Positions 1 through 64,000 of a stretch of DNA of 64,000 nucleotides are shown piece after piece. The notes under the pieces are model-generated. The model was not told where the DNA came from. It saw nothing but the letters and a program-made list of their open reading frames with translations, and did no database searches. The position numbers and the translations under genes are program-made. Origin of the DNA: Minisyncoccota bacterium (lineage in GTDB: Bacteria > Patescibacteriota > Minisyncoccia > Phycocordibacterales > CALRHW01); contig JAXLZT010000001.1 of the NCBI GenBank assembly GCA_046350795.1, forward strand, positions 181,780-245,779, given 5' to 3'. Numbering within the stretch: position 1 is the first letter of the stretch; each line of letters starts with the position of its first letter.

Positions 1-940
1 CCTCCATCATTTCTTGCATTTTGTAGTCTAGTGTTGTGATTACTTTAAAACCGCCCTCTTCTAGCACCCCAACACCATATTTTTTTTCAAGCAAATCTTT
101 TACAAACATTACAAAGTGTGGAGCTTTTATTTTGCCGTCTTCTTGTGGTTTAAATATTACCACCTCATTTTTTGCCTTTTCATATTCTTCTTGTGTAATA
201 TATTTATCTTCAAGCATTTCTTTTAACACAAGATTTTTTCTTTCGTCCAACGCGGGTCTGTTGCGGTATGGTGAATAATACGTCGGTGCTTTTGGTAGGG
301 AGGCTAGATATGCTGATTCAGCTATGGTAACGTCAGAAGCTTTCTTACCAAAAAAAGCGTTACTTGCTTCTTCTACACCATAAATACTTCCGCCGTATGG
401 GATTTCATTTAGATACATAGAGAAAATCTGATCTTTTGTCAGTATTTTTTCTAGTTTTATAGCAAGCACCCATTCTTTTACTTTTCTAGTAATACTTTTT
501 TCTCCAGTCAAAAGAGAGTTTTTTACTACTTGTTGTGTAATGGTGGATCCTCCTTGGCTAAACTGTTGGGTTTTTAGGTTTGCAAATACCGCTCGCAGAA
601 AAGAAGATGGTTTTACACCGCTGTGAGTATAAAAATCTTTGTCTTCTATAGAAAGGGTTGCGTTTTTTATGTGTTTTGAGATTTGATCAAACGGTACGAC
701 TGTTCTTTTTATGTTTTGAAATACGTCATAAAGGAGTATTTCTCCTGTGCGGTCATATATTTTTGTTGATTGAGAAACCCTCCTTTCTTGGAATGAATCA
801 AGTGTTGGGAGTTGAAAAGTAGAGATCCAAAAAATAAATATGGATATTGATATTATACCAATGCAAAAACAAAAAATAATAAAATTTTTTATGCCACTTT
901 TTTTAAGGAAACGTTTTAGTGGCCCGTAGCCCTTTTTCAT
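1..940 (-). CDS. Class A penicillin-binding protein (PBP1A-type), N-terminal part with glycosyltransferase family 51 domain; gene runs off the window start (C-terminus missing)
   Basis: Own translation of minus strand from ATG at 938-940: MKKGYGPLKRFLKKSGIKNFIIFCFCIGIISI(TM)...KIYDRTGEILLYDV...GGSTITQQVVKN...; GGSTITQQ is the GT51 transglycosylase signature; frame open to position 1. Not in ORF track because no stop in window. Confidence 0.7.
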   Translation of the reverse strand, partial: MKKGYGPLKRFLKKSGIKNFIIFCFCIGIISISIFIFWISTFQLPTLDSFQERRVSQSTKIYDRTGEILLYDVFQNIKRTVVPFDQISKHIKNATLSIEDKDFYTHSGVKPSSFLRAVFANLKTQQFSQGGSTITQQVVKNSLLTGEKSITRKVKEWVLAIKLEKILTKDQIFSMYLNEIPYGGSIYGVEEASNAFFGKKASDVTIAESAYLASLPKAPTYYSPYRNRPALDERKNLVLKEMLEDKYITQEEYEKAKNEVVIFKPQEDGKIKAPHFVMFVKDLLEKKYGVGVLEEGGFKVITTLDYKMQEMME

Positions 941-1026
941 AAGACTTAATTTTATCATATTGTGATGAATATTGCGGATAGGGTATACGAATACCAAAAA
1001 CAAAGCAACTGTGGTAAATTAACAGC

Positions 1027-2250
1027 ATGATAATAAATCCATTTAAATCCAAACAAGCATCTGTAGATCCAGAATTAGTGCGTAATGTTATTACCCGTGG
1101 TGTAGAGGATGTTTTTGTAAAAGAGTCTTTGGAAAAGAAGCTTCTTTCCGGTAAACCATTACGAATAAAGCTAGGTTTTGATCCAACTGGTAGCAATATA
1201 CATATAGGTAGGGCAGTAATTTTGCGTAAATTGCGAGCTTTCCAAGACCTTGGGCACAAAATTGTGTTTATTGTTGGTGATTTTACTGCGCAGATAGGTG
1301 ATCCGTCAGACAAGCTCGACAAAAGACCAATGATTTCAAAAGAAACAATAAATAAAAATTTAAAAAACTATAAAAAGCAGGTCGGTAAAATAATAAACCT
1401 ACGAAAAGCAGAGTTTCATTATAATAGTGCATGGCTTGCCAAGCTTCGTTTTCAAGAAATTACAGAACTTGCGGAAAGTTTTTCTGTACAGCAGATGTTG
1501 GCACGGCGCAATTTTAAAGAGCGCTCAGAACGTGGCGAAGAAATATCCTTGCGCGAGTTTATGTATCCTTTGATGCAGGGCTATGATTCTGTTATGGTCA
1601 ATTCTGATGTGGAAATAGGTGGGTTTGACCAACTTTTCAACTTAAAAGCTGGTCGTGCTGTGCAGAGACACTACGGAATGGCAGAGCAAGACGTGCTCAC
1701 CGTGCAAATGCTTGAGGGTACAGATGGTCGCAAGATGTCTACTAGTTGGGGAAACGTCATAAATATAACAGATGAACCAAACGATATGTTTGGCAAGATA
1801 ATGTCTATACGCGACAACCTTATTTCAAAATATTTTCTTCTTTGTACCGACATGCCCGAAGCAGAAATAAATGCAATAGAAAAAAGTTTTGAGATGGGAT
1901 CAAATCCTCGTGATGCAAAAATGAAACTAGCTACAGAAATAGTGACTATATATCATGGAAAAGAAAAAGCAGAAAAAGCCAAGCAGGCCTTTGTAGACAC
2001 TTTTCAGAAGGGTGTTGTACCAGAAGATGTAATGGAAATAGGTCTTGCACCCAACACTGTTTTTGCTGATGCACTTTTATCCAACGGGATTATAAAATCA
2101 AAATCAGAATTTAGGCGTCTGGTAGAGGAGGGGGCTGTACAAGATATGAACGATAACACAAAAGTTGTTGATCCAAATTTTAAAGTATGGAAAGACGCAA
2201 CATTTAAGGTTGGTAAAAGACGTTTTGTAAAAATAAAAATACAAGCCTAG
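1027..2250 (+). CDS. tyrS: Tyrosyl-tRNA synthetase (class I aaRS, KMSKS variant KMSTS, C-terminal S4-like domain)
   Basis: 407 aa; GFDPTGSNIHIGRAV (HIGH-type motif), KMSTSWGN (KMSKS), C-terminal FRRLVEEGAVQDM S4-like tail; length fits TyrS not TrpS. Confidence 0.8.
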   Translation: MIINPFKSKQASVDPELVRNVITRGVEDVFVKESLEKKLLSGKPLRIKLGFDPTGSNIHIGRAVILRKLRAFQDLGHKIVFIVGDFTAQIGDPSDKLDKRPMISKETINKNLKNYKKQVGKIINLRKAEFHYNSAWLAKLRFQEITELAESFSVQQMLARRNFKERSERGEEISLREFMYPLMQGYDSVMVNSDVEIGGFDQLFNLKAGRAVQRHYGMAEQDVLTVQMLEGTDGRKMSTSWGNVINITDEPNDMFGKIMSIRDNLISKYFLLCTDMPEAEINAIEKSFEMGSNPRDAKMKLATEIVTIYHGKEKAEKAKQAFVDTFQKGVVPEDVMEIGLAPNTVFADALLSNGIIKSKSEFRRLVEEGAVQDMNDNTKVVDPNFKVWKDATFKVGKRRFVKIKIQA

Positions 2251-2263
2251 TTGGGGCTAGGTA

Positions 2264-2294
2264 TAAAAAAACGGCCCGTGGCCGTTTTTTTATT
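2264..2294. terminator. Rho-independent terminator hairpin (ACGGCC-CGT-GGCCGT) flanked by A-run and T-run; likely bidirectional between tyrS and a small minus-strand ORF
   Basis: aaaaaacggcccgtggccgttttttta seen directly after tyrS stop. Confidence 0.7.
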
Positions 2295-2296
2295 TA

Positions 2297-2416
2297 TTAC
2301 ATAGCTTCGTCCTCGTCTCCAACCATCTCATCATCTGGCATAGCACCATCCACCGCTTCCTCATCCATTTCTTCATCGTCTACTATTGGCATAACATCAT
2401 CGTTTAAATCGTCCAT
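2297..2416 (-). CDS. Possible 39-aa highly acidic small protein (MDDLNDDVMPIVDDEEMDEEAVDGAMPDDEMVGDEDEAM)
   Basis: Own minus-strand translation, ATG 2414-2416 to TAA 2297-2299; below ORF-track length cutoff; no clear SD; could be non-coding. Confidence 0.25.
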   Translation of the reverse strand: MDDLNDDVMPIVDDEEMDEEAVDGAMPDDEMVGDEDEAM

Positions 2417-2551
2417 GTTTTTATCAAATTATTTTTTAATCAGTCTGGTCGTTTTTATATTTTGACCTTAGACCCACTATTTGTATCAAATACCAAAATT
2501 TTTGCAAACTTTTTCTTTATATTTTGTGGATAACACCTTTATCTGTATATA

Positions 2552-3046
2552 TCAGACAAATCTTTTTGATGCTATATGGGTCAGACCTGTTGCGATAGCG
2601 TCAAACTCATCGTCTATTTTTGTTTTTTCTGGTGTTTTTATTAGTCTTTTTACCATGGCGATAACTTGATTTTTTGTACTCTTTCCATAACCAGTCACAG
2701 CTATTTTTATTTCCACTGGTTTATATTCATATACATTGAGATTTTTTAACGATCCTTCGTATATGATGACACCACGTGCTTCAGACACCTTCATCGCCGT
2801 CTTTTGGTTGCCACTAAAAAAGAGCTCCTCTATAGCCATATCAGTTGGTTCATATTTTTCTATCACTTTTTTTATTTCTTGACCGAGTAGGGCTAGTCTT
2901 TTTTCGTGACTTAGCTTGGCTGATGTCTTAAAGCATTCAGAAAAAACAAGCTCTTCTTTTGCTCCACCACTTTTTTCTATTATTGCTATACCCAAGCGTT
3001 CATATCCTGGGTCGACAGCTATGACACGAATATTTTTATTCTGCAT
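2552..3046 (-). CDS. ruvC: Crossover junction endodeoxyribonuclease RuvC
   Basis: 164 aa; IRVIAVDPGYERLGIAIIE N-terminus typical of RuvC RNase-H fold. Confidence 0.85.
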   Translation of the reverse strand: MQNKNIRVIAVDPGYERLGIAIIEKSGGAKEELVFSECFKTSAKLSHEKRLALLGQEIKKVIEKYEPTDMAIEELFFSGNQKTAMKVSEARGVIIYEGSLKNLNVYEYKPVEIKIAVTGYGKSTKNQVIAMVKRLIKTPEKTKIDDEFDAIATGLTHIASKRFV

Positions 3047-3563
3047 TTGTGTATACTCCCTGCACCTCGTCGTTTTCCTCGAGTTCGTTTATGAGTTTTT
3101 CTAGTAAAGCACCGTCTTCTTCTGAGATGGGCACAGTGGTCTTTGGGATCCATTCTCCGGCGGTTTTTTCAAAAGCCCAGGTTGCTGCACCAATACCTGC
3201 CAACTCAAAACCATTTAGGGAAAGTATGTGTTTTATTTCTTGAGCAGCTTTATTTCTATTGTCTGTGAGCGCGTCTATCACGAGCGCGCATCCGCCGGGA
3301 CCGTAGCTTTCATATGTTATTGATTCTAGATCGGTTGCTTGTGTTGTTGCTTTTTTTATCGCTCGCTCTATATTTTCATTTGGCATATTTTCGGCCTTTG
3401 CTCGATCGATAGCCGCTTTGAGAGCGGGTGAATTTACGTTTCCGCCACTTTTTTTGGCTTCTTGTGTGATTATTTTTGCAAACTTTGAAAAGACCTTACT
3501 TTTTTGAGCATCAGTCTTTGCTTTTTGTCTTTTTATCTGTGACCATTTATTATGTCCTGCCAT
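3036..3563 (-). CDS. YebC/PmpR-family probable transcriptional regulator, short form (175 aa)
   Basis: MAGHNKWSQIKRQKAKTDAQKSKVFSKFAKII... and C-terminal ...DEVQGVYTNAE are YebC hallmarks; about 70 aa shorter than E. coli YebC (one sub-domain apparently absent); 11-bp overlap with ruvC start. Confidence 0.8.
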   Translation of the reverse strand: MAGHNKWSQIKRQKAKTDAQKSKVFSKFAKIITQEAKKSGGNVNSPALKAAIDRAKAENMPNENIERAIKKATTQATDLESITYESYGPGGCALVIDALTDNRNKAAQEIKHILSLNGFELAGIGAATWAFEKTAGEWIPKTTVPISEEDGALLEKLINELEENDEVQGVYTNAE

Positions 3564-3587
3564 TTTTTTCTGTATTATTTGCCCGCC

Positions 3588-4637
3588 TTATAATAATTTC
3601 TTTGTCTTACCCCCTGGACCTTTTGCATCTATATGCAAATATCCCGCATCAGTGAGCATCCTACCACGCGGTGTTCTTTCTAAAAATCCAACCTGCAGTA
3701 GATATGGTTCATTAAACTCTTCTATTGTGGCTTGCTCTTCTGATAGTGCGGCCGCAAGAGTGTTGAGGCCCACCGGTCCACCCTTAAACTTGTTTGCAAT
3801 GATTTCTAGTATAGCTCTATCTGAAGGAGAAAGACCTACTTCGTCTATGCCTAGTAGAGATAAAGCTTTGTCCACCATTTCTTTTGTTAGAGATTGTTTG
3901 TGTACTTGGGCAAAATCACGGCAACGCTTGAGAAAATAGTTTGCTGTACGCGGTGTAAACCTGCTTCTTTTTGCAATTTCTTTTACAGCACCATCTTCTA
4001 TTTTTATACCAAGTATTTTTGCCGATCGGCGTACGATTTCTTCTATTTCTTCTTGGCTGTAATACTCGAGTCGGAAAATTCCTCCGGAAAAACGTGATCG
4101 AAGTGGGGAAGATATGAGAGCTACACGAGTAGTAGCAGATATGAGCGTAAAGAGGGGTAGCTCTAGCTGTATGGTGCGCGCAGACGGACCCTTGCCTATG
4201 ATGATGTCTAGTACGCCAGACTCCATCGCAGGATAGAGCACTTCCTCAATGGTTTTGTTGAGGCGATGTATTTCGTCTATAAAAAGAATGTCGCCATGAG
4301 AAAGATTTGTAAGTATAGATGCAAGGTCGCCTATTTTTTCTATAGCTGGTCCAGAAGTGATCTTTATCTGTGCACCGATCTCTTTTGCAATGAGGTGGGC
4401 GAGAGTGGTTTTGCCGAGACCTGGTGGGCCATAAAAAAGAATGTGTTCCGGTGGGTGATTGCGTTCGCGGGCGGCGGTAAGCAGGATGTGTAGGTTGTCT
4501 TTTATGTTTTTTTGCCCGATGTACTCATGCCACTTTGATGGACGCAGTGTCTGATCTAGGGAAGCGAGATCTTTTTCGCTGTTTTCAGAGTTTTCTTCGG
4601 CTGTTGGGGTATTTTTTTTGGCAGAAGTCTTTTTCAT
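3588..4637 (-). CDS. ruvB: Holliday junction branch-migration helicase RuvB
   Basis: Walker A LFYGPPGLGKTTLAHLIAKE, AAA+ sensor motifs; start placed at MKKTSAKK (ATG 4635-4637) rather than the upstream in-frame Met at 4688. Confidence 0.9.
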   Translation of the reverse strand: MKKTSAKKNTPTAEENSENSEKDLASLDQTLRPSKWHEYIGQKNIKDNLHILLTAARERNHPPEHILFYGPPGLGKTTLAHLIAKEIGAQIKITSGPAIEKIGDLASILTNLSHGDILFIDEIHRLNKTIEEVLYPAMESGVLDIIIGKGPSARTIQLELPLFTLISATTRVALISSPLRSRFSGGIFRLEYYSQEEIEEIVRRSAKILGIKIEDGAVKEIAKRSRFTPRTANYFLKRCRDFAQVHKQSLTKEMVDKALSLLGIDEVGLSPSDRAILEIIANKFKGGPVGLNTLAAALSEEQATIEEFNEPYLLQVGFLERTPRGRMLTDAGYLHIDAKGPGGKTKKLL

Positions 4638-4809
4638 AGCCTCATTATATACAAAAACAACACATAGCCATACACACTTGACACACATACATTTATATGC
4701 TAAGCTATTGTTGTCTTTGAAATAAAAGGGGAATTGGGAAACGCCAAGGCGAAAAGGCCTTGATTTTTATTGCCACTTATATAATATAGGTGGCCTGCGT
4801 TTCTTTGAG

Positions 4810-4978
4810 GATCCAAGATATAAATCTCTAAACAACGAAGCCCTTGTGGCTTAGTAGTATCTCTTCGGAGGACATTCTGGTTATCACCTTGTGTGATTTG
4901 CTGGGGTTATCCTTTGGGAAATATTTAACTTTTGGTACGAATATTAAAAGTGTTGTTTAGAGATTTATGCCTTGGATC
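4810..4978. ncRNA. Candidate structured ncRNA: 169-nt element closed by a 27-bp inverted repeat (2 mismatches) with internal UUCG-type hairpin; class unknown (6S-like?); alternative: MITE-like element
   Basis: gatccaagatataaatctctaaacaac (4810-4836) pairs with gttgtttagagatttatgccttggatc (4952-4978); sits in a 380-bp gene-free gap between pilB and ruvB with no ORF on either strand. Confidence 0.35.
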
Positions 4979-5071
4979 TTTTCGTAACTTTCTTTACATA
5001 ATTATTCACACGGTGGGTCTTTTTACAAGATTGTAAATTTTTAAAACTGTTTCTTAATGTGTGGTCTATGT

Positions 5072-6751
5072 TTATCGTTCCTCTTCTAGATCTATTACGC
5101 GCTGTAATTCGTCCATAGAGGTCATACCTTGAAGTATTTTTATTATTCCATCCTGTTGCATATCTAGTATATGTTGTGGTACAGCTGCTTTTTTTATCTC
5201 GCGCTCGCTAGGATTTTCTTGGACGATTTTTTCTATATTTTGATCTGTAAGGATGGCTTCATATACACCCACGCGCCCTTTGTATCCAGTAAAATTACAC
5301 TTGGTGCATCCTTTTGCCTCCCAAATCATGTTTGGATTTAGGCCTTCTAGGTAGGTTTTGTCTTCAATGCTGTTTACTATCCTATCTAGATTGATTTTTT
5401 CTTGTTCTGTAGGAGCACGCTGTCCTTTGCAGTCTGTGCAGAGCTTGCGCACAAGTCTTTGGGCCATACAGACACTGATCGCTGAGGTAATAACCTTTGG
5501 ATTTACTCCTAGGTCTATTAGGCGAGGGAAAGCGCCCGCTGCGTTGTTGGTATGAAGTGTAGAAAATACCAAATGTCCTGTGAGGGCAGCGTTGATGGCT
5601 ATCTCAGCTGTTTCATTGTCGCGGATTTCTCCCACCATTATCACATCTGGATCTTGGCGTAGAGCAGAGCGTAGACCCTCGAGGAAAGTATAGCCGTCGT
5701 CGTTGGTTTGTGTTTGCACGATGCCGGGTAGGTGATACTCGATCGGATTTTCAATCGTAATTATTTTTATGTCTGGTGAATGAATTTTTTTCAAAAAAGC
5801 ATATAAGGTGGTGGTTTTTCCAGATCCAGTCGGTCCAGTGTTGAGTATCATGCCGTTTGGTTTTGAAATTGCATTTTGTAATACAGTAAGCAGGCGAGGA
5901 TGTATACCCAAATCTTCTAATGGTACAGAGATTGCTTTTGGATTAAGTACGCGAAGCACGATAGAGTCATTGTATGCTCCGGGCAGTAGGGATGTACGAA
6001 TTTCTATTTCATCATCATTTACTTTTATGCTAAATCTTCCGTCTTGAGCTTTTCCTCGGACGTTTAGTTTTAGGTTTGAAAGAAGTTTTAGTCGAGAAAG
6101 GATGAGATTGTAAGTCTCTGTATCAAAACGGACGATGTCTGTGAGCACGCCGTCTAGTCTATATCTTAGGCGTACGTAGTTTTCCTCTGGCTCGAGATGT
6201 ATGTCTGATGCTTTGTTGGAAAGTGCACCAGCGAGCATTGTTTCTAGTATTCTAGAAATACGATAGGCTTTTTTACCACCGATATTTTCTTCTAATATTT
6301 TTTTTAAATCATCTAGTGTGGTTACTTTCTCCAAAAGCTCCAATATTCCTTCATTGGAAATATCAAGCGCACCACCCTTTGTTTCCATAGACATGGAAAG
6401 ATCTTTGTATCTATCCCATACTTTTTTTAAACTCTCTGGAGAGACAAGGTATGTGATCAGTGTATAACCTCTTTTTTGTAGTGATTCTAGCGCTGTTTTT
6501 GTTTTTTCTGTAGAAGGAGAAAGGAGGCCGACATGAATTTTTTTATCTACTATATTAAACACAGCTATTTTTGCATCGAGGGCCTCTGTCTCTTTTATGA
6601 CACGCAATGCGTCTATATTTATAGGTACTACTGAGAGGTCTAGATAGGGAATGCCATATTTTTCTGAGAGAGTTTGGGTGAGAATTTCTGCTTCGCGTCT
6701 TTTTAGCTCTTCGACGCGAGCGTTTTGTTTTTCTTCGTTAAATTCAACCAT
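5072..6751 (-). CDS. pilB: Type IV pilus assembly / type II secretion ATPase (PilB/GspE family)
   Basis: 559 aa; Walker A LNTGPTGSGKTTTLYAFL, GspE N-terminal domain, C-terminal CxxC...CxxC zinc motif (CTDCKGQ...CTKCNFTGY). Confidence 0.85.
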   Translation of the reverse strand: MVEFNEEKQNARVEELKRREAEILTQTLSEKYGIPYLDLSVVPINIDALRVIKETEALDAKIAVFNIVDKKIHVGLLSPSTEKTKTALESLQKRGYTLITYLVSPESLKKVWDRYKDLSMSMETKGGALDISNEGILELLEKVTTLDDLKKILEENIGGKKAYRISRILETMLAGALSNKASDIHLEPEENYVRLRYRLDGVLTDIVRFDTETYNLILSRLKLLSNLKLNVRGKAQDGRFSIKVNDDEIEIRTSLLPGAYNDSIVLRVLNPKAISVPLEDLGIHPRLLTVLQNAISKPNGMILNTGPTGSGKTTTLYAFLKKIHSPDIKIITIENPIEYHLPGIVQTQTNDDGYTFLEGLRSALRQDPDVIMVGEIRDNETAEIAINAALTGHLVFSTLHTNNAAGAFPRLIDLGVNPKVITSAISVCMAQRLVRKLCTDCKGQRAPTEQEKINLDRIVNSIEDKTYLEGLNPNMIWEAKGCTKCNFTGYKGRVGVYEAILTDQNIEKIVQENPSEREIKKAAVPQHILDMQQDGIIKILQGMTSMDELQRVIDLEEER

Positions 6752-6824
6752 ATGTAGACTTTATACTAGCATTTTCAGCATTTTTTAAACATATATCTCT
6801 GGGGAAATGGGGGTCTTGTTAGGG

Positions 6825-6853
6825 TTGACTTGTGGTGTCTGTTGTGATATAAT
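6825..6853 (+). promoter_or_regulatory. Near-consensus sigma70-type promoter TTGACT-N17-TATAAT upstream of the GC-rich lipoprotein gene
   Basis: ttgact (6825-6830), 17-nt spacer, tataat (6848-6853) read directly. Confidence 0.5.
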
Positions 6854-6954
6854 TGTAGTAGATTCAGAGATGACGGGGTGCGGAGCGTTTCCAAACCCCT
6901 TTGCATGTATTCCGTGTCTTGCGCTTTGTTGCGCAAACTTCCGAAAGGCAAGCT

Positions 6955-7764
6955 ATGAACAAGCTCTTTGCAATGTTGTCTGTGGTGGCCGTCGCTGTGA
7001 CGGTCATCGTGCTTGGTGGTTGTGGTACCACACGCGAGGTCTACCTCGTGGATGGTCGGGAGTTCAGTGTTGAGGAGTTCAGGGCTTACCGTCTTGAGCA
7101 TCCCCACATCGCTACGCCGGTGGTCGTGGTCGAGAGGCCTGCATCGCCGGTGTACAACCCCCCCAGCTATCGCTGGAACGATGGATCGGTGCATGATGTG
7201 CCGGAGGTGAGTCTGGCAGATGAGATGGCAAAGATGAAGGATCGTGACCTCAATGGTCCCGGTGTCGACTACTTTGCGGAGACTGTCGTCGTGCAGTCAA
7301 ATGACGGCACCCCCGCAGGCGAGCTCACCTACATCGGCACTGGGCCAAACTTCATTCCGCCGGCGGGCATCGGCTCGGGCTTCAAGTACGTCATTGTGGT
7401 GCCTCGTGGCACTACGGTGGTGCGGGATGTCCGATTCTGTAATCCGCGTCGCCCCCACCTTTTGTCTGGTGTTGTGGGAGTTGGTGAATACCACTTCTAC
7501 GGCACCAACCATGACTACTGGGGACCGGATTGGGGTGGGGGTTACTCCTACTCCAGCCAGGCTCACTTCGGCGTCGGTGGTGGGATCTTGATTGAGTCTG
7601 GACTCAACGATTCGTACTACCGTAACAGGACTTTCTCATGGTCCTACCGCCAGAATGACAATTGCGACAACGATCGCAATGTCGGCGGCAATCGCCGTGG
7701 TGGTGGCCAAAATGGTCCCAGCAACAGCGGCATGCGCCGCTACGGCCCCATCTACAAGAAGTAG
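6955..7764 (+). CDS. Hypothetical lipoprotein (lipobox VLGGC), Gly/Asn/Arg-rich C-terminus; visibly GC-rich gene (foreign composition)
   Basis: Start at MNKLFAMLSVVAVAVTVIVLGGCGTT; GC3-rich codons (e.g. gtggtcgtggtcgagaggcctgcatcgccggtg) contrast with flanks; many overlapping spurious ORFs on other frames typical of GC-rich DNA. Confidence 0.6.
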   Translation: MNKLFAMLSVVAVAVTVIVLGGCGTTREVYLVDGREFSVEEFRAYRLEHPHIATPVVVVERPASPVYNPPSYRWNDGSVHDVPEVSLADEMAKMKDRDLNGPGVDYFAETVVVQSNDGTPAGELTYIGTGPNFIPPAGIGSGFKYVIVVPRGTTVVRDVRFCNPRRPHLLSGVVGVGEYHFYGTNHDYWGPDWGGGYSYSSQAHFGVGGGILIESGLNDSYYRNRTFSWSYRQNDNCDNDRNVGGNRRGGGQNGPSNSGMRRYGPIYKK

Positions 7765-7800
7765 GGGGATACAGAAAGACAGGGAGGAAAGACTCTCGTG

Positions 7801-7838
7801 GGCGCTGGTATCCGAAAGGAGACCAGCGCCTTTTCTTA
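7801..7838 (+). terminator. Rho-independent terminator (GGCGCTGGT...ACCAGCGCC + TTTTCTT)
   Basis: ggcgctggtatccgaaaggagaccagcgccttttctt immediately after lipoprotein stop. Confidence 0.7.
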
Positions 7839-7878
7839 TGCATTAATTTCCCATAAACTTTTGTGATAGTATGGTCGT

Positions 7879-8334
7879 ATGATGGTTACAAAAAGCCTTT
7901 TAGATACATATGCTCTTGCCTCAGATTTTGTAAATAATCTGTTAAAAATCTGTCAGATACCACCAGGAAAAGCGACAGTTGTTGGTCTATATGGTGATCT
8001 CGGCTCCGGCAAGACTGCTTTTGTGCAGGGTATGGCAAAAGCTCTGGGTGTGCACAATCAAGTAGTCAGTCCTACTTTTATATTACAAAAAAGATACGAG
8101 CTTGATCCAAAATTTCAACAGTGTTTTTTAAACTTAATTCATATAGATGCGTACAGGATGGAGTCGCCGGAAGAGCTGGCGCATATAAAATGGGAAGAGC
8201 TTTTAAAAGATCCACACAATCTGATTTGCATAGAATGGCCGGAAAGAGTTTATCAAGGAATGCCAACCGAGCACATACAAGTGGTGTGTACTTTTGTAGA
8301 TAAAGATATTCGTAAGTTTGATATTCATATGTAA
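7879..8334 (+). CDS. tsaE: tRNA threonylcarbamoyladenosine biosynthesis ATPase TsaE (YjeE)
   Basis: 151 aa; P-loop LYGDLGSGKTAFVQGMAKALGV...VSPTF typical of TsaE. Confidence 0.8.
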   Translation: MMVTKSLLDTYALASDFVNNLLKICQIPPGKATVVGLYGDLGSGKTAFVQGMAKALGVHNQVVSPTFILQKRYELDPKFQQCFLNLIHIDAYRMESPEELAHIKWEELLKDPHNLICIEWPERVYQGMPTEHIQVVCTFVDKDIRKFDIHM

Positions 8335-8352
8335 TGTAAAGAGTCGCGCCAA

Positions 8353-10761
8353 ATGCCAGAGAAAAAACAAAATAAAAAAATAGTTTTACTTGATGTGCAC
8401 GCTATCATACATCGCGCATATCACGCTTTGCCTGATTTTGCTTCTACAAAAGGCGAGCCGACTGGTGCTATATATGGACTTTGCACAATGCTTTTAAAAA
8501 TCGTTGCCGACCTTTCTCCTGATTTCATTGTCGCTTGTTATGATCTACCGGAAAAAACCCACAGACATGAAGCATACGAAGCATACAAAGCGACTCGCAA
8601 GAAAATAGACGACGCTCTCGTCGCGCAGATAGTGCGATCAAATGATGTTTTCAAGGCGTTTAGTATTCCGTCATATTCTTTTGCTGGTTTTGAAGCGGAC
8701 GACGTGCTCGGTACTATTGTTGAGACACTGAAACACGACAAGAGTACAGACATAGTGATCGCATCCGGTGATATGGACACGATGCAACTCGTGGATGATA
8801 AAAAGGTGCGAGTATATACTTTGCGAAAGGGAATAAAAGACACGGTAATATATGATGAGGATGCTGTTGTGGAAAGATTTGGTTTTGTGCCAACACTTTT
8901 GCCAGACTACAAGGGTTTGCGTGGCGATCCTTCTGACAATATTATCGGCATTGCTGGTATCGGCGAAAAGACAGCGACTATTTTAATACAAAAGTTTGGC
9001 ACACTAGAAAAAATGTATAAGGTGCTAAAAAAAGATCAGGCACCGTTTAGAGAAGCCGGGATCACTCCGCGTATCATTGATTTACTTTTGAAAGGCGAGG
9101 AAGAAGCCCTATTTTCAAAAACATTAGCAACTATTCGCCGTGACGCGCCGATTGATTTTAAAATGCCGGAAAAGACATGGAAAGAAGCGGTGGATATAAA
9201 AGCAGTCGAGACACTTTTTGCCGAGCTTGAGTTTAAGGCTCTTCTTTCCCGAGTAGAAAATGCACTAGGTATAAAAAAAATGCCCTTGCAGGCAAGCTTG
9301 CTTGGAGGTGACGGTGAGGAGGGCAACGGTAGCGCAGACGCACAAAAAGAAGTATTGCCGGAAAGCGAAATGAAAAAACTATCTCTGGCGCTTTGGATTA
9401 TTGATTCAAATATTACTAGCCCATCTATCGAAGACGTTTTGCGATTTGCGCACACCGAGTCTTTGCTACGCGCGCGAGATTTTATCATGTCCGAGCTTGA
9501 GAAAAGAAATCTGATGAAAGTTTTTCGCGAAATAGAAGAACCACTCATGCGTGTGATAGAGGCAATGGAGAAGCGGGGGATAAAAATAGATGCAAAATAT
9601 TTGCGCCAGCTTTCAAAGCAGTATCATGCCGATCTTGCCGAGCTCGAGAAAAATATTTGGCGTGAAGCTGGTGAGGAATTTAATATAAATTCACCAAAAC
9701 AGCTTGGCGTGATACTTTTTGACAAACTCGGGCTCAGCGTAAAAGGACTCAAAAAAACAGCGGGTGGCGAGCGCTCTACTCGTGAAAGCGAGCTAGAAAA
9801 AATGGAAGGACTTCATCCCATCATTGATTACATATTAAAATACCGCGTGCTACAAAAACTTCTTTCTACATATATAGATACACTACCTACACTTTTGGCA
9901 GAAGACGGCCGACTGCACACTACTTTTTTGCAGACTGGTACGACGACGGGGCGCATGTCTTCCAACAATCCCAACATTCAAAATATTCCCATCAAAACAG
10001 ATGCAGGTAAAAAGATTCGTGATGCTTTTGTCGCGGAAAAAGGCTTTAAGCTAGTAAAGTTTGATTATTCTCAAATAGAGCTACGCATTGCCGCGCTTTT
10101 GTCTGGTGATGAAAAGCTTATAGAAATATTTAAATCGGGTGGAGATATTCATCAGGCTGTGGCATCAGAAGTTTTTAAAGTACCACGCGAAAAAGTCGAT
10201 AGAGAAATGCGTCGCAAAGCCAAAGTGATCAATTTCGGCATCCTTTACGGTATGGGTGTGAACGCTTTGAAGAAAAATCTAGACAGCACTCGCGAAGAAG
10301 CACAGTTTTTCTACGATGAATATTTCAAAAATTTCAGCGGTCTTGCGAGCTATCTAGAGTCAGTAAAAGCCAGTGCAAAAAAGCTCGGATACACAGAAAC
10401 TTTTTTTGGTCGTCGCCGATATTTTCCAAATATAAAATCAAAGCTGCCATATATCGCTGCTGCCAACGAACGCATGGCCATCAACGCGCCGATACAAGGC
10501 ACTTCTGCGGATATCATAAAGATAGCGATGGTGAGGATACATGAATACATTGAGCGAGCGGGTCTTTCTAAAGACGTTTTTCTGCTTTTGCAAGTGCACG
10601 ATGAGCTTGTGTTTGAAATAAAAGAGGAGGTGGTCGCAAAGGTGACGCCAGAGCTAGAGCGCATAATGCAAGAAGTGCTTAAGCCAGAGGAAATGCTCGG
10701 TATCCCTCTTGTGGTCAATGGCGAGGTCGGGGATAATTGGGGGCAAACGGAGGCGCTGTAA
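8353..10761 (+). CDS. polA: DNA polymerase I (5'-3' exonuclease + family A polymerase domain)
   Basis: 802 aa; N-terminal 5'-nuclease/FEN, pol motifs DYSQIELRIAA (motif A), RRKAKVINFGILYG (motif B), QVHDELVFE (motif C). Confidence 0.9.
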   Translation: MPEKKQNKKIVLLDVHAIIHRAYHALPDFASTKGEPTGAIYGLCTMLLKIVADLSPDFIVACYDLPEKTHRHEAYEAYKATRKKIDDALVAQIVRSNDVFKAFSIPSYSFAGFEADDVLGTIVETLKHDKSTDIVIASGDMDTMQLVDDKKVRVYTLRKGIKDTVIYDEDAVVERFGFVPTLLPDYKGLRGDPSDNIIGIAGIGEKTATILIQKFGTLEKMYKVLKKDQAPFREAGITPRIIDLLLKGEEEALFSKTLATIRRDAPIDFKMPEKTWKEAVDIKAVETLFAELEFKALLSRVENALGIKKMPLQASLLGGDGEEGNGSADAQKEVLPESEMKKLSLALWIIDSNITSPSIEDVLRFAHTESLLRARDFIMSELEKRNLMKVFREIEEPLMRVIEAMEKRGIKIDAKYLRQLSKQYHADLAELEKNIWREAGEEFNINSPKQLGVILFDKLGLSVKGLKKTAGGERSTRESELEKMEGLHPIIDYILKYRVLQKLLSTYIDTLPTLLAEDGRLHTTFLQTGTTTGRMSSNNPNIQNIPIKTDAGKKIRDAFVAEKGFKLVKFDYSQIELRIAALLSGDEKLIEIFKSGGDIHQAVASEVFKVPREKVDREMRRKAKVINFGILYGMGVNALKKNLDSTREEAQFFYDEYFKNFSGLASYLESVKASAKKLGYTETFFGRRRYFPNIKSKLPYIAAANERMAINAPIQGTSADIIKIAMVRIHEYIERAGLSKDVFLLLQVHDELVFEIKEEVVAKVTPELERIMQEVLKPEEMLGIPLVVNGEVGDNWGQTEAL

Positions 10762-10779
10762 AGATGCGCGAGAAATATT

Positions 10780-11496
10780 ATGCTCTACTTTCTACACGGC
10801 ACAGATTTAAAAAGATCACGCGAAAAGCTTCATGAGCTACTCGACACTTTGCATAAAAAAAAGCCAGACGCTGAGCTCTTTAAAATAGAAAGTGAGCAGT
10901 GGGACGAAGCGAGGTTTGAAGAATTTTTGAGCGGACAGGGGCTTTTTGAAAATAAATATATTGTGGTGCTTGATAAAGTTTTTGAAAATGTCGATGCAAA
11001 AGAGTCAGTGGTGGAAATGCTTAAAGAAATAGCTGAATCTGACAATGTTTTTATTTTTCTTGAAGGCGCTGTGGACACAGCCACTCTAAAGAAGATAGAA
11101 AAACATGCGCAAAAGACTCAGGAATTTGAAGAAAAAGAAAAAACCGCGCCAAAAACTTTTAATATTTTTTCTTTGACGGACGCTTTTGGTCGTCGCGATA
11201 AAAAACAACTTTGGGTGCTATATGAGCAAGCGCTTGCTAATGGATCAGAGCCGGAGGAAATACACGGTATCCTTTTTTGGCAATTGAAAAGTATTTTGAC
11301 TGCTCTCGGCTCAAAAAGTGCGAGCGAGTCCGGACTCAAGCCGTTTGTTTTTCAAAAGGCTACTGGCTTTGCGCGCAACTACTCTCGCGAAGAATTACAA
11401 AAAATGTCTGCTCAGTTTGTAGATATATATCACAATGCCAGACGTGGAATGGGGGAGATGGATATTGCTTTGGAGAAGTTTATTTTGAGTATATAA
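10780..11496 (+). CDS. holA: DNA polymerase III delta subunit-like (HolA family), short
   Basis: 238 aa; MLYFLHGTD...LFENKYIVVLDKV resembles delta N-domain; position after polA; weak. Confidence 0.5.
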   Translation: MLYFLHGTDLKRSREKLHELLDTLHKKKPDAELFKIESEQWDEARFEEFLSGQGLFENKYIVVLDKVFENVDAKESVVEMLKEIAESDNVFIFLEGAVDTATLKKIEKHAQKTQEFEEKEKTAPKTFNIFSLTDAFGRRDKKQLWVLYEQALANGSEPEEIHGILFWQLKSILTALGSKSASESGLKPFVFQKATGFARNYSREELQKMSAQFVDIYHNARRGMGEMDIALEKFILSI

Positions 11497-11503
11497 AAGT
11501 ATT

Positions 11504-11531
11504 GCGCCCGCCCCTGTGGAGGGGCGGGCGC
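11504..11531. terminator. Strong GC hairpin (GCGCCCGCCCC-TGTGGA-GGGGCGGGCGC), likely terminator for convergent holA / minus-strand membrane gene
   Basis: Perfect 11-bp stem read directly; U-run on minus-strand side (acttttat). Confidence 0.6.
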
Positions 11532-11560
11532 TAAGTGAATGTTGTGTGAAAGGCTGAGTT

Positions 11561-12217
11561 CTAGGGGGTGAATTTATGATGCCCCCAATCGTTGAAGCCA
11601 AGTTTGTAAATAAAGAACATGCTTCGGAATACGAAGCCAATCGCCACCGCCATGCTGTTGACCATGGCAACGATGCAGAAAGTAGCTAGTCCCACAACAC
11701 CCCCGTATGCGATACCGAGCACCACCCCCACAAACAGTGCTGAGAGGAACGAGAAGTACAGTGCTGTACTCGTGCTGGACAAGACGCCAGAGATCATGCA
11801 GATCAGTAGGAGCGATCCGAACAAAATCATGGTTCCAGGCTCGGAAACACCGTTTACAAATCCAGCAACGCTCCCAACAATCAAGCCAAACGCTACCGCG
11901 GCCAGAGTGGCACCTATCCAGTCTTCATTAGCAGCCCAATCGTTCTTTGAAGACAGGTGAATGATCCAGCTAAGCTGGAGTATGAACACCGGAAACAGGA
12001 GGATGTCAGAGAGGCGGGTGAGGTTGAATGGCCAGATTAGCTCGCCCCACACCCGAACGTTTTCTTTGCCCATTCCCACCACCTCCACCTTGTCACAGGA
12101 CAGCATGATGTTGGAGGAGTGTGGTACAGAGCCGGTGCACAGGCACCAGATTGTCCAGAATGCGCCAGCAACGGACGCAACGAAGAGCATCCAGATAAAA
12201 GTTGTACGAGGTCTCAA
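11561..12217 (-). CDS. Hypothetical polytopic membrane protein; GC-rich gene adjacent to tRNA-Lys 3' end
   Basis: 218 aa with multiple hydrophobic helices (…LAAVAFGLIVGSVAGFV…, …FVGVVLGIAYGGVVGLATFCIVAMV…); composition visibly GC-rich vs flanks. Confidence 0.5.
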   Translation of the reverse strand: MRPRTTFIWMLFVASVAGAFWTIWCLCTGSVPHSSNIMLSCDKVEVVGMGKENVRVWGELIWPFNLTRLSDILLFPVFILQLSWIIHLSSKNDWAANEDWIGATLAAVAFGLIVGSVAGFVNGVSEPGTMILFGSLLLICMISGVLSSTSTALYFSFLSALFVGVVLGIAYGGVVGLATFCIVAMVNSMAVAIGFVFRSMFFIYKLGFNDWGHHKFTP

Positions 12218-12388
12218 GTGAAGCTCCTTGGTAAGGGTGATAAACCACCTTTAGTGATGGTTACAGCTATAAAAATCCTATTTCGAATGAGTGAAATTTG
12301 GGTTCTTGTAGCAGTAACCATCAACGTTTTTAATGTTCAGTCTTGCGTTAAATTAGCACATTAAAATAAAAAGTCAAGTGTCGTATGA

Positions 12389-12464
12389 TGGTCCGCCCAC
12401 CAGGACTCGAACCTGGGACCAAGTGCTTAAAAGGCACCTGCTCTACCAACTGAGCTATAGGCGG
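12389..12464 (-). tRNA. tRNA-Lys (anticodon TTT), CCA encoded
   Basis: Minus-strand cloverleaf folded by hand: acceptor CCGCCTA/TGGGCGG, anticodon loop CTTTTAA, T-loop TTCGAGT, 76 nt. Confidence 0.8.
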
Positions 12465-12533
12465 ATGTAAAACTTGCTGTACTCGCGCGCTATGGCTGAA
12501 TTTCTACCAAGACAGCTATAGGCGGATGTAAAA
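12454..12533. repeat. 20-bp direct repeat AGCTATAGGCGGATGTAAAA (12454-12473 and 12514-12533) duplicating the tRNA-Lys 5' end plus 9 nt upstream
   Basis: Seen directly; 60-bp spacing. Confidence 0.6.
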
Positions 12534-12566
12534 TTCGCACAAGCGAATATCAGAAAATATAACAGA

Positions 12567-12929
12567 TTATAGCGGTAAATCAATAGCGTAAAACCCTGCA
12601 CCTGAGAGCATTAGGGAAAAAGAAATCACAATCACAAATACATAAAGCATAATATCTTTTTCCGACAATGATTTCACAACCTTCCATTTATACACAAAGG
12701 TCGCAGTATTTATGAGGAGGGCGATTAGAGCCATTACTTGGGTAAAAAGACCGAGCACAATAAATATTCCAGCTACAATGAGTACGATATTTGAACCACG
12801 AGAAATATTTGAAATTGGCCCACGCAGACTTTTATAAGAAGTGAAAACTAGAAAAATACCCAGCGCTAGGCGAAGCAAAAGTGGTGCAAAGAGTCCGTAG
12901 GTCAAAAGATTTGGAAATGTATTGAGCAT
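12567..12929 (-). CDS. DoxX-family small membrane protein
   Basis: 120 aa, 4 predicted TM helices, LLRLALGIFLVFTSYKSL typical of DoxX. Confidence 0.5.
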   Translation of the reverse strand: MLNTFPNLLTYGLFAPLLLRLALGIFLVFTSYKSLRGPISNISRGSNIVLIVAGIFIVLGLFTQVMALIALLINTATFVYKWKVVKSLSEKDIMLYVFVIVISFSLMLSGAGFYAIDLPL

Positions 12930-12956
12930 GATTGGATTATACCAAAGTATAGGGAA

Positions 12957-13469
12957 ATGTTGTATTGTGTGGGCATGAAAAAGGAAGAAATCTATGTGGT
13001 ATTAAATGACATACGAAGCATACACAATGTAGGCTCTATATTTCGCACGGCTGATGCCGCGGGTGTGTCAAAGATATTTTTGACGGGCTATACACCGACA
13101 CCTCTAGATAGATTTGGCCGGCCAAGAAAAGATCTGGCAAAGGTAGCGCTCGGAGCAGAAAAATCTGTGCCATGGGAATATGAAAAAAGCACGCAGGCTA
13201 TCATAAAAAAAATAAAAAAAGCCGGCGTGTTTGTGGTGGCGATAGAGCAAAGCCCGCGCTCAGTGCATTACAAAAAAATCGCTCTCGATCTAAAAAATCA
13301 CGACATCAGTCACGTCGCTTTTGTATACGGAAATGAGGTGGATGGTATCTCGCCGGATATTTTAAATGAGTGTGATGCTGTAGCAGAAATACCGATGGCC
13401 GGTAAAAAAGAATCACTCAATGTGTCAGTCTCAGCCGGTATTACACTTTTTGGGATGCTTGATAGGTAA
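12957..13469 (+). CDS. SpoU/TrmH-family RNA 2'-O-methyltransferase
   Basis: IRSIHNVGSIFRTADAAGVSKIFLTGYTP... SPOUT motifs; true start may be MKKEEIYVV at 12975. Confidence 0.75.
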   Translation: MLYCVGMKKEEIYVVLNDIRSIHNVGSIFRTADAAGVSKIFLTGYTPTPLDRFGRPRKDLAKVALGAEKSVPWEYEKSTQAIIKKIKKAGVFVVAIEQSPRSVHYKKIALDLKNHDISHVAFVYGNEVDGISPDILNECDAVAEIPMAGKKESLNVSVSAGITLFGMLDR

Positions 13470-13471
13470 GC

Positions 13472-14317
13472 TTAGTAAGTGAAGGTGTCTACGGTGCGTC
13501 CTTGTGCGTCTATAAGTCTCAAGATCTCCTGATCACTTTTTCCATCTTTATCTTTTTTCCAAAAAGGCATGTTGCTTTTCAAAAAAACTCGCCACTCTTT
13601 GCCTAAAAAGTTTTTACTGTTTTTATACATGTTTACACAACCCTGATAAGAAGCTTTTTCTTTTATAAAGTCCTCGCAATATTGAGGCATATTCGGTAGA
13701 TTTTTTGGTGGTACTTCACATACAGAAAGGGAATTTATATAGTTCATGCATGTATCGCTGTCTTCTATTTGATTTGGTAATTTGCCGTTGTCTAAGTCTG
13801 GGCAACGCATTTCTAGTTTTGGATTAAAATTTTCCTTATCTTCTATATAGCCAGTACAAGCGTTTGTTCTAAAAGAAATTCCTATTGGTGATTTGTCAGA
13901 AGAGATGATGACTTTTTGATAGCCGTTTACTACGATTGCCTTTTCTGGATCTATGAGTGGCATATTTGATGCGTTGCCTATTACTGCCTTGCTTCCAGTG
14001 ACATCGCTCACAATACTCCAACCCGTAATATTTATCGGTTCGTCTGTAGAGGTGGTAAGTACTATATATTCTGATCCAGTAAATGTACCAGGCTCTACTA
14101 TATCGTCTATATCTATGTCGCCAGCAAATGGAGAAGTGTTACTCGATCCTTTTATGTGCGCACCCTGTACTTCACCTATATTTTTGTTTGTATTTAGGTT
14201 TTTTGTTGGATTCAATCCACCAGTAACCGGTTTGAATAGCGCGCCGTTATTATGTAAGGCTAATAATATAGCTGCAAATAAAACTAAAGCTACAATGATT
14301 GGACCTATTTCTTTCAT
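13472..14317 (-). CDS. Secreted/membrane-anchored hypothetical protein, possible lamin-tail (LTD)-like domain, Cys-rich C-terminus
   Basis: N-terminal TM MKEIGPIIVALVLFAAILLA; SEYIVLTTSTDEPINITGWSI resembles LTD motif; weak. Confidence 0.4.
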   Translation of the reverse strand: MKEIGPIIVALVLFAAILLALHNNGALFKPVTGGLNPTKNLNTNKNIGEVQGAHIKGSSNTSPFAGDIDIDDIVEPGTFTGSEYIVLTTSTDEPINITGWSIVSDVTGSKAVIGNASNMPLIDPEKAIVVNGYQKVIISSDKSPIGISFRTNACTGYIEDKENFNPKLEMRCPDLDNGKLPNQIEDSDTCMNYINSLSVCEVPPKNLPNMPQYCEDFIKEKASYQGCVNMYKNSKNFLGKEWRVFLKSNMPFWKKDKDGKSDQEILRLIDAQGRTVDTFTY

Positions 14318-14323
14318 ATGTTC

Positions 14324-15238
14324 TTATTGTAGAAGCTTTTGATGAGTAGTGCAAAAATGCGCACTGCGTCCACCAATGATTTTTCTTTGTATGACCCCTC
14401 CACAACCACGCTTTTTACATTTTTCCTTGGCGCGACGATAGACTTGATGTTCGAGCTGAAACCGTCCTTTTTCCCCGTGCACATTGCGGTAGTCTGACAT
14501 TGAGTCTCCACCAAAATCTATTCCTTTTGAAAGTAGTTGGCGTGTCGCGGTATACATTTTTTTTAAAGTAATCTCCGGTATTTTTTCTGGTTTGGATTCG
14601 GGATGTACTGAACATTCCCAAAGTATTTCATCAGAGTAAATATTTCCAATACCCGCCATGACACTCTGGTCCATTAAAACGGTTTTTATTTTTCCCTTTG
14701 GTTTTTTCTCTAAACATTTTTTAAATATTTCAAATGTAAAATTTTTATCTACAGGCTCTGGTCCAAGCTCTCGTAAGTCTGGTGATTCGTGCATTGTTTT
14801 TGTATCTAGTATTGTAACTTTTGCGAATTTTCTAGTGTCAGACATAGCGACGTGTTTGCCGTTTGAAAGAGTCATTACAAAATGTACATACGCATTAAAC
14901 GGATCATCTCTCAGTGGTCCAGCGTGTATAGCTTCCCATTTTTTTCCTTTCATACCATATGTGCCGTATAGTATGTGTCCGGTCATTTTCATGTGAATTA
15001 AAATGGTGTGGTCGTTGGATAGGTGAATTAATACATTTTTTGCGCGTCTATTTACGGATATTATTTTTTTACCGACGCAAAGTGCGCGGAATTTTTTAAA
15101 AAACTCTGCGTCTTTTATGTTATTTTTTCCCTTGTAGTGAGGGCTTTTGTAATCTGTCCATATATCTACGATACTTAGGCCCGGCAATACTTTCTGCAGG
15201 CCTGTAGCTGTAGTATGTACTTCTGGTAGCTCTGGCAT
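14324..15238 (-). CDS. fpg: Formamidopyrimidine-DNA glycosylase (Fpg/MutM, Fpg/Nei family)
   Basis: MPELPEVHTTATGL N-terminal catalytic Pro2-Glu3, H2TH, C-terminal zinc finger CKKRGCGGVIQRKIIGGRSAHFCTTHQ. Confidence 0.85.
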   Translation of the reverse strand: MPELPEVHTTATGLQKVLPGLSIVDIWTDYKSPHYKGKNNIKDAEFFKKFRALCVGKKIISVNRRAKNVLIHLSNDHTILIHMKMTGHILYGTYGMKGKKWEAIHAGPLRDDPFNAYVHFVMTLSNGKHVAMSDTRKFAKVTILDTKTMHESPDLRELGPEPVDKNFTFEIFKKCLEKKPKGKIKTVLMDQSVMAGIGNIYSDEILWECSVHPESKPEKIPEITLKKMYTATRQLLSKGIDFGGDSMSDYRNVHGEKGRFQLEHQVYRRAKEKCKKRGCGGVIQRKIIGGRSAHFCTTHQKLLQ

Positions 15239-15266
15239 GGAGTGATTATAATGCTATACTCTTTTC

Positions 15267-16127
15267 ATGAAAAGACTCGCTCTTATCGCATCTATTGCTG
15301 TATTTGCTATTTGTTATATATATTTTACAAAGCCAATACATACTCCAGCGGTCGTGGCAAATAATCAGCCGGTTAATAAAATAAAAATATTACTTGTTGC
15401 TGGACATGATAATGACACGTGGGGAACTCAATTTTTGGGCGTCAAGGAAGTCGAACTCAACAGACTTCTCGCTGGTTATTTGTTTGATTTTTTAAAAAAT
15501 GATCCACTTTTTGAAGTGACGGTAAATCAAGAAAATGATGATTATATTCCTGAATTGAAAAACTTTTTTGAAGAAAATGAAGAAAAAATAGTGACATATC
15601 GAAAAGAGAGAAGGGATGGTTTTAAAAAAGAAACGGAGGAAAGGGATATAGATGCTGATGTGGTAGAGCACAATAAGGTGACTGATGATGTGGCCAACAA
15701 GCTTTATGGCACAAACATGTGGGCAGAAGAAAAAGATTTCGATTTACTTCTACACACTCACTTTAATGATTATCCTGGTAGACCAAAGAGCGGTGCCGGT
15801 AAATATTTCGGTTTTGTGGTGTATGCACCAGATGATAGTCTGAAAAATCATAATGAAAGTTTACCTGTTGCACACGCTTTATATAATGAGCTTGCAAAAT
15901 ATCAACCAAAGAGCAATTTGCCTGTAGAAAAAGATGGGGTAATAGAAAGTAAGGATCTTATTGCTCTGGGCGCTCGTAATAGTTTGAGTATTCCCGCCGT
16001 GCTAATAGAGTATGCGTATATAGCAGAGCCAAGACTGCAAGGTGAGGGTAGGGATGGTGAAATAAAAAAGATGGCTGAGCAGACTTATGTGGCGCTGAAA
16101 GAGTATTACGGTAAACAACAAAAGTAG
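15267..16127 (+). CDS. N-acetylmuramoyl-L-alanine amidase (Amidase_3 family), secreted
   Basis: Signal/TM N-terminus; KILLVAGHDNDTWG... and LLLHTHFNDYPG match Amidase_3 metal-ligand regions. Confidence 0.6.
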   Translation: MKRLALIASIAVFAICYIYFTKPIHTPAVVANNQPVNKIKILLVAGHDNDTWGTQFLGVKEVELNRLLAGYLFDFLKNDPLFEVTVNQENDDYIPELKNFFEENEEKIVTYRKERRDGFKKETEERDIDADVVEHNKVTDDVANKLYGTNMWAEEKDFDLLLHTHFNDYPGRPKSGAGKYFGFVVYAPDDSLKNHNESLPVAHALYNELAKYQPKSNLPVEKDGVIESKDLIALGARNSLSIPAVLIEYAYIAEPRLQGEGRDGEIKKMAEQTYVALKEYYGKQQK

Positions 16128-16208
16128 TGTTTGAAAAGCACGCGTCAATCGCTACTGCGATTGCTGCTCCGCTCGGCGCCGTCGCGCCTGCGCGAGTCTT
16201 TTCAAACA

Positions 16209-17474
16209 CTACTTTTGTTTATTTACCATCATTTTCTGCAACTCCTCTTTTGCTACCTCACTATCACTCCACGGTTCTTTTTCGCCATTTGCTCGCATGA
16301 TGTATGGATCTGTGCCTTTGCCAGTGATGAGTATTACGTCGCCAGTGTTGGCTTTTGAAATGGCTGTAGCTATGGCTTGTCGTCTGTCCATTATGATTTC
16401 ACATGGCTTGTTTGTAATACCCTTTGTCATGTCCTCGACGATAGATCGCGGATCATCATCATATGGATCTTCGTCAGTTAAGATAATTTCATCACAGTAT
16501 TTATCAGCGACAGCGCCCATCACTTTTCTTTTCCAAGTGTCTCTACCACCGCCAGTGTTTCCTAAGACGCATATTTTTTTCTGATCAGGAAAAGCTTGAT
16601 AAAGTTTTTCTAAAGAGTCTGCTGTGTGTGCGTAGTCTACAATTACTTCAAAATCCTGTCCGGCATTTACTCTCTCTACACGACCCTTTGGCGTTTGTAT
16701 TTTTGCCAAAGCTTTTTTAATAGTCTCAAGTGACACGCCTATGGCCTCGGCACACATCAGTGCGCCAAGCGCATTGTATATATTGAAAAGGCCGGTGAGT
16801 GGCGCATGCATTTTTTCACCTTTATATGTAAATGTAATTGAGTTTTTATCTAAAATGTAAGGTTCGGCTTTTGAAATAGAAAAAGGAACGGTGTGTTGTA
16901 CGGGCAGAGAGAGGTAGAGTTGGGACTCCTCGTCGTCTTTGTTGGCTACAGACCATTTTTCTTTTTTTGATGATTTTACTAGCGACCAGCCGATAGAGCG
17001 TTTTGCATCGCGATACTTTTCAAAAGATCCATGTGACTCTATGTGTTCTGGAGATAGATTTGTAAAAATAAGAGCGTCTAGGTCGATACCACGATTGCGA
17101 TATTGTTTTGCTCCTTCTGATGTGATCTCCATGACAACATGTGTACATCTCGCATTTACTGCATCTCGCAAAAATTTTTGTATGAAAAATCGCCCCGGCA
17201 TGGACATTTTGTAAAGATTTGGCCAGCTTTTATCACCGATTTTAAAACGAATCGTGCCTGTGACAGCAGTCTTGTATCCCGCCTCTTCTAGTATGGCATT
17301 TAATATTTCTACGGTGCTGGATTTTCCTTTTGTGCCGGTGACAGCAACGACAAAAAGTTTGCGGGAAGGGAAGCGGTAGAGGATAGCGCCAGCGTATGCA
17401 AAAATGAAATGATATGCAGGCTGAAAAAATTTAAATATCGGAGCGGGTATTATTTTTTTTAAAATTCTAAGCAT
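16209..17474 (-). CDS. Mur ligase family protein (MurE/MurF-like UDP-N-acetylmuramoyl-peptide ligase)
   Basis: 421 aa; VVAVTGTKGKSSTVEIL P-loop of Mur ligase middle domain; C-terminal domain present. Confidence 0.7.
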   Translation of the reverse strand: MLRILKKIIPAPIFKFFQPAYHFIFAYAGAILYRFPSRKLFVVAVTGTKGKSSTVEILNAILEEAGYKTAVTGTIRFKIGDKSWPNLYKMSMPGRFFIQKFLRDAVNARCTHVVMEITSEGAKQYRNRGIDLDALIFTNLSPEHIESHGSFEKYRDAKRSIGWSLVKSSKKEKWSVANKDDEESQLYLSLPVQHTVPFSISKAEPYILDKNSITFTYKGEKMHAPLTGLFNIYNALGALMCAEAIGVSLETIKKALAKIQTPKGRVERVNAGQDFEVIVDYAHTADSLEKLYQAFPDQKKICVLGNTGGGRDTWKRKVMGAVADKYCDEIILTDEDPYDDDPRSIVEDMTKGITNKPCEIIMDRRQAIATAISKANTGDVILITGKGTDPYIMRANGEKEPWSDSEVAKEELQKMMVNKQK

Positions 17475-17483
17475 TTTTTCTTT

Positions 17484-18056
17484 TTAAATCTTTGAACCAA
17501 GTATTTTTAGCGCTTGTTTTACTTTTTCTCCAGTATTGTCTATATCTTTAGAAACTTTTGTGAGCGCATCTCGAGCTTCGTTTTGAGAATAACCCAGAGA
17601 CTTGAGTGCTTCGATAGCGTCTGAATCTTTTTGCAGGTGGACACCCCCACCTTCGATTCCTTCAAACTTTCCGCGCAGTTCAAGCACTATTTTGTCTGCT
17701 ACTTTTTTGCCGACACCAGAAACTTTTGTTAGATATGCGGTGTCGCCACTAGAAATAGCCAAGCGGATGGTTTCTGGGAGCACCGCATTCATTACGCCGA
17801 GCGCAGTTTTTGGTCCGATGCCAGATACTGTGATGAGCATTTCAAATAAATCGAGATCTTCTTTGTTTGCAAAGCCGTAAAGATCTAAAGAGTTTTCTCG
17901 CACCGCTAAATACGTCCAGACAGATATTTCGGCACCATCGCGCGCTTTGTCTATCATCGCTGAAGTAGCAAAAACCTTGTATCCCACGCCCGCGACATCT
18001 ACGATCAAAAATCGCAAGTCTTTATAGCTAACACTTCCTTTGAGTTGGGAAATCAT
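17484..18056 (-). CDS. ruvA: Holliday junction DNA helicase RuvA
   Basis: 190 aa; MISQLKGSVSYKDLRFLIVDVAGVGYKVF OB-fold N-terminus, HhH motifs GIGPKTA, SGVGKKVADKI. Confidence 0.85.
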   Translation of the reverse strand: MISQLKGSVSYKDLRFLIVDVAGVGYKVFATSAMIDKARDGAEISVWTYLAVRENSLDLYGFANKEDLDLFEMLITVSGIGPKTALGVMNAVLPETIRLAISSGDTAYLTKVSGVGKKVADKIVLELRGKFEGIEGGGVHLQKDSDAIEALKSLGYSQNEARDALTKVSKDIDNTGEKVKQALKILGSKI

Positions 18057-18130
18057 GGCTGTAATGATAGCAGAATTTGCCTTTTTGAGCGATATTTGTT
18101 ACTGTATCCGATACATTTCAATATATAAAT

Positions 18131-18394
18131 ATGCCAATTACAACTTCAGCAAAAAAGGCGCTTAGAAACTCAAATCGAAAACGAGTTTTTAACATGCGAA
18201 AAAAGGAGGGCGTTCAGGCTGTATTAAAGAAGTTTAAAAAGCTTGTTGCAGAAAAGAACGCAAAAGAAGCGTCCAAATACCTATCTACAGTACAAAAAAC
18301 TATAGATAAAGCATCAAAAACAGGACTTTTGAAGAAAAACACAGCTTCAAGAAAAAAGTCTAGACTTGTAGCCATGGTAAAAAAGCTCGGCTAA
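18131..18394 (+). CDS. rpsT: 30S ribosomal protein S20
   Basis: 87 aa; MPITTSAKKALRNSNRKRVFN... classic bS20. Confidence 0.85.
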   Translation: MPITTSAKKALRNSNRKRVFNMRKKEGVQAVLKKFKKLVAEKNAKEASKYLSTVQKTIDKASKTGLLKKNTASRKKSRLVAMVKKLG

Positions 18395-18402
18395 TGTAAA
18401 AC

Positions 18403-18430
18403 AAAACACCCGAAAGGGTGTTTTGTTTTA
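18403..18430 (+). terminator. Rho-independent terminator (AAAACACCC-GAAA-GGGTGTTTTGTTTT)
   Basis: Read directly after rpsT. Confidence 0.75.
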
Positions 18431-18482
18431 TCGAATTACACAATCCCTTTTATTATTCGATTTTACATAATAGAATTAGTAT

Positions 18483-20054
18483 ATGATTCTTAAAAGATTC
18501 ATCTTTTCTTTTACGGTTTTTATTTTCTGTTGGATTTCTGTTACTTCTATCGCAAATGCTTCCGGAGAAGCTTGTTACACTTTTCCTAGAAACCTAAAGA
18601 TGACTGATAGGGGTATAGATGTTTGGTCATTACAAAAATTTTTAAATACAGATCCAAGGACACAGATTTCACAGTACGGGGTAGGATCTCCTGGTAAAGA
18701 AACAGACTACTTTGGACTACTTACCGCTAAAGCAGTCTCTAGGTTTCAAGAGCTTTATTCTAATGAGACACTTTTACCAGCCGGCCTTACGAGCGGAACT
18801 GGTTTTTTTGGTATAGCTTCTCGTTTGAAGGTTTTAAAAATATGTTTAGAGGGATTACTTGGTCAAGGTGCCGCACCCCTAGAGTCTACACAATTACCAG
18901 TAGCTCAAAACACCTCTATACCCACAGCGTCTTCTCAGAGTGTTACTTTAAATAAGGGTGGTTCTGTGAATGATTATGTAAATAAGTTCATAGTCTGGTA
19001 TCAAATTGCTGGTTCTATTCCTAGTACTCCAGAAAATAAATTAATCAGAGAGGTAGGATGGTTTCCTCCAACACCAGAATATTGGAATAATTTTGCGAAT
19101 AGAATTAAAAACAATGAAATGCAGATTGGTGTAAAGAGAATTGTTTTATGGAGCCCGTTTGGTTTTAGCTACGATAGCCCAGAGCCGATTCAATTTGATC
19201 AATACTTAAATGCACAAGTAGATACTCCATGGCTAGTTAATAATTTTGTAAATGCATGGAAACCGATTACTCAATCTGGCGTAGAAGTAATAGCTTATAT
19301 AGGCAGTCCTTATATAGATGAAAAACAAGTTGCTTTAATAAACAATCAAAGTGCGTGGTGGGATAGGGCATGGTCAGCAGTAAAACCATTTAAAGATGCT
19401 GGAATGTCTATTGCTTTTGATGCTGTTGTGGGACAGTCGGAGAGCTCTATGGACTATCAGCTTGCAGAAGCTTTGCGCAATCAGGGTGTGAAAGTGTATG
19501 TTGAGTCTAGACCGCGCTACAACCTTTCTCATTGGAATCAGTCTCATTACGGAGTATTTATTGATAACTATTTCTTTTACAGAAGTGATCCAGAAAGATA
19601 TGCGGATGCTAGCGTATGGCAGGCTGTAAAAAATTCTGATTTGAAAGGTGAGACTATTAGAATGGTCTTATATGAAAATGGACCAAATCTACCAAGCGAT
19701 GTGCCGAGTGATTATATTGGTCAGGCAAAAAGTGTTTTAAAGGATGGTGATTCAGTGGCTATTGGTGGTACTTTAGTAAATGCTTCTACTCCGCTTTCAT
19801 CTTTTTTACCAACTGGTGATTCTTATAAAATAATAACTCTGCAGGGCAGTGATCCTGATGGCGGAACACTCACTTTCTCCATTACAAGCAACCCGCAACA
19901 CGGCACACTCACTCAAACTGGAAGTGGTGGAAAAAAAGTTAAATATAAATTGACATCATCTTCTTTTGTTGGAACGGATTACTTTACATACACAGTAAGT
20001 GACGGGCTACATACCTCTCTACCAGCTACAGTATCTATACAAGTAAAAAATTAG
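18483..20054 (+). CDS. Secreted protein with N-terminal peptidoglycan-binding-like domain and C-terminal Ig/cadherin-like repeat
   Basis: Signal peptide; LQKFLNTD...GSPGKETDYFGLLTAKAVSRFQ (PG_binding_1-like, paralogous to 51311 gene); C-terminal TFSITSNPQHGTLTQ...TDYFTYTVSDG. Confidence 0.5.
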   Translation: MILKRFIFSFTVFIFCWISVTSIANASGEACYTFPRNLKMTDRGIDVWSLQKFLNTDPRTQISQYGVGSPGKETDYFGLLTAKAVSRFQELYSNETLLPAGLTSGTGFFGIASRLKVLKICLEGLLGQGAAPLESTQLPVAQNTSIPTASSQSVTLNKGGSVNDYVNKFIVWYQIAGSIPSTPENKLIREVGWFPPTPEYWNNFANRIKNNEMQIGVKRIVLWSPFGFSYDSPEPIQFDQYLNAQVDTPWLVNNFVNAWKPITQSGVEVIAYIGSPYIDEKQVALINNQSAWWDRAWSAVKPFKDAGMSIAFDAVVGQSESSMDYQLAEALRNQGVKVYVESRPRYNLSHWNQSHYGVFIDNYFFYRSDPERYADASVWQAVKNSDLKGETIRMVLYENGPNLPSDVPSDYIGQAKSVLKDGDSVAIGGTLVNASTPLSSFLPTGDSYKIITLQGSDPDGGTLTFSITSNPQHGTLTQTGSGGKKVKYKLTSSSFVGTDYFTYTVSDGLHTSLPATVSIQVKN

Positions 20055-20055
20055 T

Positions 20056-20127
20056 GCTCTCAGTAGGAATCGAACCTACATCGCAAGCTCCGCAAGCTCG
20101 CATTCTATCCATTGAACTATGAGAGCA
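20056..20127 (-). tRNA. tRNA, anticodon read as GCG (Arg) by hand-folding; isotype uncertain
   Basis: Acceptor GCTCTCA/TGAGAGC, T-arm GTAGG-TTCGATT-CCTAC; anticodon arm CGAGC-TTGCGGA-GCTTG contains a 9-bp tandem duplication (cgcaagctc x2 on + strand). Confidence 0.6.
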
Positions 20128-20153
20128 ATCAAAAGCAGGTTATCACGAAATAG

Positions 20154-20615
20154 TTAAAAACCAAAATACTCAGCCAATTTTTGAAAAAATGGCTCGTGCA
20201 TTTCGTCTTCGTAAAGTACTTCTTGTAAGTATTCGCGTATGTCTTCGGGGTGTACGGTATCAAGGCGTATGACCAAGAGGGGGAGGAAGAATCTTTGTGA
20301 TTTTAAAAGTAGCACAGGAGGATTTTCATTTTCATTTATCCAAAAAGAATCAAGTGATTTATATGGATAATGAAAATTATCTATAGTCACACCTCTGCTA
20401 TCTATTTTTACTTTATGTATTTTTGGTTGTCGCACGGCGTGCAACACCAAAGAGAAGGTTGCTATAAGTATTAGGATACCAAAGAGTAAGTTGCCCCAGA
20501 TAATAGATGCTAGGGCAATTGAAATAGCTATTATACCAACAGCCCAAAACCAATCGTTACTTTTTTCTTCATGATGATGTTCTAGAGCTTCCCACTCCAA
20601 TGGAGAATTTTTCAT
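20154..20615 (-). CDS. Hypothetical membrane protein (two TM helices after acidic/His-rich N-terminus)
   Basis: 153 aa; FWAVGIIAISIALASIIWGNLLFGILILIATFSLVLHAV. Confidence 0.45.
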   Translation of the reverse strand: MKNSPLEWEALEHHHEEKSNDWFWAVGIIAISIALASIIWGNLLFGILILIATFSLVLHAVRQPKIHKVKIDSRGVTIDNFHYPYKSLDSFWINENENPPVLLLKSQRFFLPLLVIRLDTVHPEDIREYLQEVLYEDEMHEPFFQKLAEYFGF

Positions 20616-20663
20616 ACGTAAATTGTATCACAGCACACCGATGACCTCCATATTTTCTGTGAA

Positions 20664-20710
20664 TAGAAAAACCCCGTACCGGCAGCAGTGTGGTGCTGGT
20701 CGGTACGGGG
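20664..20710 (-). terminator. Minus-strand rho-independent terminator (12-bp stem CCCCGTACCGGC/GGTCGGTACGGGG + U-run)
   Basis: Seen downstream (minus sense) of the 20761-21195 gene. Confidence 0.65.
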
Positions 20711-20760
20711 CGCTCTGGGAGGTTGTTTGGATTGGTGTGCGCGAGCGTTGGTGCTCGACG

Positions 20761-21195
20761 CTACTTCTCCGGAAGATCGTTCCACTCACCGATGGTCAAG
20801 CTGTGCTTGGGCATGGTGGTGAAGATGAGGTACTCAGCAAAGCTTGATGAGAAAAACTTGATCTCATCGGTCCCTTCGCTGAAGTCACAGCAGTTGTGGT
20901 CGTGATAGACCGTGCCCCTTGCCACGAAAGATGCTTTGTGGGTTTCTTTGCACCCCACCCAGACGAGTTCCATCTGGATCAGTGTGCAGTCTCCGGCCAT
21001 GAGATCCTTCTCCGTGCCCCCCACAACCCGAAACCCCGTGACCTCGTATGGGGGGAGCTCGGTGCAGATGGCTTTTTCTCCATCTGCCATCTTGCGTTCC
21101 TGGTTCTTCTTGGCGTGTTCCTTGCGGAACAGTTCGTTGGTCTCCTTGAGTAGGCCACTTTTTGTGGCCCCCTCTTTTGCGGTCTCTGTCGGCAT
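20761..21195 (-). CDS. Hypothetical protein, GC-rich gene
   Basis: 144 aa, no recognisable domain; GC3-rich; own terminator. Confidence 0.45.
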   Translation of the reverse strand: MPTETAKEGATKSGLLKETNELFRKEHAKKNQERKMADGEKAICTELPPYEVTGFRVVGGTEKDLMAGDCTLIQMELVWVGCKETHKASFVARGTVYHDHNCCDFSEGTDEIKFFSSSFAEYLIFTTMPKHSLTIGEWNDLPEK

Positions 21196-21325
21196 GTGTG
21201 TATCCTCCTTGGGGATAGTGTTGGTGTGCGTGGATCTAAAGACAATATTACTCAGGCAATCATTTTTTGCAACAAAAAACAGCCCGACACTAGTCTGGCC
21301 GTTTTTGTAATTTTTTAGAGAAAAA

Positions 21326-21580
21326 TTATGAAAGATGCTTTGAAACGAGCTTTGTCATTTCAAACATGTTTACAACACCCTTTCCTCCAAACACTGCCTT
21401 TAGGGCTGCGTCTGCGTTGATGTTTCTTTTGTTAGCTGAATCTTGAAGATTGTTCTTCTTGATGTATGCCCACAAAGCCTTTACAACCTCTGATCGAGGC
21501 ATTGGTCCTTTTCCCACAACAGCTGCCAATTCTGGACTTACGTTGAGGGGTTTCATAAATGCTGAATTTGGTTTTGCCAT
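21326..21580 (-). CDS. SWIB/MDM2-domain protein (stand-alone)
   Basis: 84 aa; MPRSEVVKALWAYIKKNNLQDSANKRNINADAALKAVFGGKGVVNMFEMTKLVSKHL closely matches SWIB consensus. Confidence 0.7.
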   Translation of the reverse strand: MAKPNSAFMKPLNVSPELAAVVGKGPMPRSEVVKALWAYIKKNNLQDSANKRNINADAALKAVFGGKGVVNMFEMTKLVSKHLS

Positions 21581-21728
21581 ATTTTCAAATTAATTATTAA
21601 AACCTAATACGGATATTGTATCAGAAGGGGTTTTTTGCGCCATAGGGTATACACAGGAGCATAAGATAGCTCTTGTTTTAGACATTTATAAAATATTGTG
21701 TTAATTTTTATTTTAGAAAGGAGTAGAA

Positions 21729-22328
21729 ATGAAAAACCAGTGTGTTTTTTATCAAGCAATTGAACTTGCCAACTGGACTCATCGTGAACAAAGGAGGAAG
21801 GTTACCAAAACACCATATGTGGTACACCCACTTCATGGCGTGACCATTCTTCTGACACACGGTGTGAGTTTGGATGATCCAGACGGACTCGACATCTTGG
21901 TTGCCGAGGTGTTGCACGACGGACCGGAGGACAATGTTGTGGATTGTCCCATCAGTCTCATCGAGAGTCTGTTTGGGCGAGAGGTGGCCAGGATTGTGAG
22001 CAATGTCACTCTGGACCACAAAAACCCAGACAAACAGCTGTCGCGTCAAAAGATCCTGGGTTTGGATTGGAAGACGCGTATCGTCAAGACTGCGGACGTG
22101 ATGAGCAACACCGTCTCAACGGTGTGCAACATCGAGAGGTTCGGCCTCAGGGAGGTGCTAAAGCACTCGAAAAAACCAATCGCCAGAAAGATTGCCATGG
22201 AGCGCGAATTCTTGTCTGGCGTGTGTCGAGAAGGAGATCCAGTAACCCTTATCCAATTGCAAAGGAGCGCATTGCGGTTTGTTGACAAGCTGGCAGAACT
22301 CACAAGCACAGCTCATGCCAACACCTGA
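21729..22328 (+). CDS. HD-domain phosphohydrolase resembling RelA/SpoT (p)ppGpp-hydrolase (small alarmone hydrolase-like); GC-rich gene
   Basis: HREQRRK...PYVVHPLHGVTILL...LVAEVLHDGPED matches H-x-x-Q-x-R / PYxxHPL / LHDxxED hydrolase motifs. Confidence 0.6.
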   Translation: MKNQCVFYQAIELANWTHREQRRKVTKTPYVVHPLHGVTILLTHGVSLDDPDGLDILVAEVLHDGPEDNVVDCPISLIESLFGREVARIVSNVTLDHKNPDKQLSRQKILGLDWKTRIVKTADVMSNTVSTVCNIERFGLREVLKHSKKPIARKIAMEREFLSGVCREGDPVTLIQLQRSALRFVDKLAELTSTAHANT

Positions 22329-22346
22329 TTTCGTTTCCGTGTTTTA

Positions 22347-22380
22347 CCGGCTTCCCCATGAAAAGGGAAGCCGTTTCTAT
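22347..22380 (+). terminator. Rho-independent terminator (CCGGCTTCCC-CATGAAAA-GGGAAGCCG + TTTCTATT)
   Basis: Read directly after HD gene. Confidence 0.7.
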
Positions 22381-22395
22381 TGTATAATTTAAACT

Positions 22396-22761
22396 ATGAA
22401 AAAATATAAAATAATTTTTTGGATTACTACGGCGGTGATTTTTTTGTTTGAGGGCGTGATGCCAGCGCTTACTTATCAATCAGAGATGTCCATACAAGGG
22501 ATTACAAGCTTGGGCTATCCTGTGTATTTCGTCACGTTACTCACTGTTTTCAAGGTTTTGGGATCACTCGTGCTTATTATTCCAATCATTCCGTCTCGCG
22601 TAAAAGAGTGGGCTTATGCCGGCTTTGCTTTTGATTTTATTTTCGCGCTTCTAAGTATGTGGATAGTGGTTGGCTTTGGTGTAATGTTGTTGCCTCCAGT
22701 AATAGCTTTGGTAGTGCTCTTGCTTTCATATGTTTCGTATCACAAGGTTATCTTAAAATAG
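22396..22761 (+). CDS. DoxX-like small membrane protein
   Basis: 121 aa, 4 TM helices. Confidence 0.45.
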   Translation: MKKYKIIFWITTAVIFLFEGVMPALTYQSEMSIQGITSLGYPVYFVTLLTVFKVLGSLVLIIPIIPSRVKEWAYAGFAFDFIFALLSMWIVVGFGVMLLPPVIALVVLLLSYVSYHKVILK

Positions 22762-22764
22762 TAG

Positions 22765-23277
22765 GTGATGTTTGTTGTTGTAAATGACAAAATGCAAAAG
22801 GGTTATCAGTACGAACTCTCTGAAAAGATGGGTGAAAATTTTGCGCCGGAATTTAAGCCAGACCTTACACCAAAAGAAATGCTTGAGATGGGCGTGTTTG
22901 GTGGGGTATATATGAGGGATTGTGTAGATGAGTTTCCGTCTGATTGGTTTGTAAAGGCAAAATTTGCACCAAAAGACACAAAAGAACACTTGGCCGAATT
23001 AAACTTTTTCAAAATAAACGCAAGTCAGCCACTGTCTGTCTGGAAAAAGAAGGGCTGGATTTATCATGAAGATCCGCGAGGGTGGTTTCAGTGGTATTGC
23101 CGGTATTATATGGGGCGCAGAATTTCAAAAGAGGATGAGAGGCAGATAAAAAGGTGGAAGGCTATCAGTAGACACATAGCTCAAGTGCAAAAAAACTGTC
23201 GCGCAGGCGATGCAATGTGCCGACCACGCCAACGTCAGGCGATACTACACTGGGCATATGATAGTAGAAGAGTTTAG
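22765..23277 (+). CDS. Hypothetical protein (Trp/Tyr-rich motif GWFQWYCRYYMGRR)
   Basis: 170 aa, no family recognised from memory. Confidence 0.4.
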   Translation: MMFVVVNDKMQKGYQYELSEKMGENFAPEFKPDLTPKEMLEMGVFGGVYMRDCVDEFPSDWFVKAKFAPKDTKEHLAELNFFKINASQPLSVWKKKGWIYHEDPRGWFQWYCRYYMGRRISKEDERQIKRWKAISRHIAQVQKNCRAGDAMCRPRQRQAILHWAYDSRRV

Positions 23278-23380
23278 GAGTAGGAAAAGCGATAGAAATA
23301 ATTGAATCTTGACCCCATTTCTCCGATGCCTTAGTCTAGGGACAGAATCTTTGACATCACCCCCCCACAAGGAGTAAAAA

Positions 23381-24490
23381 TTGAACACAAACAATGTTCC
23401 TACCATTTGCCTGACGGGTGGACCCTGTGCGGGCAAGACCACCATCCTTAGTCGTTTGCAAGAGAGGCTCGATGACCTTGGCTTTGCGGTGGTTGTGGTG
23501 CCTGAGGTGGCGACAGAGTTCATCTCTTCAGGCATCCGGCCTGCTTTGATCGAGCCACACCGCTTTCAGTGCCACATCCTTGAGCACATCATGGCCAAGG
23601 AAGATCGTTTCAAGGCGCTCGCTCAGATCATGTCTGTCGACAAGAAGGTCGTCATATGTGATCGAGGCGCAGTCGATGCTGCTGCATACATGTCGCCCAT
23701 GCATTTTGACTTGATGCTCGGCCAGCTTGGACTCACTGTCGTCGACTTGCGTGACGCTCGATACGACGGCGTGGTGTTCTTGCGTTCTGTTGCGGTGGAC
23801 GCTCCCCATATCTACACCTGCGATAACAACAAAGCTCGCAGGGAGTCAGTAGAGGAGGCTTGTTTGATCGACGAGTGTACGCTCGCTGCGTGGACTGGAC
23901 ATCCGCACTTGCGTGTCATCGACAACAGCACCGATCTCGAAGGCAAATCACATCGGGTACTTCAGGCGATTTGCAGAGTGCTCGGCATCCCCACACCCCT
24001 GGAGATTGAGAAAAAGTACCTGGTGAACCAGTGCGATCTCAGTCGTCTTCCGCTTCCTCATCGGTCTGTGGAAATCGAACAGTACTACCTCAAGACCGAA
24101 GACGGAAAGGGAGTGGAACGTATTCGTCGACGAAGTCAGTGTGGAGGCTTTACTTACTACCACACTGTGAAGCAGGATCTTCGCTCCGGTGTGCGTATTG
24201 AGAATGAAAGTCAGATCACCGAGGCCGAGTTCCTGATCCTCCTGCAAAGAGCAGATCCGGAGTTTGGCAAGATCGGAAAGACCCGGTACTGCTTTCTGTG
24301 GAACAATCAGTACTTTGAGCTCGACGTGTTCCACAACCCCTCCGGCCTGGTTCTGCTCGAGATCGAGCTCACGGAAGAGAACGACTTGGTCATCTTGCCA
24401 GACTTTCTCGTGGGCCATGTGATGGATGTAACTGGCAGCGATAGGTACAGCAATGTTCAAATCGCTCGTCGAATCGTAGCCGGGGTGTGA
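23381..24490 (+). CDS. P-loop nucleoside/nucleotide-kinase-like domain fused to C-terminal CYTH (triphosphate tunnel metalloenzyme) domain; GC-rich gene
   Basis: Walker A ICLTGGPCAGKTT (AAA_28/uridine-kinase-like) then EIEKKYLV...YYLKTEDGKGVERIRRR...LLEIELTEE (CYTH EIERKF-type start and acidic tunnel residues). Confidence 0.6.
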   Translation: MNTNNVPTICLTGGPCAGKTTILSRLQERLDDLGFAVVVVPEVATEFISSGIRPALIEPHRFQCHILEHIMAKEDRFKALAQIMSVDKKVVICDRGAVDAAAYMSPMHFDLMLGQLGLTVVDLRDARYDGVVFLRSVAVDAPHIYTCDNNKARRESVEEACLIDECTLAAWTGHPHLRVIDNSTDLEGKSHRVLQAICRVLGIPTPLEIEKKYLVNQCDLSRLPLPHRSVEIEQYYLKTEDGKGVERIRRRSQCGGFTYYHTVKQDLRSGVRIENESQITEAEFLILLQRADPEFGKIGKTRYCFLWNNQYFELDVFHNPSGLVLLEIELTEENDLVILPDFLVGHVMDVTGSDRYSNVQIARRIVAGV

Positions 24491-24516
24491 TGCTGTTCGT
24501 TCGCCAAATGAAACAA

Positions 24517-24549
24517 GGCCCGCGCTTCCTCAAGCGCGGGCCTTTTGCT
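24517..24549 (+). terminator. Rho-independent terminator (GGCCCGCGC-TTCCTCAA-GCGCGGGCC + TTTTGCT)
   Basis: Read directly. Confidence 0.7.
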
Positions 24550-24587
24550 GTGTAGTTCTCTTTAATAGGCTATATGTACACTCATAG

Positions 24588-24616
24588 CAAGAAAAAGGGC
24601 CGCCAGGTGGCGGCCC
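24588..24616 (-). terminator. Minus-strand terminator (GGGCCGCCAGGTGGCGGCCC hairpin, U-run on minus side) for the 24701-25219 gene
   Basis: Read directly; convergent with the preceding terminator. Confidence 0.6.
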
Positions 24617-24700
24617 TTTGGGGGGGGTGTGTGAACAGTAAATACAACTCTGCTCGTTCACCCAAAACGGTGTCGAGGACTTACTTCTCTTTTACAGCTA

Positions 24701-25219
24701 CTACTCCAGTGTGGCGAGAACGAGGTCGCGATCTGTCAGGACGCGATTCTTGATCTGCCTTGTGCCGTCTTCCTGCACGACGTAGGTCGTGACGTAGTAC
24801 TCGCGATAGGAGAGAGACACCCTCCTACCGTTGTACAGACTCCACTGATTGTAGAGCTGTGGACCGTTGAGGATGAGGTTGAACCCAGGTGCACGGAATG
24901 CTGTCGTGTACACCGGAGACCCCCTCGAGCTCTGTGGACCGTACTGGTGACGGTGGTTGTTCTCACGGTTGACTTCAGCCATGATGGGGAAAGGGAATGA
25001 CCTTACCCTCACCAACGGAAGCACGATCTCTCTCGGGTCATCAGCAGTCTCCACCGTTGCGACACAATTCATGGTGTCGGAGTGTTCATGCACGTAGAGC
25101 AGCTTCTCGCTGGGGAAGTACTTGTCGTTGATGAAGACCGTTCCACAGATCATGAACGTGGCGACCAGAGTGATGGCCATCGTGATTGCATGCGGGTTTC
25201 TCTCAGCCCAGTTGGGCAT
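24701..25219 (-). CDS. Hypothetical N-terminally membrane-anchored protein; GC-rich gene
   Basis: 172 aa; TM MAITLVATFMICGTVFI; no domain recognised. Confidence 0.45.
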   Translation of the reverse strand: MPNWAERNPHAITMAITLVATFMICGTVFINDKYFPSEKLLYVHEHSDTMNCVATVETADDPREIVLPLVRVRSFPFPIMAEVNRENNHRHQYGPQSSRGSPVYTTAFRAPGFNLILNGPQLYNQWSLYNGRRVSLSYREYYVTTYVVQEDGTRQIKNRVLTDRDLVLATLE

Positions 25220-25361
25220 TTTCTCTCCTTTCCGTAAGTGACTCTGCAGAAGAAAGCCTGAACGAGTGTCCAGGAGAACTTTCTAGACCTAATAATATCA
25301 TATTTAATGCGACAAGTCAAGTATGTGGAGCCTCGTAGAGGCTGTTAGAGCGTATTATAAC

Positions 25362-25757
25362 CTAGCTTTTGTAAGAATCCTCTGAAATGAATTCAAGACT
25401 ATTTCCGCTTGGATCTCTGAAATAGATGGATTGAATATTTTCTTCCCACGAAACTTCTTTTTCGATAGACACTCCGTTTTGTTTTAGTCGATCAGACCAG
25501 TAGGGAAATTCTTCATTTGGAATACCAAACGCTATGTGTCCTTGTCCAACAGAACCATGTACAGGAACAACACCTCCAGATATTTTTGTTTTTTCAGGAT
25601 TAAATAAAATAAGAACGCTGTCACCACAGCGTAAAAAAATATTTCTGCCAGGGGTTTCGTCTATTTTTTCAAAATTCAGGATTTCTGTGTAAAATTTTTC
25701 TGCTTTTTCAAGATCATCAACGTAAAGCGAAGTTTCTAAGATTTTTTTAATTTTCAT
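25362..25757 (-). CDS. Glyoxalase/bleomycin-resistance/VOC-family protein
   Basis: IKKILETSLYVDDLEKAEKFYTEILNF...HIAFGIPNEEF...FRDPSGNSLEF; start set at MKIKKI (ATG 25755-25757). Confidence 0.7.
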   Translation of the reverse strand: MKIKKILETSLYVDDLEKAEKFYTEILNFEKIDETPGRNIFLRCGDSVLILFNPEKTKISGGVVPVHGSVGQGHIAFGIPNEEFPYWSDRLKQNGVSIEKEVSWEENIQSIYFRDPSGNSLEFISEDSYKS

Positions 25758-25771
25758 ACGTTGATTATAAC

Positions 25772-25797
25772 AAAACCCGCAGTTTTGCGGGTTTTGT
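25772..25797 (-). terminator. Minus-strand terminator (AAAACCCGCA-GTTT-TGCGGGTTTT) ending the lexA-divergent small-protein operon
   Basis: Read directly. Confidence 0.6.
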
Positions 25798-25981
25798 CTC
25801 AAGCGGGGTAGATATCCTGAGGCTTGAACCGAAAGTACGGCTCAAATTCAAGGATATTGATCAAATTATACAGAAACTAAGGGTTGTCTACAAAGTCCAT
25901 CCCGAGTGATTTGAGGTGCTAAAACCTAAATCAACCAAAGGTAAAAATGTAGCGGATTATAGTATTTCTTAAGTCTGTGCA

Positions 25982-26314
25982 TTAATGAAACCAGTGCATC
26001 ACAATATCTATTGCCAAAATTGCTGTAGCGACAGCAGAGATGGTCGTTGCTACCATTATACACTTGGTTAAGCTTAGGGCCTTTTCAGTTAGCGACTCGG
26101 AAGATTTATTGAATTGATCTAATCTATAGTTTAAATCCGCTATTCGCTTAGTGAGATAACCAACCTGTGTTCCAATTTGACTTCGAGTGTTTGCAATCCC
26201 CGTTGTCATTAATTGCATGGCTCTCGTTAGGCCTTTCATACCACTTGGGGTAGCGCTCTCATGAGCTAAATCCCATTCTGACTTCTCTAACTCTGGAAAT
26301 TGGTTTGTACTCAT
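25982..26314 (-). CDS. Small tail-anchored membrane protein (paralog A), ~111 aa
   Basis: Start taken at MSTNQFPELEKSEWDL; C-terminal TM IMVATTISAVATAILAIDIVMHWFH; N-terminus paralogous to the next gene. Confidence 0.5.
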   Translation of the reverse strand: MSTNQFPELEKSEWDLAHESATPSGMKGLTRAMQLMTTGIANTRSQIGTQVGYLTKRIADLNYRLDQFNKSSESLTEKALSLTKCIMVATTISAVATAILAIDIVMHWFH

Positions 26315-26319
26315 GATTT

Positions 26320-26583
26320 TTATAAAGCTAAAATTATTTGAATAATAAGTCCTACAAGCATCGCTACTGTTAAACCGACAATACACCATGTAAGGCCAAC
26401 TAGTTTATCTGTTTGTTTAGAAGATTGATTATTGAAAGTTTCGATCGTTTCTTGTAGTTTGCTTAATGCACGTCTAGTTAATTCATCAGAAGCGAGTGAG
26501 CCGTAATGTGGGCTTGATTGATTTATCAATTGCCATAATTGTTTGTCTTCCGAATCTTCAAGTTTTGGAGAAAAATTAGTCAT
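26320..26583 (-). CDS. Small tail-anchored membrane protein (paralog B), 87 aa
   Basis: MTNFSPKLEDSEDKQLWQL...; C-terminal TM LVGLTWCIVGLTVAMLVGLIIQIILAL. Confidence 0.5.
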   Translation of the reverse strand: MTNFSPKLEDSEDKQLWQLINQSSPHYGSLASDELTRRALSKLQETIETFNNQSSKQTDKLVGLTWCIVGLTVAMLVGLIIQIILAL

Positions 26584-26600
26584 AATTTTATTAAGAGATG

Positions 26601-26819
26601 TTAGTCGTTTAGTTCTTTGCGTGCTAAGAGCATTATTTTCTTTCTTCCTTCGCTCGGACTTACTTTCTTTGCTGCATCGAATAACGCTTCTTTTATATTA
26701 GCCTTTGTTTTGTCTGGGAACTGTTTTTTCAATTGGTTTATTGCATAATAAACCTCATAGTTTTGCTTGAAGCTGATCAAGTTTTGATCCCCCTGTATTT
26801 TATTTTTACTGTCTGCCAT
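26601..26819 (-). CDS. Small basic hypothetical protein, 72 aa (first gene of lexA-divergent operon)
   Basis: MADSKNKIQGDQNLISFKQNYEVYYAINQLKKQFPDK... Confidence 0.45.
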   Translation of the reverse strand: MADSKNKIQGDQNLISFKQNYEVYYAINQLKKQFPDKTKANIKEALFDAAKKVSPSEGRKKIMLLARKELND

Positions 26820-26852
26820 TTTGATTAAAATTAGTTAATAATTAAACCTTGA

Positions 26853-26899
26853 AATCTGTGGATAAACCACTTGATTAGGTATTTGTAAGGCATTATACT
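26853..26899 (+). promoter_or_regulatory. lexA promoter TTGATT-N17-TATACT with overlapping inverted repeat AATCtGTGG-ATAAA-CCACttGATT (candidate LexA operator) in the lexA/small-protein divergent region
   Basis: -35 at 26871-26876, -10 at 26894-26899, ATG at 26906 (leaderless or near-leaderless); palindrome core GTGG-N5-CCAC at 26858-26870. Confidence 0.4.
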
Positions 26900-26905
26900 T
26901 TAGGT

Positions 26906-27532
26906 ATGGAAAATAAGTCAAGTCTTGGAATAGGCAAACCATCAAAGCGACAGGCCGAAATTCTACAATTCATTACGGAATTTAGGAAAAAGAAAGGATA
27001 TGCCCCCTCTCTTGCAGAAATTGCAGACAATTTTAGTGTATCTGTTCCAACTGTCCACCAACACGTCTCTTATCTAAAAAGAAAGAATTTACTTGCAACA
27101 GAGAAAGGTAAGAGGAGATCTATTCAAGCGATGAATATTAACAAAAGCGGCGTGATAGAAATACCGCTCATGGGTCTGATTGCCGCGGGTGGACCGATTG
27201 AGGCAATTCGGGACCCTCGGCCGATAGAAGTACCTCGTAACATGGTTTCTGTTGGCTCAAATTTCTATGCTCTTAAAGTAGCCGGCGCTAGTATGATCGA
27301 GGATGGTATTTTTGATGGCGACATTGTGATCGTAAAAGATCAACCCACGGTGGACGACGGAGAAAAAGCTGTTGCATACTTGCCCGATAAAGATGTGGTC
27401 ACTTTGAAAAGAATTTACCGCGACAAAAACCGAATCAAGTTAGTTCCTGCCAACAAAAGCATGAAGCCCTTTTACGAAACAAATATTGAAATACAAGGAA
27501 AGGTCGTTGGTGTTCTAAGGAAAGAAAATTAA
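26906..27532 (+). CDS. lexA: LexA repressor (wHTH + S24 peptidase)
   Basis: SKRQAEILQFITEFRKKKGYAPSLAEIADNFSVSVPTVHQHVSYLKRKNLL (LexA DNA-binding), VAGASM...KRIY (Ser/Lys dyad region). Confidence 0.85.
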   Translation: MENKSSLGIGKPSKRQAEILQFITEFRKKKGYAPSLAEIADNFSVSVPTVHQHVSYLKRKNLLATEKGKRRSIQAMNINKSGVIEIPLMGLIAAGGPIEAIRDPRPIEVPRNMVSVGSNFYALKVAGASMIEDGIFDGDIVIVKDQPTVDDGEKAVAYLPDKDVVTLKRIYRDKNRIKLVPANKSMKPFYETNIEIQGKVVGVLRKEN

Positions 27533-27544
27533 GTAATCGCTAGT

Positions 27545-29425
27545 ATGGCATCACAAATTCATGAAGAAATAAATAAATATCTATCAGCCAATGTGGGGGC
27601 TAATTTTGAATGCCTTGAAAGCGCATTAATTAGCGCAGTATTAAATACGTCCAAAAAATACAAAATAAAGAACGAAATAATAAATAAGGTAATTTCACTA
27701 GAAAGTTCCGATAGAGAAATTGCCTATAAATGGATAATCGAGAATATAAAAGAGCCGAGTATCGCACATGTTTTGATACTTTATGAGGTTTGTGTTTCTC
27801 CGGAAAATCGTAAGCTTGATGGTGCGTATTTTACTCCTGACAGTATTGTAGATGCTATCGTTGATTTGACGGTTGGGAATATGGTTGGTTCTATTTGTGA
27901 TCCAGCTTGTGGAAGCGGAGCTTTTTTGCTTGGATCACTAAAAAAACTTCTACTAAACAATGCAGGGTCAATAGATGAAGTGCTTTCTAAATATATATGG
28001 GGTATCGACATTAACGGTCAGAATGTTGAGCATTCTAAAAGAATACTTTCACTTTACGCTGTTCTTGAAGGTGTTGATAAAAAACACTTTGATATTGGGA
28101 TTTTTCAAGGTAACAGCTTAAATTTTTCATGGCAGAATACTCCGAGAAAAAAAGCAGAGTTTGATTTTATAGTCGGTAACCCCCCTTATGTCAGAGGTCG
28201 AAATTTAACTCCAAAACTAAAATCCCAGATCAAATCGTGGTCGTCTGCTAATGGTGGTATTGCAGATTTGTATATTCCTTTTTTCGAGATTGGCCTTACT
28301 TGGGCAGCAGATGATGGAAGGATTGGGTATATTACACCAAATACATACTTCTCATCAATTAATGGTCGTGGGGTCAGGAAAATGATCGTAGGTAAAAAAA
28401 TTCTTGAGAAAATTATTGATTTTGATGGATTTCCCGCATTTGAAGGCTTACTCACCTACACCTGTGTCACGATTCTTGATAAAAGCGGTGTGATCGAGCC
28501 GTTAATTGGAATGGCAAACTCCTTTAATCAACTCCAAGATATTCGGCGAATTAAACTTTCCAAAATAAATTATTCAGAACTTGAAAATAATGACTGGTAC
28601 ATACGTCCTCCAGATATAACACGTAACCTGCGAATGATGGAGAGGGTCGGTACACCACTAGACACTTACGTTCCTAAATTTACTACCGGCGTTGCAACCC
28701 TGCGAAATGACCTGTACATTTTTGATGGCCCAATAAAAAATGGATTTCTCTTTGTAGAAAGAGATGGAAAGCTTTTTAGAATTGAGGCAGATGCTACTGT
28801 GCCAATAATTAAACCAAACAAAATAAAGACAGAAGAGCAATTAAAGAAGAACTCGGAAAGAATTCTTTATCCCTATCGCTTCGTGTCTGGTCGTAAAAGA
28901 CCAGAACTTATACCGGAGGCTGAATTTAGTAAAAGTTTTCCAGGAGCTTACTCCTATTTACTACACTATCGAGCCGATTTAGAGAAACGTTCAATGGATA
29001 AGGGATCTGCTTGGTATGCTTTCGGTCGTTCGCAGGCACTTGATGGATTTGGTAAGAAAATTATTTTCCCAATGATGTCAGATCGTCCAGTTTTCTTACA
29101 TGTTACAGACCCAAATACTTTAATATACTGTGGATATGCACTTTATTCTGATTCAGAAGAAAAGACACAGATTTTACTGAAAATATTAAATTCTTCTGTC
29201 TTTTGGAATTATTTAGCGAATACCAGCAAGAATTATGCTAACGGATACAAGTCGCTAGCAAAAAATTATGTTAAAAAGTTTTCAATCCCCAAGTTTTCTA
29301 ATGTAGAAATTAAAAAATTGATGGCAATATCGGGAAATGATCTAGAATATTTCTTGAAAGAAAAATATTCTAACTCTATCGTGTCGCCCCAGATGCGTCA
29401 GGGGGAGCTACAACTTTTTTCCTAA
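27545..29425 (+). CDS. Gamma-class N6-adenine (Eco57I/TaqI-like) DNA methyltransferase, 626 aa
   Basis: Motif X YFTPDSIVDAIV, motif I DPACGSGAFLL, motif IV VGNPPYV in gamma order; long C-terminal TRD-like region. Confidence 0.75.
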   Translation: MASQIHEEINKYLSANVGANFECLESALISAVLNTSKKYKIKNEIINKVISLESSDREIAYKWIIENIKEPSIAHVLILYEVCVSPENRKLDGAYFTPDSIVDAIVDLTVGNMVGSICDPACGSGAFLLGSLKKLLLNNAGSIDEVLSKYIWGIDINGQNVEHSKRILSLYAVLEGVDKKHFDIGIFQGNSLNFSWQNTPRKKAEFDFIVGNPPYVRGRNLTPKLKSQIKSWSSANGGIADLYIPFFEIGLTWAADDGRIGYITPNTYFSSINGRGVRKMIVGKKILEKIIDFDGFPAFEGLLTYTCVTILDKSGVIEPLIGMANSFNQLQDIRRIKLSKINYSELENNDWYIRPPDITRNLRMMERVGTPLDTYVPKFTTGVATLRNDLYIFDGPIKNGFLFVERDGKLFRIEADATVPIIKPNKIKTEEQLKKNSERILYPYRFVSGRKRPELIPEAEFSKSFPGAYSYLLHYRADLEKRSMDKGSAWYAFGRSQALDGFGKKIIFPMMSDRPVFLHVTDPNTLIYCGYALYSDSEEKTQILLKILNSSVFWNYLANTSKNYANGYKSLAKNYVKKFSIPKFSNVEIKKLMAISGNDLEYFLKEKYSNSIVSPQMRQGELQLFS

Positions 29426-30080
29426 AAGCAGCAACGATATTATCAAAAAAGTTCTCTAGCTTTAGTTCTACTTGGCTTGGGAAAACATCCGAGAGTTCCG
29501 GTGGATTAGCATTAAAGTCAATAACACAATACGCAACATTTTCATATTTTGTAAGCTGAGTATCAGCTCGTCGAATTTTAAAGAATAGTTGGTTAGATGC
29601 AGCCTCATAGTTGAATGAGCCAACCGGCCCAACAGGTTTCTTTGTTGGTAAATCAGATAACGGATGCAGATACACCAATCCAACAGAGCAAGTTGGGAAT
29701 TGCTCGTGTATACTCTCAACTTCACCAGCTTTCATTCTAATGTAGTTATTAAAATTCTTGCCGATTGATGTCATCTGACTACGAACGTCCACGATTAATA
29801 CTGGTTCACCTCGCTCATTTAGAACACCAACATCAGCCTCAACTTTCGTGCCTTCGACTTTAAACTTGGCTTCTTTTTCTATTTTAAATCTAAGATCTTC
29901 AATACCGCGTTTACGTAGTTCATTTTCGCAATAATCTTGAAACAATGTAATAAAAGCTTTGCTTCTAACAGCTTTTGTTGGGTCTTTAATGAAAAGATCC
30001 CTCATTTTAATTAGGGTTTTAGTAAGTTCTGTGGTGTCGATAGCTATATTCTTATTTTGCTTCGGTTTTAACTTGGACAT
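29376..30080 (-). CDS. Putative type II restriction endonuclease partner (hypothetical)
   Basis: 234 aa, convergent with and overlapping the MTase 3' end by ~50 bp; no confident PD-(D/E)xK assignment by eye. Confidence 0.35.
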   Translation of the reverse strand: MSKLKPKQNKNIAIDTTELTKTLIKMRDLFIKDPTKAVRSKAFITLFQDYCENELRKRGIEDLRFKIEKEAKFKVEGTKVEADVGVLNERGEPVLIVDVRSQMTSIGKNFNNYIRMKAGEVESIHEQFPTCSVGLVYLHPLSDLPTKKPVGPVGSFNYEAASNQLFFKIRRADTQLTKYENVAYCVIDFNANPPELSDVFPSQVELKLENFFDNIVAAFRKKVVAPPDASGATR

Positions 30081-30081
30081 T

Positions 30082-30171
30082 TGGCGGAGGAGGTGAGATT
30101 CGAACTCACGGGACCCTTACGAGCCCTCTTGTTTTCAAGACAAGTGCATTCGACCACTCTGCCACTCCTCC
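30082..30171 (-). tRNA. tRNA-Ser (anticodon TGA), long variable arm, CCA encoded
   Basis: Acceptor GGAGGAG/CTCCTCC, anticodon loop CTTGAAA, variable arm AGGGCTCGTAAGGGTCCC; 90 nt. Confidence 0.8.
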
Positions 30172-30225
30172 AGAGATTGTCGCGCTTTTGCCCTACGGCC
30201 ACGCGTCAATCGGTCTATATTTATG

Positions 30226-30468
30226 CTATTTCTCTTCTGTTTCAGACACCACTGTATATTTTTTTGCCACGAAATACAAGTATATGATATCCAGTATTCC
30301 AACGGTATTGATTACCAAAATGGCAATAAACCATTTTTTATGCGACAGCTGAGCTGATCGCCAAAGGGCAAGACCTTTCCAAATAATGCTCCACAGCATT
30401 ATGGCAAATGCCAAAGCGGGGTGATTACTAAAGAAAAGCTCTACATTTTTTATATTTTCTACGAGCAT
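30226..30468 (-). CDS. Small two-TM membrane protein
   Basis: 80 aa; LAFAIMLWSIIWKGLALW / WFIAILVINTVGILDIIYLYFV. Confidence 0.45.
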   Translation of the reverse strand: MLVENIKNVELFFSNHPALAFAIMLWSIIWKGLALWRSAQLSHKKWFIAILVINTVGILDIIYLYFVAKKYTVVSETEEK

Positions 30469-30507
30469 GGGAGATATAATAACAAAAAAGTCTGATATAT
30501 TAAAGAT

Positions 30508-30948
30508 ATGAGATATTTAGGTATAGATTTTGGTAGTAAAAGGGTGGGCGTCGCTCTGTCTGATGAAGGCAACTCTTTTGCCTTACCTTTAAAAGTACTT
30601 CCAAATGACAAAAATCTGCTCGATGAGATACAAAAAATTTGTCAGCAAAATGATGTGGGTTGTGTGGTGATGGGGGAGTCAAAGGACTTTAGCGGAAAAG
30701 ATAATCCAATAATGGAGAGAATAAATGATTTTGTGGCACAGCTATCTCTGACGATGCCTGAAGTGCGCATAGAGCTCGAGCCAGAGTTTCTCACGAGTGC
30801 ACAGGCAGAGCGTCTGGGCAATCGCCGGCCAGATAGAGAAGTAGAGAGGACTAGGCAAAAAAAGGGGAAAAACGAAATGCTCGACGCTTCATCGGCGGCG
30901 TTGATTCTGAAAAGTTTTTTAGAAAAGTGTGCGAATGATAAAAAATAA
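30508..30948 (+). CDS. ruvX: YqgF/RuvX putative pre-16S rRNA nuclease (RuvC-like resolvase fold)
   Basis: MRYLGIDFGSKRVGVALSDEG... hallmark N-terminus. Confidence 0.8.
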   Translation: MRYLGIDFGSKRVGVALSDEGNSFALPLKVLPNDKNLLDEIQKICQQNDVGCVVMGESKDFSGKDNPIMERINDFVAQLSLTMPEVRIELEPEFLTSAQAERLGNRRPDREVERTRQKKGKNEMLDASSAALILKSFLEKCANDKK

Positions 30949-30952
30949 AAAT

Positions 30953-31279
30953 ATGATATCAATAGATGATTTTAAAAAAGTAGAAATAAAAGCAGGAAAA
31001 ATTTTGACTGCAGAAAAGGTGCCTGACACAGACAAGCTTGTGCGACTCACTGTGGATTTTGCAGAAGAGACTCCGCGACAAATAGTGTCTGGTATTGCTA
31101 TGCATTTTCCTGATGTCTCGGCGCTCGTGGGAAAGACTTGTACTTTTATTACAAATCTAGAACCTCGCACCATAAAAGGTTTGGAAAGTAACGGAATGAT
31201 ACTTGCTCTGTCGACAGAAAACGCTTTTTCTCTTTTAGAACCTTCTTCTCCTGTGCCACCCGGTACTTCTGCACACTAG
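30953..31279 (+). CDS. tRNA-binding domain protein (CsaA/Trbp111, EMAP-like OB fold)
   Basis: ISIDDFKKVEIKAGKILTAEKVPDTDKLVRLTVDF...GMILAL. Confidence 0.7.
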   Translation: MISIDDFKKVEIKAGKILTAEKVPDTDKLVRLTVDFAEETPRQIVSGIAMHFPDVSALVGKTCTFITNLEPRTIKGLESNGMILALSTENAFSLLEPSSPVPPGTSAH

Positions 31280-31321
31280 TTTGTCTACATACACAAAAGA
31301 ATAGTATATAATTATTCTTAC

Positions 31322-32299
31322 ATGAGTAAGAATTTCTTTGATTTTTTCCCTCCACCAAAGTTTTTAGAAATGCCTGCAGTGGGTTTTTCTATTTCTGATA
31401 CCAGCCTACGCTTTGTAGAGCTTCGCGATCATGAAGGTACTTTTATTCTCGGTGATTATTCACAAAGAATTATTCCGCCGGGTGCGATAGATGCTGGATA
31501 TATCAACAAGCCAGAGCAAGTCATAGAAATGTTGAAGGAGTTGAAGAAGCAATACGGCCTAAAATTTGTAAAAGCTACGCTACCTGAAGAAAAAGCTTTC
31601 GTCTTTCGTACACAGATTCCAACGACTGTCCCAGAAGAAATGCGAAGTGCTGTGGAGTTTACTATAGAGGAAAATGTACCAATGTCTGTGGCTGACGTAG
31701 AGTTTGATTTTACCGTTATACCCCACGAAGCAACAGAAGATGGCCATACAGATGTGGCTGTATGTGTGGTGCCAAAAAAAGTGATAGATGCATATCTAGC
31801 TCTTTTTACAGAAGTAGATCTTACCGTGGTTTCCTTTGAGCTTGAGTCTCAGGCTATCGCACGGTCTATTGTTTCTGTAGGTGATACTGCATCTTATCTG
31901 ATTTTAAATTTAGAGAAAAATAAAACTGGTTTTTATATCGCTACTGCAGGCGCAGTACATTTTACATCCACAATGTCTATCACAGCCGACACTTTGCCAG
32001 AGCTTTCTGAAGAGATTAGTAAAATATATTGGCATGCTCATGGAGAGAAAAAAGAAAAGGGTGGCACGACTATTGTAAAAATTCTTCTTTGCGGAGAGGG
32101 AGCTGTGAAAGATGGTGTAAAAGAATATATTTTCAATAAGCTTGGTATAGAAGTAGAAGTGGCAAACGTTTGGAAAAATGTTTTTGTTCTTGATAAATAT
32201 GTGCCCGATATTACACAAAAAGATTCTTTTGGATTTGCGGCTGCTATTGGCCTTGCTTTTCCTAGCACCGGAAAGATAATTAAAAAAGAAGAAAAATGA
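31322..32299 (+). CDS. pilM: Type IV pilus assembly protein PilM (actin-like ATPase)
   Basis: 325 aa; FFDFFPPPKFLEMPAVGFSISDTSLRFVEL; context with pilN/pilO. Confidence 0.7.
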   Translation: MSKNFFDFFPPPKFLEMPAVGFSISDTSLRFVELRDHEGTFILGDYSQRIIPPGAIDAGYINKPEQVIEMLKELKKQYGLKFVKATLPEEKAFVFRTQIPTTVPEEMRSAVEFTIEENVPMSVADVEFDFTVIPHEATEDGHTDVAVCVVPKKVIDAYLALFTEVDLTVVSFELESQAIARSIVSVGDTASYLILNLEKNKTGFYIATAGAVHFTSTMSITADTLPELSEEISKIYWHAHGEKKEKGGTTIVKILLCGEGAVKDGVKEYIFNKLGIEVEVANVWKNVFVLDKYVPDITQKDSFGFAAAIGLAFPSTGKIIKKEEK

Positions 32300-32832
32300 C
32301 AAATCTTTTACCACAGCCAGAGCAGATGGCAATAAAAAAAGAATACAAATATCGCCGATCAATCGTATTTGTCCTTATGTTTGTATTTACAATGATCGTT
32401 GGTGCGGGATTTCTTTTGCCATCACTTATCCTTTCAAATATTAAATTGAAGACAGTTAGTTTTGAGGCGGAAAAAGCACGCACAGCAAACGAACAAAGAG
32501 TCAAAGACAACGCTTCAGTCTCAACCCTAAAGGAAACAGAGAGCAAGCTCGCTCTTTTAAATACTTCTGGTGTGGGTGGTTCTGTGGTCTCTGTTGTGGA
32601 TCTTATTACAAAAGAAAAAAGTCCAAATATAAGGATAAGAGAAATATCATATGAGGGTGGTGTATCGGGAAAGATTACAATATCTGGGCTTTCAAAAGAC
32701 AGAGAGAGTCTGACGGATTTTTTACACCAGATGCAGGCGATTAGTATTTTTAAGCTCGTAGATTTGCCAGTATCAAATTTTGCAAAAGATAAAGATATTA
32801 GTTTTTCTATGCAAATATCAGGAACATTTTAA
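32296..32832 (+). CDS. pilN: PilN-like pilus assembly protein
   Basis: 178 aa, N-terminal TM, 4-bp overlap with pilM. Confidence 0.55.
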   Translation: MTNLLPQPEQMAIKKEYKYRRSIVFVLMFVFTMIVGAGFLLPSLILSNIKLKTVSFEAEKARTANEQRVKDNASVSTLKETESKLALLNTSGVGGSVVSVVDLITKEKSPNIRIREISYEGGVSGKITISGLSKDRESLTDFLHQMQAISIFKLVDLPVSNFAKDKDISFSMQISGTF

Positions 32833-32836
32833 AAAT

Positions 32837-33457
32837 ATGAAACTTTCTACCAAACAAACATTGATACTGGTTATACTTTTAGTGTTTTTTGTATTGGGTG
32901 GATATTACTTTCTATTTGTATTGATAAAAAATAAGAATGAAAAGGTCTCTCTTTTTTCTCAGGAAATAGATTTGTATTTAGAGCGTGAGTCTATGCGTAG
33001 GACGACAGAAAAGACAGCAGAAGAGCTTAGTGAAAAAATACAAAAGCTTGAATCATACTTCCTTCACAAAGATGAAGTGGTGCCTTTTATAGAAAGCATA
33101 GAGGATGCCGGTGGAAAAAGTGGGGTAGATGTGTCTATTGCGTCTGTTGGGGTGACCGGCGCTCCACAAATAGTAGAATCTACTGGTGTTGGTAGTGGTG
33201 TAGTAGACGAAAAGAAAGATGAAATGCTCGCGCTACGTCTTGATGTGAAAGGGTCTTGGGGTAATGTTATGAACTTTGTTTCATATATAGAAAATCTGCC
33301 TTATAAAGTGTCGGTGGACAGGGTTTTGTTTCATAAAAATTCTTCTGTCGATATGTTTTTTACTGCAGGTGAAAAAAACACCGCATCTATTGGACAAAAA
33401 TCCAGTATTCCTGCTTGGTCGGCAACAATTGAAATGAGCGTTTTAACTTTAAAATAA
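32837..33457 (+). CDS. pilO: PilO-like pilus assembly protein
   Basis: Start MKLSTKQTLILVILLVFFVLGGYYF (TM) right after pilN stop; coiled coil. Confidence 0.5.
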   Translation: MKLSTKQTLILVILLVFFVLGGYYFLFVLIKNKNEKVSLFSQEIDLYLERESMRRTTEKTAEELSEKIQKLESYFLHKDEVVPFIESIEDAGGKSGVDVSIASVGVTGAPQIVESTGVGSGVVDEKKDEMLALRLDVKGSWGNVMNFVSYIENLPYKVSVDRVLFHKNSSVDMFFTAGEKNTASIGQKSSIPAWSATIEMSVLTLK

Positions 33458-33458
33458 A

Positions 33459-33788
33459 ATGAAACTTTCTTTTAATATAAAATCTTTTAAAAATATTTTT
33501 ACCAAAAAGTCTGTGGTAAAAGAGGAGATGTATAACGCAAAGCGCGATTGGAAGTGGTCATTGTTTTTATTTACTGGAATTTCTCTTTTACTCGCATGCT
33601 TCAGTGGTTATTTATTTTTCAAAATAAATAAAGGAGACCTGTTTAATGTAAAAAAGTCTGCTGACGATTCTTTTGAAGTGGTAAATAAAAAGAACCTCGA
33701 TGAAACAGTGGAGAGGTTTGAAGCAAAAAAAGCAAAACTCATCGAGCTAGAGCAGAGGAATAGTATAATGCCGGATCCTTCTATTTAG
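33459..33788 (+). CDS. Hypothetical single-TM protein, last gene of pilMNO operon (PilP-like position)
   Basis: 109 aa. Confidence 0.4.
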   Translation: MKLSFNIKSFKNIFTKKSVVKEEMYNAKRDWKWSLFLFTGISLLLACFSGYLFFKINKGDLFNVKKSADDSFEVVNKKNLDETVERFEAKKAKLIELEQRNSIMPDPSI

Positions 33789-33829
33789 GCTGGATTATTT
33801 GCGCTGATACGGGTAATATGTCAATTATT

Positions 33830-33901
33830 GCCCTTGTAGTTCAATGGATAGAACACCGGACTTCTAAGCCGGTTATGTAGGTTCGATTCCTACCGAGGGC
33901 A
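33830..33901 (+). tRNA. tRNA-Arg (anticodon TCT)
   Basis: Acceptor GCCCTTG/CGAGGGC, anticodon loop CTTCTAA, T-loop TTCGATT. Confidence 0.8.
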
Positions 33902-33929
33902 CAATCAATAGAACGAAAGTATGTTTGGG

Positions 33930-34002
33930 TGCGCGATGAGGGACTCGAACCCCCGACCTTATCAGTGTAAATGATCTGCTCTACCAACTGAGCTAATCGC
34001 GC
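33930..34002 (-). tRNA. tRNA-Val (anticodon TAC)
   Basis: Acceptor GCGCGAT/ATCGCGC, anticodon loop TTTACAC, T-loop TTCGAGT. Confidence 0.75.
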
Positions 34003-34126
34003 ATACTTGAAGCCAAAGCTCCTTTAGTCGTCTAACAATAAACTATTCCTGTCGTTTTTTCAACTTTTTCATAGAGCAGACCTTTTGTGCTATTATGTCT
34101 TTAAATATTAAATAAACACAAAAAAT

Positions 34127-34450
34127 ATGTCAGATCAAATCTCACAAAAGATTCAACAGCTTACGGCTTCACTACGACAAAAGCAGGCAAATGAAACAGC
34201 CCAAGAGAGACATCTAGAAGAGGTAAAAAGAAAGATTGCTGAGATCGAGGCTGAAATAAAAAGGATTGCAGAAGAGGAAAAAAAGCTTCCAAATCTGAAA
34301 AATCAGTTGCGTGCTGCGGAAAATGAAGAAACTAAAATAGAAAGAGATTTGCAGACAGCGGAAAGAGAGGAATCTACAGTAGAAAGAGAGCTCAATGAGC
34401 TTAAGCGTGAACTAGAAAACATGGAACGCGCAAACCGTAATAAAAAATAA
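34127..34450 (+). CDS. Coiled-coil hypothetical protein (Glu/Lys/Arg-rich)
   Basis: 107 aa. Confidence 0.45.
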   Translation: MSDQISQKIQQLTASLRQKQANETAQERHLEEVKRKIAEIEAEIKRIAEEEKKLPNLKNQLRAAENEETKIERDLQTAEREESTVERELNELKRELENMERANRNKK

Positions 34451-34468
34451 TTTAGCGGGAACATTTAA

Positions 34469-35209
34469 ATGGAAATAGAAGTTTTATTCGAAAATAAAAA
34501 TTATTTAATAATAAACAAGCCCGCAGGGCTTGTTGTGCATTATGATGGCAAGACTGTCGAGTCAAACGTCGCTGACTGGGTTTTGAAAAATTATCCGCAG
34601 ACCGCTGACGTGGGCGAGCCACTCAAACTTTCAAATGGTGAAGTCATAAAGCGTCCCGGCATCGTACATCGCATCGATCGTGATACATCTGGCGCACTAG
34701 TCATTGCTCTCAATCAAGAATCTTTTTTGCATCTAAAAGGAATGTTTCAATCTCGCGAAGTACAAAAAACATATCACGCTTTTGTATATGGCATTGTAAA
34801 AAAAGATGATGGTGTGATCGACAGACCGATAGGTAGAAGCCGAAAGGATTTTCGTCTCTGGTCTGCTCAGCGTTTTGCGCGAGGGGAGATGAGGGAAGCT
34901 GTCACTGATTATAGAGTACTTGCGCGCGGGGGTGATGCAGGCGTTGATGCAACTTTCATAGAAGCCAAACCTCATACCGGACGCACGCACCAGATTCGTG
35001 TGCATTTTAAAGCCATAAATCATCCTGTGGTTTGCGACAAGCTCTATGCGCCAAAGCGAGAGCCGCTCCTTGGTTTTGAAAGACTGGCTTTGCACGCTCG
35101 TTCTATAGAGTTTAGGGATACAGACGGCAGTGTCATATCAGCCACCGCACCTTACCCACAGGATTTTGCTCTGGCTGTTGATTTAATTGCAAAAACTAAG
35201 GCTGTATGA
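34469..35209 (+). CDS. RluA-family pseudouridine synthase
   Basis: NKPAGLVVH...HRIDRDTSGALVIA catalytic Asp motif. Confidence 0.8.
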   Translation: MEIEVLFENKNYLIINKPAGLVVHYDGKTVESNVADWVLKNYPQTADVGEPLKLSNGEVIKRPGIVHRIDRDTSGALVIALNQESFLHLKGMFQSREVQKTYHAFVYGIVKKDDGVIDRPIGRSRKDFRLWSAQRFARGEMREAVTDYRVLARGGDAGVDATFIEAKPHTGRTHQIRVHFKAINHPVVCDKLYAPKREPLLGFERLALHARSIEFRDTDGSVISATAPYPQDFALAVDLIAKTKAV

Positions 35210-35225
35210 TACATTAATCGCTACT

Positions 35226-35663
35226 ATGAATAGTCACAAAATGACAGTTTCTCCGGTGGTTGCTGAGCGAAAAAAGCTAGACATCCGCGCAGGAGACACA
35301 GTAAAAGTTTGGCAAAAGATTCAGGAAAAGGGCAAGACACGCTTGCAGCTTTTTGATGGACTTGTGCTTGCTGTAAAGCACGGTAAAGAAGCCGGCGGTA
35401 CTTTTACAGTACGAAAAGTTGCCAGTGGTGTGGGTGTAGAGAAAATTTTCCCTATATACTCTCCAATGATAGATAAGATAGAAGTAGTAAAAAGATCAAA
35501 AGTGCGTCGAGGCAAGCTATATCACATCAGAGATGAGGCAGCAAAAGAGATCAAGCGACAGATGAGAAACACTCGAATGATCAAGCCTCAAGAAGAGGAG
35601 GAAGTAGTAGAAGTGGCGAGTGTGGAGGCAGTAGAAGAAGCTCCAACTACAGCGCAGGCGTAA
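35226..35663 (+). CDS. rplS: 50S ribosomal protein L19 with acidic C-terminal extension
   Basis: RAGDTVKVWQKIQEKGKTRLQLFDGLVLAVKHG...RRGKLYHIRD. Confidence 0.85.
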   Translation: MNSHKMTVSPVVAERKKLDIRAGDTVKVWQKIQEKGKTRLQLFDGLVLAVKHGKEAGGTFTVRKVASGVGVEKIFPIYSPMIDKIEVVKRSKVRRGKLYHIRDEAAKEIKRQMRNTRMIKPQEEEEVVEVASVEAVEEAPTTAQA

Positions 35664-35680
35664 AAAAAAGAAACAGAAGA

Positions 35681-35702
35681 TAAAACAAAAGACGGCCGAG
35701 CG
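35681..35702 (+). terminator. Rho-independent terminator (ACGGC-CGAGC-GCCGT + TTTTTGTTG)
   Basis: Read directly after rplS. Confidence 0.65.
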
Positions 35703-35771
35703 CCGTTTTTTGTTGAAAGTTGGGGGAATTTTAGGTATAGTGTGCAAACAGTTGTTGTTTGGAATTTAAAT

Positions 35772-35856
35772 GCGCAGGTGGCGAAATTGGTAGACGCACT
35801 ACCTTGAGGTGGTAGCGCCTGTTATGGGCTTGGAGGTTCAAATCCTCTCCTGCGCA
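35772..35856 (+). tRNA. tRNA-Leu (anticodon GAG), long variable arm
   Basis: Acceptor GCGCAGG/CCTGCGC, anticodon loop TTGAGGT. Confidence 0.8.
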
Positions 35857-35886
35857 CAGTGCGAAGCGCTCAATGCGCTTAATAAT

Positions 35887-35961
35887 ATGGTGGCTATAGT
35901 TTAGTGGTAAAACTTCGGTTTGTGGAGCCGATATCGAGAGTTCGATTCTCTCTAGCCACCC
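35887..35961 (+). tRNA. tRNA-His (anticodon GTG) with G-1 and C73, CCA encoded
   Basis: G-1 GTGGCTA.../TAGCCAC-C-CCA, anticodon loop TTGTGGA. Confidence 0.8.
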
Positions 35962-37547
35962 CAAGAAAGAATTAAGTGAGCGAAAGCGGCATTTCGTGCC
36001 TCAGCTGTAAGGTATTTCTGTAGTTCCAACCGACAATATTCAGCTTCAAGCTCTGGATATGCTTTTTCTATTGGAACAAACCAATCGTTGGCTTTAATCC
36101 TCACTATTTGGTCCTTTATTGAAAAGTTCCAACCGAGTGCGGAGAAGATCTCTCGCTTCCTCTCCAAGGTCCCAGAATTAAAGTTTTCTCTGGCATAGCA
36201 GGCAAAGCTAAATGCCTTTTCGGTGAGCTCTAGCCACTTATCGGCTCGGTTCTCAGTGTTTCGGAGATTGCTCTTAAGCTTTGTTATTTTATCTTTCAAT
36301 CCATCACGCTCTTTTACGAAGGTCTCATCATCAATTAATTCTCGGTAACGCATCTTTGTAAGAGCATCAATTTCTTTTTGAGTTTCGGCGACTGCTTTAT
36401 GCTGTGTTTCGTAGACCTTGGTTCGGTCCTCAATCTCTTTATTATTTTCTCTATTCAAAATCTCAAGAGCCCAGTCTTTGAATTTGGGTAAGATGGTATA
36501 TCGTTCAAGTTCAATATCAACCTGGTCCTCTAACTGTTTAAGAGTAACAGGGCTTCTTTGAGTACACTTAGTGCCTTTCTTACGACGGGTACAGTTGTAG
36601 TAAACATATTTCTCAAAGGTGTTTGTTTTCTTAACAAACTTTATCTTTTCACTTGCGGTGTACATCGAACCACATTCTTCACAGTAAATAAGGCCGGTAT
36701 AAGCAAATTCATGGGTCTTTGCTCGAGGCTTACCATTACGACCCATAAGAGCCTGGACCCGATCATACTCCTCAAGGCTAATCATGGGCTTATGGTTGCC
36801 CTTATACAGCTTGCCGGACCACTCAAACATGCCGGTGTAGAAGATATTGGTGAACATCTTATAAATCACGCTGCTGGCGAGTTCACCGCCACCACCTCGT
36901 TTAGTTTTTGCAGTTCTAAAACCCCACTTATCATTCGCAATCTTTAAAATCTGTGGAGGAGTATAGTTGCCGGTAAGCATCATGTCCCATATCTTGCGGA
37001 CCAAATCAAAACGCTCTTTATCCTCGATAATTATATGCTCAAGTTTGTCATTTAAATATCCGATAGGAGCACGAGAGGGTAGCCAACCTCGATCAGCTTT
37101 CCCAACCATTCCACGCATACTGTTTTTCTTAAGATCAATGATGAATTGATTTGCCATTCCGCTTTCAACACTAAAAAGGAGAACGTTATCGTCAGGTAAG
37201 TACTGGCGATCAATCGTCTGAATACATTTTAAAACTCCTTGCTGCAACATCCAACCGAGAGCTCCGCTATCAACTGGGTTTCGAGAAAGTCGATTTAGTT
37301 GCCAACAAAGGATACCGTCAGCTTCGCCTCGCTGAATGCGTTTGAGCATGTCATCGAAGACTGGTCGGCAATAAGGCTTCTTGGCAGATTTAGCTTCTGT
37401 CAGAACTTCTTTAATAGTGATTCCTAGGCTGTTTGCCAGCTCCTTTAGGCGGTTCACTTGATCGTCGATAGACTGAACCTGCCTGTCCTCACTTTCAGAG
37501 GATTTTCTAGCGTATATGAAGAGTGTTCTTGGTGTAGTTTGGTTCAT
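35952..37547 (-). CDS. Large serine recombinase (resolvase catalytic domain + recombinase domain + zinc ribbon/coiled coil)
   Basis: 531 aa; LFIYARKSSESEDRQVQSIDDQ (catalytic Ser region), ...DGILCWQLNRLSRN..., C-terminal CEECGSMY...CTRRKKGTKC zinc ribbon. Confidence 0.85.
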   Translation of the reverse strand: MNQTTPRTLFIYARKSSESEDRQVQSIDDQVNRLKELANSLGITIKEVLTEAKSAKKPYCRPVFDDMLKRIQRGEADGILCWQLNRLSRNPVDSGALGWMLQQGVLKCIQTIDRQYLPDDNVLLFSVESGMANQFIIDLKKNSMRGMVGKADRGWLPSRAPIGYLNDKLEHIIIEDKERFDLVRKIWDMMLTGNYTPPQILKIANDKWGFRTAKTKRGGGGELASSVIYKMFTNIFYTGMFEWSGKLYKGNHKPMISLEEYDRVQALMGRNGKPRAKTHEFAYTGLIYCEECGSMYTASEKIKFVKKTNTFEKYVYYNCTRRKKGTKCTQRSPVTLKQLEDQVDIELERYTILPKFKDWALEILNRENNKEIEDRTKVYETQHKAVAETQKEIDALTKMRYRELIDDETFVKERDGLKDKITKLKSNLRNTENRADKWLELTEKAFSFACYARENFNSGTLERKREIFSALGWNFSIKDQIVRIKANDWFVPIEKAYPELEAEYCRLELQKYLTAEARNAAFAHLILSWGG

Positions 37548-37553
37548 AGTAAT

Positions 37554-38537
37554 TTATCCGGCACTGCCTGCACTTATATCCTCATCCCTAATGTTATTTA
37601 AGTAAAGAGGATTTGTGAGTTCTTCCGCTTTATTCCGCTCTATTTCGTCTAACTCCGTTTTTTCACCGTTTTTTAACGGTTGGATGTTATCAGAATTGAT
37701 ATCATCTCCTGACCGTTTTTCCACCGCTATTTCGGACTCAATGTTATCAAAATTGATATCATTCGTTTCCCGTAATTTACCCGTATTTACGGGAATACTT
37801 GGACCCTGCATTTCACCTGCATAAGCAGGCTCATTTTTGTCCCTATTTGTCCCTAAATTTCCCTCATCCCGTCTCCAGGGTGGTACATACGGTTTATAGT
37901 TCATATTGCCGGAAGGGTTGGGAATAGCAAGCTTCTGCCTTTTACTGATACTCATCTGGTCAGCCAGGGACTTTATTCGGTTATTTAACTCTTTAGGAGA
38001 GTTATTATTTAGGTTAGTTAGAGTATCAATTTCACTACTTTTTACTGAATTATCATCGGGTTTGATATCATTATTTCTTGATTTTTGATATCTTCCTTTC
38101 CAATTTGATAGCTTAATGCGCGGCGAGTGTTCACCCAAAGATTTCCAGTATATTGAACTTTGGAATGCGTAAAGGTTGGACCGGCCAAAACCATGTTGAC
38201 CTCTTTGGACAATAATAATTCCATGGTCTTCAAGAATTTGAATGGCTTTGCTTATGCTGGTCGGATTTTTCTCGCCAGTAAATTTCAACAGACGTTTGAT
38301 GCTCGGAAAAGCTCCTTGAGTTTCAGTGTTGCAGTGTCTTAAGAGGACATTCAAAACGGCACCACATAGTCTTGGGAGCTTTGCTACATACCAACCATCA
38401 ACATACTCGTTATCTACAAAATAACGAGTTGGTTTATCTTTGGGGCGTAGCCGATCGAAGGGAATATCACGCAATAGGTTGGTTGCTCTCATTCTCTTGC
38501 GATCTTTCCATGAGTTGGGGTCTGGATTCCATTTCAT
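37554..38537 (-). CDS. Hypothetical protein with winged-helix region (possible replication-initiator/DnaD-like), Asn/Ser-rich C-terminus
   Basis: 327 aa; ...SIKRLLKFTGEKNPTSISKAIQILEDHGIIIVQRG... Confidence 0.4.
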   Translation of the reverse strand: MKWNPDPNSWKDRKRMRATNLLRDIPFDRLRPKDKPTRYFVDNEYVDGWYVAKLPRLCGAVLNVLLRHCNTETQGAFPSIKRLLKFTGEKNPTSISKAIQILEDHGIIIVQRGQHGFGRSNLYAFQSSIYWKSLGEHSPRIKLSNWKGRYQKSRNNDIKPDDNSVKSSEIDTLTNLNNNSPKELNNRIKSLADQMSISKRQKLAIPNPSGNMNYKPYVPPWRRDEGNLGTNRDKNEPAYAGEMQGPSIPVNTGKLRETNDINFDNIESEIAVEKRSGDDINSDNIQPLKNGEKTELDEIERNKAEELTNPLYLNNIRDEDISAGSAG

Positions 38538-38751
38538 CTTGGGTAATTCTTTTGATTAATAAAGGGAGGGTAGATTCTCGGTGCTTTTGAATCTTTTCAA
38601 ACTGCTCTTTGGTCATCGGCCGATAGACAGCAGACATAAGCCGCACAAGTTTGATACCTTGCTCATAGGCTTGTTCAGCACTTATTTCCTTACCGAATTC
38701 GCTTCGGTAGAGTGCCTGGAACTTTGCAATGTCTGTGTCGGTCAGGACCAT
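38467..38751 (-). CDS. Hypothetical protein (94 aa) within island
   Basis: ORF only. Confidence 0.35.
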   Translation of the reverse strand: MVLTDTDIAKFQALYRSEFGKEISAEQAYEQGIKLVRLMSAVYRPMTKEQFEKIQKHRESTLPLLIKRITQDEMESRPQLMERSQENESNQPIA

Positions 38752-38753
38752 GA

Positions 38754-39026
38754 CTATTCCGAGTAGAGTTTGTTCTTGAGGGCCTTGATACTGTCAAAGA
38801 ACGACCGAGCTTTGACTTTCAGTTGGTCTGAAAAATATTGATTGGCATAATTATCAATTTCTGCCTCTCGTTTGAATACGAAAAGAGCCTTGCGAGGATC
38901 GTCTCGGTCCAAGCGGATAAGCTTGTACCCAAGGCACATGAGTGCCGCCGATACTCCAAGGTCATAGGTTGTGAACACATCAGGTCCATCAGCTTCGGGC
39001 TGGGACCAACTCCGTTTTTTAATCAT
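38754..39026 (-). CDS. Hypothetical protein (90 aa) within island
   Basis: ORF only. Confidence 0.35.
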   Translation of the reverse strand: MIKKRSWSQPEADGPDVFTTYDLGVSAALMCLGYKLIRLDRDDPRKALFVFKREAEIDNYANQYFSDQLKVKARSFFDSIKALKNKLYSE

Positions 39027-39152
39027 GAGTAATATTGTTAGTTATTAATTAATGCTCTAAACAAAAAAGCCAAAGCATTACGCTCTGACTTTATTCGTCC
39101 GAAGGAGAAAGGTGGACGGAATGATTATGGGTTTAGTGTGGGTTCAATGTGA

Positions 39153-39743
39153 TCAGGTAATCAGCTTGTAGCCCAAGCCTTTAATATTCTTGATGATGTC
39201 CTTATTTTTAGCTTTCTTGGCTGGAAGGATACCAAGTACCTCTTTAATATTTCTGATTACAAAAGTGAGGTTACGTTTAGTCGTTTTAGATACAGATTCT
39301 CCAAGGATGTCAGTGTAGGTAACCTGATGGTTCTTGGCAGTGGCGAGCTTGAGAAGGGTCTCGAACTCCTGACTCTTTGGGTTAAAGATAGCCTCAACCT
39401 CATTCAAGCGGACTGCAGCAGTGACTTTGTCGATGGAGAGGGTATTGGTCCCAATTTCGATTGTGATGACATCGGTATCAGTCTTATTTTCATTTAAATA
39501 ATTGGCAAAGGTGCTTATAACCCAGAAACTAACCGCTTTACCAATAATGTTTAGATCACCGATAAGGCCTTCTTGCTCGAGTTTTTTCAAAATAAGAATC
39601 TGTTCTTTTACTGTGAGAGAAGGTTGATCATTGAGCTGTAACTTCAAAATGCCAGCAGGACTTATCAGAGCTCTTTCGTGGATTAAAACCTTGATGAATT
39701 GTATCTTCTGGACCGGCGTCATTGTAATAGTAATTTGATACAA
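39153..39743 (-). CDS. Hypothetical protein with possible OmpR/PhoB-type C-terminal winged-helix DNA-binding domain
   Basis: C-terminal ...NIKEVLGILPAKKAKNKDIIKNIKGLGYKLIT resembles trans_reg_C ending GYRL. Confidence 0.35.
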   Translation of the reverse strand: MYQITITMTPVQKIQFIKVLIHERALISPAGILKLQLNDQPSLTVKEQILILKKLEQEGLIGDLNIIGKAVSFWVISTFANYLNENKTDTDVITIEIGTNTLSIDKVTAAVRLNEVEAIFNPKSQEFETLLKLATAKNHQVTYTDILGESVSKTTKRNLTFVIRNIKEVLGILPAKKAKNKDIIKNIKGLGYKLIT

Positions 39744-39797
39744 ATCTACAACGAATTTGGCTTTTCTCCAATAGCGTGTTTACTGGTTTGACAGTCT

Positions 39798-39814
39798 ATA
39801 CCCCTAGGGGGTAT
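39798..39814 (+). promoter_or_regulatory. Candidate CsoR operator: GC-tract inverted repeat ATACCCCTAGGGGGTAT 6 bp upstream of csoR
   Basis: Seen directly; resembles type-1 CsoR sites (e.g. B. subtilis copZA operator TACCC-N4-GGGTA, recalled from memory). Confidence 0.55.
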
Positions 39815-39819
39815 TATGT

Positions 39820-40092
39820 ATGTATATGAGACAAGATATCAAAACAAAAGCTATTCGTCGATTAAAAATTGTTGAGGGACAGATTAGGGGCCTGCAGAAA
39901 ATGGTTGAGGATGAGAAGTATTGTATCGACATTATTACTCAAGCTTCGGCTATTAAAGAGGCACTTACTGGAATTGAGGGCCTAGTTCTTGAAAATCATC
40001 TTTCTACGCATGTTGTTCACCAAATGAAGCATGGTAGCGAAAAGAAAGCTGTCGATGAGATTCTTAAGGTTTATAAGCTCAAGCGCAAATAA
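39820..40092 (+). CDS. csoR: CsoR/RcnR-family (DUF156) metal-sensing transcriptional repressor
   Basis: 90 aa; ...KIVEGQIRGLQKMVEDEKYCIDIITQASAIKEAL...LENHLSTHVV. Confidence 0.75.
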   Translation: MYMRQDIKTKAIRRLKIVEGQIRGLQKMVEDEKYCIDIITQASAIKEALTGIEGLVLENHLSTHVVHQMKHGSEKKAVDEILKVYKLKRK

Positions 40093-40096
40093 AAAT

Positions 40097-42424
40097 ATGA
40101 ATCATCCCATTAAAACATATAGAGTAAAAGGAATGCATTGCGCTTCTTGCGCTGGCATTATTGAGAAGACCTTCAAGAAGACTGAGGGAGTCCATTCTGC
40201 TGAAGTAAATTATGGGACCGAAAAAGCGAAGGTTGTCTTTGATGAATCAAAAACAAGTGCGCAGGAGCTTTCAAAGAAAATAGAGCCACTTGGCTACTCC
40301 TTGGCTCTGGACCAAGAAATGTCACATGACCATGGTAGTCAATCAGCAGAAGCGATGGGTATGTCGGCAGATGAACATGCGGCACATCTGGGACTCAATC
40401 AGTCCAAGAAAGAGAAGCTTGCTGAAGTTGCTGATATGCGAACAAAATTATTCTCTGCCATTCCTCTCGCAATTTTCGCAGCACTCGTTATGGGATGGGA
40501 TATTCTCGCTCAATACAAGGCGGTTCCTGAAATGAGCTATACGATCAAAGAATTTATCCACCATCTTCTTCCGATACTAGCTACATATATCCTGTTTGTT
40601 GTCGGTAAACCATACCTCATGGGTTTTTATCGATTCCTTAGATACGGCAAGGCAAACATGGATACGCTGATCGGTATTGGAACCACTGCCGCATTTTTAT
40701 ATAGCTTTGCTGTCACTGCTTTTGAAGAAGCTCTACGTCCATTTATAAACGTGGACTACCAATACTATGATGTCACGATTGTGGTTATTACTTTTATAGC
40801 CCTTGGCAAATATCTTGAAGCTCGATCGAAAATTAAGACGGGTGATGCCATAGAAAAACTCCTCAATCTTCAAGCTAAAACAGCTTTGGTCATTCGTGAT
40901 GGAAAGGAAGTAGAAATTTCAGTGAATGAGGTGAAGCACGGCGACCTTATTATCGTTAAGCCAGGCGCAAAGATTCCTGTAGACGGTGTTATTACTGAAG
41001 GTTCCTCATTTATCGATGAGTCCATGGTTACCGGAGAGCCGATGCCTGCTCAGAAGAAAATCGGAGACAGTGTCGTATCCGGAACCATAAACACAAGCGG
41101 TTCATTTACTTTCAAGGCCACCAAGGTTGGGTCCGAAACGCTTCTTGCTCAGATCATCAAGATGGTTGAAGACGCTCAAGGCAGCAAGGCCCCGATTCAG
41201 GCACTAGCAGATAAGATATCAGCAGTCTTCGTGCCTATAGTTTTAGTAATTGCATTTCTCACTCTTGGCGCATGGCTTATCTTTGGCTCACAGTACCTAG
41301 GATTCTCCCAAGCTCTCTCATTCGGTCTGGTTTCATTTGTCGGTATTCTCGTGATCGCATGTCCCTGTGCTCTTGGTCTTGCAACACCTACGGCCATTAT
41401 CGTAGGAGTCGGTAAGGGGGCTAAGGAAGGCATACTTATCAAAGATGCGGCAACTCTGGAGAAGCTCCATAAAGTAAATACTGTTGTTGTTGATAAAACA
41501 GGGACCATCACCAAAGGAAAACCAACTCTTGTTGATATACAAAATCTTTCTGATTTAAAAGATGAGGAATTGGTATCAATTCTTGCTTCACTTGAGAAAA
41601 AATCAGAACATCCAATTGCTCATGCAATTGTAAATTACGCACAAGAGAAAAACATTTCCACATCAGATATTTCAAATTTTGAGGGAATACAAGGCAAAGG
41701 TCTAAAGGGAATAGTGAAAGGTACTGAATACTTTGTCGGCAACGCTAAGCTCGTTAGTGATCTTAAGGTTTCCTTTGACGCAACAAAACTTAATGAATTT
41801 ACTTCCCAAGGTAAAACACCAGTTATCCTTGCTACTAAAGAAAAGGTCCTCGGCTTTGTCATGGTGGCTGATGAAATTAAAGCAGAGTCGGTCGAGGCAG
41901 TAAAAAATCTTCATGCCCTGGGTATAAAAGTGGTTATGCTCACTGGTGATGATGAAAAGGCTGCCAAGTACATTGCCTCTCTTGTGGGAATTGATGATGT
42001 TGTCGCCCACGTTCTGCCACAGGATAAGCTCGAAAAAATAAAAGAGCTACAGTCACAAGGTCGAGTGGTTGCCATGGCAGGTGATGGCGTGAACGACGCT
42101 CCAGCGCTTGCTCAAGCGGATGTAGGTATTGCCATGGGGACTGGAACAGATGTGGCGATTGAGTCGGCTGGTATAACACTTCTCGGCGGAGATATCTCTA
42201 AGCTCGTAAAAGCTATCAAGCTCTCGAAGATCACTATGCGTGGGATTAAGCAGAATCTATTCTGGGCGTTTATCTATAACATCGTTGGTATACCGCTTGC
42301 AGCAGGAGCCCTATATCCAGTCTTCGGTTGGCTTTTAAATCCCGTCTTTGCTGGATTTGCCATGGCCATGTCTTCGGTATCGGTTGTATCAAATTCACTT
42401 CGCATTAAAGCCAAAAAACTATAA
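40097..42424 (+). CDS. copA: Copper-translocating P1B-type ATPase CopA (N-terminal HMA domain)
   Basis: GMHCASCAG (HMA), CPC motif ACPCALGLATP, DKTGT (VVDKTGTITKG), GDGVNDAPALA; start at MNHPIK (40097) 4 bp after csoR stop. Confidence 0.9.
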   Translation: MNHPIKTYRVKGMHCASCAGIIEKTFKKTEGVHSAEVNYGTEKAKVVFDESKTSAQELSKKIEPLGYSLALDQEMSHDHGSQSAEAMGMSADEHAAHLGLNQSKKEKLAEVADMRTKLFSAIPLAIFAALVMGWDILAQYKAVPEMSYTIKEFIHHLLPILATYILFVVGKPYLMGFYRFLRYGKANMDTLIGIGTTAAFLYSFAVTAFEEALRPFINVDYQYYDVTIVVITFIALGKYLEARSKIKTGDAIEKLLNLQAKTALVIRDGKEVEISVNEVKHGDLIIVKPGAKIPVDGVITEGSSFIDESMVTGEPMPAQKKIGDSVVSGTINTSGSFTFKATKVGSETLLAQIIKMVEDAQGSKAPIQALADKISAVFVPIVLVIAFLTLGAWLIFGSQYLGFSQALSFGLVSFVGILVIACPCALGLATPTAIIVGVGKGAKEGILIKDAATLEKLHKVNTVVVDKTGTITKGKPTLVDIQNLSDLKDEELVSILASLEKKSEHPIAHAIVNYAQEKNISTSDISNFEGIQGKGLKGIVKGTEYFVGNAKLVSDLKVSFDATKLNEFTSQGKTPVILATKEKVLGFVMVADEIKAESVEAVKNLHALGIKVVMLTGDDEKAAKYIASLVGIDDVVAHVLPQDKLEKIKELQSQGRVVAMAGDGVNDAPALAQADVGIAMGTGTDVAIESAGITLLGGDISKLVKAIKLSKITMRGIKQNLFWAFIYNIVGIPLAAGALYPVFGWLLNPVFAGFAMAMSSVSVVSNSLRIKAKKL

Positions 42425-43041
42425 TGAAAAAACTCCTCTCATTACTAATAATCACAAGTGTCCTAGTAATAGGGGTGTTTGGTTTTACCTCGATGAATCA
42501 TGGGACCAATCACACTACCGGTTGTATCGCCTCAGCCGTAGACAATACGCCATGTCCGGAAAACATCGCAGCAATGTCGGTCCACCATATACAGGCATTC
42601 GTTTCATTCTTCAGCGTGATCCCGTCAATTCCGTTTATCTTTCTGCTCGCATTTCTTTTGGCAGTATTTCTCAGCATAGGATTCGTTTATATAAAACGAC
42701 AGGATTCGCTCTTAGCTAATCTTGCATTTTGGCGAATTCAGCACGATCCTGAACGTGCTCTCACTCGCCCAAGGGAAATTACTCGCTGGCTTTCTCTATT
42801 TGAAAACAGTCCTTCGATGCATAGAATTTTCATTATCAATTCTAATCTCATAAATCTATGCAAACAAAAAAGTCTAAGGAAAATAAAAAACATAAAACTA
42901 TCGATCAAGAAGTGGCATTCGATCTTGTCTGCGGAATGGAGCTTGATGCAGACGGTATTAAGGCAACTGCAGACTACAAAGGTAAGACCTATTACTTTTG
43001 TGCTATCCACTGCAAGAATCACTTTACAGCCGATCCTGTGA
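42424..43041 (+). CDS. Hypothetical secreted/membrane protein (N-terminal ~100 aa convincing; C-terminal part overlaps YHS ORF and may be spurious read-through)
   Basis: MKKLLSLLIITSVLVIGVFGF...GCIASAVDNTPCPENIAAMSVHH... Confidence 0.3.
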   Translation: MKKLLSLLIITSVLVIGVFGFTSMNHGTNHTTGCIASAVDNTPCPENIAAMSVHHIQAFVSFFSVIPSIPFIFLLAFLLAVFLSIGFVYIKRQDSLLANLAFWRIQHDPERALTRPREITRWLSLFENSPSMHRIFIINSNLINLCKQKSLRKIKNIKLSIKKWHSILSAEWSLMQTVLRQLQTTKVRPITFVLSTARITLQPIL

Positions 43042-43058
43042 AGTATGCCGGAGAGTAA
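42858..43058 (+). CDS. YHS/TRASH-domain metal-binding protein
   Basis: DLVCGMELDADG...YKGKTYYFCAIHCKNHFTADP matches YHS consensus. Confidence 0.6.
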   Translation: MQTKKSKENKKHKTIDQEVAFDLVCGMELDADGIKATADYKGKTYYFCAIHCKNHFTADPVKYAGE

Positions 43059-43081
43059 CTCATTAATCTAACTACAAAAAT

Positions 43082-43723
43082 ATGAACAACCAAAACAACA
43101 AAATATTATACGGAATCGGCGGAATTGTTATCGGAATTCTTCTTGTCTCAGTGCTCACTCCAATGTTTCGATATGGTGGATACGGAATGATGAGCTGGAG
43201 AAGTAACTCCGTATCGGACCAAAGAGTGAGTGGAAACACTCAGGTGGCCGGTACAATCGACAAGCACTTCATCGAGCAGATGATCCCTCACCATGATGGA
43301 GCTATCGCTATGGCAAACCTCGCCCTCCAAAAGGCTAAGCGTCCCGAGATTAAAACCTTGGCTACAGCTATTATTGCAGCTCAGACAGCGGAGATTCAAA
43401 GCATGAACGGCTGGTATCAGGACTGGTTCAGAAGTACTGTTCCGAAGGTAAGTACCGGAATGATGGGTGGAGGCATGATGTCACAGAGCGGAATGCACAT
43501 GGGCGGACAGGAAGATATGACTGCACTAGAAAATGCATCTGATTTTGACAAAGCCTTTATCGAAGAAATGATCCCACATCACCAGTTGGCGATCATGATG
43601 ACAAATATGCTTCAGTCAGGGACCAACCGACCTGAGATGCAGCAGCTCGCAAAGAACATCATCTCATCTCAATCAAAAGAAATTCAGCAAATGCAGGCTT
43701 GGTATACCCAGTGGTACAAATAA
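43082..43723 (+). CDS. DUF305-domain protein (two repeats), family associated with copper-resistance loci
   Basis: FIEQMIPHHDGAIAMANLAL... and FIEEMIPHHQLAIMMTNML repeats. Confidence 0.65.
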   Translation: MNNQNNKILYGIGGIVIGILLVSVLTPMFRYGGYGMMSWRSNSVSDQRVSGNTQVAGTIDKHFIEQMIPHHDGAIAMANLALQKAKRPEIKTLATAIIAAQTAEIQSMNGWYQDWFRSTVPKVSTGMMGGGMMSQSGMHMGGQEDMTALENASDFDKAFIEEMIPHHQLAIMMTNMLQSGTNRPEMQQLAKNIISSQSKEIQQMQAWYTQWYK

Positions 43724-43755
43724 ACTTATTAAAAAATAATTAAACATAAAAATAT

Positions 43756-43977
43756 ATGAAAATATCAAAAGTAATGCATGTAGGAAGTGTTATCACAGGT
43801 TTTGTTGGAGTAATAGTATTTATAGGAACACTCATCGGCGGTGGCGACAATCTAGTGTTTGGAATTACAAAAATGGATGCATTAGCGTGTTCTGCGATTC
43901 TTATCCTTATCGCCACATGGCTTCAGATCGCAACCATCCATCACATGATGCTTGAGAAAAAGGGAGAGATTGTGTAA
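43756..43977 (+). CDS. Small two-TM membrane protein
   Basis: 73 aa. Confidence 0.4.
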   Translation: MKISKVMHVGSVITGFVGVIVFIGTLIGGGDNLVFGITKMDALACSAILILIATWLQIATIHHMMLEKKGEIV

Positions 43978-43998
43978 TTAAGAGAAATATTATCAATC

Positions 43999-45018
43999 AT
44001 GAAAACACTAACCTTCCACGTACATGGCATGCACTGCAACGCTTGTGTGCTCATGACAGAAAGCGAGCTTGGAGACTTGCCCAATATCACTCACGTTAAA
44101 TCGAGCCTTAAGAATCATTCAGTAGAAGTTACCGGAGACTTTGGAAATAAGACACAGGAACAAATTGCTGAAGAACTTACTGTTCCACTGAAGCCTCATG
44201 GCTACACAGTCTCAGTAGAAAAACAACAGCACAATGCTAAATGGGGAGACTTCAAGATTGCAGTACCTATAGCACTCGGCTTTGCGGTGCTCTTTGTGGT
44301 GCTACAGAAAATGGGAATAGTAAATCTTGTTAGCGCTGGCAACGTAACCTACGGCACAGCATTCGTAATCGGTATCATCGCTTCGCTTTCAACTTGTATG
44401 GCAGTCGTTGGGGGACTGGTTCTCTCGATGTCAGCCACATTCGCTAAAGAAGGAGATAAGGTTCGGCCCCAGCTCATGTTCCATGGAGGTCGAATTGTCT
44501 CATTCTTTATTCTCGGTGGAGTAATCGGTGCGATTGGATCAGCGTTCACGCTCAACACCTCGGCAACATTTATCCTAAGCCTGATTATCGGTATCGTCAT
44601 GCTTATTCTCGGTATCAATCTTCTCGATACATTCCACTGGGCCAAGAAACTTCAGCCGTCCATGCCGAAGTTCATTGCCAAGCATGCGCATGGCGTTTCT
44701 AAATTCAATCACACGCTCACTCCGCTCCTTGTAGGGGTCGCAACATTCTTCTTGCCGTGCGGGTTCACTCAATCGATGCAACTCTATACATTGACCACAG
44801 GAAGTTTCCTAACTGGAGGACTCACCATGCTGGCTTTTGCACTGGGTACACTGCCGGTCCTTGCGCTCATTAGCTTCAGCTCATTCAGCATTCAAAAAAG
44901 TTCAAAGGCAGGAGTCTTCTTCAAGACAGCCGGATTGATAGTCATCATGTTCGCACTCTTTAATCTTATTAATAGCTTGGTCGTGATTGGGGTTATACCA
45001 CCAGTCTTTAATTTCTAG
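43999..45018 (+). CDS. HMA (heavy-metal-associated) domain fused to polytopic membrane domain (CcdA/DsbD-like or permease-like)
   Basis: FHVHGMHCNACV (HMA MxCxxC) then ~8 TM helices. Confidence 0.55.
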   Translation: MKTLTFHVHGMHCNACVLMTESELGDLPNITHVKSSLKNHSVEVTGDFGNKTQEQIAEELTVPLKPHGYTVSVEKQQHNAKWGDFKIAVPIALGFAVLFVVLQKMGIVNLVSAGNVTYGTAFVIGIIASLSTCMAVVGGLVLSMSATFAKEGDKVRPQLMFHGGRIVSFFILGGVIGAIGSAFTLNTSATFILSLIIGIVMLILGINLLDTFHWAKKLQPSMPKFIAKHAHGVSKFNHTLTPLLVGVATFFLPCGFTQSMQLYTLTTGSFLTGGLTMLAFALGTLPVLALISFSSFSIQKSSKAGVFFKTAGLIVIMFALFNLINSLVVIGVIPPVFNF

Positions 45019-45031
45019 TATAATCTCAATT

Positions 45032-45421
45032 ATGAAAGCAACTATTATTTCAGTTATCGTGGCAGTGGTCCTAATCGGGGGAGCTTTTATGCTCACTAAA
45101 AGTGGTGGTAATACCGGACAGGTGGCGAACGCAAACAATGTTACCGTCGTTGACGGAAAACAAATCATTGAAATAAGTGCTAAAGGCGGATATCAACCCC
45201 GAAAAAGTATTGCTAAGGCAGGCATACCAACCATCATCCGATTTAACACAAAGGGAACCTTCGATTGTTCATCCTCGATTCGTATTCCAAGTCTCGGTAT
45301 AAGCAAATCACTTCCACAAACGGGATCAACCGATATTGATATTGGAACTCAGAAAGTAGCAACCCTTCAAGGAACTTGCGGAATGGGAATGTATCCTTTT
45401 GAGGTAGAGTTTCAGGGCTAG
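45032..45421 (+). CDS. Hypothetical secreted protein (possible cupredoxin-like/metal-binding), ends ...CGMGMYPFEVEFQG
   Basis: Start MKATIISVIVAVVLIGGAFML. Confidence 0.4.
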   Translation: MKATIISVIVAVVLIGGAFMLTKSGGNTGQVANANNVTVVDGKQIIEISAKGGYQPRKSIAKAGIPTIIRFNTKGTFDCSSSIRIPSLGISKSLPQTGSTDIDIGTQKVATLQGTCGMGMYPFEVEFQG

Positions 45422-45428
45422 TTTTTGA

Positions 45429-46331
45429 TTAAGAAGACTTAGAATGAAACGAGTGTAAATTCTCAATGTGCTGAGAGGGCGTGATGTCTGCGGTTTGGCA
45501 AACATATGAAAGCTTTCCAAGTATCAAATGAAGATTTTCTTCTGACAGTTTTGCGTCGGTATGTTTTTGAATGCATCCCACAATTTCTTCTGAGTGGAGA
45601 ACATTCTCAATTGGCTCTGTCTTGAATTCACATGAGTCAGTAAATACAACTATGCTTTGGAAAGCATTCTCTGGAATAGACGGCATAAGTAACTTGAGAG
45701 ACATAATATGGGACCAGTTTTGTCGTATAGGATTCTGAAATTGGAATTTGTTCTTTCCGCCAGGCAATGACTGGGTCCAGTTATCTTGATCCTTACTACC
45801 GAATATCCACCCCTTATAATCTTTACTTTCAATTACGAAGATACCGAACTTTGATACAACCAGGTGGTCAATCTGAGACGATCCGTTATGGTCCGAAGGA
45901 ATCGTGAGGTTATTAAAAATAAAATAATCCTTGTAGCTCAAACCTTCAGCGAGAATGTGGGCAATTTCTTGCTCTCCGTCAGTAAGTCCGTCCATATAGC
46001 ATTTGCAGCCATGTTTTTCACTGTTGATAGATTTTATTTGGTCCTCACTTGCTCCGGCAGGGATGTAAAGATTATTAGAGATCGGACTTTTAGACTGGTT
46101 TTTAATTTTCCTGATTACCCAAACAATACCGCCAAGTATCAGACCCCATACAAGTATCTTTCCTAGTATTCCTATAAAATTGCCAGATGTGATTGATGAT
46201 ATGGACCCGAGAAGAATAAATGCAGTTCCGATAATAAAGATCCCTTTTAATGGTTCGAAGGGTTGGCTGTAATTCCCGTAACGTCGTCGTCGGTAATAAT
46301 ATGGTTTTCGATAATTGCGGTAGTAGCTCAT
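45429..46331 (-). CDS. Membrane-anchored NERD (nuclease-related domain) protein
   Basis: Arg/Tyr-rich N-terminus, 2 TM, then ...IDHLVVSKFGIFVIESKDYKGWIFGS... NERD signature. Confidence 0.6.
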   Translation of the reverse strand: MSYYRNYRKPYYYRRRRYGNYSQPFEPLKGIFIIGTAFILLGSISSITSGNFIGILGKILVWGLILGGIVWVIRKIKNQSKSPISNNLYIPAGASEDQIKSINSEKHGCKCYMDGLTDGEQEIAHILAEGLSYKDYFIFNNLTIPSDHNGSSQIDHLVVSKFGIFVIESKDYKGWIFGSKDQDNWTQSLPGGKNKFQFQNPIRQNWSHIMSLKLLMPSIPENAFQSIVVFTDSCEFKTEPIENVLHSEEIVGCIQKHTDAKLSEENLHLILGKLSYVCQTADITPSQHIENLHSFHSKSS

Positions 46332-46428
46332 TGATTATTTTTGTTAAGACAATTATAACCGAAATCAGACAAATAGACTTTAATCAAAAACCTTTATATA
46401 AAGGTGAAAAAATGGTAAACAGAGAAGA

Positions 46429-48066
46429 ATGGAATGGTTCGAAAGATTAAAAACAGGCCTTTTGATAACAAGTATCAAAGGTGATATACGTCAGCCATAC
46501 AATGAAGCGATGGGAAACATCGCAAAGGGTTATTCTCGTTGGCACACTGCATCTAGCTATTTTTATGATATGGAAAGAATTTTACTCGAAATGAAGATGA
46601 CTCGCTCTTTTGTAGAACAGCTTCCCGACGATGCCTTTTATATGACGCATGCTATCAACGCCGAAGACTACATCATGTACCATCATGGCTATTTCCTTGA
46701 TCTGGTGCATCAGCTGAAAGATAAGACATGTCAGCTGATAAGTGCGATAACCAATCCAGATAAAAAATATTCAAGTGAGAATGAAAGAGGGGTTAAGCTG
46801 AGTAAGCTGCTAAATAACGAACGTGTTAAACGAATACGAGGCCTCGTAAGAGCTCTCAGTGAGTGGAATGACAGCTCACACAAAGGACCAATTTCTATTG
46901 CGCTCAAGAAACGTACAAATTATCATCATTTTAAAAATCCTCTCACTGGGACGGAATCCTATTTTCAAGCAAAAGCACAGCGTAATCTTCTGCGACCAGA
47001 GATGCAGATTCACTTGAGCGAATATGGTAAGCAGATGGTTGATGAAAAGAGAAAGAAGAATCTGCAGACATGGCACGACGATGCAAAGGATAAGATGCAA
47101 AAAACTTCTGAGGTTATAAACACTAATCTTGAAGCCGTATCAAAATCCATCGTCGAGTATTACAAATTTCCTAAAGCAGATGACCCTACTGGTAAACGAA
47201 TATTTATGCGCTACATGCCTACGCTTGAATCGGTGAAGACGGTAGCAGGCACTCGAACGATTACGGATATCGATTCAATTTCAGCTGCAATGTTAAAAGG
47301 GCTTTCGGAATTACTCCAAGAAGCGTTGAATGATAACTTTGTTGCCCTTTATGTAAACGGAAGTATGGCGCGTGGTGAATTTAACATGGGTTTGTCGGAT
47401 ATAAATATTGTTGTTGTTCTCAAGGATACGACACCAATACCAAAAGATGTTCTAAGAAATATTATAGAAGCTCCTGCTAAGGAATGGGGCATACCGACTG
47501 ATATTCAGATACTTATACAGTCTGAGTTTATGGCCAAAGGAAATGAGAAGATGAAATTTGTTTGTAAGACTGACGGAGTGCGAATTTTTGGTCCAGATCT
47601 ACTTCAATATGACCCATTGCCAAATAAGTCCTATAAACTCGTATGGCTACTTAACAGTGACTTCAAAAATAAGTTGGCTGCATATCGTGCTTGGATTGTA
47701 GCCCAGCCATCGATTCCAATGGGGAGACGTTCGGCAATGATAGCTCGTGATCTTGCAAAGAGAGCATATCGCATGGCCTTTGGGCAAGTAATAGGTAATA
47801 ACACTGTGTATACAGCTAGTTTTAAGGAGATGCGTAGATTGTTTCAGTTTTATACACCTGAAAATAAAAAATTCCTTGATATGACATATCAACTTACTCA
47901 GCGATACCCAGGAGCTGATAAGGAGGGTCTATTGGCGATGGTTGACTCATATCAACGTAATCTTCTTCCTCTCTATGATCGGGTGAATGAGGTCGTTAAT
48001 GGGGTGAAGGAAGAAATACAGGAAGGTCAAAACCCAGGCATTGCTCCGGTTCATGCAGAACAGTAA
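46429..48066 (+). CDS. Nucleotidyltransferase-fold (Pol-beta superfamily) protein with ~290-aa N-terminal extension (possible HEPN-like Rx4H) and C-terminal helical domain
   Basis: NGSMARGEFNMGLSDINIVVV fits hG[GS]x11Dh[DE/N]h; N-terminal KRTNYHH possible Rx4HH. Confidence 0.45.
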   Translation: MEWFERLKTGLLITSIKGDIRQPYNEAMGNIAKGYSRWHTASSYFYDMERILLEMKMTRSFVEQLPDDAFYMTHAINAEDYIMYHHGYFLDLVHQLKDKTCQLISAITNPDKKYSSENERGVKLSKLLNNERVKRIRGLVRALSEWNDSSHKGPISIALKKRTNYHHFKNPLTGTESYFQAKAQRNLLRPEMQIHLSEYGKQMVDEKRKKNLQTWHDDAKDKMQKTSEVINTNLEAVSKSIVEYYKFPKADDPTGKRIFMRYMPTLESVKTVAGTRTITDIDSISAAMLKGLSELLQEALNDNFVALYVNGSMARGEFNMGLSDINIVVVLKDTTPIPKDVLRNIIEAPAKEWGIPTDIQILIQSEFMAKGNEKMKFVCKTDGVRIFGPDLLQYDPLPNKSYKLVWLLNSDFKNKLAAYRAWIVAQPSIPMGRRSAMIARDLAKRAYRMAFGQVIGNNTVYTASFKEMRRLFQFYTPENKKFLDMTYQLTQRYPGADKEGLLAMVDSYQRNLLPLYDRVNEVVNGVKEEIQEGQNPGIAPVHAEQ

Positions 48067-48518
48067 ATATGTGTTCTTTTTCGACCTTTTTTGCCCTATT
48101 TCACCCTATTTGCCCTAACGCTAGGCCAGATTAGGCCGAAAAGAGCCGAAATTATCCAAGAACTGCTATACTTTGCATGTCAGGAATGTAGATCGTCGCA
48201 TCATTCCTTTTCTCAAATATAGTTCTAACTTCCTCTACGACGGCACCCCATTCGAGAATGAGTGTTGCATAAGCAGCTGTTCGTCAATAAAGGCAAGTTA
48301 TGCGATTACAGCAATCAATTTATATGGTAGAATACTTTACAAGGTATTTTATATAAAACTTACCACCATGTTACTCAACGGAAACACACAAACTTGGTCA
48401 AGTTTCGCTAGAACCAACTCTCAGTAAAAGAGAGGAGGTTTTTAGTATCTATTTCAACATTCTAAAAAATCGCCTCTCTGGGCGGTTTTTAATTTTTATT
48501 TTTTTAATCATTTCCATC

Positions 48519-48893
48519 ATGTCAAAATTATCTACACTTTATCTCAACAATCTCGTTTTCTCTGGTGTCCACGGTCAAACTGGTCGCGAGACGACCGATC
48601 CTCAGCATTTTCAAGTCGATATAGAAATGGAACTCGATATATCTAAAGCTCGAGAATCAGATGCACTTATCGATACATATGATTACAAGCATGCTCGAGA
48701 AGTGGCTCGAACGGTTATTGAAGATGAACATTATATTCTTATTGAAAAAATAGCATATCAAATTGCTAAACGTATTTGTGAAGATCCAAAAGTTTTTTTT
48801 ACAACGGTCGCACTTACCAAACTTCATGCATCTCAAAATGGTGTACCAGGAATGAAAGTCACCTACAAACGTACTCCCCAAGAGATGGTCTAA
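48519..48893 (+). CDS. folB: Dihydroneopterin aldolase
   Basis: 124 aa; VFSGVHGQTGRETTDPQHFQVDIEM. Confidence 0.7.
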   Translation: MSKLSTLYLNNLVFSGVHGQTGRETTDPQHFQVDIEMELDISKARESDALIDTYDYKHAREVARTVIEDEHYILIEKIAYQIAKRICEDPKVFFTTVALTKLHASQNGVPGMKVTYKRTPQEMV

Positions 48894-48896
48894 ATC

Positions 48897-49475
48897 ATGA
48901 TTCTTCTTATTGATAACTATGATTCGTTTACATATAACCTCTATCAACTTATTAGTAGTTTGGGTTATGAGGTTTTAGTAAAAACACATGATGAAGTATC
49001 TATAAAAGATATTCAGTCTATTAAACCTGAAAAGATTGTTATTTCACCAGGACCAAAAAGACCAGAAGATGCTGGTATTTCTATGGAATTAATTAAAAAG
49101 TTGTACAGAGAGATTCCTATACTTGGTGTTTGTTTAGGACATCAATGTATTGGAAAAGTATTTGGTGGCGAAGTAGTACATGCAAAGCAGGTTTTCCACG
49201 GTAAAACATCTGTTATTCATCACGATGGGAAGGGGATATTTCAAAATGTTAAAAACCCCATTAACGTTGCTCGTTATCACTCTCTTGCTCTCAAGGAGTG
49301 TCCCAGAGAGTTTGAGGTGAGGGCTACAACAGAAGATATGGAAATAATGGCCATTCAACACAAAGAGTATCCGCTTTACGGTATCCAATTTCACCCCGAA
49401 TCTTTTATGACAGAGTGTGGTGAGGTTCTTATAAAAAATTTTCTAGAAATATCCTATGAAGTCAAAAATTCTTAG
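48897..49475 (+). CDS. pabA: Aminodeoxychorismate/anthranilate synthase glutamine amidotransferase component
   Basis: ILLIDNYDSFTYNLYQLI...GVCLGHQ (class I GATase triad). Confidence 0.8.
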   Translation: MILLIDNYDSFTYNLYQLISSLGYEVLVKTHDEVSIKDIQSIKPEKIVISPGPKRPEDAGISMELIKKLYREIPILGVCLGHQCIGKVFGGEVVHAKQVFHGKTSVIHHDGKGIFQNVKNPINVARYHSLALKECPREFEVRATTEDMEIMAIQHKEYPLYGIQFHPESFMTECGEVLIKNFLEISYEVKNS

Positions 49476-50727
49476 AAACACATCATTTGAAGATATATGG
49501 AAGCGACTTTCAGAAAAAGAAAGGTCGGTTTGCTGTACTTGTGGCTATGGTCCTGACAGTTGGGAGACTTTCATCGCTTGGAATCCAACTAATATATATT
49601 CAGCAGATAAGTCTGATTCACTTGAGCATTTTAGGGAATTTGTGCAAAGACAACAAAAAGAAGACCGTCGAATCTTTGGGTATCTTTCATATGATGTGGG
49701 TTATAAACTTTTAAACATTCAACCCAGGGCAAAACACGATTTAAATTTCCCAGACATATTATTTTATTCTTTTAGTTCATGGATTAGATTTGTTGAAGAC
49801 AGTGCGGAAATATTTTCATCAAATGAAGAAACACTTTTGAGTTATGAGATTGAGATAAAAGATATTCTACAAAGGCCTTTTGTTAAAGATGGTTTTTCAG
49901 AACACAATTCTTCTGAATTAAAAGCACATATGACACCTGATTTGTATGCCGAAGGATATAAAAAGATTAAGAAGTATATATTTGAGGGTGATGTGTATCA
50001 AATGAATTTTACTCACAGGCTTGAGGGTGTAACTAGCAAAAATCCAAGAACTCTTTTTATCGATATGTGTGAGAAAAATAAAGTCGCTCATTTGGCATAT
50101 ATGGAAGGGGATGGATTTGAAATCCTTAGTGCATCACCTGAACGGTTTGTAAAAATATCCGCTGATCGAACAATCGAAACTTTTCCTATTAAAGGCACTC
50201 GGCCAAGAGGTAAGACAGAAATTGATGACAAAAAACAAAAATTGGATCTTATTAATTCTCAAAAAGAAACAGCTGAGCTAAATATGATCACTGATTTACT
50301 TAGAAATGATTTGGGTAGGGTGTCGGAAATTGGGTCGGTCGAAGTGGTGGAAAAAAGAATTGTTTATCCTTATCCAACTGTGTGGCATACACACTCGCAT
50401 ATCAAAGGGAAGCTTTTACCATCCACATCTTCACTCGAAGCTCTACTTTCTATGTTTCCTGGAGGATCAATAACTGGCTGTCCCAAGAAGCGGGCAGTGG
50501 AAATTATTGATGAGGTGGAACCTTTTATGAGAAGTGTTTATACGGGTTCAATTGGTTATATCAATTCGGATGATTCTCTTGATTTTAATATAGCAATTCG
50601 AACTTTTCTTAAAAAAGGAAATAAAGTATATCTATCGGTCGGTGGGGGTATTGTCTATGATTCGCAGGAGAAAGATGAATATAAAGAGACGTTCGACAAG
50701 GCAAGGTCTTTTTTGGATGTGCTTTAA
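49456..50727 (+). CDS. pabB: Aminodeoxychorismate synthase component I (chorismate-binding enzyme)
   Basis: PGGSITGCPKKRAVEIIDEVE...RSVYTGSIGYI. Confidence 0.75.
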   Translation: MKSKILRNTSFEDIWKRLSEKERSVCCTCGYGPDSWETFIAWNPTNIYSADKSDSLEHFREFVQRQQKEDRRIFGYLSYDVGYKLLNIQPRAKHDLNFPDILFYSFSSWIRFVEDSAEIFSSNEETLLSYEIEIKDILQRPFVKDGFSEHNSSELKAHMTPDLYAEGYKKIKKYIFEGDVYQMNFTHRLEGVTSKNPRTLFIDMCEKNKVAHLAYMEGDGFEILSASPERFVKISADRTIETFPIKGTRPRGKTEIDDKKQKLDLINSQKETAELNMITDLLRNDLGRVSEIGSVEVVEKRIVYPYPTVWHTHSHIKGKLLPSTSSLEALLSMFPGGSITGCPKKRAVEIIDEVEPFMRSVYTGSIGYINSDDSLDFNIAIRTFLKKGNKVYLSVGGGIVYDSQEKDEYKETFDKARSFLDVL

Positions 50728-50739
50728 GAAAAAAATATT

Positions 50740-51282
50740 ATGAATAATAAACACACAATTTATTTAGCGTTAGGTACAAATATTGGAGATAGAGAAAAAA
50801 ACATAAAAGAGGCCGTTGTTTTACTTCAAGAAAAAATTGAAGATATGAAAATTGCGCCGTTATACGAAAGCAGGCCACAGGGTTATTCTGAACAGGAAAA
50901 TTTTTTGAATTCTGTATTGGTAGGACAAACCGATCTACCTCCTCAAGATTTATTGTTGTTTGTTAAAAATATCGAGAAAAAGCTCGGCAGGGAGGAGCGC
51001 ATTAGAAATGGTCCCAGAGAAATTGATTTAGACATACTTTTTTACGACGATCTTGTCTTGAATACTCAAAATCTTGTGATTCCGCATCCGCGAATACCAG
51101 AAAGGGATTTTGTATTGTTACCTCTTGTGGATTTAGCTGAATCGTTTATACATCCGCTTTTAAAAATTTCATTAAAGAGCTTGCTAAATAATGTATGTAA
51201 AGAACGCTATGTTGTTGGAAAGTCTAGCTATACCATCACGCCAAATATGGGTTATAATATATACACACGAAATAAATCGTAA
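50740..51282 (+). CDS. folK: 6-hydroxymethyl-7,8-dihydropterin pyrophosphokinase
   Basis: IYLALGTNIGDREKNIKEAV...IDLDILFYDD. Confidence 0.75.
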   Translation: MNNKHTIYLALGTNIGDREKNIKEAVVLLQEKIEDMKIAPLYESRPQGYSEQENFLNSVLVGQTDLPPQDLLLFVKNIEKKLGREERIRNGPREIDLDILFYDDLVLNTQNLVIPHPRIPERDFVLLPLVDLAESFIHPLLKISLKSLLNNVCKERYVVGKSSYTITPNMGYNIYTRNKS

Positions 51283-51310
51283 GTTGTTATTATCAACCAA
51301 TATTTATCAT

Positions 51311-52252
51311 ATGAAAATTAAAAAATTTTTTATCTTTTCTGTTGCTGTCGTTGTCTTGTTTGTAGCAACACTTTCTTTTACAAAAAATGAAGTCTCTGCT
51401 TCTACTGTCCAATGTGATTTTACAAAAGATCTTGAGATTGGATCTGTGGGCGAGGATGTGCGGTGTTTGCAAAGATACCTAAATGCTGAAGGTTTTAAAA
51501 TAGCTGAAAGTGGTATAGGCTCCCCGGGTCAAGAAACCAATACTTTTGGAATGCTTACAAAAGAAGCGGTAATGAGATGGCAAGCAGCTCACAATTTTTC
51601 TCTAAAGACTGGTACTTTTGGTCCAATGTCTCGATCAAAGTATTTGGAAAAAATAGCAGCAGGCCTTACTTCTCAGCTTGCTAGTATGGGCGCTACTCCT
51701 GTTACATCGGCTACACCTTCAGTAAACACACCTGTTGTAGTACAAAACGTAGTAAGTGTTGCGGAAAAGGATGCAAGATCAGCCATTGAAGATGCTTTTG
51801 AGGCATTGAATGATGCAGAAGATGCGGCGGACGATATAGATGATTCAAATGATGAAGAAAATGCAAGAGAAGATATTTCTGATGCAAAAGATGATTTGAT
51901 AGAGGCATTTAAGGCATTTTTAGCAAAGGATTTTGAAAAAGCTAGGACAAAAGCAGAAGATGTATCTGACTCTTTGGGTGATATTGTTGATGAAGTTTTT
52001 GGTGATGAGGATGATGCACAAGAGGCGATAGATGATGCACAAGAGGCGATAGATGATGCCGAAAATGAAATAAATGACGCCGATGATGATGGAGACTCTG
52101 TACATGATGCAAATGACAAGCTTGATGATGCAAAAGATAAACTCGATGACGCAAGAGATGCTTTTGATGACAAAGAATATGATCGAGCTGAAAATCTTGC
52201 AAATCAGGCAGAAGACATGGCTGATGAAGCTGTAGACTTGATAGGAGACTAG
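51311..52252 (+). CDS. Secreted protein: PG-binding-like domain + long acidic (Asp/Glu/Ala) repetitive disordered tail
   Basis: Start MKIKKFFIFSVAVVVLFVA; CLQRYLNAEGFKIAESGIGSPGQETNTFGMLTKEAVMRWQ paralogous to 18483 gene; tail DEDDAQEAIDDAQEAIDDAENE... Confidence 0.55.
   Translation: MKIKKFFIFSVAVVVLFVATLSFTKNEVSASTVQCDFTKDLEIGSVGEDVRCLQRYLNAEGFKIAESGIGSPGQETNTFGMLTKEAVMRWQAAHNFSLKTGTFGPMSRSKYLEKIAAGLTSQLASMGATPVTSATPSVNTPVVVQNVVSVAEKDARSAIEDAFEALNDAEDAADDIDDSNDEENAREDISDAKDDLIEAFKAFLAKDFEKARTKAEDVSDSLGDIVDEVFGDEDDAQEAIDDAQEAIDDAENEINDADDDGDSVHDANDKLDDAKDKLDDARDAFDDKEYDRAENLANQAEDMADEAVDLIGD
52010..52059 (+). repeat. Tandem 21-bp coding repeat (gatgatgcacaagaggcgata x2.3) encoding DDAQEAI units
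   Basis: Read directly inside 51311-52252 CDS. Confidence 0.7.
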
Positions 52253-52316
52253 TTTTTTACTTGCTTTTTCTGCTTACGGTATTATTATCATCTCTGGAAC
52301 CATAAGGAGGTGAACC

Positions 52317-52931
52317 ATGGATCGACTCGAAGCGCTTAAGGTGGTCTTGGAATACCTGACACAAGAAGTGCCAGAGCGGGATCTGCCCGTTGCAGATCTT
52401 ATCTTTGTGCACGGATACAACAACAGGATTGTCGCCGAGCATGCCGCGCATCTTTTCTGTATCGGCAAGGCGTCCCATGTTGTCGTGACGGGTGGTATTG
52501 GTCCCATGACCAGTCTGCCTTCCGGGTACGGATCAGAAGCTGAATACTTCAAGGACATTATGTGCTCTCGAGGCGTCCCAAAAGACGCTGTGGTCACAGA
52601 GTGTCGATCTACCAACACCAAGGAGAACGTGCTCTACGGTATCGATGAAGTCGATCGTTTCGGCATCACAATGAGAAGGATCATTGCCGTAGCGCTACCT
52701 CCTCTTTTGCGTAGATCCTTCGCGACCTTTCAGAAGCATGCCCCCAATTTGGAAGTCTTTGGTAGTGCACCGAGGATTCCAATAAGTGTCATGAGTCAAT
52801 CACAACAAATGAAAAGAATCTGTGGAGAGATAGACCGTCTGGAGCAGTACGCACTCAAGGGTGACATTGCTCCAACCGAGATTCCTCCTCACGTGAAAGA
52901 AGCACACCGTTTTCTCACCAGCCTTCCCTGA
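52317..52931 (+). CDS. DUF218 (YdcF/ElyC/SanA-like) domain protein; GC-rich gene with strong SD (AAGGAGGTG)
   Basis: DLIFVHGYNN...GKASHVVVTGGIG...GYGSEAEYFKDIMCSRGVPKDAVVTECRSTNTKENVLY matches DUF218. Confidence 0.6.
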   Translation: MDRLEALKVVLEYLTQEVPERDLPVADLIFVHGYNNRIVAEHAAHLFCIGKASHVVVTGGIGPMTSLPSGYGSEAEYFKDIMCSRGVPKDAVVTECRSTNTKENVLYGIDEVDRFGITMRRIIAVALPPLLRRSFATFQKHAPNLEVFGSAPRIPISVMSQSQQMKRICGEIDRLEQYALKGDIAPTEIPPHVKEAHRFLTSLP

Positions 52932-52969
52932 AAAGGGGGGGCTGTGTTTTTTATTTTGGGGCTGTTAAA

Positions 52970-53533
52970 ATGATTGCAATGAATAAAAGAAAAAGAAGGC
53001 TTGAGCAAGACGGTGTAATAATTTTGTTTAGTATCGCAATATCTTTTTTCCTTTTAAAAGATGGTCTCGTAGAATCTTTTATTGCCTCTTTTGATGGTTT
53101 CCAGTTTTTGGCTATTTTTGTTGCGGGATTGTTTTTTACTTCTGTATTTACCACCGCACCAGCTATTGCTGTTTTATCTGTGATTGCTCAAAATAACAAT
53201 ATTTTTTTAGTTGCTTTAATCGGTGGATTGGGTGCGATGCTTGGCGACTACATTATTTTTCGTTTTGTAAAAGATAGGATTTCGGATGATTTTAAATATG
53301 TTTTTGGTTTTTCAAAAAAGAAACGTGTGCCACATATTTTTAAGACAAAACTTTTTCACTGGTTTGCACCGTTTTTTGGGGCGCTCATTATCGCATCTCC
53401 TTTTCCTGATGAAATAGGGATAGCGATACTTGGTTTGTCACATACAAACAATAAAATTTTTTTAACAATCTCATATATTTTTAATAGTCTCGGTATCTTG
53501 GTTATAGGAATTTTGGCTAGAACTATTGTTTAG
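52970..53533 (+). CDS. Hypothetical polytopic membrane protein
   Basis: 187 aa, 5-6 TM helices. Confidence 0.45.
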   Translation: MIAMNKRKRRLEQDGVIILFSIAISFFLLKDGLVESFIASFDGFQFLAIFVAGLFFTSVFTTAPAIAVLSVIAQNNNIFLVALIGGLGAMLGDYIIFRFVKDRISDDFKYVFGFSKKKRVPHIFKTKLFHWFAPFFGALIIASPFPDEIGIAILGLSHTNNKIFLTISYIFNSLGILVIGILARTIV

Positions 53534-53544
53534 TCAATTTTTAT

Positions 53545-53973
53545 GTGCTAATTTGTTTTAAGCGCAAGACTTCTTGCAACTGTACCGGCAGTTCCGGCAC
53601 GATCTTTTTGCGAAAGGGCGCACTTATGCCTGCCATTGAAATATGTGACAATCGACTGTTTCTTGCGTTGCACAAACTGTGCGCGCGAGGGCTCGATGGG
53701 GAGATTGTGCGTGCCGATCTAGCCGCCTTCAATCGCCTCGATGTGAATCGAGCGGAGGAGCTGTTTGGTGAACGGCGTATCGTCGAGGGCAATCCTTGGC
53801 CGATGTATTCTGAACTCAAGTGGTTGTTTCAACACCTTGACGGACGTACTCGCTCCCTTTCCCAGCTCGAAGTCATCGCGGAAATGGAGTCCAAGGAGCT
53901 CAGGCTTCGTCTTTCCCCAAACAACAGGATCGTTTCGCACGACGGACTACACGTGCCAAAACGGCACGAGTAG
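53545..53973 (+). CDS. Hypothetical protein; GC-rich gene (start may be M at 53626)
   Basis: 142 aa; followed by hairpin terminator. Confidence 0.4.
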   Translation: MLICFKRKTSCNCTGSSGTIFLRKGALMPAIEICDNRLFLALHKLCARGLDGEIVRADLAAFNRLDVNRAEELFGERRIVEGNPWPMYSELKWLFQHLDGRTRSLSQLEVIAEMESKELRLRLSPNNRIVSHDGLHVPKRHE

Positions 53974-53999
53974 GCGCGAGGGGTGCGCGAGGAAATTTT

Positions 54000-54038
54000 C
54001 CCGGATGACGATAAGTCATCCGGGTTTCATTTTTTACT
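54000..54038 (+). terminator. Rho-independent terminator (CCCGGATGAC-GATAA-GTCATCCGGG + T-run)
   Basis: Read directly. Confidence 0.7.
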
Positions 54039-54051
54039 GTATAATATTCAT

Positions 54052-54939
54052 ATGGAAAAATTAGAAATACTCATTACAGAGAGGCAAAAAGACTATGAAC
54101 TCATAGATTCAGGTAACGGACAAAAACTCGAGCGATACGGGGATTTTTTGCTTGATCGTCCAGATCCGCAGGCTCTTTGGGAAAAATTTTCGCCAAATGA
54201 ATGGATAAAAGCTGATGGCGTATTTATAAGAGACGCACAAAAAGCGTCGTGGAAAATGAAAGATGGTACTCCTGTAGAGTGGCAAATAGAGCTTGCGGGT
54301 TTACATTTTATTATTTCTCCTACAGCTTTTAAACACACGGGCGTGTTTCCAGAGCAGTCAGTCAATTGGAAATGGATTGCAGAGTCAATCAATCAAGTAA
54401 AAAATATATCACCTGAAAGAAAAATCTCCGTTCTCAATCTTTTTGGTTATACCGGCGGAGCTACCCTTGCATCCGCAAAAGCTGGTGCAGATGTCACTCA
54501 TGTGGATGGCTCAAAGAGTGCTATTGATTGGGCAAAAGAAAACGCAAAGGCTTCGGGTCTAGAGCAAGCGTCAATACGTTGGATGCTTGATGATGTGAGG
54601 AAGTTTGTGGCAAGGGAAATAAAACGTGGAAAAAGGTATGACGGAATTATTCTGGATCCACCAGCTTTTGGTCATGGTGCAAAAAAAGAGCTTTGGAAGA
54701 TAGAAGATCATTTGTTGGAACTACTTTCTATGTGTCGGCAGATTCTCAGTGAAGATCCAATATTTTTTCTACTAAACGGTTACTCTTCTGGTTATTCTGC
54801 TATTGCTTATGGAAATAATATAAAAAATTTAATGAAAGATTTTCGCGGTACTATAGAGACAGGGGAGCTTGCTATAAAAGAAAGAGCTGGTGGCCGGCTT
54901 TTGCCTTGCGGTATTTTTGCTAGATGGAAAAAGAATTAA
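54052..54939 (+). CDS. Class I SAM-dependent RNA methyltransferase (RlmI/RlmK-like, no PUA)
   Basis: NLFGYTGGATLASAKAGA (motif I)...IILDPPAFG (motif IV). Confidence 0.65.
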   Translation: MEKLEILITERQKDYELIDSGNGQKLERYGDFLLDRPDPQALWEKFSPNEWIKADGVFIRDAQKASWKMKDGTPVEWQIELAGLHFIISPTAFKHTGVFPEQSVNWKWIAESINQVKNISPERKISVLNLFGYTGGATLASAKAGADVTHVDGSKSAIDWAKENAKASGLEQASIRWMLDDVRKFVAREIKRGKRYDGIILDPPAFGHGAKKELWKIEDHLLELLSMCRQILSEDPIFFLLNGYSSGYSAIAYGNNIKNLMKDFRGTIETGELAIKERAGGRLLPCGIFARWKKN

Positions 54940-54951
54940 GGTGAAAAATAA

Positions 54952-55572
54952 ATGAATAATCTGATCATTGAACAAAATAAGAAGCTTGCATTTATGTCGG
55001 CCTTTTTTCTTGCACTTTGTATTTTTTTAGGCTACGTAGTATCAAGAGGAATTTTTTCTATTGATCAGGCTGTGCAAGACAGCGTGGTGTCTTTGAGAAA
55101 TGATTTTTTGAGCTCTATTTTTATTATCATCACAAATATTGCTAGCCCACTTTTTTTGCAAATTTATTCTATTGCTATGTTTTTGTTTTTAGTTTGTTTC
55201 AACAGACTACATGAAAGTGTAAATTTTGTTGTCTCAATGTTTGCGGGTATGGTTTCTTTTTTCGCAGTAAAGTCACTTTTTGAGATCAGTCGGCCTCTCG
55301 ACAAAATAACAAACGCAACGGGTTGGGGTTTTCCCAGCGGACACACCACACTCGCAACTATTGCCTTCTTGCTCACTATCTATTTTTGTAAAGATTTAAT
55401 AAAAAAAGACGCTTATAGAAAAATTTTTGTTGAATTTTTTGCTTTGATCATTGCGCTGATTGCTGTCAGTCGAATATATCTAGGTGCACATTTTTTAAGC
55501 GATGTTATAGGTGGTTTTTTTCTCGGTCTTGCTATAGTTCTCATTTCTGTTATTTTTGCTAGAACGAAATGA
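54952..55572 (+). CDS. PAP2-family phosphatase (undecaprenyl-diphosphatase-like)
   Basis: KxxxxxxRP...PSGHTTLAT...SRIYLGAHFLSDVIGG. Confidence 0.75.
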   Translation: MNNLIIEQNKKLAFMSAFFLALCIFLGYVVSRGIFSIDQAVQDSVVSLRNDFLSSIFIIITNIASPLFLQIYSIAMFLFLVCFNRLHESVNFVVSMFAGMVSFFAVKSLFEISRPLDKITNATGWGFPSGHTTLATIAFLLTIYFCKDLIKKDAYRKIFVEFFALIIALIAVSRIYLGAHFLSDVIGGFFLGLAIVLISVIFARTK

Positions 55573-56417
55573 AAACACTTTTAGATGGCAGGGTGGCTAG
55601 GAACTCTATTGTTTTGGAGCTTAAAAATTCCATTTCTATTTTAAAAGCTAGATTAAAACTTGCTATTATTCAGGTCGGGGACAAAGAAGAATCAAATAAA
55701 TATATAAATCAGAAAAAACTTTTTGCAGAAAAAATAGGGGCCGAGGTAATACATATAAAACTTCCGGATGATTTTTTGGAAGAATCTGTGTGTGCTCAGA
55801 TTGAAAAATTAAATAAAAATGATTCTGTGCACGGTATTATTGTCCAACTTCCATTACCAAATAGATTAGACAAAAATATTATCATTCAAAAAATAGATCC
55901 GATAAAAGACGTTGATGGTCTCACCTCGATAAACACCAAGCTTCTCTGGAGCAATCAAAAAGGTCATATGCCAGCGACCGCTAGGGGTATCATCACTTTA
56001 CTTGATTACTATAATATTGAAATAAAAGGAAAACGTGTGGTGGTCGTGGGCCGATCAGAATTAGTCGGTAAACCAGCCGCACTCGCTCTATTAAACAGAG
56101 ACGCCACTGTAACAATCTGTCATCTCGCTACGTCAGATATTATGTCGGAGACAAAGAGAGCTGATATTTTGGTTGTAGCTGCTGGTGACCCAGAGTTTGT
56201 TGCCAAGGATTTTGTGAGAGAGGGACAAGTGGTAGTAGATGTGGGTATTAGTGTTTTGCCAGACAAGAGAGTGGTGGGCGATGTTAAGTTTGGTGAAGTA
56301 AGTGAGATAGTGGACGCTATTTCTCCGGTACCAGGAGGTGTGGGACCAATGACAGTGCTTTCTTTATTCCAAAATTTGTTTGATGCGTATATGATGATGG
56401 TAGATAAAGATTATTAA
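55569..56417 (+). CDS. folD: Bifunctional 5,10-methylene-THF dehydrogenase/cyclohydrolase
   Basis: GKRVVVVGRSELVGKPAALALLNRDATVTICH. Confidence 0.85.
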   Translation: MKTLLDGRVARNSIVLELKNSISILKARLKLAIIQVGDKEESNKYINQKKLFAEKIGAEVIHIKLPDDFLEESVCAQIEKLNKNDSVHGIIVQLPLPNRLDKNIIIQKIDPIKDVDGLTSINTKLLWSNQKGHMPATARGIITLLDYYNIEIKGKRVVVVGRSELVGKPAALALLNRDATVTICHLATSDIMSETKRADILVVAAGDPEFVAKDFVREGQVVVDVGISVLPDKRVVGDVKFGEVSEIVDAISPVPGGVGPMTVLSLFQNLFDAYMMMVDKDY

Positions 56418-56432
56418 TTAAAATTTAAAAAT

Positions 56433-57233
56433 ATGTTTAATGAAAATACGGTGATGGGTAAAAGAATGATCAACCTTGCTAGTGTTCTCGCTATTTTTCT
56501 CATAGTTATTTTGGGTATACATATAGTGAAGTCTCTTGGCTCAAGTGGGCACAAGGGTGGATATGGCGAAACAAAAAATACTATTGTTGTGGCTGGAAAA
56601 GGTGAAGTAATAGCTATTCCAGATATTGCAACGATTAATTTTTCTGTAGTAGAGCAGGCTACAACTGTGTCAGAGGCGCAAAATAAAGCCACTGCAAAAA
56701 TGAATAAAGCACTCGACACGCTCAAAGGTCTTGGTGTAGAAGAAAAAGATGTAAAAACTATAGACTATAGTGCATATCCTAGATATGAGTATCTAAGTCA
56801 GGTGTGTACAATGTACAGCTGTCCTCCATCAGGTACACAAAAGCTGATTGGATATGAAGTGCGACAAAGTATAATGGTAAAAATTAGAAATATTGCTGAT
56901 GCAGGTAAGATTCTTGGAAACATAGGTGAGACGGGGGTTTCTGATATTAGCGGACTCAACTTTACAGTTGACGATCAAGATGCAAAAGTACGTGAAGCAA
57001 GAAAGTCTGCTATAGATGATGCAAAAGAGCAGGCAAAACAACTCGCAAAAGATTTGGGCGTGAGACTTGGTGACATTGTAAGCTTTAATGAATCAGGTAA
57101 TTATCCTATGCCCATGTATGCGGTAAAAGATATGGCAATGGGTATGGGTGGATCTGCCGAATCTGCTCCACAACTTCCTGCAGGTGAAAGTAAAATTACA
57201 TCAAACGTAACTATTGTTTACGAGATTAAATAG
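56433..57233 (+). CDS. SIMPL/DUF541-domain secreted protein
   Basis: ...TIVVAGKGEVIAIPDIATINFSVVEQATTVSEAQNKATAKMNKALDTLKGLGV... Confidence 0.65.
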   Translation: MFNENTVMGKRMINLASVLAIFLIVILGIHIVKSLGSSGHKGGYGETKNTIVVAGKGEVIAIPDIATINFSVVEQATTVSEAQNKATAKMNKALDTLKGLGVEEKDVKTIDYSAYPRYEYLSQVCTMYSCPPSGTQKLIGYEVRQSIMVKIRNIADAGKILGNIGETGVSDISGLNFTVDDQDAKVREARKSAIDDAKEQAKQLAKDLGVRLGDIVSFNESGNYPMPMYAVKDMAMGMGGSAESAPQLPAGESKITSNVTIVYEIK

Positions 57234-57361
57234 TTTTCAGTAAATAAAATAGCTCTCTTGCTAAAGCGCTTCGCTTACTCGCTCGAGAGCTATTTTGTTT
57301 GTGTCATTTACATATTCATTGGTAGGTTGTATTCTCAAGTACAGAAAGGAGGTCAAATCCC

Positions 57362-57964
57362 ATGGGAATTGATCATGAAGAAGACATGAGACGCCGGAGG
57401 GATCTCAAGAATCCTATGCATTTGTATGCATACTTGAGAAGTTTCGATGTTCCTACCACGACATGGGGTCGTGGTTCTGCAAAGACGTTTGATCATCTGC
57501 ACAGGGAAATCGTGGCAGGTGAGGCGTTTTTGGTAGAGGACGGCAAAATCCTTGTGCGTGAGATTCGGCTGGTCAAGGTGGCCGTCTTTTACAAAGCCGG
57601 GGACGGGAAGGTCTTGCAACTCTGTGAGGAGAAGCAGGTCTTTAAAAACGGACGAGTGCGTATTCGTGGCTTCAAATATATTGGTGAAAAGATGAAGCCG
57701 GGCGAGCACTCAGGTCTCGCTGCACTTCGCGCCATTGCCGAAGAGCTTGGTGTTGTCGAGGGGATTACACTTCTCGATCACAAGACGAGCAGTCCGTCAC
57801 CAGAGTTTTCAAAGTCCTACCCGGGACTGATGACTCGGATCGTCGAAGAGTCCTTTACAGTGTTTATGCCACACAACCTTTACAAGCCAGAGGGCTACAA
57901 GGAGGAACAAGAAGACAAGACGACTTACTTTGTGTGGCAAGAAGTCGAAACACCCCCGCAGTGA
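57362..57964 (+). CDS. Hypothetical protein; GC-rich gene
   Basis: 200 aa, no domain recognised. Confidence 0.4.
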   Translation: MGIDHEEDMRRRRDLKNPMHLYAYLRSFDVPTTTWGRGSAKTFDHLHREIVAGEAFLVEDGKILVREIRLVKVAVFYKAGDGKVLQLCEEKQVFKNGRVRIRGFKYIGEKMKPGEHSGLAALRAIAEELGVVEGITLLDHKTSSPSPEFSKSYPGLMTRIVEESFTVFMPHNLYKPEGYKEEQEDKTTYFVWQEVETPPQ

Positions 57965-58088
57965 GACTCTCGTCTTTTGGCGGGGGTTCTCATTTGACAC
58001 ATTCATTAAATAGAGTATTATTGTATCTGTAACCGCCTTCGGGCGTTTTTTCTTAGAAAAATTCAGGGCAGTAAAAACAAATAAAATT

Positions 58089-58268
58089 ATGAAAATCATC
58101 GATTATATCAAGGAAACAAAGGGTGAACTCAGACATGTGAGCTGGTCTACAAGACGCCAGACTATTGTTTATACATCTATAGTTATTTTAATTTCAGTCG
58201 GAGTAGCTTTCTTTTTAGGTTTTTTTGATTTTGTTTTTACAAACATTTTAGAAAAGTTTGTCATTTAA
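58089..58268 (+). CDS. secE: Preprotein translocase subunit SecE (59 aa)
   Basis: Own translation MKIIDYIKETKGELRHVSWSTRRQTIVYTSIVILISVGVAFFLGFFDFVFTNILEKFVI; below ORF-track cutoff; immediately upstream of nusG. Confidence 0.75.
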   Translation: MKIIDYIKETKGELRHVSWSTRRQTIVYTSIVILISVGVAFFLGFFDFVFTNILEKFVI

Positions 58269-58272
58269 AAAT

Positions 58273-58818
58273 ATGTCACGACAAAAAATACAAGAAGGGC
58301 GAAATTGGTATGTGATACACACATACGCAGGATATGAAAACGCAGTGATGCGAAATCTAAAACAGCGTATCGAGTCTCTAGGAATGGAGGATAAGATTTT
58401 CAACGTAATCGTACCCACAGAAAAAAAGATAAAAATAAAAGGTGGCAAGCGCGTAGAAGAAGAAGAGAAAATTTATCCAGGATATATTCTCGTAGACATG
58501 CTTGTGACTGATGATTCTTGGTATGTAGTGAGAAACACTCCTCGTGTTACAGGATTTGTCGGCTCTGGCGTGTATCCTGTACCTATTGATAAAAAGGAGG
58601 TGGACGATCTTTTCAAGCGAATGAATGCTGATACAGCAAAGCACAATATAGATCTTGCTCCAGAAGATGCAGTCAAAATCGTTGACGGTCCATTTAAGGA
58701 TCTTGAAGGAAAGGTAAGCCTAGTAGACAACGAGCGTGGCAAGGTAAAGGTGCTGGTGGCTATGTTTGGTCGCGAGACTCCAGTCGAGCTTGATTTCTTG
58801 CAAGTAAAGAAGATTTAA
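58273..58818 (+). CDS. nusG: Transcription termination/antitermination factor NusG
   Basis: RNWYVIHTYAGYENAV (NGN), C-terminal KOW ...KVKVLVAMFGRETPVELDF. Confidence 0.85.
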   Translation: MSRQKIQEGRNWYVIHTYAGYENAVMRNLKQRIESLGMEDKIFNVIVPTEKKIKIKGGKRVEEEEKIYPGYILVDMLVTDDSWYVVRNTPRVTGFVGSGVYPVPIDKKEVDDLFKRMNADTAKHNIDLAPEDAVKIVDGPFKDLEGKVSLVDNERGKVKVLVAMFGRETPVELDFLQVKKI

Positions 58819-58839
58819 TGTAAGGTAATTCACACATAT

Positions 58840-59262
58840 ATGGCAAAGAAAGTAACAAAAAAATTAAAGCTAGTTATCGCAGCGGGTAAAGCAAATCCGG
58901 CTCCACCTATTGGTCCGGCTCTTGGTCAGGCTGGTGTAAACATTGGAGAGTTTGTAAAGCAATTTAACGACAAGACCAAAGAGATGATGGGTGACATCGT
59001 GCCTGTAGAAATCTCTGTTTACGAAGACCGATCATTCTCTTTTGTCTTAAAAACACCTCCAGCTTCAAGTCTTATTCTAAAAGCTATCGGTGCAGAAAGG
59101 GGTAGTGGAACAAACAAGACAAAAAAGGCAGGAAAGATCAGTAAAGCAAAAATACGAGAGATTGCAGAAAAGAAAATGGTAGATCTAAACGCTCACGATC
59201 TAGATGCAGCATCAAAGATTATTGCAGGAAGCGCTAGATCAATGGGAGTAGATGTAGAGTAA
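58840..59262 (+). CDS. rplK: 50S ribosomal protein L11
   Basis: [35 protein letters not shown]. Confidence 0.9.
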
Positions 59263-59271
59263 TATACAAAA

Positions 59272-59294
59272 AACCGCCAGAAGGCGGTTTTTTG
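59272..59294 (+). terminator. Rho-independent terminator (ACCGCC-AGAA-GGCGGT + TTTTTTG)
   Basis: Read directly after rplK. Confidence 0.75.
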
Positions 59295-59318
59295 TTTGGT
59301 ATAATTTAAAAAATAAAT

Positions 59319-59753
59319 ATGGAAATCAATAAACCAAAAGTGGGTGTGGGTGTGATGATACTAAAAGATGGAAAGGTACTTATGACCCGTCGTAAGGGTT
59401 CTCATGGTGCGGGGGAGTATTCTTTTCCTGGGGGGCATTTGGAGTACATGGAATCTTTTGAAGAATGTGCTGTACGCGAGACCTTGGAAGAGTGCGGTCT
59501 AGAGATAAAAAATATAAAGTTTCTTTATCTTACAAACGTAAAAAAATACGCACCAAAGCATTATGTGCACATAGGTCTGGTTGCAGATTGGGCAAGTGGT
59601 GAACCAAAGACGATGGAACCAGAAAAAGCTGAGGATTGGGAGTGGTTTCCTCTAAATAAATTACCGGAAGGGCCTATGTTTGAGTTTTGTAAGCTTGCAT
59701 TTGATTCATACAAGAGTGGCCGTAAATATTACTCTTCTGAGGATGATAAATAA
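59319..59753 (+). CDS. NUDIX hydrolase
   Basis: Nudix box GGHLEYMESFEECAVRETLEECGL. Confidence 0.8.
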   Translation: MEINKPKVGVGVMILKDGKVLMTRRKGSHGAGEYSFPGGHLEYMESFEECAVRETLEECGLEIKNIKFLYLTNVKKYAPKHYVHIGLVADWASGEPKTMEPEKAEDWEWFPLNKLPEGPMFEFCKLAFDSYKSGRKYYSSEDDK

Positions 59754-59830
59754 ACCAAAAACTAAACCACAAAAATTCTATCAGCAATAGTTTTGCCTTT
59801 ATTTTTGCACTTACGTATTATGTATACAAC

Positions 59831-60940
59831 ATGAATGAGAGAAGTAGCGTAAAAAAAATCGGTGCTCTGCCATATAAATCAATTTTAAAATTGGTTAAAG
59901 GTGGTTCGATAAAAAATGTTGTACAAGAAAACATAAAGCCCGCTTCTCTCGATCTATCTATTTCAGACGAAATTTACAAAGTTGAAGGAATATTCCAGCC
60001 AAAACCAACTGAAACTGTGCGTGATGTTTTGGCCCAGATAAAAAAGAGTCGTCACAACATAAAGAAACCTCTTGAGAGGGGAAGTATATATGTTATTAGA
60101 TTAAATGAAACCCTGTCTTTACCAAAAGATATCTATGCTTTTTGCAATCCAAAGTCTACTAGCGGAAGAATAGATACTCACGTGCGTTTGATAGCAGATG
60201 GAATGCCTAGATATGATTCTCTTCAAGCTGGTTTTAGTGGAGAAATTTGGATTTCTATAATGCCACAGTCTTTTCCGATACAGGTGTATCAAGGAGTGTG
60301 TTTAAATCAGCTTAGATTTTTTAATGCTGACACTCGAATATCTGAAAAACAGCTTGTTGAAATAATGGATGAGCATAAACTTTTATGGAGTAGGAAAAAT
60401 CAAAGCCCTTATGAATATTCTGATATAAAAATCCGTGACAATGACGGCTCACTAATACTCACTATAGATTTAGAAAGTGAAGTGCTCGGTTTTGAAAGTA
60501 TATCGTCTCATACGCCTGTCGATCTTTCAAAAATATCTTTTTATAATTCCAAGAAATTTTTTAAACCAGTTAAAAAAAGAAATGGCCACTTGTATTTAAA
60601 GAAAGATTCTTTTTATATTCTCTCGACATATGAGGCTGTGCGTGTGCCTCCTCAGCTAGCGTGTGAAATGTTGCCGATGGACGAGCGCAGTGGTGATTTT
60701 CGCTCACATTATGCTGGCTTTATTGATCCGGGGTGGGGATGGGGTAAAAAAGGAGAGGGAAAGGGTCGCCCGCTTACGCTCGAAGTACGTCCTTTTGAAG
60801 ATCTAGTGGTTCGTCAGGGACAGCCAATAGGTAAGATAAGATTTGAATATATGTCTGAGTTGCCAGAAAAAGCCTACGACAGTATTTCTTCCAACTATGT
60901 AGAACAGTCCGGCCCCAAATTAGCAAAGCATTTTAAATAG
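59831..60940 (+). CDS. dcd: dCTP deaminase, long-form (DCD family, ~370 aa)
   Basis: IKPASLDLSIS, dUTPase-like fold motifs; length matches the long 2'-deoxycytidine 5'-triphosphate deaminase family. Confidence 0.6.
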   Translation: MNERSSVKKIGALPYKSILKLVKGGSIKNVVQENIKPASLDLSISDEIYKVEGIFQPKPTETVRDVLAQIKKSRHNIKKPLERGSIYVIRLNETLSLPKDIYAFCNPKSTSGRIDTHVRLIADGMPRYDSLQAGFSGEIWISIMPQSFPIQVYQGVCLNQLRFFNADTRISEKQLVEIMDEHKLLWSRKNQSPYEYSDIKIRDNDGSLILTIDLESEVLGFESISSHTPVDLSKISFYNSKKFFKPVKKRNGHLYLKKDSFYILSTYEAVRVPPQLACEMLPMDERSGDFRSHYAGFIDPGWGWGKKGEGKGRPLTLEVRPFEDLVVRQGQPIGKIRFEYMSELPEKAYDSISSNYVEQSGPKLAKHFK

Positions 60941-60956
60941 TTTTGTATACGCAAAA

Positions 60957-61445
60957 TTATTTCTCAAAAGTTGTAAATGTGAGTCGGAAAGGAGTTTTTT
61001 CGTCTGCTTCGTGCACGACCTCGTCTGTTTTCTTCCAGTCGGAAAAATCTTGTAATGGAAAATACACATCGCCCTCAAACTCACCATCTATAAAAGTTAG
61101 ATATATTTTATCTGCATGGGGAATAAATTCTCTGTAGATTGTTCGGCCGCCGATTATCATTACTTCTTCATTTTTTGCTAGCTCTAGAACTGGCTCGATG
61201 GAATCAAACACTGTCACATCGTTTGTGTCCAATCCCGGCTTTAGCGGTCCTTTTGAGAGTACTATATTTTTTCTGCCCGGCAATGCTTTTCCTAGGGATT
61301 CAAAAGTCACAGCTCCCATCACTATGGTTTTTCCAAGAGTTTTTTCACGGAAAAAAGCCATATCAGCAGGAAGTTTTGGCCAAGGGAGCATTATTCCATT
61401 TCCTATCAAAAAGTTTTTATCTACTCCGGCGATAAGTGTAATCAT
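60957..61445 (-). CDS. folA: Dihydrofolate reductase
   Basis: MITLIAGVDKNFLIGNGIMLPW...VMGAVTFESLGKALPGRKNIVLS. Confidence 0.85.
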   Translation of the reverse strand: MITLIAGVDKNFLIGNGIMLPWPKLPADMAFFREKTLGKTIVMGAVTFESLGKALPGRKNIVLSKGPLKPGLDTNDVTVFDSIEPVLELAKNEEVMIIGGRTIYREFIPHADKIYLTFIDGEFEGDVYFPLQDFSDWKKTDEVVHEADEKTPFRLTFTTFEK

Positions 61446-61459
61446 TTTATTTCTTATTC

Positions 61460-62293
61460 TTATACAATCATCGGTGCTTTTATCTGCGGATGATGGTTGT
61501 AGTCTACAAGCTTGATGTCGTCCATTGTAAATTTATCTATATCTGTAACCTCGGGATTAAGCCAGAGTCTCGGTAGCTTCATTGGTTCACGAGAGAGCTG
61601 TTCTTTTACTGCGTCAAAATGCTCGTGATATATGTGCGCGTCGTTTAGTGTGAGAATACATTCGTGTGGTGTAAATCCTGTGACCTGAGCAACCATAGCG
61701 AGAAGCAGGGAATACGAAGCAATGTTGAATGGCACGCCAAGAAACATATCACAACTTCTTTGCATCATGTGTAGTGAAAGTTTCTTTTCTTCTGGGTTGG
61801 CAAAAAATTGAAATATAATGTGGCATGGTGGAAGCGCCATCTCATCGAGCTCGCCGGGGTTCCACGCGGTCACTATGAGTCGTCTGTCGTTTGGATCTGT
61901 TTTTAATTTTTCTACAACTCTTTTTATTTGATCAATTGTTGTGCCGTCTGGTTTTCTCCATTTTCTCCATTGAACGCCGTATATTCTACCGAGATCACCG
62001 GGAAATTTTGCTTTCGGTTTCCAGTAATCCGCTTCTGCGTTTGCTGTCCATATGGTTTTGTCTGTGCCGTTGAGTTCTCGTAGTCTGTTTTCGTCAGAGC
62101 TTCCTTCGAGAAACCAAAGTAGTTCACTTTTTACACCATTAAACGCAAGTTTTTTTGTGGTTACGGCAGGGAAACCCTCTTCTAGATTAAAGCGCATTTG
62201 TTTTGCAAAGAGTGCTCTGGTGACAGCGTTGCGCCCCTTTCTATCTACACCTTTTTCCATTATTTCCTTTAAAATGTCATTATAGATTTTCAT
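61460..62293 (-). CDS. thyA: Thymidylate synthase (ThyA)
   Basis: ...KSELLWFLEGSS...LPPCH (catalytic Cys motif LPPCHIIFQF). Confidence 0.9.
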   Translation of the reverse strand: MKIYNDILKEIMEKGVDRKGRNAVTRALFAKQMRFNLEEGFPAVTTKKLAFNGVKSELLWFLEGSSDENRLRELNGTDKTIWTANAEADYWKPKAKFPGDLGRIYGVQWRKWRKPDGTTIDQIKRVVEKLKTDPNDRRLIVTAWNPGELDEMALPPCHIIFQFFANPEEKKLSLHMMQRSCDMFLGVPFNIASYSLLLAMVAQVTGFTPHECILTLNDAHIYHEHFDAVKEQLSREPMKLPRLWLNPEVTDIDKFTMDDIKLVDYNHHPQIKAPMIV

Positions 62294-62319
62294 ATAAAAA
62301 TTATATCATTTATGATAAA

Positions 62320-63501
62320 ATGACCATAATGAAAGACAAACAGATAGAAAAACTCATAAAAGCAGAGGGAAAACGTCAGAAAAGTGTTATCAATCTCATA
62401 GCTTCAGAAAACTATGTTTCCGCTGATGTGCTCACGGCGCTCGGCTCAGAGCTGACCAATAAATACGCCGAAGGATATCCCGGCAAGCGCTACTATGGCG
62501 GGCAAGCTGTAGTAGATGAAATAGAAAATGTTTGTCGCGAGCGCGCGCTCAAGCTTTTCAAACTCGCACCGAAAAATTGGCATGTAAACGTCCAGCCACT
62601 TTCTGGCTCACCGGCCAATGTGGCAGTTTACACAGCTCTCGTATCTCCACATGGAAAAATAATGGGAATGAGTCTAGATCAGGGTGGCCATCTTACGCAT
62701 GGACACAAAGTATCTGTGACAGGAAAGTTTTGGAATCAGGTCGCGTATGGTGTAGATAAAAATACAGAGAAGCTGGATTATGAAGATCTAAAAAAAATCG
62801 CACTTGAACACAAACCAAACATAATCGTCGCTGGCTTTACAGCATATCCACGCACAGTTGATTTCAAAAAGTTTCGTGAGATTGCTGATGCATGTGGCGC
62901 ATATCTCATGGTAGACATGTCACACTTTGCTGGGCTCGTTGCAGGCGGTGCATATCCAAGTCCTTTTAAATACGCAGATGTGGTGACGACAACGGTGCAC
63001 AAGACTCTTCGTGGTCCGCGTAGCGCTATGATTTTTGTGCACAAAGACGATCGCGGTCTCGACAAACTCATAGACAAAGCAGTCTTTCCGGGAATGCAAG
63101 GTGGTCCTCATCTAAATCAGATAGCAGCAGTAGCCGTCGCTCTCAAAGAAGCAGACACACCAGCTTTCAAAAAATATGCAAATCAGGTAGTAAAAAATGC
63201 AAAGATTCTCGCAGATGAATTAAAAAGACTTGGTTGGAAAATAATTTCTGACGGCACAGATAGTCACCTCATACTCGTAGACACATGGATGAACGGAAAG
63301 GGGATTTCAGGTAGCGAGGCGAGCGCGCGATTAGAAAAAGCGGGAATTATTGTAAACAAAAATACTATTCCATACGAAACACGTTCACCATTTGATCCGT
63401 CTGGTATCCGGCTTGGCACAGCGGCGGAAACCACACGAGGAGCAAAAGAAAAAGATATGAAAATTATCGCGCAGAAGATAGATAAGATTTTAAAAAAATA
63501 A
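62320..63501 (+). CDS. glyA: Serine hydroxymethyltransferase
   Basis: LIASENYVSADVLTALGSELTNKYAEGYPGKRYYGG; PLP Lys region TTTVHKTLRGPR. Confidence 0.9.
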   Translation: MTIMKDKQIEKLIKAEGKRQKSVINLIASENYVSADVLTALGSELTNKYAEGYPGKRYYGGQAVVDEIENVCRERALKLFKLAPKNWHVNVQPLSGSPANVAVYTALVSPHGKIMGMSLDQGGHLTHGHKVSVTGKFWNQVAYGVDKNTEKLDYEDLKKIALEHKPNIIVAGFTAYPRTVDFKKFREIADACGAYLMVDMSHFAGLVAGGAYPSPFKYADVVTTTVHKTLRGPRSAMIFVHKDDRGLDKLIDKAVFPGMQGGPHLNQIAAVAVALKEADTPAFKKYANQVVKNAKILADELKRLGWKIISDGTDSHLILVDTWMNGKGISGSEASARLEKAGIIVNKNTIPYETRSPFDPSGIRLGTAAETTRGAKEKDMKIIAQKIDKILKK

Positions 63502-63512
63502 CGCCGGCAAAA

Positions 63513-64000
63513 ATGAAAAAAGGAAAATTTATAGTAATCGACGGAATAGATGGTTCAGGAAAAGCTACCCAGACTAGACTTTTGGTAGAAAGACTAAAAA
63601 AAGAGGGAGTGAAAGTAAAAACTATAGATTTTCCTAGATACGAGACCAACTTTTTTGGGGGACTAATAGGCAAATACCTCTCTGGTATTTATGGAGACTT
63701 TACACAAGTAGATCCGCGCGTGGCATCTGTGCTCTACGCAGGTGACCGTTTTGAATCAAGCAAAGAAATCCGCAAATGGATAGATAGTGGATATACTGTG
63801 GTAGCCGACAGATACGTGAGTGCAAATCAGATTCATCAAGGAGGGAAAATAGACAATCCAAAAGACAGAAAAGAATTTTTGGCTTGGCTCGACAAAATGG
63901 AATATGAAGTTTTCAGAATTCCTCGACCAGATCTGGTGATATATCTAGACGTACCATTTGAGGTCAGCAAAGAGTGGCTCAAAAACAAAATAGCCAAAAG
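63513..64000 (+). CDS. tmk: Thymidylate kinase, 5' part (runs off window end)
   Basis: MKKGKFIVIDGIDGSGKATQTRLLVERLK... P-loop; no stop in window. Confidence 0.8.
   Translation, partial: MKKGKFIVIDGIDGSGKATQTRLLVERLKKEGVKVKTIDFPRYETNFFGGLIGKYLSGIYGDFTQVDPRVASVLYAGDRFESSKEIRKWIDSGYTVVADRYVSANQIHQGGKIDNPKDRKEFLAWLDKMEYEVFRIPRPDLVIYLDVPFEVSKEWLKNKIAK

Follow-up and report, generated by a model that had tools for sequence, protein, structure and literature searches.

What do three small genes, P1, P2 and P3, do on the strand opposite lexA in a 64-kb stretch of DNA (hereafter, the window)? Small membrane proteins that inhibit division after induction by the SOS response or by DNA damage include YneA of Bacillus, ChiZ, DivS and SidA/DidA; in the case of YneA, the gene diverges from lexA and LexA is its repressor. 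TisB, a membrane-depolarising protein, is also under LexA control. An earlier note on this DNA read the three genes as a candidate SOS-induced division inhibitor or toxin made of tail-anchored membrane proteins. Here we examine the genes, their promoter region, the operon that lexA itself heads and the loci in which relatives of P2 and P3 are found, and weigh that reading against alternatives.

Three co-directional genes divergent from lexA

P1-P3 are confirmed as real genes lying beside lexA on the opposite strand (Table 1), all three co-directional, with gaps of 17 nt between P1 and P2 and 5 nt between P2 and P3. Two figures in the original description required correction: the spacer between P1 and lexA measures 86 nt instead of 87, and P3 encodes 110 residues, not 111. 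The start of P3 (MSTNQ) is set by its homologues and by public gene calls on identical contigs; a 135-aa version of the ORF, beginning at an upstream ATG inside P2, is contradicted by the homologue starts. The hairpin of the putative terminator has a folding energy of -22.1 kcal/mol (z -6.7) in the minus-strand RNA, with UUUUGUU after it.

Table 1. Features of the lexA locus (positions in the window)
Feature	Position	Strand	Description
Intrinsic-terminator hairpin	25770..25797	-	Predicted end of the P1-P3 transcript; 12-nt perfect inverted repeat
P3	25982..26314	-	ORF; 110 aa, tail-anchored paralogue of P2; juxtamembrane helix and TM module in common
P2	26320..26583	-	ORF; 87 aa, N-in tail-anchored; Patescibacteria-wide family linked to R-M/defence
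P1	26601..26819	-	ORF; 72 aa, lysine-rich, soluble; leads the divergent operon
Conserved 9-mer TGTGGATAA	26857..26865	+	DnaA-box consensus TTATCCACA in reverse complement; 5 nt separate it from the lexA -35 downstream
lexA promoter	26871..26905	+	Promoter scan; -35 TTGATT 26871-26876, -10 TATACT 26894-26899
Direct repeats (candidate LexA operator)	26875-26880, 26886-26891, 26900-26905	+	TTAGGT, TAAGGC and TTAGGT, respectively
Candidate P1-P2-P3 promoter	26892..26921	-	-35 TTGACT 26921-26916, -10 TATAAT 26897-26892
lexA	26906..27532	+	208 aa, autocleavable by sequence features; first gene of the R-M operon
Type II N6-adenine DNA methyltransferase (Eco57I / N6_Mtase type)	27545..29425	+	Pfam; PADLOC MTase_II, E 3e-110
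Candidate type II restriction endonuclease	29376..30080	-	PADLOC REase_II, E 2.5e-9; convergent, overlaps the methyltransferase
tRNA-Ser	30082-30171		Follows the restriction endonuclease gene

P1 has no hydrophobic segment (maximum KD19 -0.32) and no significant match in family searches of Pfam, PADLOC, PHROGs and NCBIfam. It forms a singleton cluster at 90% identity and, among 91 loci, was seen only on three contigs with identical copies of the window locus; in relatives, its slot holds an unrelated protein of 67-69 aa.

P2 and P3 are conserved tail-anchored paralogues

The proposed paralogy of two of the small genes holds for P2 and P3, which share 28% identity in BLASTP (E 8e-6) and align in hhalign across the juxtamembrane helix and the TM helix with a probability of 94.8% (E 5.4e-8). 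The hydrophobic segments, located by the KD maximum, span residues 67-85 of P2 and 86-104 of P3 and are followed by only 2 and 6 residues, respectively. In the AlphaFold models of both proteins, a short helix precedes a single long helix that reaches the C-terminus, and the sequence of P2 has positively charged residues (K56 and K60) ahead of the TM helix. Using as definition one TM helix at most ~30 residues from the C-terminus, no N-terminal signal or TM helix and a positive N-terminal side, P2 and P3 are tail-anchored proteins; the topology ascribed earlier to the operon does not extend to the soluble P1. Nor is the P2 family uniformly tail-anchored, as some members continue for ~20-250 residues (mostly ~50-90) past the TM helix.

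Where dS was estimable, dN/dS ranged from 0.03 to 0.16 for P2 and from 0.13 to 0.18 for P3, indicating that both genes are under strong purifying selection. The conservation and coding signal that the earlier note asked for in relatives are thus present for two of the three genes, P1 being the singleton described above. Across 42 P2-family sequences, the near-invariant positions (L43, F50, Q57, L64/T65, L71/T72, L79, Q82 and L85) form a heptad stripe on a cytosolic helix that is continuous with the TM helix; such an unbroken, striped helix points to oligomerisation or to binding of a membrane partner rather than to passive anchoring. An N-terminal motif and the block PLASDELTRR are also highly conserved, and the TM helix itself includes conserved polar and small residues. 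The cytosolic part of P2 reads as slightly acidic and is therefore unlikely to bind DNA.

A candidate LexA operator covers both -10 boxes

The candidate promoter of P1-P2-P3 matches the consensus at 11 of 12 positions in the promoter scan, with its -35 box inside lexA codons 4-5 and its -10 box overlapping, on the opposite strand, that of lexA. The corresponding strings AAGTCAA and ATTATA show no variation across nine lexA loci, even at synonymous codon positions, and the lexA promoter/repeat block is conserved in nine loci as well. Direct repeats with an 11-bp period cover both -10 boxes, and their sequence co-varies with the LexA type. Within the 64-kb window, the repeat pattern occurs at the lexA promoter only, and among 87 loci it was found elsewhere only at seven lexA promoters of sister genomes. 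The search for LexA boxes upstream of other SOS genes, suggested earlier, returned the lexA site alone in the window, and neither there nor in the other loci examined was recA or a further SOS gene found. Judged from this arrangement, control of both lexA and P1-P3 by LexA via the candidate direct-repeat operator is plausible. A direct repeat is also what a passage in PMC7739468, citing Sanchez-Osuna 2017, gives as the LexA motif of Patescibacteria. Inspection of the spacer by eye found no palindromic LexA box of the Gram-positive (CGAAC..GTTCG) or the E. coli (CTGT-N8-ACAG) kind.

The 9-mer TGTGGATAA lies upstream of every lexA examined, yet its exact sequence occurs just twice in the 64 kb of the window. 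It is probably not a LexA site, since it is invariant while the direct repeats co-vary with the LexA type. A GTGG-N5-CCAC palindrome around the 9-mer was rejected as an operator because it is not conserved in other loci.

lexA heads a type II R-M operon

The initial description overlooked that lexA heads a type II restriction-modification (R-M) operon. The window LexA scores 158 bits against the TIGR00498 equivalog (cut-off 110.95), comprises the Pfam domains LexA_DNA_bind (PF01726) and Peptidase_S24 (PF00717) and has, on reading of the translation, the Ala94-Gly95 cleavage site and the Ser/Lys dyad (Ser129 and Lys168); by these features, it is a true LexA. The methyltransferase gene starts 12 nt past lexA and, together with the convergent endonuclease gene, makes up the enzyme pair of a type II R-M system. 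A DNA methyltransferase is encoded downstream of, or fused to, lexA in all 12 readable loci, among them loci where a 621-aa LexA-N6_N4_Mtase fusion has an MvaI/BcnI endonuclease as its partner. At two loci (L062 and L085), a classical HTH_3 C protein is also encoded beside the endonuclease, and serine recombinases are found near some of the lexA-R-M loci.

The P2 family travels among defence loci

The P2 family has 110 clusters at 90% identity, and a profile search recovered 602 representatives at 50% identity; the family is Patescibacteria-wide and unstudied. P2 has no match in Pfam, NCBIfam, PHROG, PADLOC or the PDB: the hits of P1-P3 in Pfam, PADLOC, PHROGs and NCBIfam all stayed below threshold and are noise (TssF, DUF1664, synaptobrevin, RAMP4 and a 'hemolysin' PHROG at E 0.008), and the PDB profile search reached E 0.01 at best, with designed helical proteins. 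A scan of viral contigs found no relatives, and a phage origin was rejected on that ground.

P2 lies directly beside R-M or other defence genes in 25 of 47 assessable unique loci, a recognisable defence neighbour being absent at about half of the loci. The neighbours belong to at least ten system types, including R-M types I, II, IIG, ISP, III or IV, OLD, GmrSD-HNH, AbiTii, Cap15 and lexA-M, and P2 usually follows the defence gene downstream in one operon, on the same strand and after a gap of 1-8 nt, with 4-nt overlaps also occurring. In loci of the L012/L038 type, P2 accompanies a methyltransferase and a MutH-like endonuclease. P2 hence shows the non-random co-location and co-orientation, in unrelated contexts, of a defence-accessory gene. 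In alignments of P2 loci, DNA homology spans exactly the interval from ATG to stop codon and the flanks are unrelated, showing, at the level of genome comparison, that the gene moves as a discrete unit. Its identity of 85-91% between CPR lineages that carry different labels suggests that it has been transferred horizontally. P3, too, occurs without lexA or P2.

The divergent arrangement is not unique to this contig: P2 is encoded divergently from lexA in five independent loci (the window, L026, L025, L019/L062 and L008), which represent three or four different LexA types. Its conservation across relatives, however, is only partial, as all seven sister genomes with 78-85% identical LexA carry other cargo in the slot, comprising patatin with a SMODS-domain nucleotidyltransferase (CBASS), SEFIR/TIR proteins, a ubiquitin-like/E2/E1 set and DUF4238.

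Weighing the explanations

The reading we favour, tentatively and with somewhat less than even confidence, is that P1-P2-P3 constitute an SOS-derepressible cargo operon, for which we propose a membrane-based pause or abortive response, and occupy a variable slot, rich in defence genes, beside the type II R-M module that lexA heads in this Paceibacterota (CPR) genome. LexA would bind the direct repeats over the back-to-back -10 boxes and repress both lexA-M and P1-P2-P3. Upon DNA damage by self-restriction, phage or genotoxins, activated RecA would trigger LexA self-cleavage and thereby derepress both transcripts; the level of methyltransferase would rise and protect the genome, and P2 and P3 would enter the membrane and oligomerise, leading to depolarisation or to a block of growth or division that persists until the damage has been dealt with. 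Strong toxicity, and any need for SOS induction, sit poorly with the co-transcription of P2, at most loci, with R-M genes that the cell needs constitutively. Moreover, the 60-aa cytosolic part of P2 is more conserved than pore-forming toxins of the TisB/Hok type, so that a specific protein partner suits the data at least equally well.

Defence-island cargo is, in our view, likelier than the dedicated SOS inhibitor of division put forward originally, in which P2/P3 would block the divisome after LexA cleavage as YneA, ChiZ, DivS and SidA do. That small membrane proteins are encoded divergently from lexA in five lineages, that a candidate LexA operator overlaps the divergent promoter and that a divisome protein might be the binding partner of the conserved cytosolic domain would all fit such an inhibitor. 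Yet synteny with lexA is absent from the seven sister genomes of the same LexA type, most P2 homologues reside in R-M/defence operons without lexA nearby, the best P3 homologue situated on a long contig lacks any lexA within 10 kb, and the proteins lack a LysM domain and detectable similarity to curated families, all of which makes this role unlikely. Rather unlikely, but a little less so, is a role beside defence nucleases, as their adaptor at the membrane or as a partner that blocks entry, in which the cytosolic peptide, anchored at the inner membrane face, would help R-M and other nucleases to meet incoming DNA or would block DNA injection or uptake (superinfection exclusion). The tight co-transcription of P2 with very different nuclease systems and the high conservation of the N-terminal motif and PLASDELTRR speak for this role, which is also compatible with constitutive expression; the partner systems, however, are too diverse for direct binding to each, the slightly acidic cytosolic part is unlikely to bind DNA, the family was not found in viral contigs, in which exclusion genes are common, and the conserved polar and small TM residues are left unexplained.

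Mobility itself invites another explanation, a selfish hitch-hiker or addiction gene resembling a type I toxin that spreads with mobile R-M cassettes and has no functional link to LexA, the lexA locus being an insertion hot spot. The discrete gene unit with unrelated flanks, the high identity across CPR lineages, the serine recombinases and the tRNA-Ser flanking the window locus agree with it. We nonetheless hold it to be improbable, given the strong purifying selection over a long divergence at which dS is saturated, the failure to find an antisense RNA or Rfam toxin-antitoxin element, the tolerance of the gene in constitutive operons and a protein that exceeds known type I toxins in size and in the conservation of its soluble domain. 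Least probable of all is a general stress protein, ribosome-binding or membrane-protecting, for which the islands would be incidental: although P2/P3 share size and architecture with ElaB/YqjD/YgaM, and JGI names one chimeric family member (P0112) 'ElaB/YqjD/DUF883', the DUF883 profile picks up none of the 42 members with the threshold relaxed to E<=1, NCBIfam yields no match, and the strong bias towards defence-gene neighbours would go unexplained.

Implications

CPR bacteria rely heavily on R-M; their genomes are tiny and contain few CRISPR systems. Reading P1-P2-P3 as SOS-derepressible cargo, the locus suggests that the SOS repressor may have an R-M methyltransferase under its direct control, in some cases with both joined in one polypeptide; that the promoter opposite lexA may be a plug-in site for abortive/defence effectors; and that an unannotated tail-anchored family (hundreds of 50%-identity clusters) may be a common passenger of R-M/defence operons. 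Any one of these ideas, if true, would reveal a new level at which bacterial immunity is regulated, and would make more accessible the small membrane proteins now left as 'hypothetical' by annotation pipelines. A bolder generalisation, which we regard as doubtful, would have LexA act, in Paceibacteria and related CPR lineages, as the switch for a defence island built of modules, with a co-transcribed or fused methyltransferase from an exchangeable R-M system, a bidirectional operator common to swap-in cargo (CBASS, TIR, ubiquitin-like and P2/P3) and the P2 family as an unrecognised, widely mobile membrane effector, a 'pause button' tying restriction breakage to arrest of growth or division.

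Comparison with known systems

By analogy with YneA, ChiZ, DivS and SidA, P2 and P3 are small, single-pass membrane proteins with a division pause as the expected output, although no sequence relationship to these proteins or to DidA was detected. As the earlier note recognised, the architecture is different: P2 and P3 have a C-terminal anchor and ~60-85 cytosolic residues, not the N-terminal TM helix and extracellular LysM domain that define the YneA/ChiZ class, and SidA is a 29-aa peptide. LysM has no match to P2/P3 at E<=0.1 and none among the 42 P2-family members at E<=1. Unlike YneA, the P2 family is mostly found in R-M/defence operons and is not fixed at lexA. TisB/IstR and Hok/Sok likewise involve small hydrophobic proteins, but P2/P3 are 3-4 times larger, with a strongly conserved soluble domain, and P2 is co-transcribed with housekeeping-like R-M genes. 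At 87 and 110 aa, P2 and P3 exceed the limit of 60 aa for type I toxins, which are paired with an antisense RNA encoded in cis or in trans; a search of positions 24500-30500 found no Rfam toxin-antitoxin RNA at E<=1, novel antisense RNAs being outside its reach, and no Rfam regulatory RNA was found at the locus. With ElaB/YqjD/YgaM (DUF883), P2/P3 have in common a length of ~90-110 aa, a helical cytosolic N-terminal part and one C-terminal TM helix with the N-terminus inside, but the characteristic C-terminal motif is absent, the genomic context is different, and DUF883 (PF05957) does not match P2/P3 at E<=0.1.

Autoregulated type II R-M systems are controlled by C proteins or by methyltransferases with an N-terminal HTH domain, such as M.SsoII and M.EcoRII. 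The lexA-R-M operon resembles them in that a DNA-binding regulator lies upstream of, or is fused to, the methyltransferase, a regulator which in the known systems controls the R-M promoter. One large review of R-M never mentions LexA (PMC12707154), and another mentions it for toxin-antitoxin systems only (PMC3874152). Unlike C proteins and HTH methyltransferases, the regulator here is a full cleavable LexA (winged helix and S24 autoprotease), so that R-M expression would respond to DNA damage sensed by RecA. CapH/CapP and CapW/BrxR are damage-responsive repressors that release CBASS and BREX operons. The lexA locus is like them in placing a repressor by defence genes, with CBASS genes divergent from lexA at one sister locus; unlike them, it appears to employ the cell's own LexA at a bidirectional promoter common to interchangeable cargo.

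lexA keeps its place while its restriction-modification partner is exchanged

Judged from its sequence, the plus-strand neighbour of P1 is a genuine lexA: its product scores 158 bits against the TIGR00498 equivalog (cut-off 110.95) and retains Ala94-Gly95, Ser129 and Lys168. A search with this LexA gave 1968 matches at E ≤ 1e-20, the best 120 of which were 77-93% identical and mostly 208 aa long. In the window, a type II methyltransferase gene (626 aa; PADLOC, E 3e-110) begins 12 nt after lexA; next come a convergent, overlapping candidate endonuclease (E 2.5e-9) and tRNA-Ser. In all seven sampled sister genomes, taken as further genomes with long contigs, a methyltransferase gene likewise lies ≤40 nt after lexA, with a convergent overlapping gene beyond it, and the methyltransferase class varies (C5 in five, D12 in one and N6_N4 in one). 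Among the relatives' loci fetched for neighbourhood comparison (L-numbers), the convergent gene is of the BsobI type in L091 and of the HNH type in L083, an HTH_3 C protein is additionally encoded in L085, and in L008 an N6_N4 methyltransferase follows lexA. At three loci LexA and an N6_N4 methyltransferase form a single ORF (Table), in which the LexA part is complete, with DNA-binding domain and S24 autoprotease including the Ala-Gly site; an MvaI/BcnI endonuclease is convergent to the fusion in L025 and L062, the latter additionally encoding an HTH_3 C protein. No report of such fusions was found in the literature searched. Altogether, lexA is coupled to a DNA methyltransferase in 12 of 12 readable loci, and the far flank (RuvX, VTT, PilM) is common to the window and the sister genomes, indicating that lexA keeps a conserved chromosomal position while its restriction-modification (R-M) partner is swapped.

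Two sister genomes encode large serine recombinases a few kb past their lexA-linked R-M genes, a hint that an integrative element carries the R-M side at least. Within the window, which has roughly 40% GC, a stretch with 51-53% GC borders the lexA island; it may have been acquired horizontally, which would fit a hot spot.

Coordinates of features at the lexA locus and in relatives' loci
Feature	Locus	Position	Strand	Remark
lexA	window	26906-27532	+	Pfam LexA_DNA_bind, Peptidase_S24
P1	window	26819..26601	-	72 aa
P2	window	26583..26320	-	87 aa
P3	window	26314..25982	-	110 aa
Candidate divergent promoter	window	26921..26892	-	TTGACT-18-TATAAT
9-mer TGTGGATAA	window	26857-26865		5 nt upstream of lexA -35
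9-mer TGTGGATAA	window	2525-2533		intergenic
Hairpin	window	25770-25797		-22.1 kcal/mol, z -6.7
GC-rich block	window	23000-25300		51-53% GC
AAA_28/NTPase-like gene	window	23381-24490		in GC-rich block
172-aa ORF	window	24701-25219		in GC-rich block
LexA-methyltransferase fusion	L025	2592-4457	-	621 aa
LexA-methyltransferase fusion	L062	4081-5946	-	621 aa
LexA-methyltransferase fusion	L023	1-795	-	cut by contig end
Serine recombinase	L085	9244-10627
Serine recombinase	L088	6437-7735
67-69-aa protein	L008	5790-5999
67-69-aa protein	L025	4523-4726
67-69-aa protein	L079	4704-4907
67-aa gene, remnant	L026	~940-985
~190-nt element	window	25802-25995	+
~190-nt element	L008	~6590-6785
~190-nt element	L025	~6046-6190
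~190-nt element	L079	3192-3328
~190-nt element	L090	706-853
~190-nt element	L038	2932-3035
~190-nt element	L004	~10380-10560
Broken P2 homologue	L018	6001-6236		downstream of type I HsdR

A shared promoter region with a candidate LexA operator

Nine type-A lexA loci have in common the block T-G-K-G-G-A-Y-A-A, N5-7, TTGATT AGGTTTAyrTAAGGTAT TATACT TTAGGT ATG ... AAGTCAA, in which the predicted lexA promoter is TTGATT-17-TATACT; the 6 nt separating its -10 from the ATG point to a leaderless lexA mRNA. Direct repeats with an 11-bp period (TTAGGT-N5-TAAGGT) lie between the -35 and the -10, and a third TTAGGT abuts the ATG. At the same promoter position, fusion-type LexAs have TTCTA-N6-TTCTA and the LexA type of L023 and L069 has TTCGGT-N5-TTCGGT (= GTTC-N7-GTTC), so that the repeats co-vary with LexA type, as expected of an operator. 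A Patescibacteria study is listed by Kilic et al. among the cases of LexA evolving a direct-repeat motif (PMC7739468). The type-A pattern occurs once in the 64-kb window, at the lexA promoter; across 87 loci, its only sites were the lexA promoters of the seven sister genomes.

The candidate divergent promoter matches at 11 of 12 positions; its -10 overlaps that of lexA, and its -35 coincides with an invariant AAGTCAA at lexA codons 4-5, where synonymous positions are conserved in nine of nine loci. The start codons of divergent cargo genes can abut the 9-mer upstream of lexA (L083, L090, L062), which leaves no space for a separate cargo promoter. From this arrangement, LexA probably represses both directions.

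The 9-mer itself, TGTGGATAA, is the reverse complement of the DnaA-box consensus and also occurs upstream of lexA, with 5-7 nt to the -35 in every locus, in L019/L062, L023 (inverted), L025, L026, L069, L079, L081, L083, L085, L088, L090 and L091, with variants TGGGGATAA and TGTGGACAA and, in L008, one mismatch. It is invariant while the candidate direct-repeat operator differs by LexA type, and may serve as a DnaA site or as a junction for exchanging cargo. The sole other exact copy in the window lies between ORFs ending at 2250 (+) and 2552 (-).

Cargo in the divergent slot

The lexA-divergent arrangement highlighted by the earlier note does recur in relatives, with P2 opposite lexA in L026, L025, L019 (= L062, L063) and L008 (= L027, L028), but P2 occupies this slot in none of the seven sampled sister genomes. 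In L026, whose LexA is 77% identical to that of the window, P3 has decayed and a remnant of a 67-aa gene is left. The sister genomes place there a 67-aa protein with DUF2130, SEFIR/TIR, DUF4238, a ubiquitin-like/E2/E1 set, patatin with a SMODS-domain nucleotidyltransferase (CBASS), a 447-aa protein, or a 74-aa protein with RecG.

The commonest first gene opposite lexA encodes a 67-69-aa protein (MPKYIRNAGKxW[ST]xQEExKL...), whose slot is taken in the window by the unrelated P1; the L008 copy matches a PHROG 'transcriptional regulator' (E 7.5e-10). Just past the final cargo gene, the opposite strand carries a conserved element of ~190 nt (72-78% nucleotide identity) that varies codon-like (...KFEPKKWLKFEDIDKSIQELRAIFKVHPEWFExPKPKSDKGKN...); an in-frame ATG, GTG or TTG is missing from five of the seven copies, and in the window copy TGA replaces the conserved Trp codon.

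P2 and P3 are paralogous single-TM membrane proteins

The three small genes beside lexA proposed from the initial reading of the DNA are confirmed, with P3 corrected to 110 aa and the distance from the P1 start codon to the lexA start to 86 nt. The five gene calls at the locus are the same on identical public contigs, where P1, P2 and P3 are all annotated as 'hypothetical'; NCBI lists the source as a Candidatus Paceibacterota MAG. Gaps within the cluster are 17 and 5 nt, and a hairpin with U-rich sequence after it would end the putative P1-P3 transcript. The description of the cluster as a membrane operon holds for P2 and P3, each with a single C-terminal TM by hydropathy (67-85 with 2 residues after, and 86-104 with 6), whereas P1 has no hydrophobic segment by hydropathy and is not a membrane protein. 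AlphaFold predicts for both P2 (pLDDT 78.6) and P3 (73.0) a short helix, then one long helix to the C-terminus. Their suspected paralogy was borne out by 28% identity (BLASTP, E 8e-6) and by a profile-profile probability of 94.8% (E 5.4e-8) over an aligned part that comprises the juxtamembrane helix and TM only. A coding signal is also present: dN/dS values of 0.03-0.16 for P2 and 0.13-0.18 for P3, with synonymous sites saturated in more distant pairs, indicate that both genes are under purifying selection.

At 90% identity P1 is a singleton, absent from the fetched loci apart from contigs identical to the window, while P3 forms just five clusters and P2 forms 110. A P2 profile search yielded 602 representatives at 50% identity, many matching the C-terminal module alone (positions about 39-87). 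Named sources are Parcubacteria/Paceibacterota lineages, Berkelbacteria, Magasanikiibacteriota and Gribaldobacteria; some contigs carry a Saccharibacteria label, and two carry non-CPR labels, suspected to reflect mis-binning. No P2 relatives were found in IMG/VR, and family searches of Pfam, NCBIfam, PHROG, PADLOC and PDB gave no match. An alignment of 42 P2 members has an N-terminal peptide near-invariant at M1, N3, F4, P6 and L8, a conserved block L30-R38 (LASDELTRR) and a heptad series (L43, F50, Q57, L64/T65, L71/T72, L79, Q82, L85) that extends along the cytosolic helix and through the TM. A conserved stripe of this kind, in which polar and small residues occur within the membrane, argues for helix-helix packing, in an oligomer or with a partner, and not for a passive anchor. 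The homologue in L018 is broken after about codon 48 by GC-rich CGCGCGCTAAAGCGCGCGGG..., followed by the contig end; either an insertion or an assembly join may account for this.

P2 accompanies defence operons of many classes

P2 loci fetched from GTDB (17) and metagenomes (54) gave 51 unique loci, 47 with a readable upstream side. The P2 gene is usually co-stranded with its upstream neighbour across a gap of 1-8 nt, and the next gene often overlaps it by 4 nt. The defence neighbours upstream of it belong to Type I (L011, L018, L061), Type III (L009, L010) and Type II R-M systems (MutH-like, DpnII, R.Pab1, EcoO109I, DpnI; L012, L016, L033, L038, L044, L050, L072), Type IIG/ISP (L013, L014, L045), ResIII helicase-nuclease (L017), GmrSD-HNH (L024, L047), OLD nuclease (L023), AbiTii (L068) and Cap15 (L077). 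An R-M or defence context was assigned to 25 of the 47 loci, including four lexA-methyltransferase loci; two more are doubtful (reverse transcriptase; DUF4268). Genes downstream are heterogeneous. Since DNA similarity between loci spans the P2 ATG to stop codon, with unrelated flanks and defence neighbours of many classes, P2 is by these comparisons a discrete gene travelling with defence operons.

Possible roles and relation to known systems

Our leading, still tentative, explanation places P1-P2-P3 in a defence island anchored by lexA, as cargo that the SOS response can derepress. DNA damage would switch on the methyltransferase operon together with the membrane proteins; the latter would form oligomers and bring about a pause or an abortive response at the membrane. 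A less probable formulation is a modular defence island switched by LexA, in which P2 serves as general membrane effector. Any 'toxin' reading faces one main objection: the R-M genes with which P2 is normally co-transcribed have to be on constantly.

That P2 instead serves nucleases as a membrane adaptor or exclusion factor seems unlikely, and we consider the dedicated division inhibitor envisaged in the earlier note somewhat more doubtful still, since synteny with lexA is not kept in the sister genomes and P2 has R-M operon contexts. It is improbable that the genes are a selfish hitch-hiker unconnected with LexA. One chimeric family member has been named ElaB/YqjD/DUF883 by JGI, but an ElaB-like stress protein is the least credible reading, as none of 42 P2-family members matched DUF883 even at E ≤ 1.

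A literature search (CPR, methyltransferase, fusion) found no report of LexA-R-M coupling, Sanchez-Osuna, Barbe and Erill 2017 lying outside its coverage; 'LexA' does not occur in one R-M review (PMC12707154) and is named in another solely in connection with TA systems (PMC3874152). In their proposed working, P2 and P3 are most like the YneA class of LexA-divergent small membrane checkpoint proteins and the LexA-controlled membrane toxin TisB, but they are members of neither family, nor of DUF883.

Follow-up and report, generated by a model that had tools for sequence, protein, structure and literature searches.

A nucleotidyltransferase-like gene in an exchangeable slot at the end of a Patescibacterial copper-resistance island, and its NERD-domain neighbor

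Because nuclease and nucleotidyltransferase (NTase) genes lie side by side near the end of a mobile island in a Candidatus Paceibacterota (CPR) genome, we asked whether the two constitute a defence module or are neighbors by chance. The CPR, or Patescibacteria, have tiny genomes and defences generally regarded as dominated by restriction-modification systems, and little of their complement of mobile elements and immune genes has been mapped. We analysed a stretch of 64,000 nt of this genome (hereafter the window), for which the initial annotation had proposed, as a candidate defence module, the pairing of a membrane-anchored NERD protein with a large NTase-fold protein. Both ORFs are present as it had described them: one of 300 aa on the minus strand (45429..46331) and, divergent from it, one of 545 aa on the plus strand (46429..48066).

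The genes are carried by a mobile island of approximately 12.3 kb that extends from 35963, in a tRNA-His gene, to 48250 and that encodes a large serine recombinase and copper-resistance cargo. The tRNA-His gene (35890..35963, plus strand; identified by ARAGORN and Rfam, 3' end GCCACCCCA) is the probable integration site of the island. The recombinase gene (35952..37547, minus strand; Pfam domains Resolvase, Recombinase and Zn_ribbon_recom) has a stop codon that overlaps the tRNA-His 3' end, and the element appears to target that end with its large serine recombinase. The copper-resistance cargo (40031..45421, plus strand) comprises, by Pfam, the CopA P-type ATPase, YHS, DUF305, HMA-DsbD_2 and cupredoxin.

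At the distal side, identity at the DNA level with six further island copies ends at 48248-48253, mostly at 48250 (blastn), so that the right end lies approximately 184 bp past the stop codon of the NTase-like gene; the outer flanks differ in every copy. The terminal arm (48067..48250), which includes the attR side and ends in GGCACCCCA, is 86-100% conserved at seven other loci (L005, L006, L007, L036, L037, L040 and L041), beyond which the DNA is unrelated in each. The placement of the two genes at the distal end of the island in the initial annotation was therefore correct. The motif CACCCCA at the tRNA-His 3' end (35957-35963) is repeated at the right terminus of the island (48244-48250). 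We found no long att direct repeats, the CACCCCA repeat spanning 7-9 nt only, and such a short repeat is compatible with a serine recombinase. For island limits of 35963 and 48250, the uninterrupted site would read tRNA-His, then TTCGAGAATGAG, then folB. A prophage origin was also considered and was rejected, as no relative was found in IMG/VR and the island has no phage structural genes by Pfam.

Comparison with sister islands defined a slot at this end of the element. The sister islands are 82-95% identical to that of the window up to 46417-46419, and again from 48061/48071 to approximately 48250 (blastn break-points), and between these conserved flanks the NTase-like ORF is exactly replaced. 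The right flank of the slot is the terminal arm. Its left flank lies in the divergent region between the NERD and NTase-like genes (46332..46428, examined through the blastn break-points and the junction sequence): because the first approximately 88 bp of this region are conserved in sister islands that bear other cassettes, we assigned 46332 to 46417-46419 as the flank. A scan for sigma-70-type consensus sites returned fewer sites than in a shuffled control and none in this intergenic region, and terminator-like sites were present at approximately twice the shuffled mean, with none directly past the NTase-like stop codon.

Three mutually exclusive occupants of the slot were identified. Besides the NTase-like gene, these are a 121-aa gene with a 396-aa gene of Ser_hydrolase and HEPN_AbiU2 domains (Pfam score 28.6 bits, cut-off 26.8), and a 175-aa gene with a 602-aa DUF4209 gene that matches PADLOC PDC-S39 (E=1e-29). 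The latter two occupants resemble defence genes. Homologs of the NTase-like gene at independent loci likewise have immediate neighbors that include Shedu SduA (7e-146), PDC-M04A/B (3e-82 and 3e-49), type II restriction-modification, type III restriction-modification (Mod, 3e-141; Res, 6e-129) with SNF2, and a methyltransferase with HKD-SNF2; at about half of the independent loci there is no recognisable defence neighbor. From the exact replacement in the sister islands, together with the defence genes that neighbor its homologs and the lack of any recurring partner gene, we conclude that the 545-aa gene is an autonomous cassette in a swappable slot, at the attR-proximal end of the island. As in a defence hotspot, exclusive cassettes lie between conserved flanks and include known defence genes. 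The initial annotation had likened both genes to the defence cargo found at the ends of integrative elements; both are indeed cargo at such an end, and the NTase-like gene is located in an apparent defence hotspot.

P2/P4 hotspots, the defence cassettes that adjoin serine-recombinase SCCmec elements (PMC11470126) and pipolins, compared here as mobile-element defence hotspots (PMC11551731), are similarly described as having exclusive cassettes, several of them recognisable defence genes, within conserved flanks and at the margin of an integrative element. The present slot differs from what is described there in its CPR host, in the small copper-resistance island that carries it, and in having one occupant from an undescribed protein family. 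A cleanly delimited island with a three-allele cassette slot offers a positional tool for the discovery of CPR defence genes.

What, then, is the product of the NTase-like gene? A single-gene defence role is probable from its position and neighborhood. We consider the protein most likely to be a stand-alone anti-phage or anti-MGE protein of the abortive-infection type, encoded by an autonomous single-gene cassette in a variable defence hotspot, and we regard this full reading as about an even chance. The protein (AF2 model, pLDDT 88.3 and pTM 0.76) belongs to a family of approximately 86 full-length members (50-90% clustering) that are found exclusively in Patescibacteria. One homolog, at locus L014, is split between two ORFs, a state that a dispensable gene could show. 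No match to a validated defence family was found for the gene, and the PADLOC matches (PDC-S09, 1.6e-8) are confined to approximately 50 residues within the NTase core. The protein falls far short as a CBASS cyclase (NCBIfam CBASS_cyclase_b, 13.2 bits against a cut-off of 200). The initial annotation had singled out GlnE and GlnD as identities that would count against its proposal; neither these nor other housekeeping NTases were matched in Pfam or NCBIfam.

The C-terminal half begins with a Pol-beta/MNT-type NTase core (residues approximately 283-390; 47275..47598, plus strand), supported by Pfam NTP_transf_2 at residues 304-349 (22.9 bits, cut-off 21) and by PDB profile matches to AF0614 (1.4e-8), 9xbd_E (6e-8), AAD(9) (1.4e-7) and KNTase (2e-4). 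The core is followed by a helical bundle (residues approximately 400-525; 47626..48003, plus strand; Foldseek) like the substrate-binding domain of ANT(3'')/(9) and KNTase, in agreement with the KNTase-like helical C-terminus proposed earlier. Foldseek aligns 271 columns of the C-terminal half with AAD(9) (6xz0; E 3.2e-4, TM 0.58 on the target), with further matches to AadA, ANT(4')-IIb and LinB and to the MNT structures 7bxo, 5yep and 1no5. The C-terminal half thus has the ANT(3'')/(9)/MNT fold. The initial annotation had also reported a GS-x11-D-I-N motif with Asn in place of the second acidic residue, and this is present as G311-S312-x11-D324-I-N326 (47359-47406). Among the 86 members, G311 is conserved in 85, S312 in 83 and Asp at position 324 in 77. 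Position 326 is Asn in 79 (92%) and acidic in four, so that the hG[GS] motif is not followed by the [DE]h[DE]h carboxylate pair. Residues 357-363 form the strand that corresponds to the E86 strand of AAD(9) and to the FEF of AF0614, and no acid is consistently conserved there: position 358 is acidic in 45 of the 86 members and position 364 is Glu in 44, and D382 is conserved in 82. Catalysis by the core is possible from its sequence, as Asn can ligate Mg2+ and D382 might act as a third carboxylate.

The best-conserved part of the protein is the N-terminal all-helical domain (residues 1-272; 46429..47244, plus strand), defined from alignments and a domain model with pLDDT 87.8. Its invariant residues are R50, E54, G87, F89, H94, D98, K99, W146, R162, H166 and H167. 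The initial annotation had noted a possible HEPN-like Rx4HH here. The motif itself holds up well (R162-T-N-Y-H-H167, an Rx4H that includes H166, at 46912..46929 on the plus strand), with R162 and H167 present in 86 of 86 members; the HEPN assignment does not. The domain had no significant Foldseek match in PDB or BFVD and no PDB or Pfam profile match, and in 15 members of the protein family no HEPN-clan Pfam match was obtained at E<=10. We therefore rejected HEPN membership: an Rx4-6H motif is present, but the fold and profile searches (Pfam, PDB and BFVD) were all negative. Apparent PDB profile matches of the domain were discarded as His-tag artefacts that align to the HH(H) run. The domain also occurs as standalone proteins of approximately 280 aa. 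No fusions to anything besides this NTase unit were found, and at the one informative locus (L038) a standalone copy does not adjoin a separate NTase gene.

The combination, in one polypeptide, of an MNT-like NTase core with a helical domain that has an invariant Rx4H, encoded on a mobile element, is reminiscent of the type VII toxin-antitoxin system HepT/MntA, in which the toxin has the signature RX4HXY and the antitoxin GSX10DXD (PMC7641770), and of FhepTA, a fused MNT-HEPN toxin-antitoxin of mobile elements in which MNT is N-terminal and HEPN C-terminal (PMC13000451). In the 545-aa protein, by contrast, the NTase motif is GSX11DXN, and the Rx4H helical domain is 272 aa long, lacks a HEPN match and is N-terminal, so that the domain order is reversed. 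HepT/MntA membership was rejected, as both signatures fail; the motif R162-TNYH-H167 misfits RX4HXY because position +2 is Lys (R-TNYH-H-F-K). HepT/MntA still provides a working analogy, by which a toxic helical domain could be held in check or activated by the NTase module.

On such a model, the ANT/MNT-like half would probably bind a nucleotide or ligand and act as a regulator or sensor, or at best as a non-canonical transferase, because G-S and the first Asp are kept, Asn stands for the second carboxylate, and there is no conserved base. This half would control the N-terminal helical domain, in which the conserved residues R162, H167, H94, K97, K99, R50 and E54 form a candidate effector site; candidate activities include metal-independent phosphodiester cleavage or nucleic-acid binding. 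That the N-terminal domain is an effector is a guess from residue conservation, and we infer the division of labour between the domains, as well as any catalytic activity. A more specific form of the proposal is a CPR-specific single-protein immune system in which a pseudo-nucleotidyltransferase (G-S...D-x-N) would sense a nucleotide or phage cue and gate an N-terminal effector of new fold with a new, R...H-based catalytic site, following the fused sensor-effector logic of CapRel with previously undescribed parts. We consider this version unlikely. The family is in any case an undescribed one, in which a strongly conserved domain without homologs is joined to an ANT/MNT-like module whose catalytic center is systematically altered, and if the protein is protective, its N-terminal domain would be a new type of effector.

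We weighed several other roles for the cassette. The first is that the 545-aa protein is a small-molecule (antibiotic or toxin) adenylyltransferase, carried as resistance cargo like aadA or ant(9) alongside metal resistance. The aadA-type genes are classic mobile cassettes, and the remaining cargo of the island is for copper resistance. The nearest solved folds are those of AAD(9), AadA, KNTase and LinB over approximately 270 columns, and the protein shares with ANT(3'')(9) and ANT(9) enzymes (AadA; AAD(9), PDB 6xz0/6sxj/5g4a) and with KNTase a Pol-beta-type core followed by a helical bundle, with G-S and the first Asp kept. It differs from the ANT enzymes, however, in its substituted second metal-binding carboxylate and in the lack of a conserved acid at the catalytic-base position (E86/E87). 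ANT enzymes are approximately 250-290 aa long, whereas here an additional 272-aa domain is both the best-conserved region and able to stand alone; identity to ANT(3'')(9), ANT(9) and KNTase is 10-14%; and the alternative slot occupants and the homolog neighbors are of defence type rather than resistance genes. We judge this role to be quite improbable.

Nor do we think it at all probable that the protein serves the element itself, as a recombination directionality factor or recombinase accessory, or as a fused addiction module of toxin-antitoxin type. The serine recombinase is the sole gene family found at more than three distinct homolog loci (nine loci), a terminal gene would, once the island is excised and circular, lie beside both attP and the gene for the recombinase, and fused MNT-HEPN toxin-antitoxins are known on mobile elements (PMC13000451). 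Yet about half of the homolog loci have no recombinase within 10 kb, and the NTase-like proteins and recombinases do not co-diverge (rho 0.16): between the window and locus L018, for instance, the former are 69% identical and the latter 30%. The gene is also swapped out in sister islands with an unchanged backbone, and the HepT/MntA signatures RX4HXY and GSX10DXD are both absent from its product, whose domains are in reverse order.

A role in anti-defence or inter-MGE competition, such as the binding or sequestration of a nucleotide signal by a dead NTase pocket, would suit a degenerate NTase center that still conserves the NTP-binding G-S, and a gene at the terminus of a mobile element. We find it very doubtful, as two of the three slot occupants resemble defence genes (HEPN_AbiU2 and PDC-S39) and the family has no member among the viral contigs of IMG/VR, an absence that is neutral as to a defence role.

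Returning to the stand-alone defence cassette, which remains our preferred reading, we asked what its neighbor contributes. The 300-aa protein is a clear NERD (PD-(D/E)xK) protein: Pfam NERD (PF08378) matches residues 118-231 (approximately 45639-45980, minus strand) at 108.7 bits (cut-off 22.1, E=2.9e-31), and the triad D155...E168-x-K170 is intact and is kept by 95% or more of 106 sequences. Residues 1-28 include 8 Tyr and 7 Arg/Lys, and hydrophobic segments are centered at approximately 36-41 and 60-68 (TM region approximately 46107-46244, minus strand, by hydropathy), such a segment being kept in 101 of 105 homologs. The Arg/Tyr-rich tail, two TM helices and NERD signature described in the initial annotation are thus all confirmed. 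The protein has weak matches to the defence proteins PglW, MADS6 and MkoA, and ZwsA has been described as a NERD effector that stands alone (bioRxiv 10.64898/2026.04.06.716636). With ZwsA and with the N-terminal modules of the other three it has in common a NERD domain, in its own case a clear one with an intact triad; it differs in its two-TM anchor and Arg/Tyr-rich tail, in being without a kinase, helicase or S4 domain, and in belonging to a family that is widespread in Paceibacterota, housekeeping neighborhoods included.

A defence module dedicated to these two genes, in which the NTase-like protein would sense or regulate and the NERD protein would be the effector, is highly improbable: the divergent genes are 97 bp apart, they are kept together in four island copies (the window, L005, L006 and L007), and NERD domains do occur in defence proteins, but the two are adjacent solely in copies of this same island, with NTase-like proteins 90-100% identical (tblastn), whereas no NERD gene was found by tblastn near NTase-like homologs of 73% identity or less (0 of approximately 19 loci), islands with NERD proteins 87-96% identical bear the two other cassettes where the NTase-like gene would be, and the NERD family (more than 213 homologs) is several times larger and includes members downstream of aspS and dnaJ with no NTase-like gene nearby. 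The co-occurrence that the initial annotation had put forward as a check on the pair is therefore restricted to near-identical island copies and does not extend to the diverged loci. The NERD gene is a backbone gene that neighbors the slot, rather than a dedicated partner of the NTase-like gene, and its product would act independently, as a membrane-tethered cytoplasmic PD-(D/E)xK nuclease that is part of the island backbone. The nuclease and NTase genes look like a pair through an accident of adjacency, and the idea of a two-gene system should therefore not be carried forward.

Both ORFs at the distal end of the copper-resistance island proved real, with exactly the coordinates and lengths of the initial annotation: a 300-aa NERD gene (45429-46331, reverse strand) and a 545-aa NTase-like gene (46429-48066, forward strand), divergent and 97 bp apart. 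The best protein match belongs to a MAG of Candidatus Paceibacterota. In island order they follow tRNA-His (35890-35963), a large serine recombinase (35952-37547, reverse strand) whose stop codon overlaps the tRNA-His 3' end, an HTH_36 protein, a regulator, and the copper-resistance set (CopA, YHS, DUF305, HMA-DsbD_2 and cupredoxin); folate genes lie downstream of the NTase-like gene, from 48519. DNA identity to other copies of the island, from different genomes and samples, stops at 48248-48253 (most at 48250), and the flanks beyond are unrelated in every copy compared. The NTase-like gene, whose stop codon is 184 bp from this end, is therefore the last gene of the ~12.3-kb island. The island ends in ...GGCACCCCA, and the last bases of tRNA-His are ...GCCACCCCA; this short core is compatible with insertion by a serine recombinase at the 3' end of the tRNA gene, with a putative left boundary. 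Across the window, tRNAs alone reached threshold in an Rfam search, with no other family, and G+C is locally 0.51-0.54 (7001-8000 and 23001-25000) against a background of about 0.40.

Comparison of island copies revealed that the NTase-like gene is replaceable. Three copies (L036, L037 and L040), with NERD 96% identical to that of the window, agree with the window at about 95% as far as 46419, 10 bp before the ATG, and again at 91-92% over 48061-48250; the NTase-like ORF is replaced by a 121-aa gene and a 396-aa gene (4357-5909 in L036; 5357-6909 in L040), the latter encoding a serine hydrolase (alpha/beta hydrolase) fused to HEPN_AbiU2. A further copy, L041 (NERD 87% identical), shares the same flanks, to 46417 and over 48071-48252, and holds a 175-aa gene and a 602-aa DUF4209 protein (4626-6967), the latter matching the PADLOC candidate PDC-S39 (1e-29). 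Because the replacement is exact between shared flanks, there is one slot with three mutually exclusive occupants, lying between a conserved upstream region and the terminal arm, and the NERD gene beside it is part of the conserved island backbone. Defence signatures are present on two of the three occupants. The hydrolase-HEPN cassette had no PADLOC match and may itself be a two-gene candidate for defence, as yet undescribed. In L036 a second copy of the terminal arm, 83% identical, lies ~600 bp past the first (3440-3552; 4150-4349), with a 181-aa ORF between them, and could be left over from an insertion that was tandem or earlier; its match extends to 48263, 13 bp beyond where the island ends in the window, perhaps through similarity to attB.

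We gathered 32 loci with relatives of the 545-aa protein. Homologs adjoin a bona fide Shedu SduA (7e-146; L003), PDC-M04A/B (3e-82 and 3e-49; L014), a Dam-MTase/MutH-like/N6_N4-MTase restriction-modification set (L008), SNF2 with a type III RM system (Mod 3e-141, Res 6e-129; L019), an MTase with HKD-SNF2 (L016), a ResIII helicase (L020) and DUF4365 (L012); about half of the loci had no recognisable defence neighbour. Slot position and neighbours together support the earlier suggestion of defence cargo for the NTase-like gene. Three loci (L016 12519-19051; L020 1788-3492 and 4516-7755; L019 2373-9874) share, close to the homolog, an MTase of ~442 aa, a protein of ~130 aa and an SNF2/ResIII helicase, which may represent a restriction-like system frequent in these genomes or be linked more loosely to the family. 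The L014 homolog, split into 402-aa and 129-aa ORFs (10001-11604), is probably a frameshifted pseudogene, and in L003 a diversity-generating-retroelement-like pair (RVT_1 reverse transcriptase and bAvd, 1185-2607) is found a few kb away from the cluster of recombinase, Shedu and NTase-like genes.

The AlphaFold2 model of the 545-aa protein is confident (pLDDT 88.3, pTM 0.76). Residues about 275-525 adopt the two-domain fold of ANT(9)/AadA-type adenylyltransferases (6xz0, E 3.2e-4, TM on target 0.58, about 270 columns), the core also resembling MNT antitoxins, and the Pfam NTP_transf_2 threshold is narrowly passed (22.9 bits vs 21). No credible match assigned the protein to CBASS or to GlnE or GlnD, the housekeeping enzymes raised in the initial annotation. 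The motif reported there, with Asn for the second acidic residue, is present as G311-S312-x11-D324-I-N326. Among 86 full-length family members, G311 is found in 85, S312 in 83 and Asp at position 324 in 77. Because position 326 is Asn in 79/86 and acidic in only 4/86, N326 reads as a family hallmark, not decay. The strand equivalent to the AAD(9) catalytic-base strand lacks a conserved acid, for which D382 (82/86) could possibly stand in. The Asn at position 326 suggests a nucleotide-binding module that is non-canonical or has no catalytic activity.

Residues 1-272 are all-helical and the best-conserved part of the protein, with R162 and H167 in 86/86 members and H94, K97, K99, W146 and G87 each in at least 84. 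The Rx4H motif noted previously is real (R162-TNYH-H167), but HEPN membership is unsupported: Pfam searches with 15 members matched nothing at E<=10, the PDB sequence search gave nothing genuine, and Foldseek against PDB and BFVD gave no match (best E 0.2). Neither signature of HepT/MntA, RX4HXY or GSX10DXD (PMC7641770), is present, and the two domains stand in the reverse order to those of the fused FhepTA (PMC13000451). The N-domain also occurs by itself, in complete proteins of about 280 aa with the same motifs, and no other fusion partner was found. One of these (P0230, 282 aa; L038 2606-3454) adjoins two ORF6N (KilA-N-like) genes with no NTase gene near, so this novel domain would be able to function on its own.

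We consider it most likely, from sequence and context, that the NTase-like protein is by itself a defence or abortive-infection factor; its ANT/MNT-like half would bind a nucleotide or other cue and would control the N-terminal effector domain. An anti-defence factor is a rival reading. A further rival, a small-molecule adenylyltransferase resistance gene, is supported by the fold and opposed by catalytic residues, N-domain and genomic context. The family is undescribed and confined to Patescibacteria, and an IMG/VR search found no relative. It falls in the broad class of NTase-containing conflict proteins; what is new is the N-domain and the systematically altered NTase centre. With its functional role predicted, the family is a good target for experiments.

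All-against-all clustering of neighbouring ORFs identified a sole widely recurrent companion, a large serine recombinase (9 loci), and several loci place it and the NTase-like gene at opposite ends. This association might be read as pointing to a role in element maintenance or as an RDF, but the NTase-like protein does not co-diverge with the recombinases (Spearman rho 0.16; window versus L018, 69% identity for the NTase-like protein and 30% for the recombinase), and the cassette is replaced in sister islands. Its behaviour is that of exchangeable cargo and not that of a cognate recombination factor. The RNA gene next to the recombinase is a tmRNA in L001 and tRNA-Trp in L009; in L003 tRNA-Glu borders the NTase-like gene. 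The recombinase gene ends within the tRNA or tmRNA 3' end in each of three independent CPR loci (the window; L001, tmRNA 4108-4497 and recombinase 4456-6054; L009, tRNA-Trp 1958-2031 and recombinase 1943-3685), which suggests a class of serine-recombinase islands targeting such 3' ends, usually the targets of tyrosine integrases.

The proposal that the NERD and NTase-like proteins form one module is contradicted by their distribution: in tblastn searches of the gathered loci with the window proteins, the two genes were neighbours only in L005-L007, which are copies of this island with NTase 90-100% identical, and no NERD gene lay near a homolog at <=73% identity. The NERD family is also far larger (>213 matches vs about 36). 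The features described initially are nonetheless present: Pfam places the 300-aa protein clearly in the NERD family (E=2.9e-31, residues 118-231), and it has 8 Tyr and 7 Arg/Lys in residues 1-28 and two hydrophobic segments centred near residues 36-41 and 60-68. A segment of this kind occurs in 101/105 NERD homologs, and the PD-(D/E)xK-type residues D155, E168 and K170 are kept in at least 95%. Because the N-tail is positively charged and RKIK follows the second of the two TM segments, the positive-inside rule would place the nuclease domain probably in the cytoplasm, tethered to the membrane. A housekeeping or constitutive role for this membrane-anchored family, such as membrane surveillance of incoming DNA, is as plausible as island-borne defence. 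One NERD homolog adjoins GmrSD in a different island, and in some Paceibacterota others lie in housekeeping neighbourhoods, directly after aspS or dnaJ (L034 6001-6927; L035 6001-6885).
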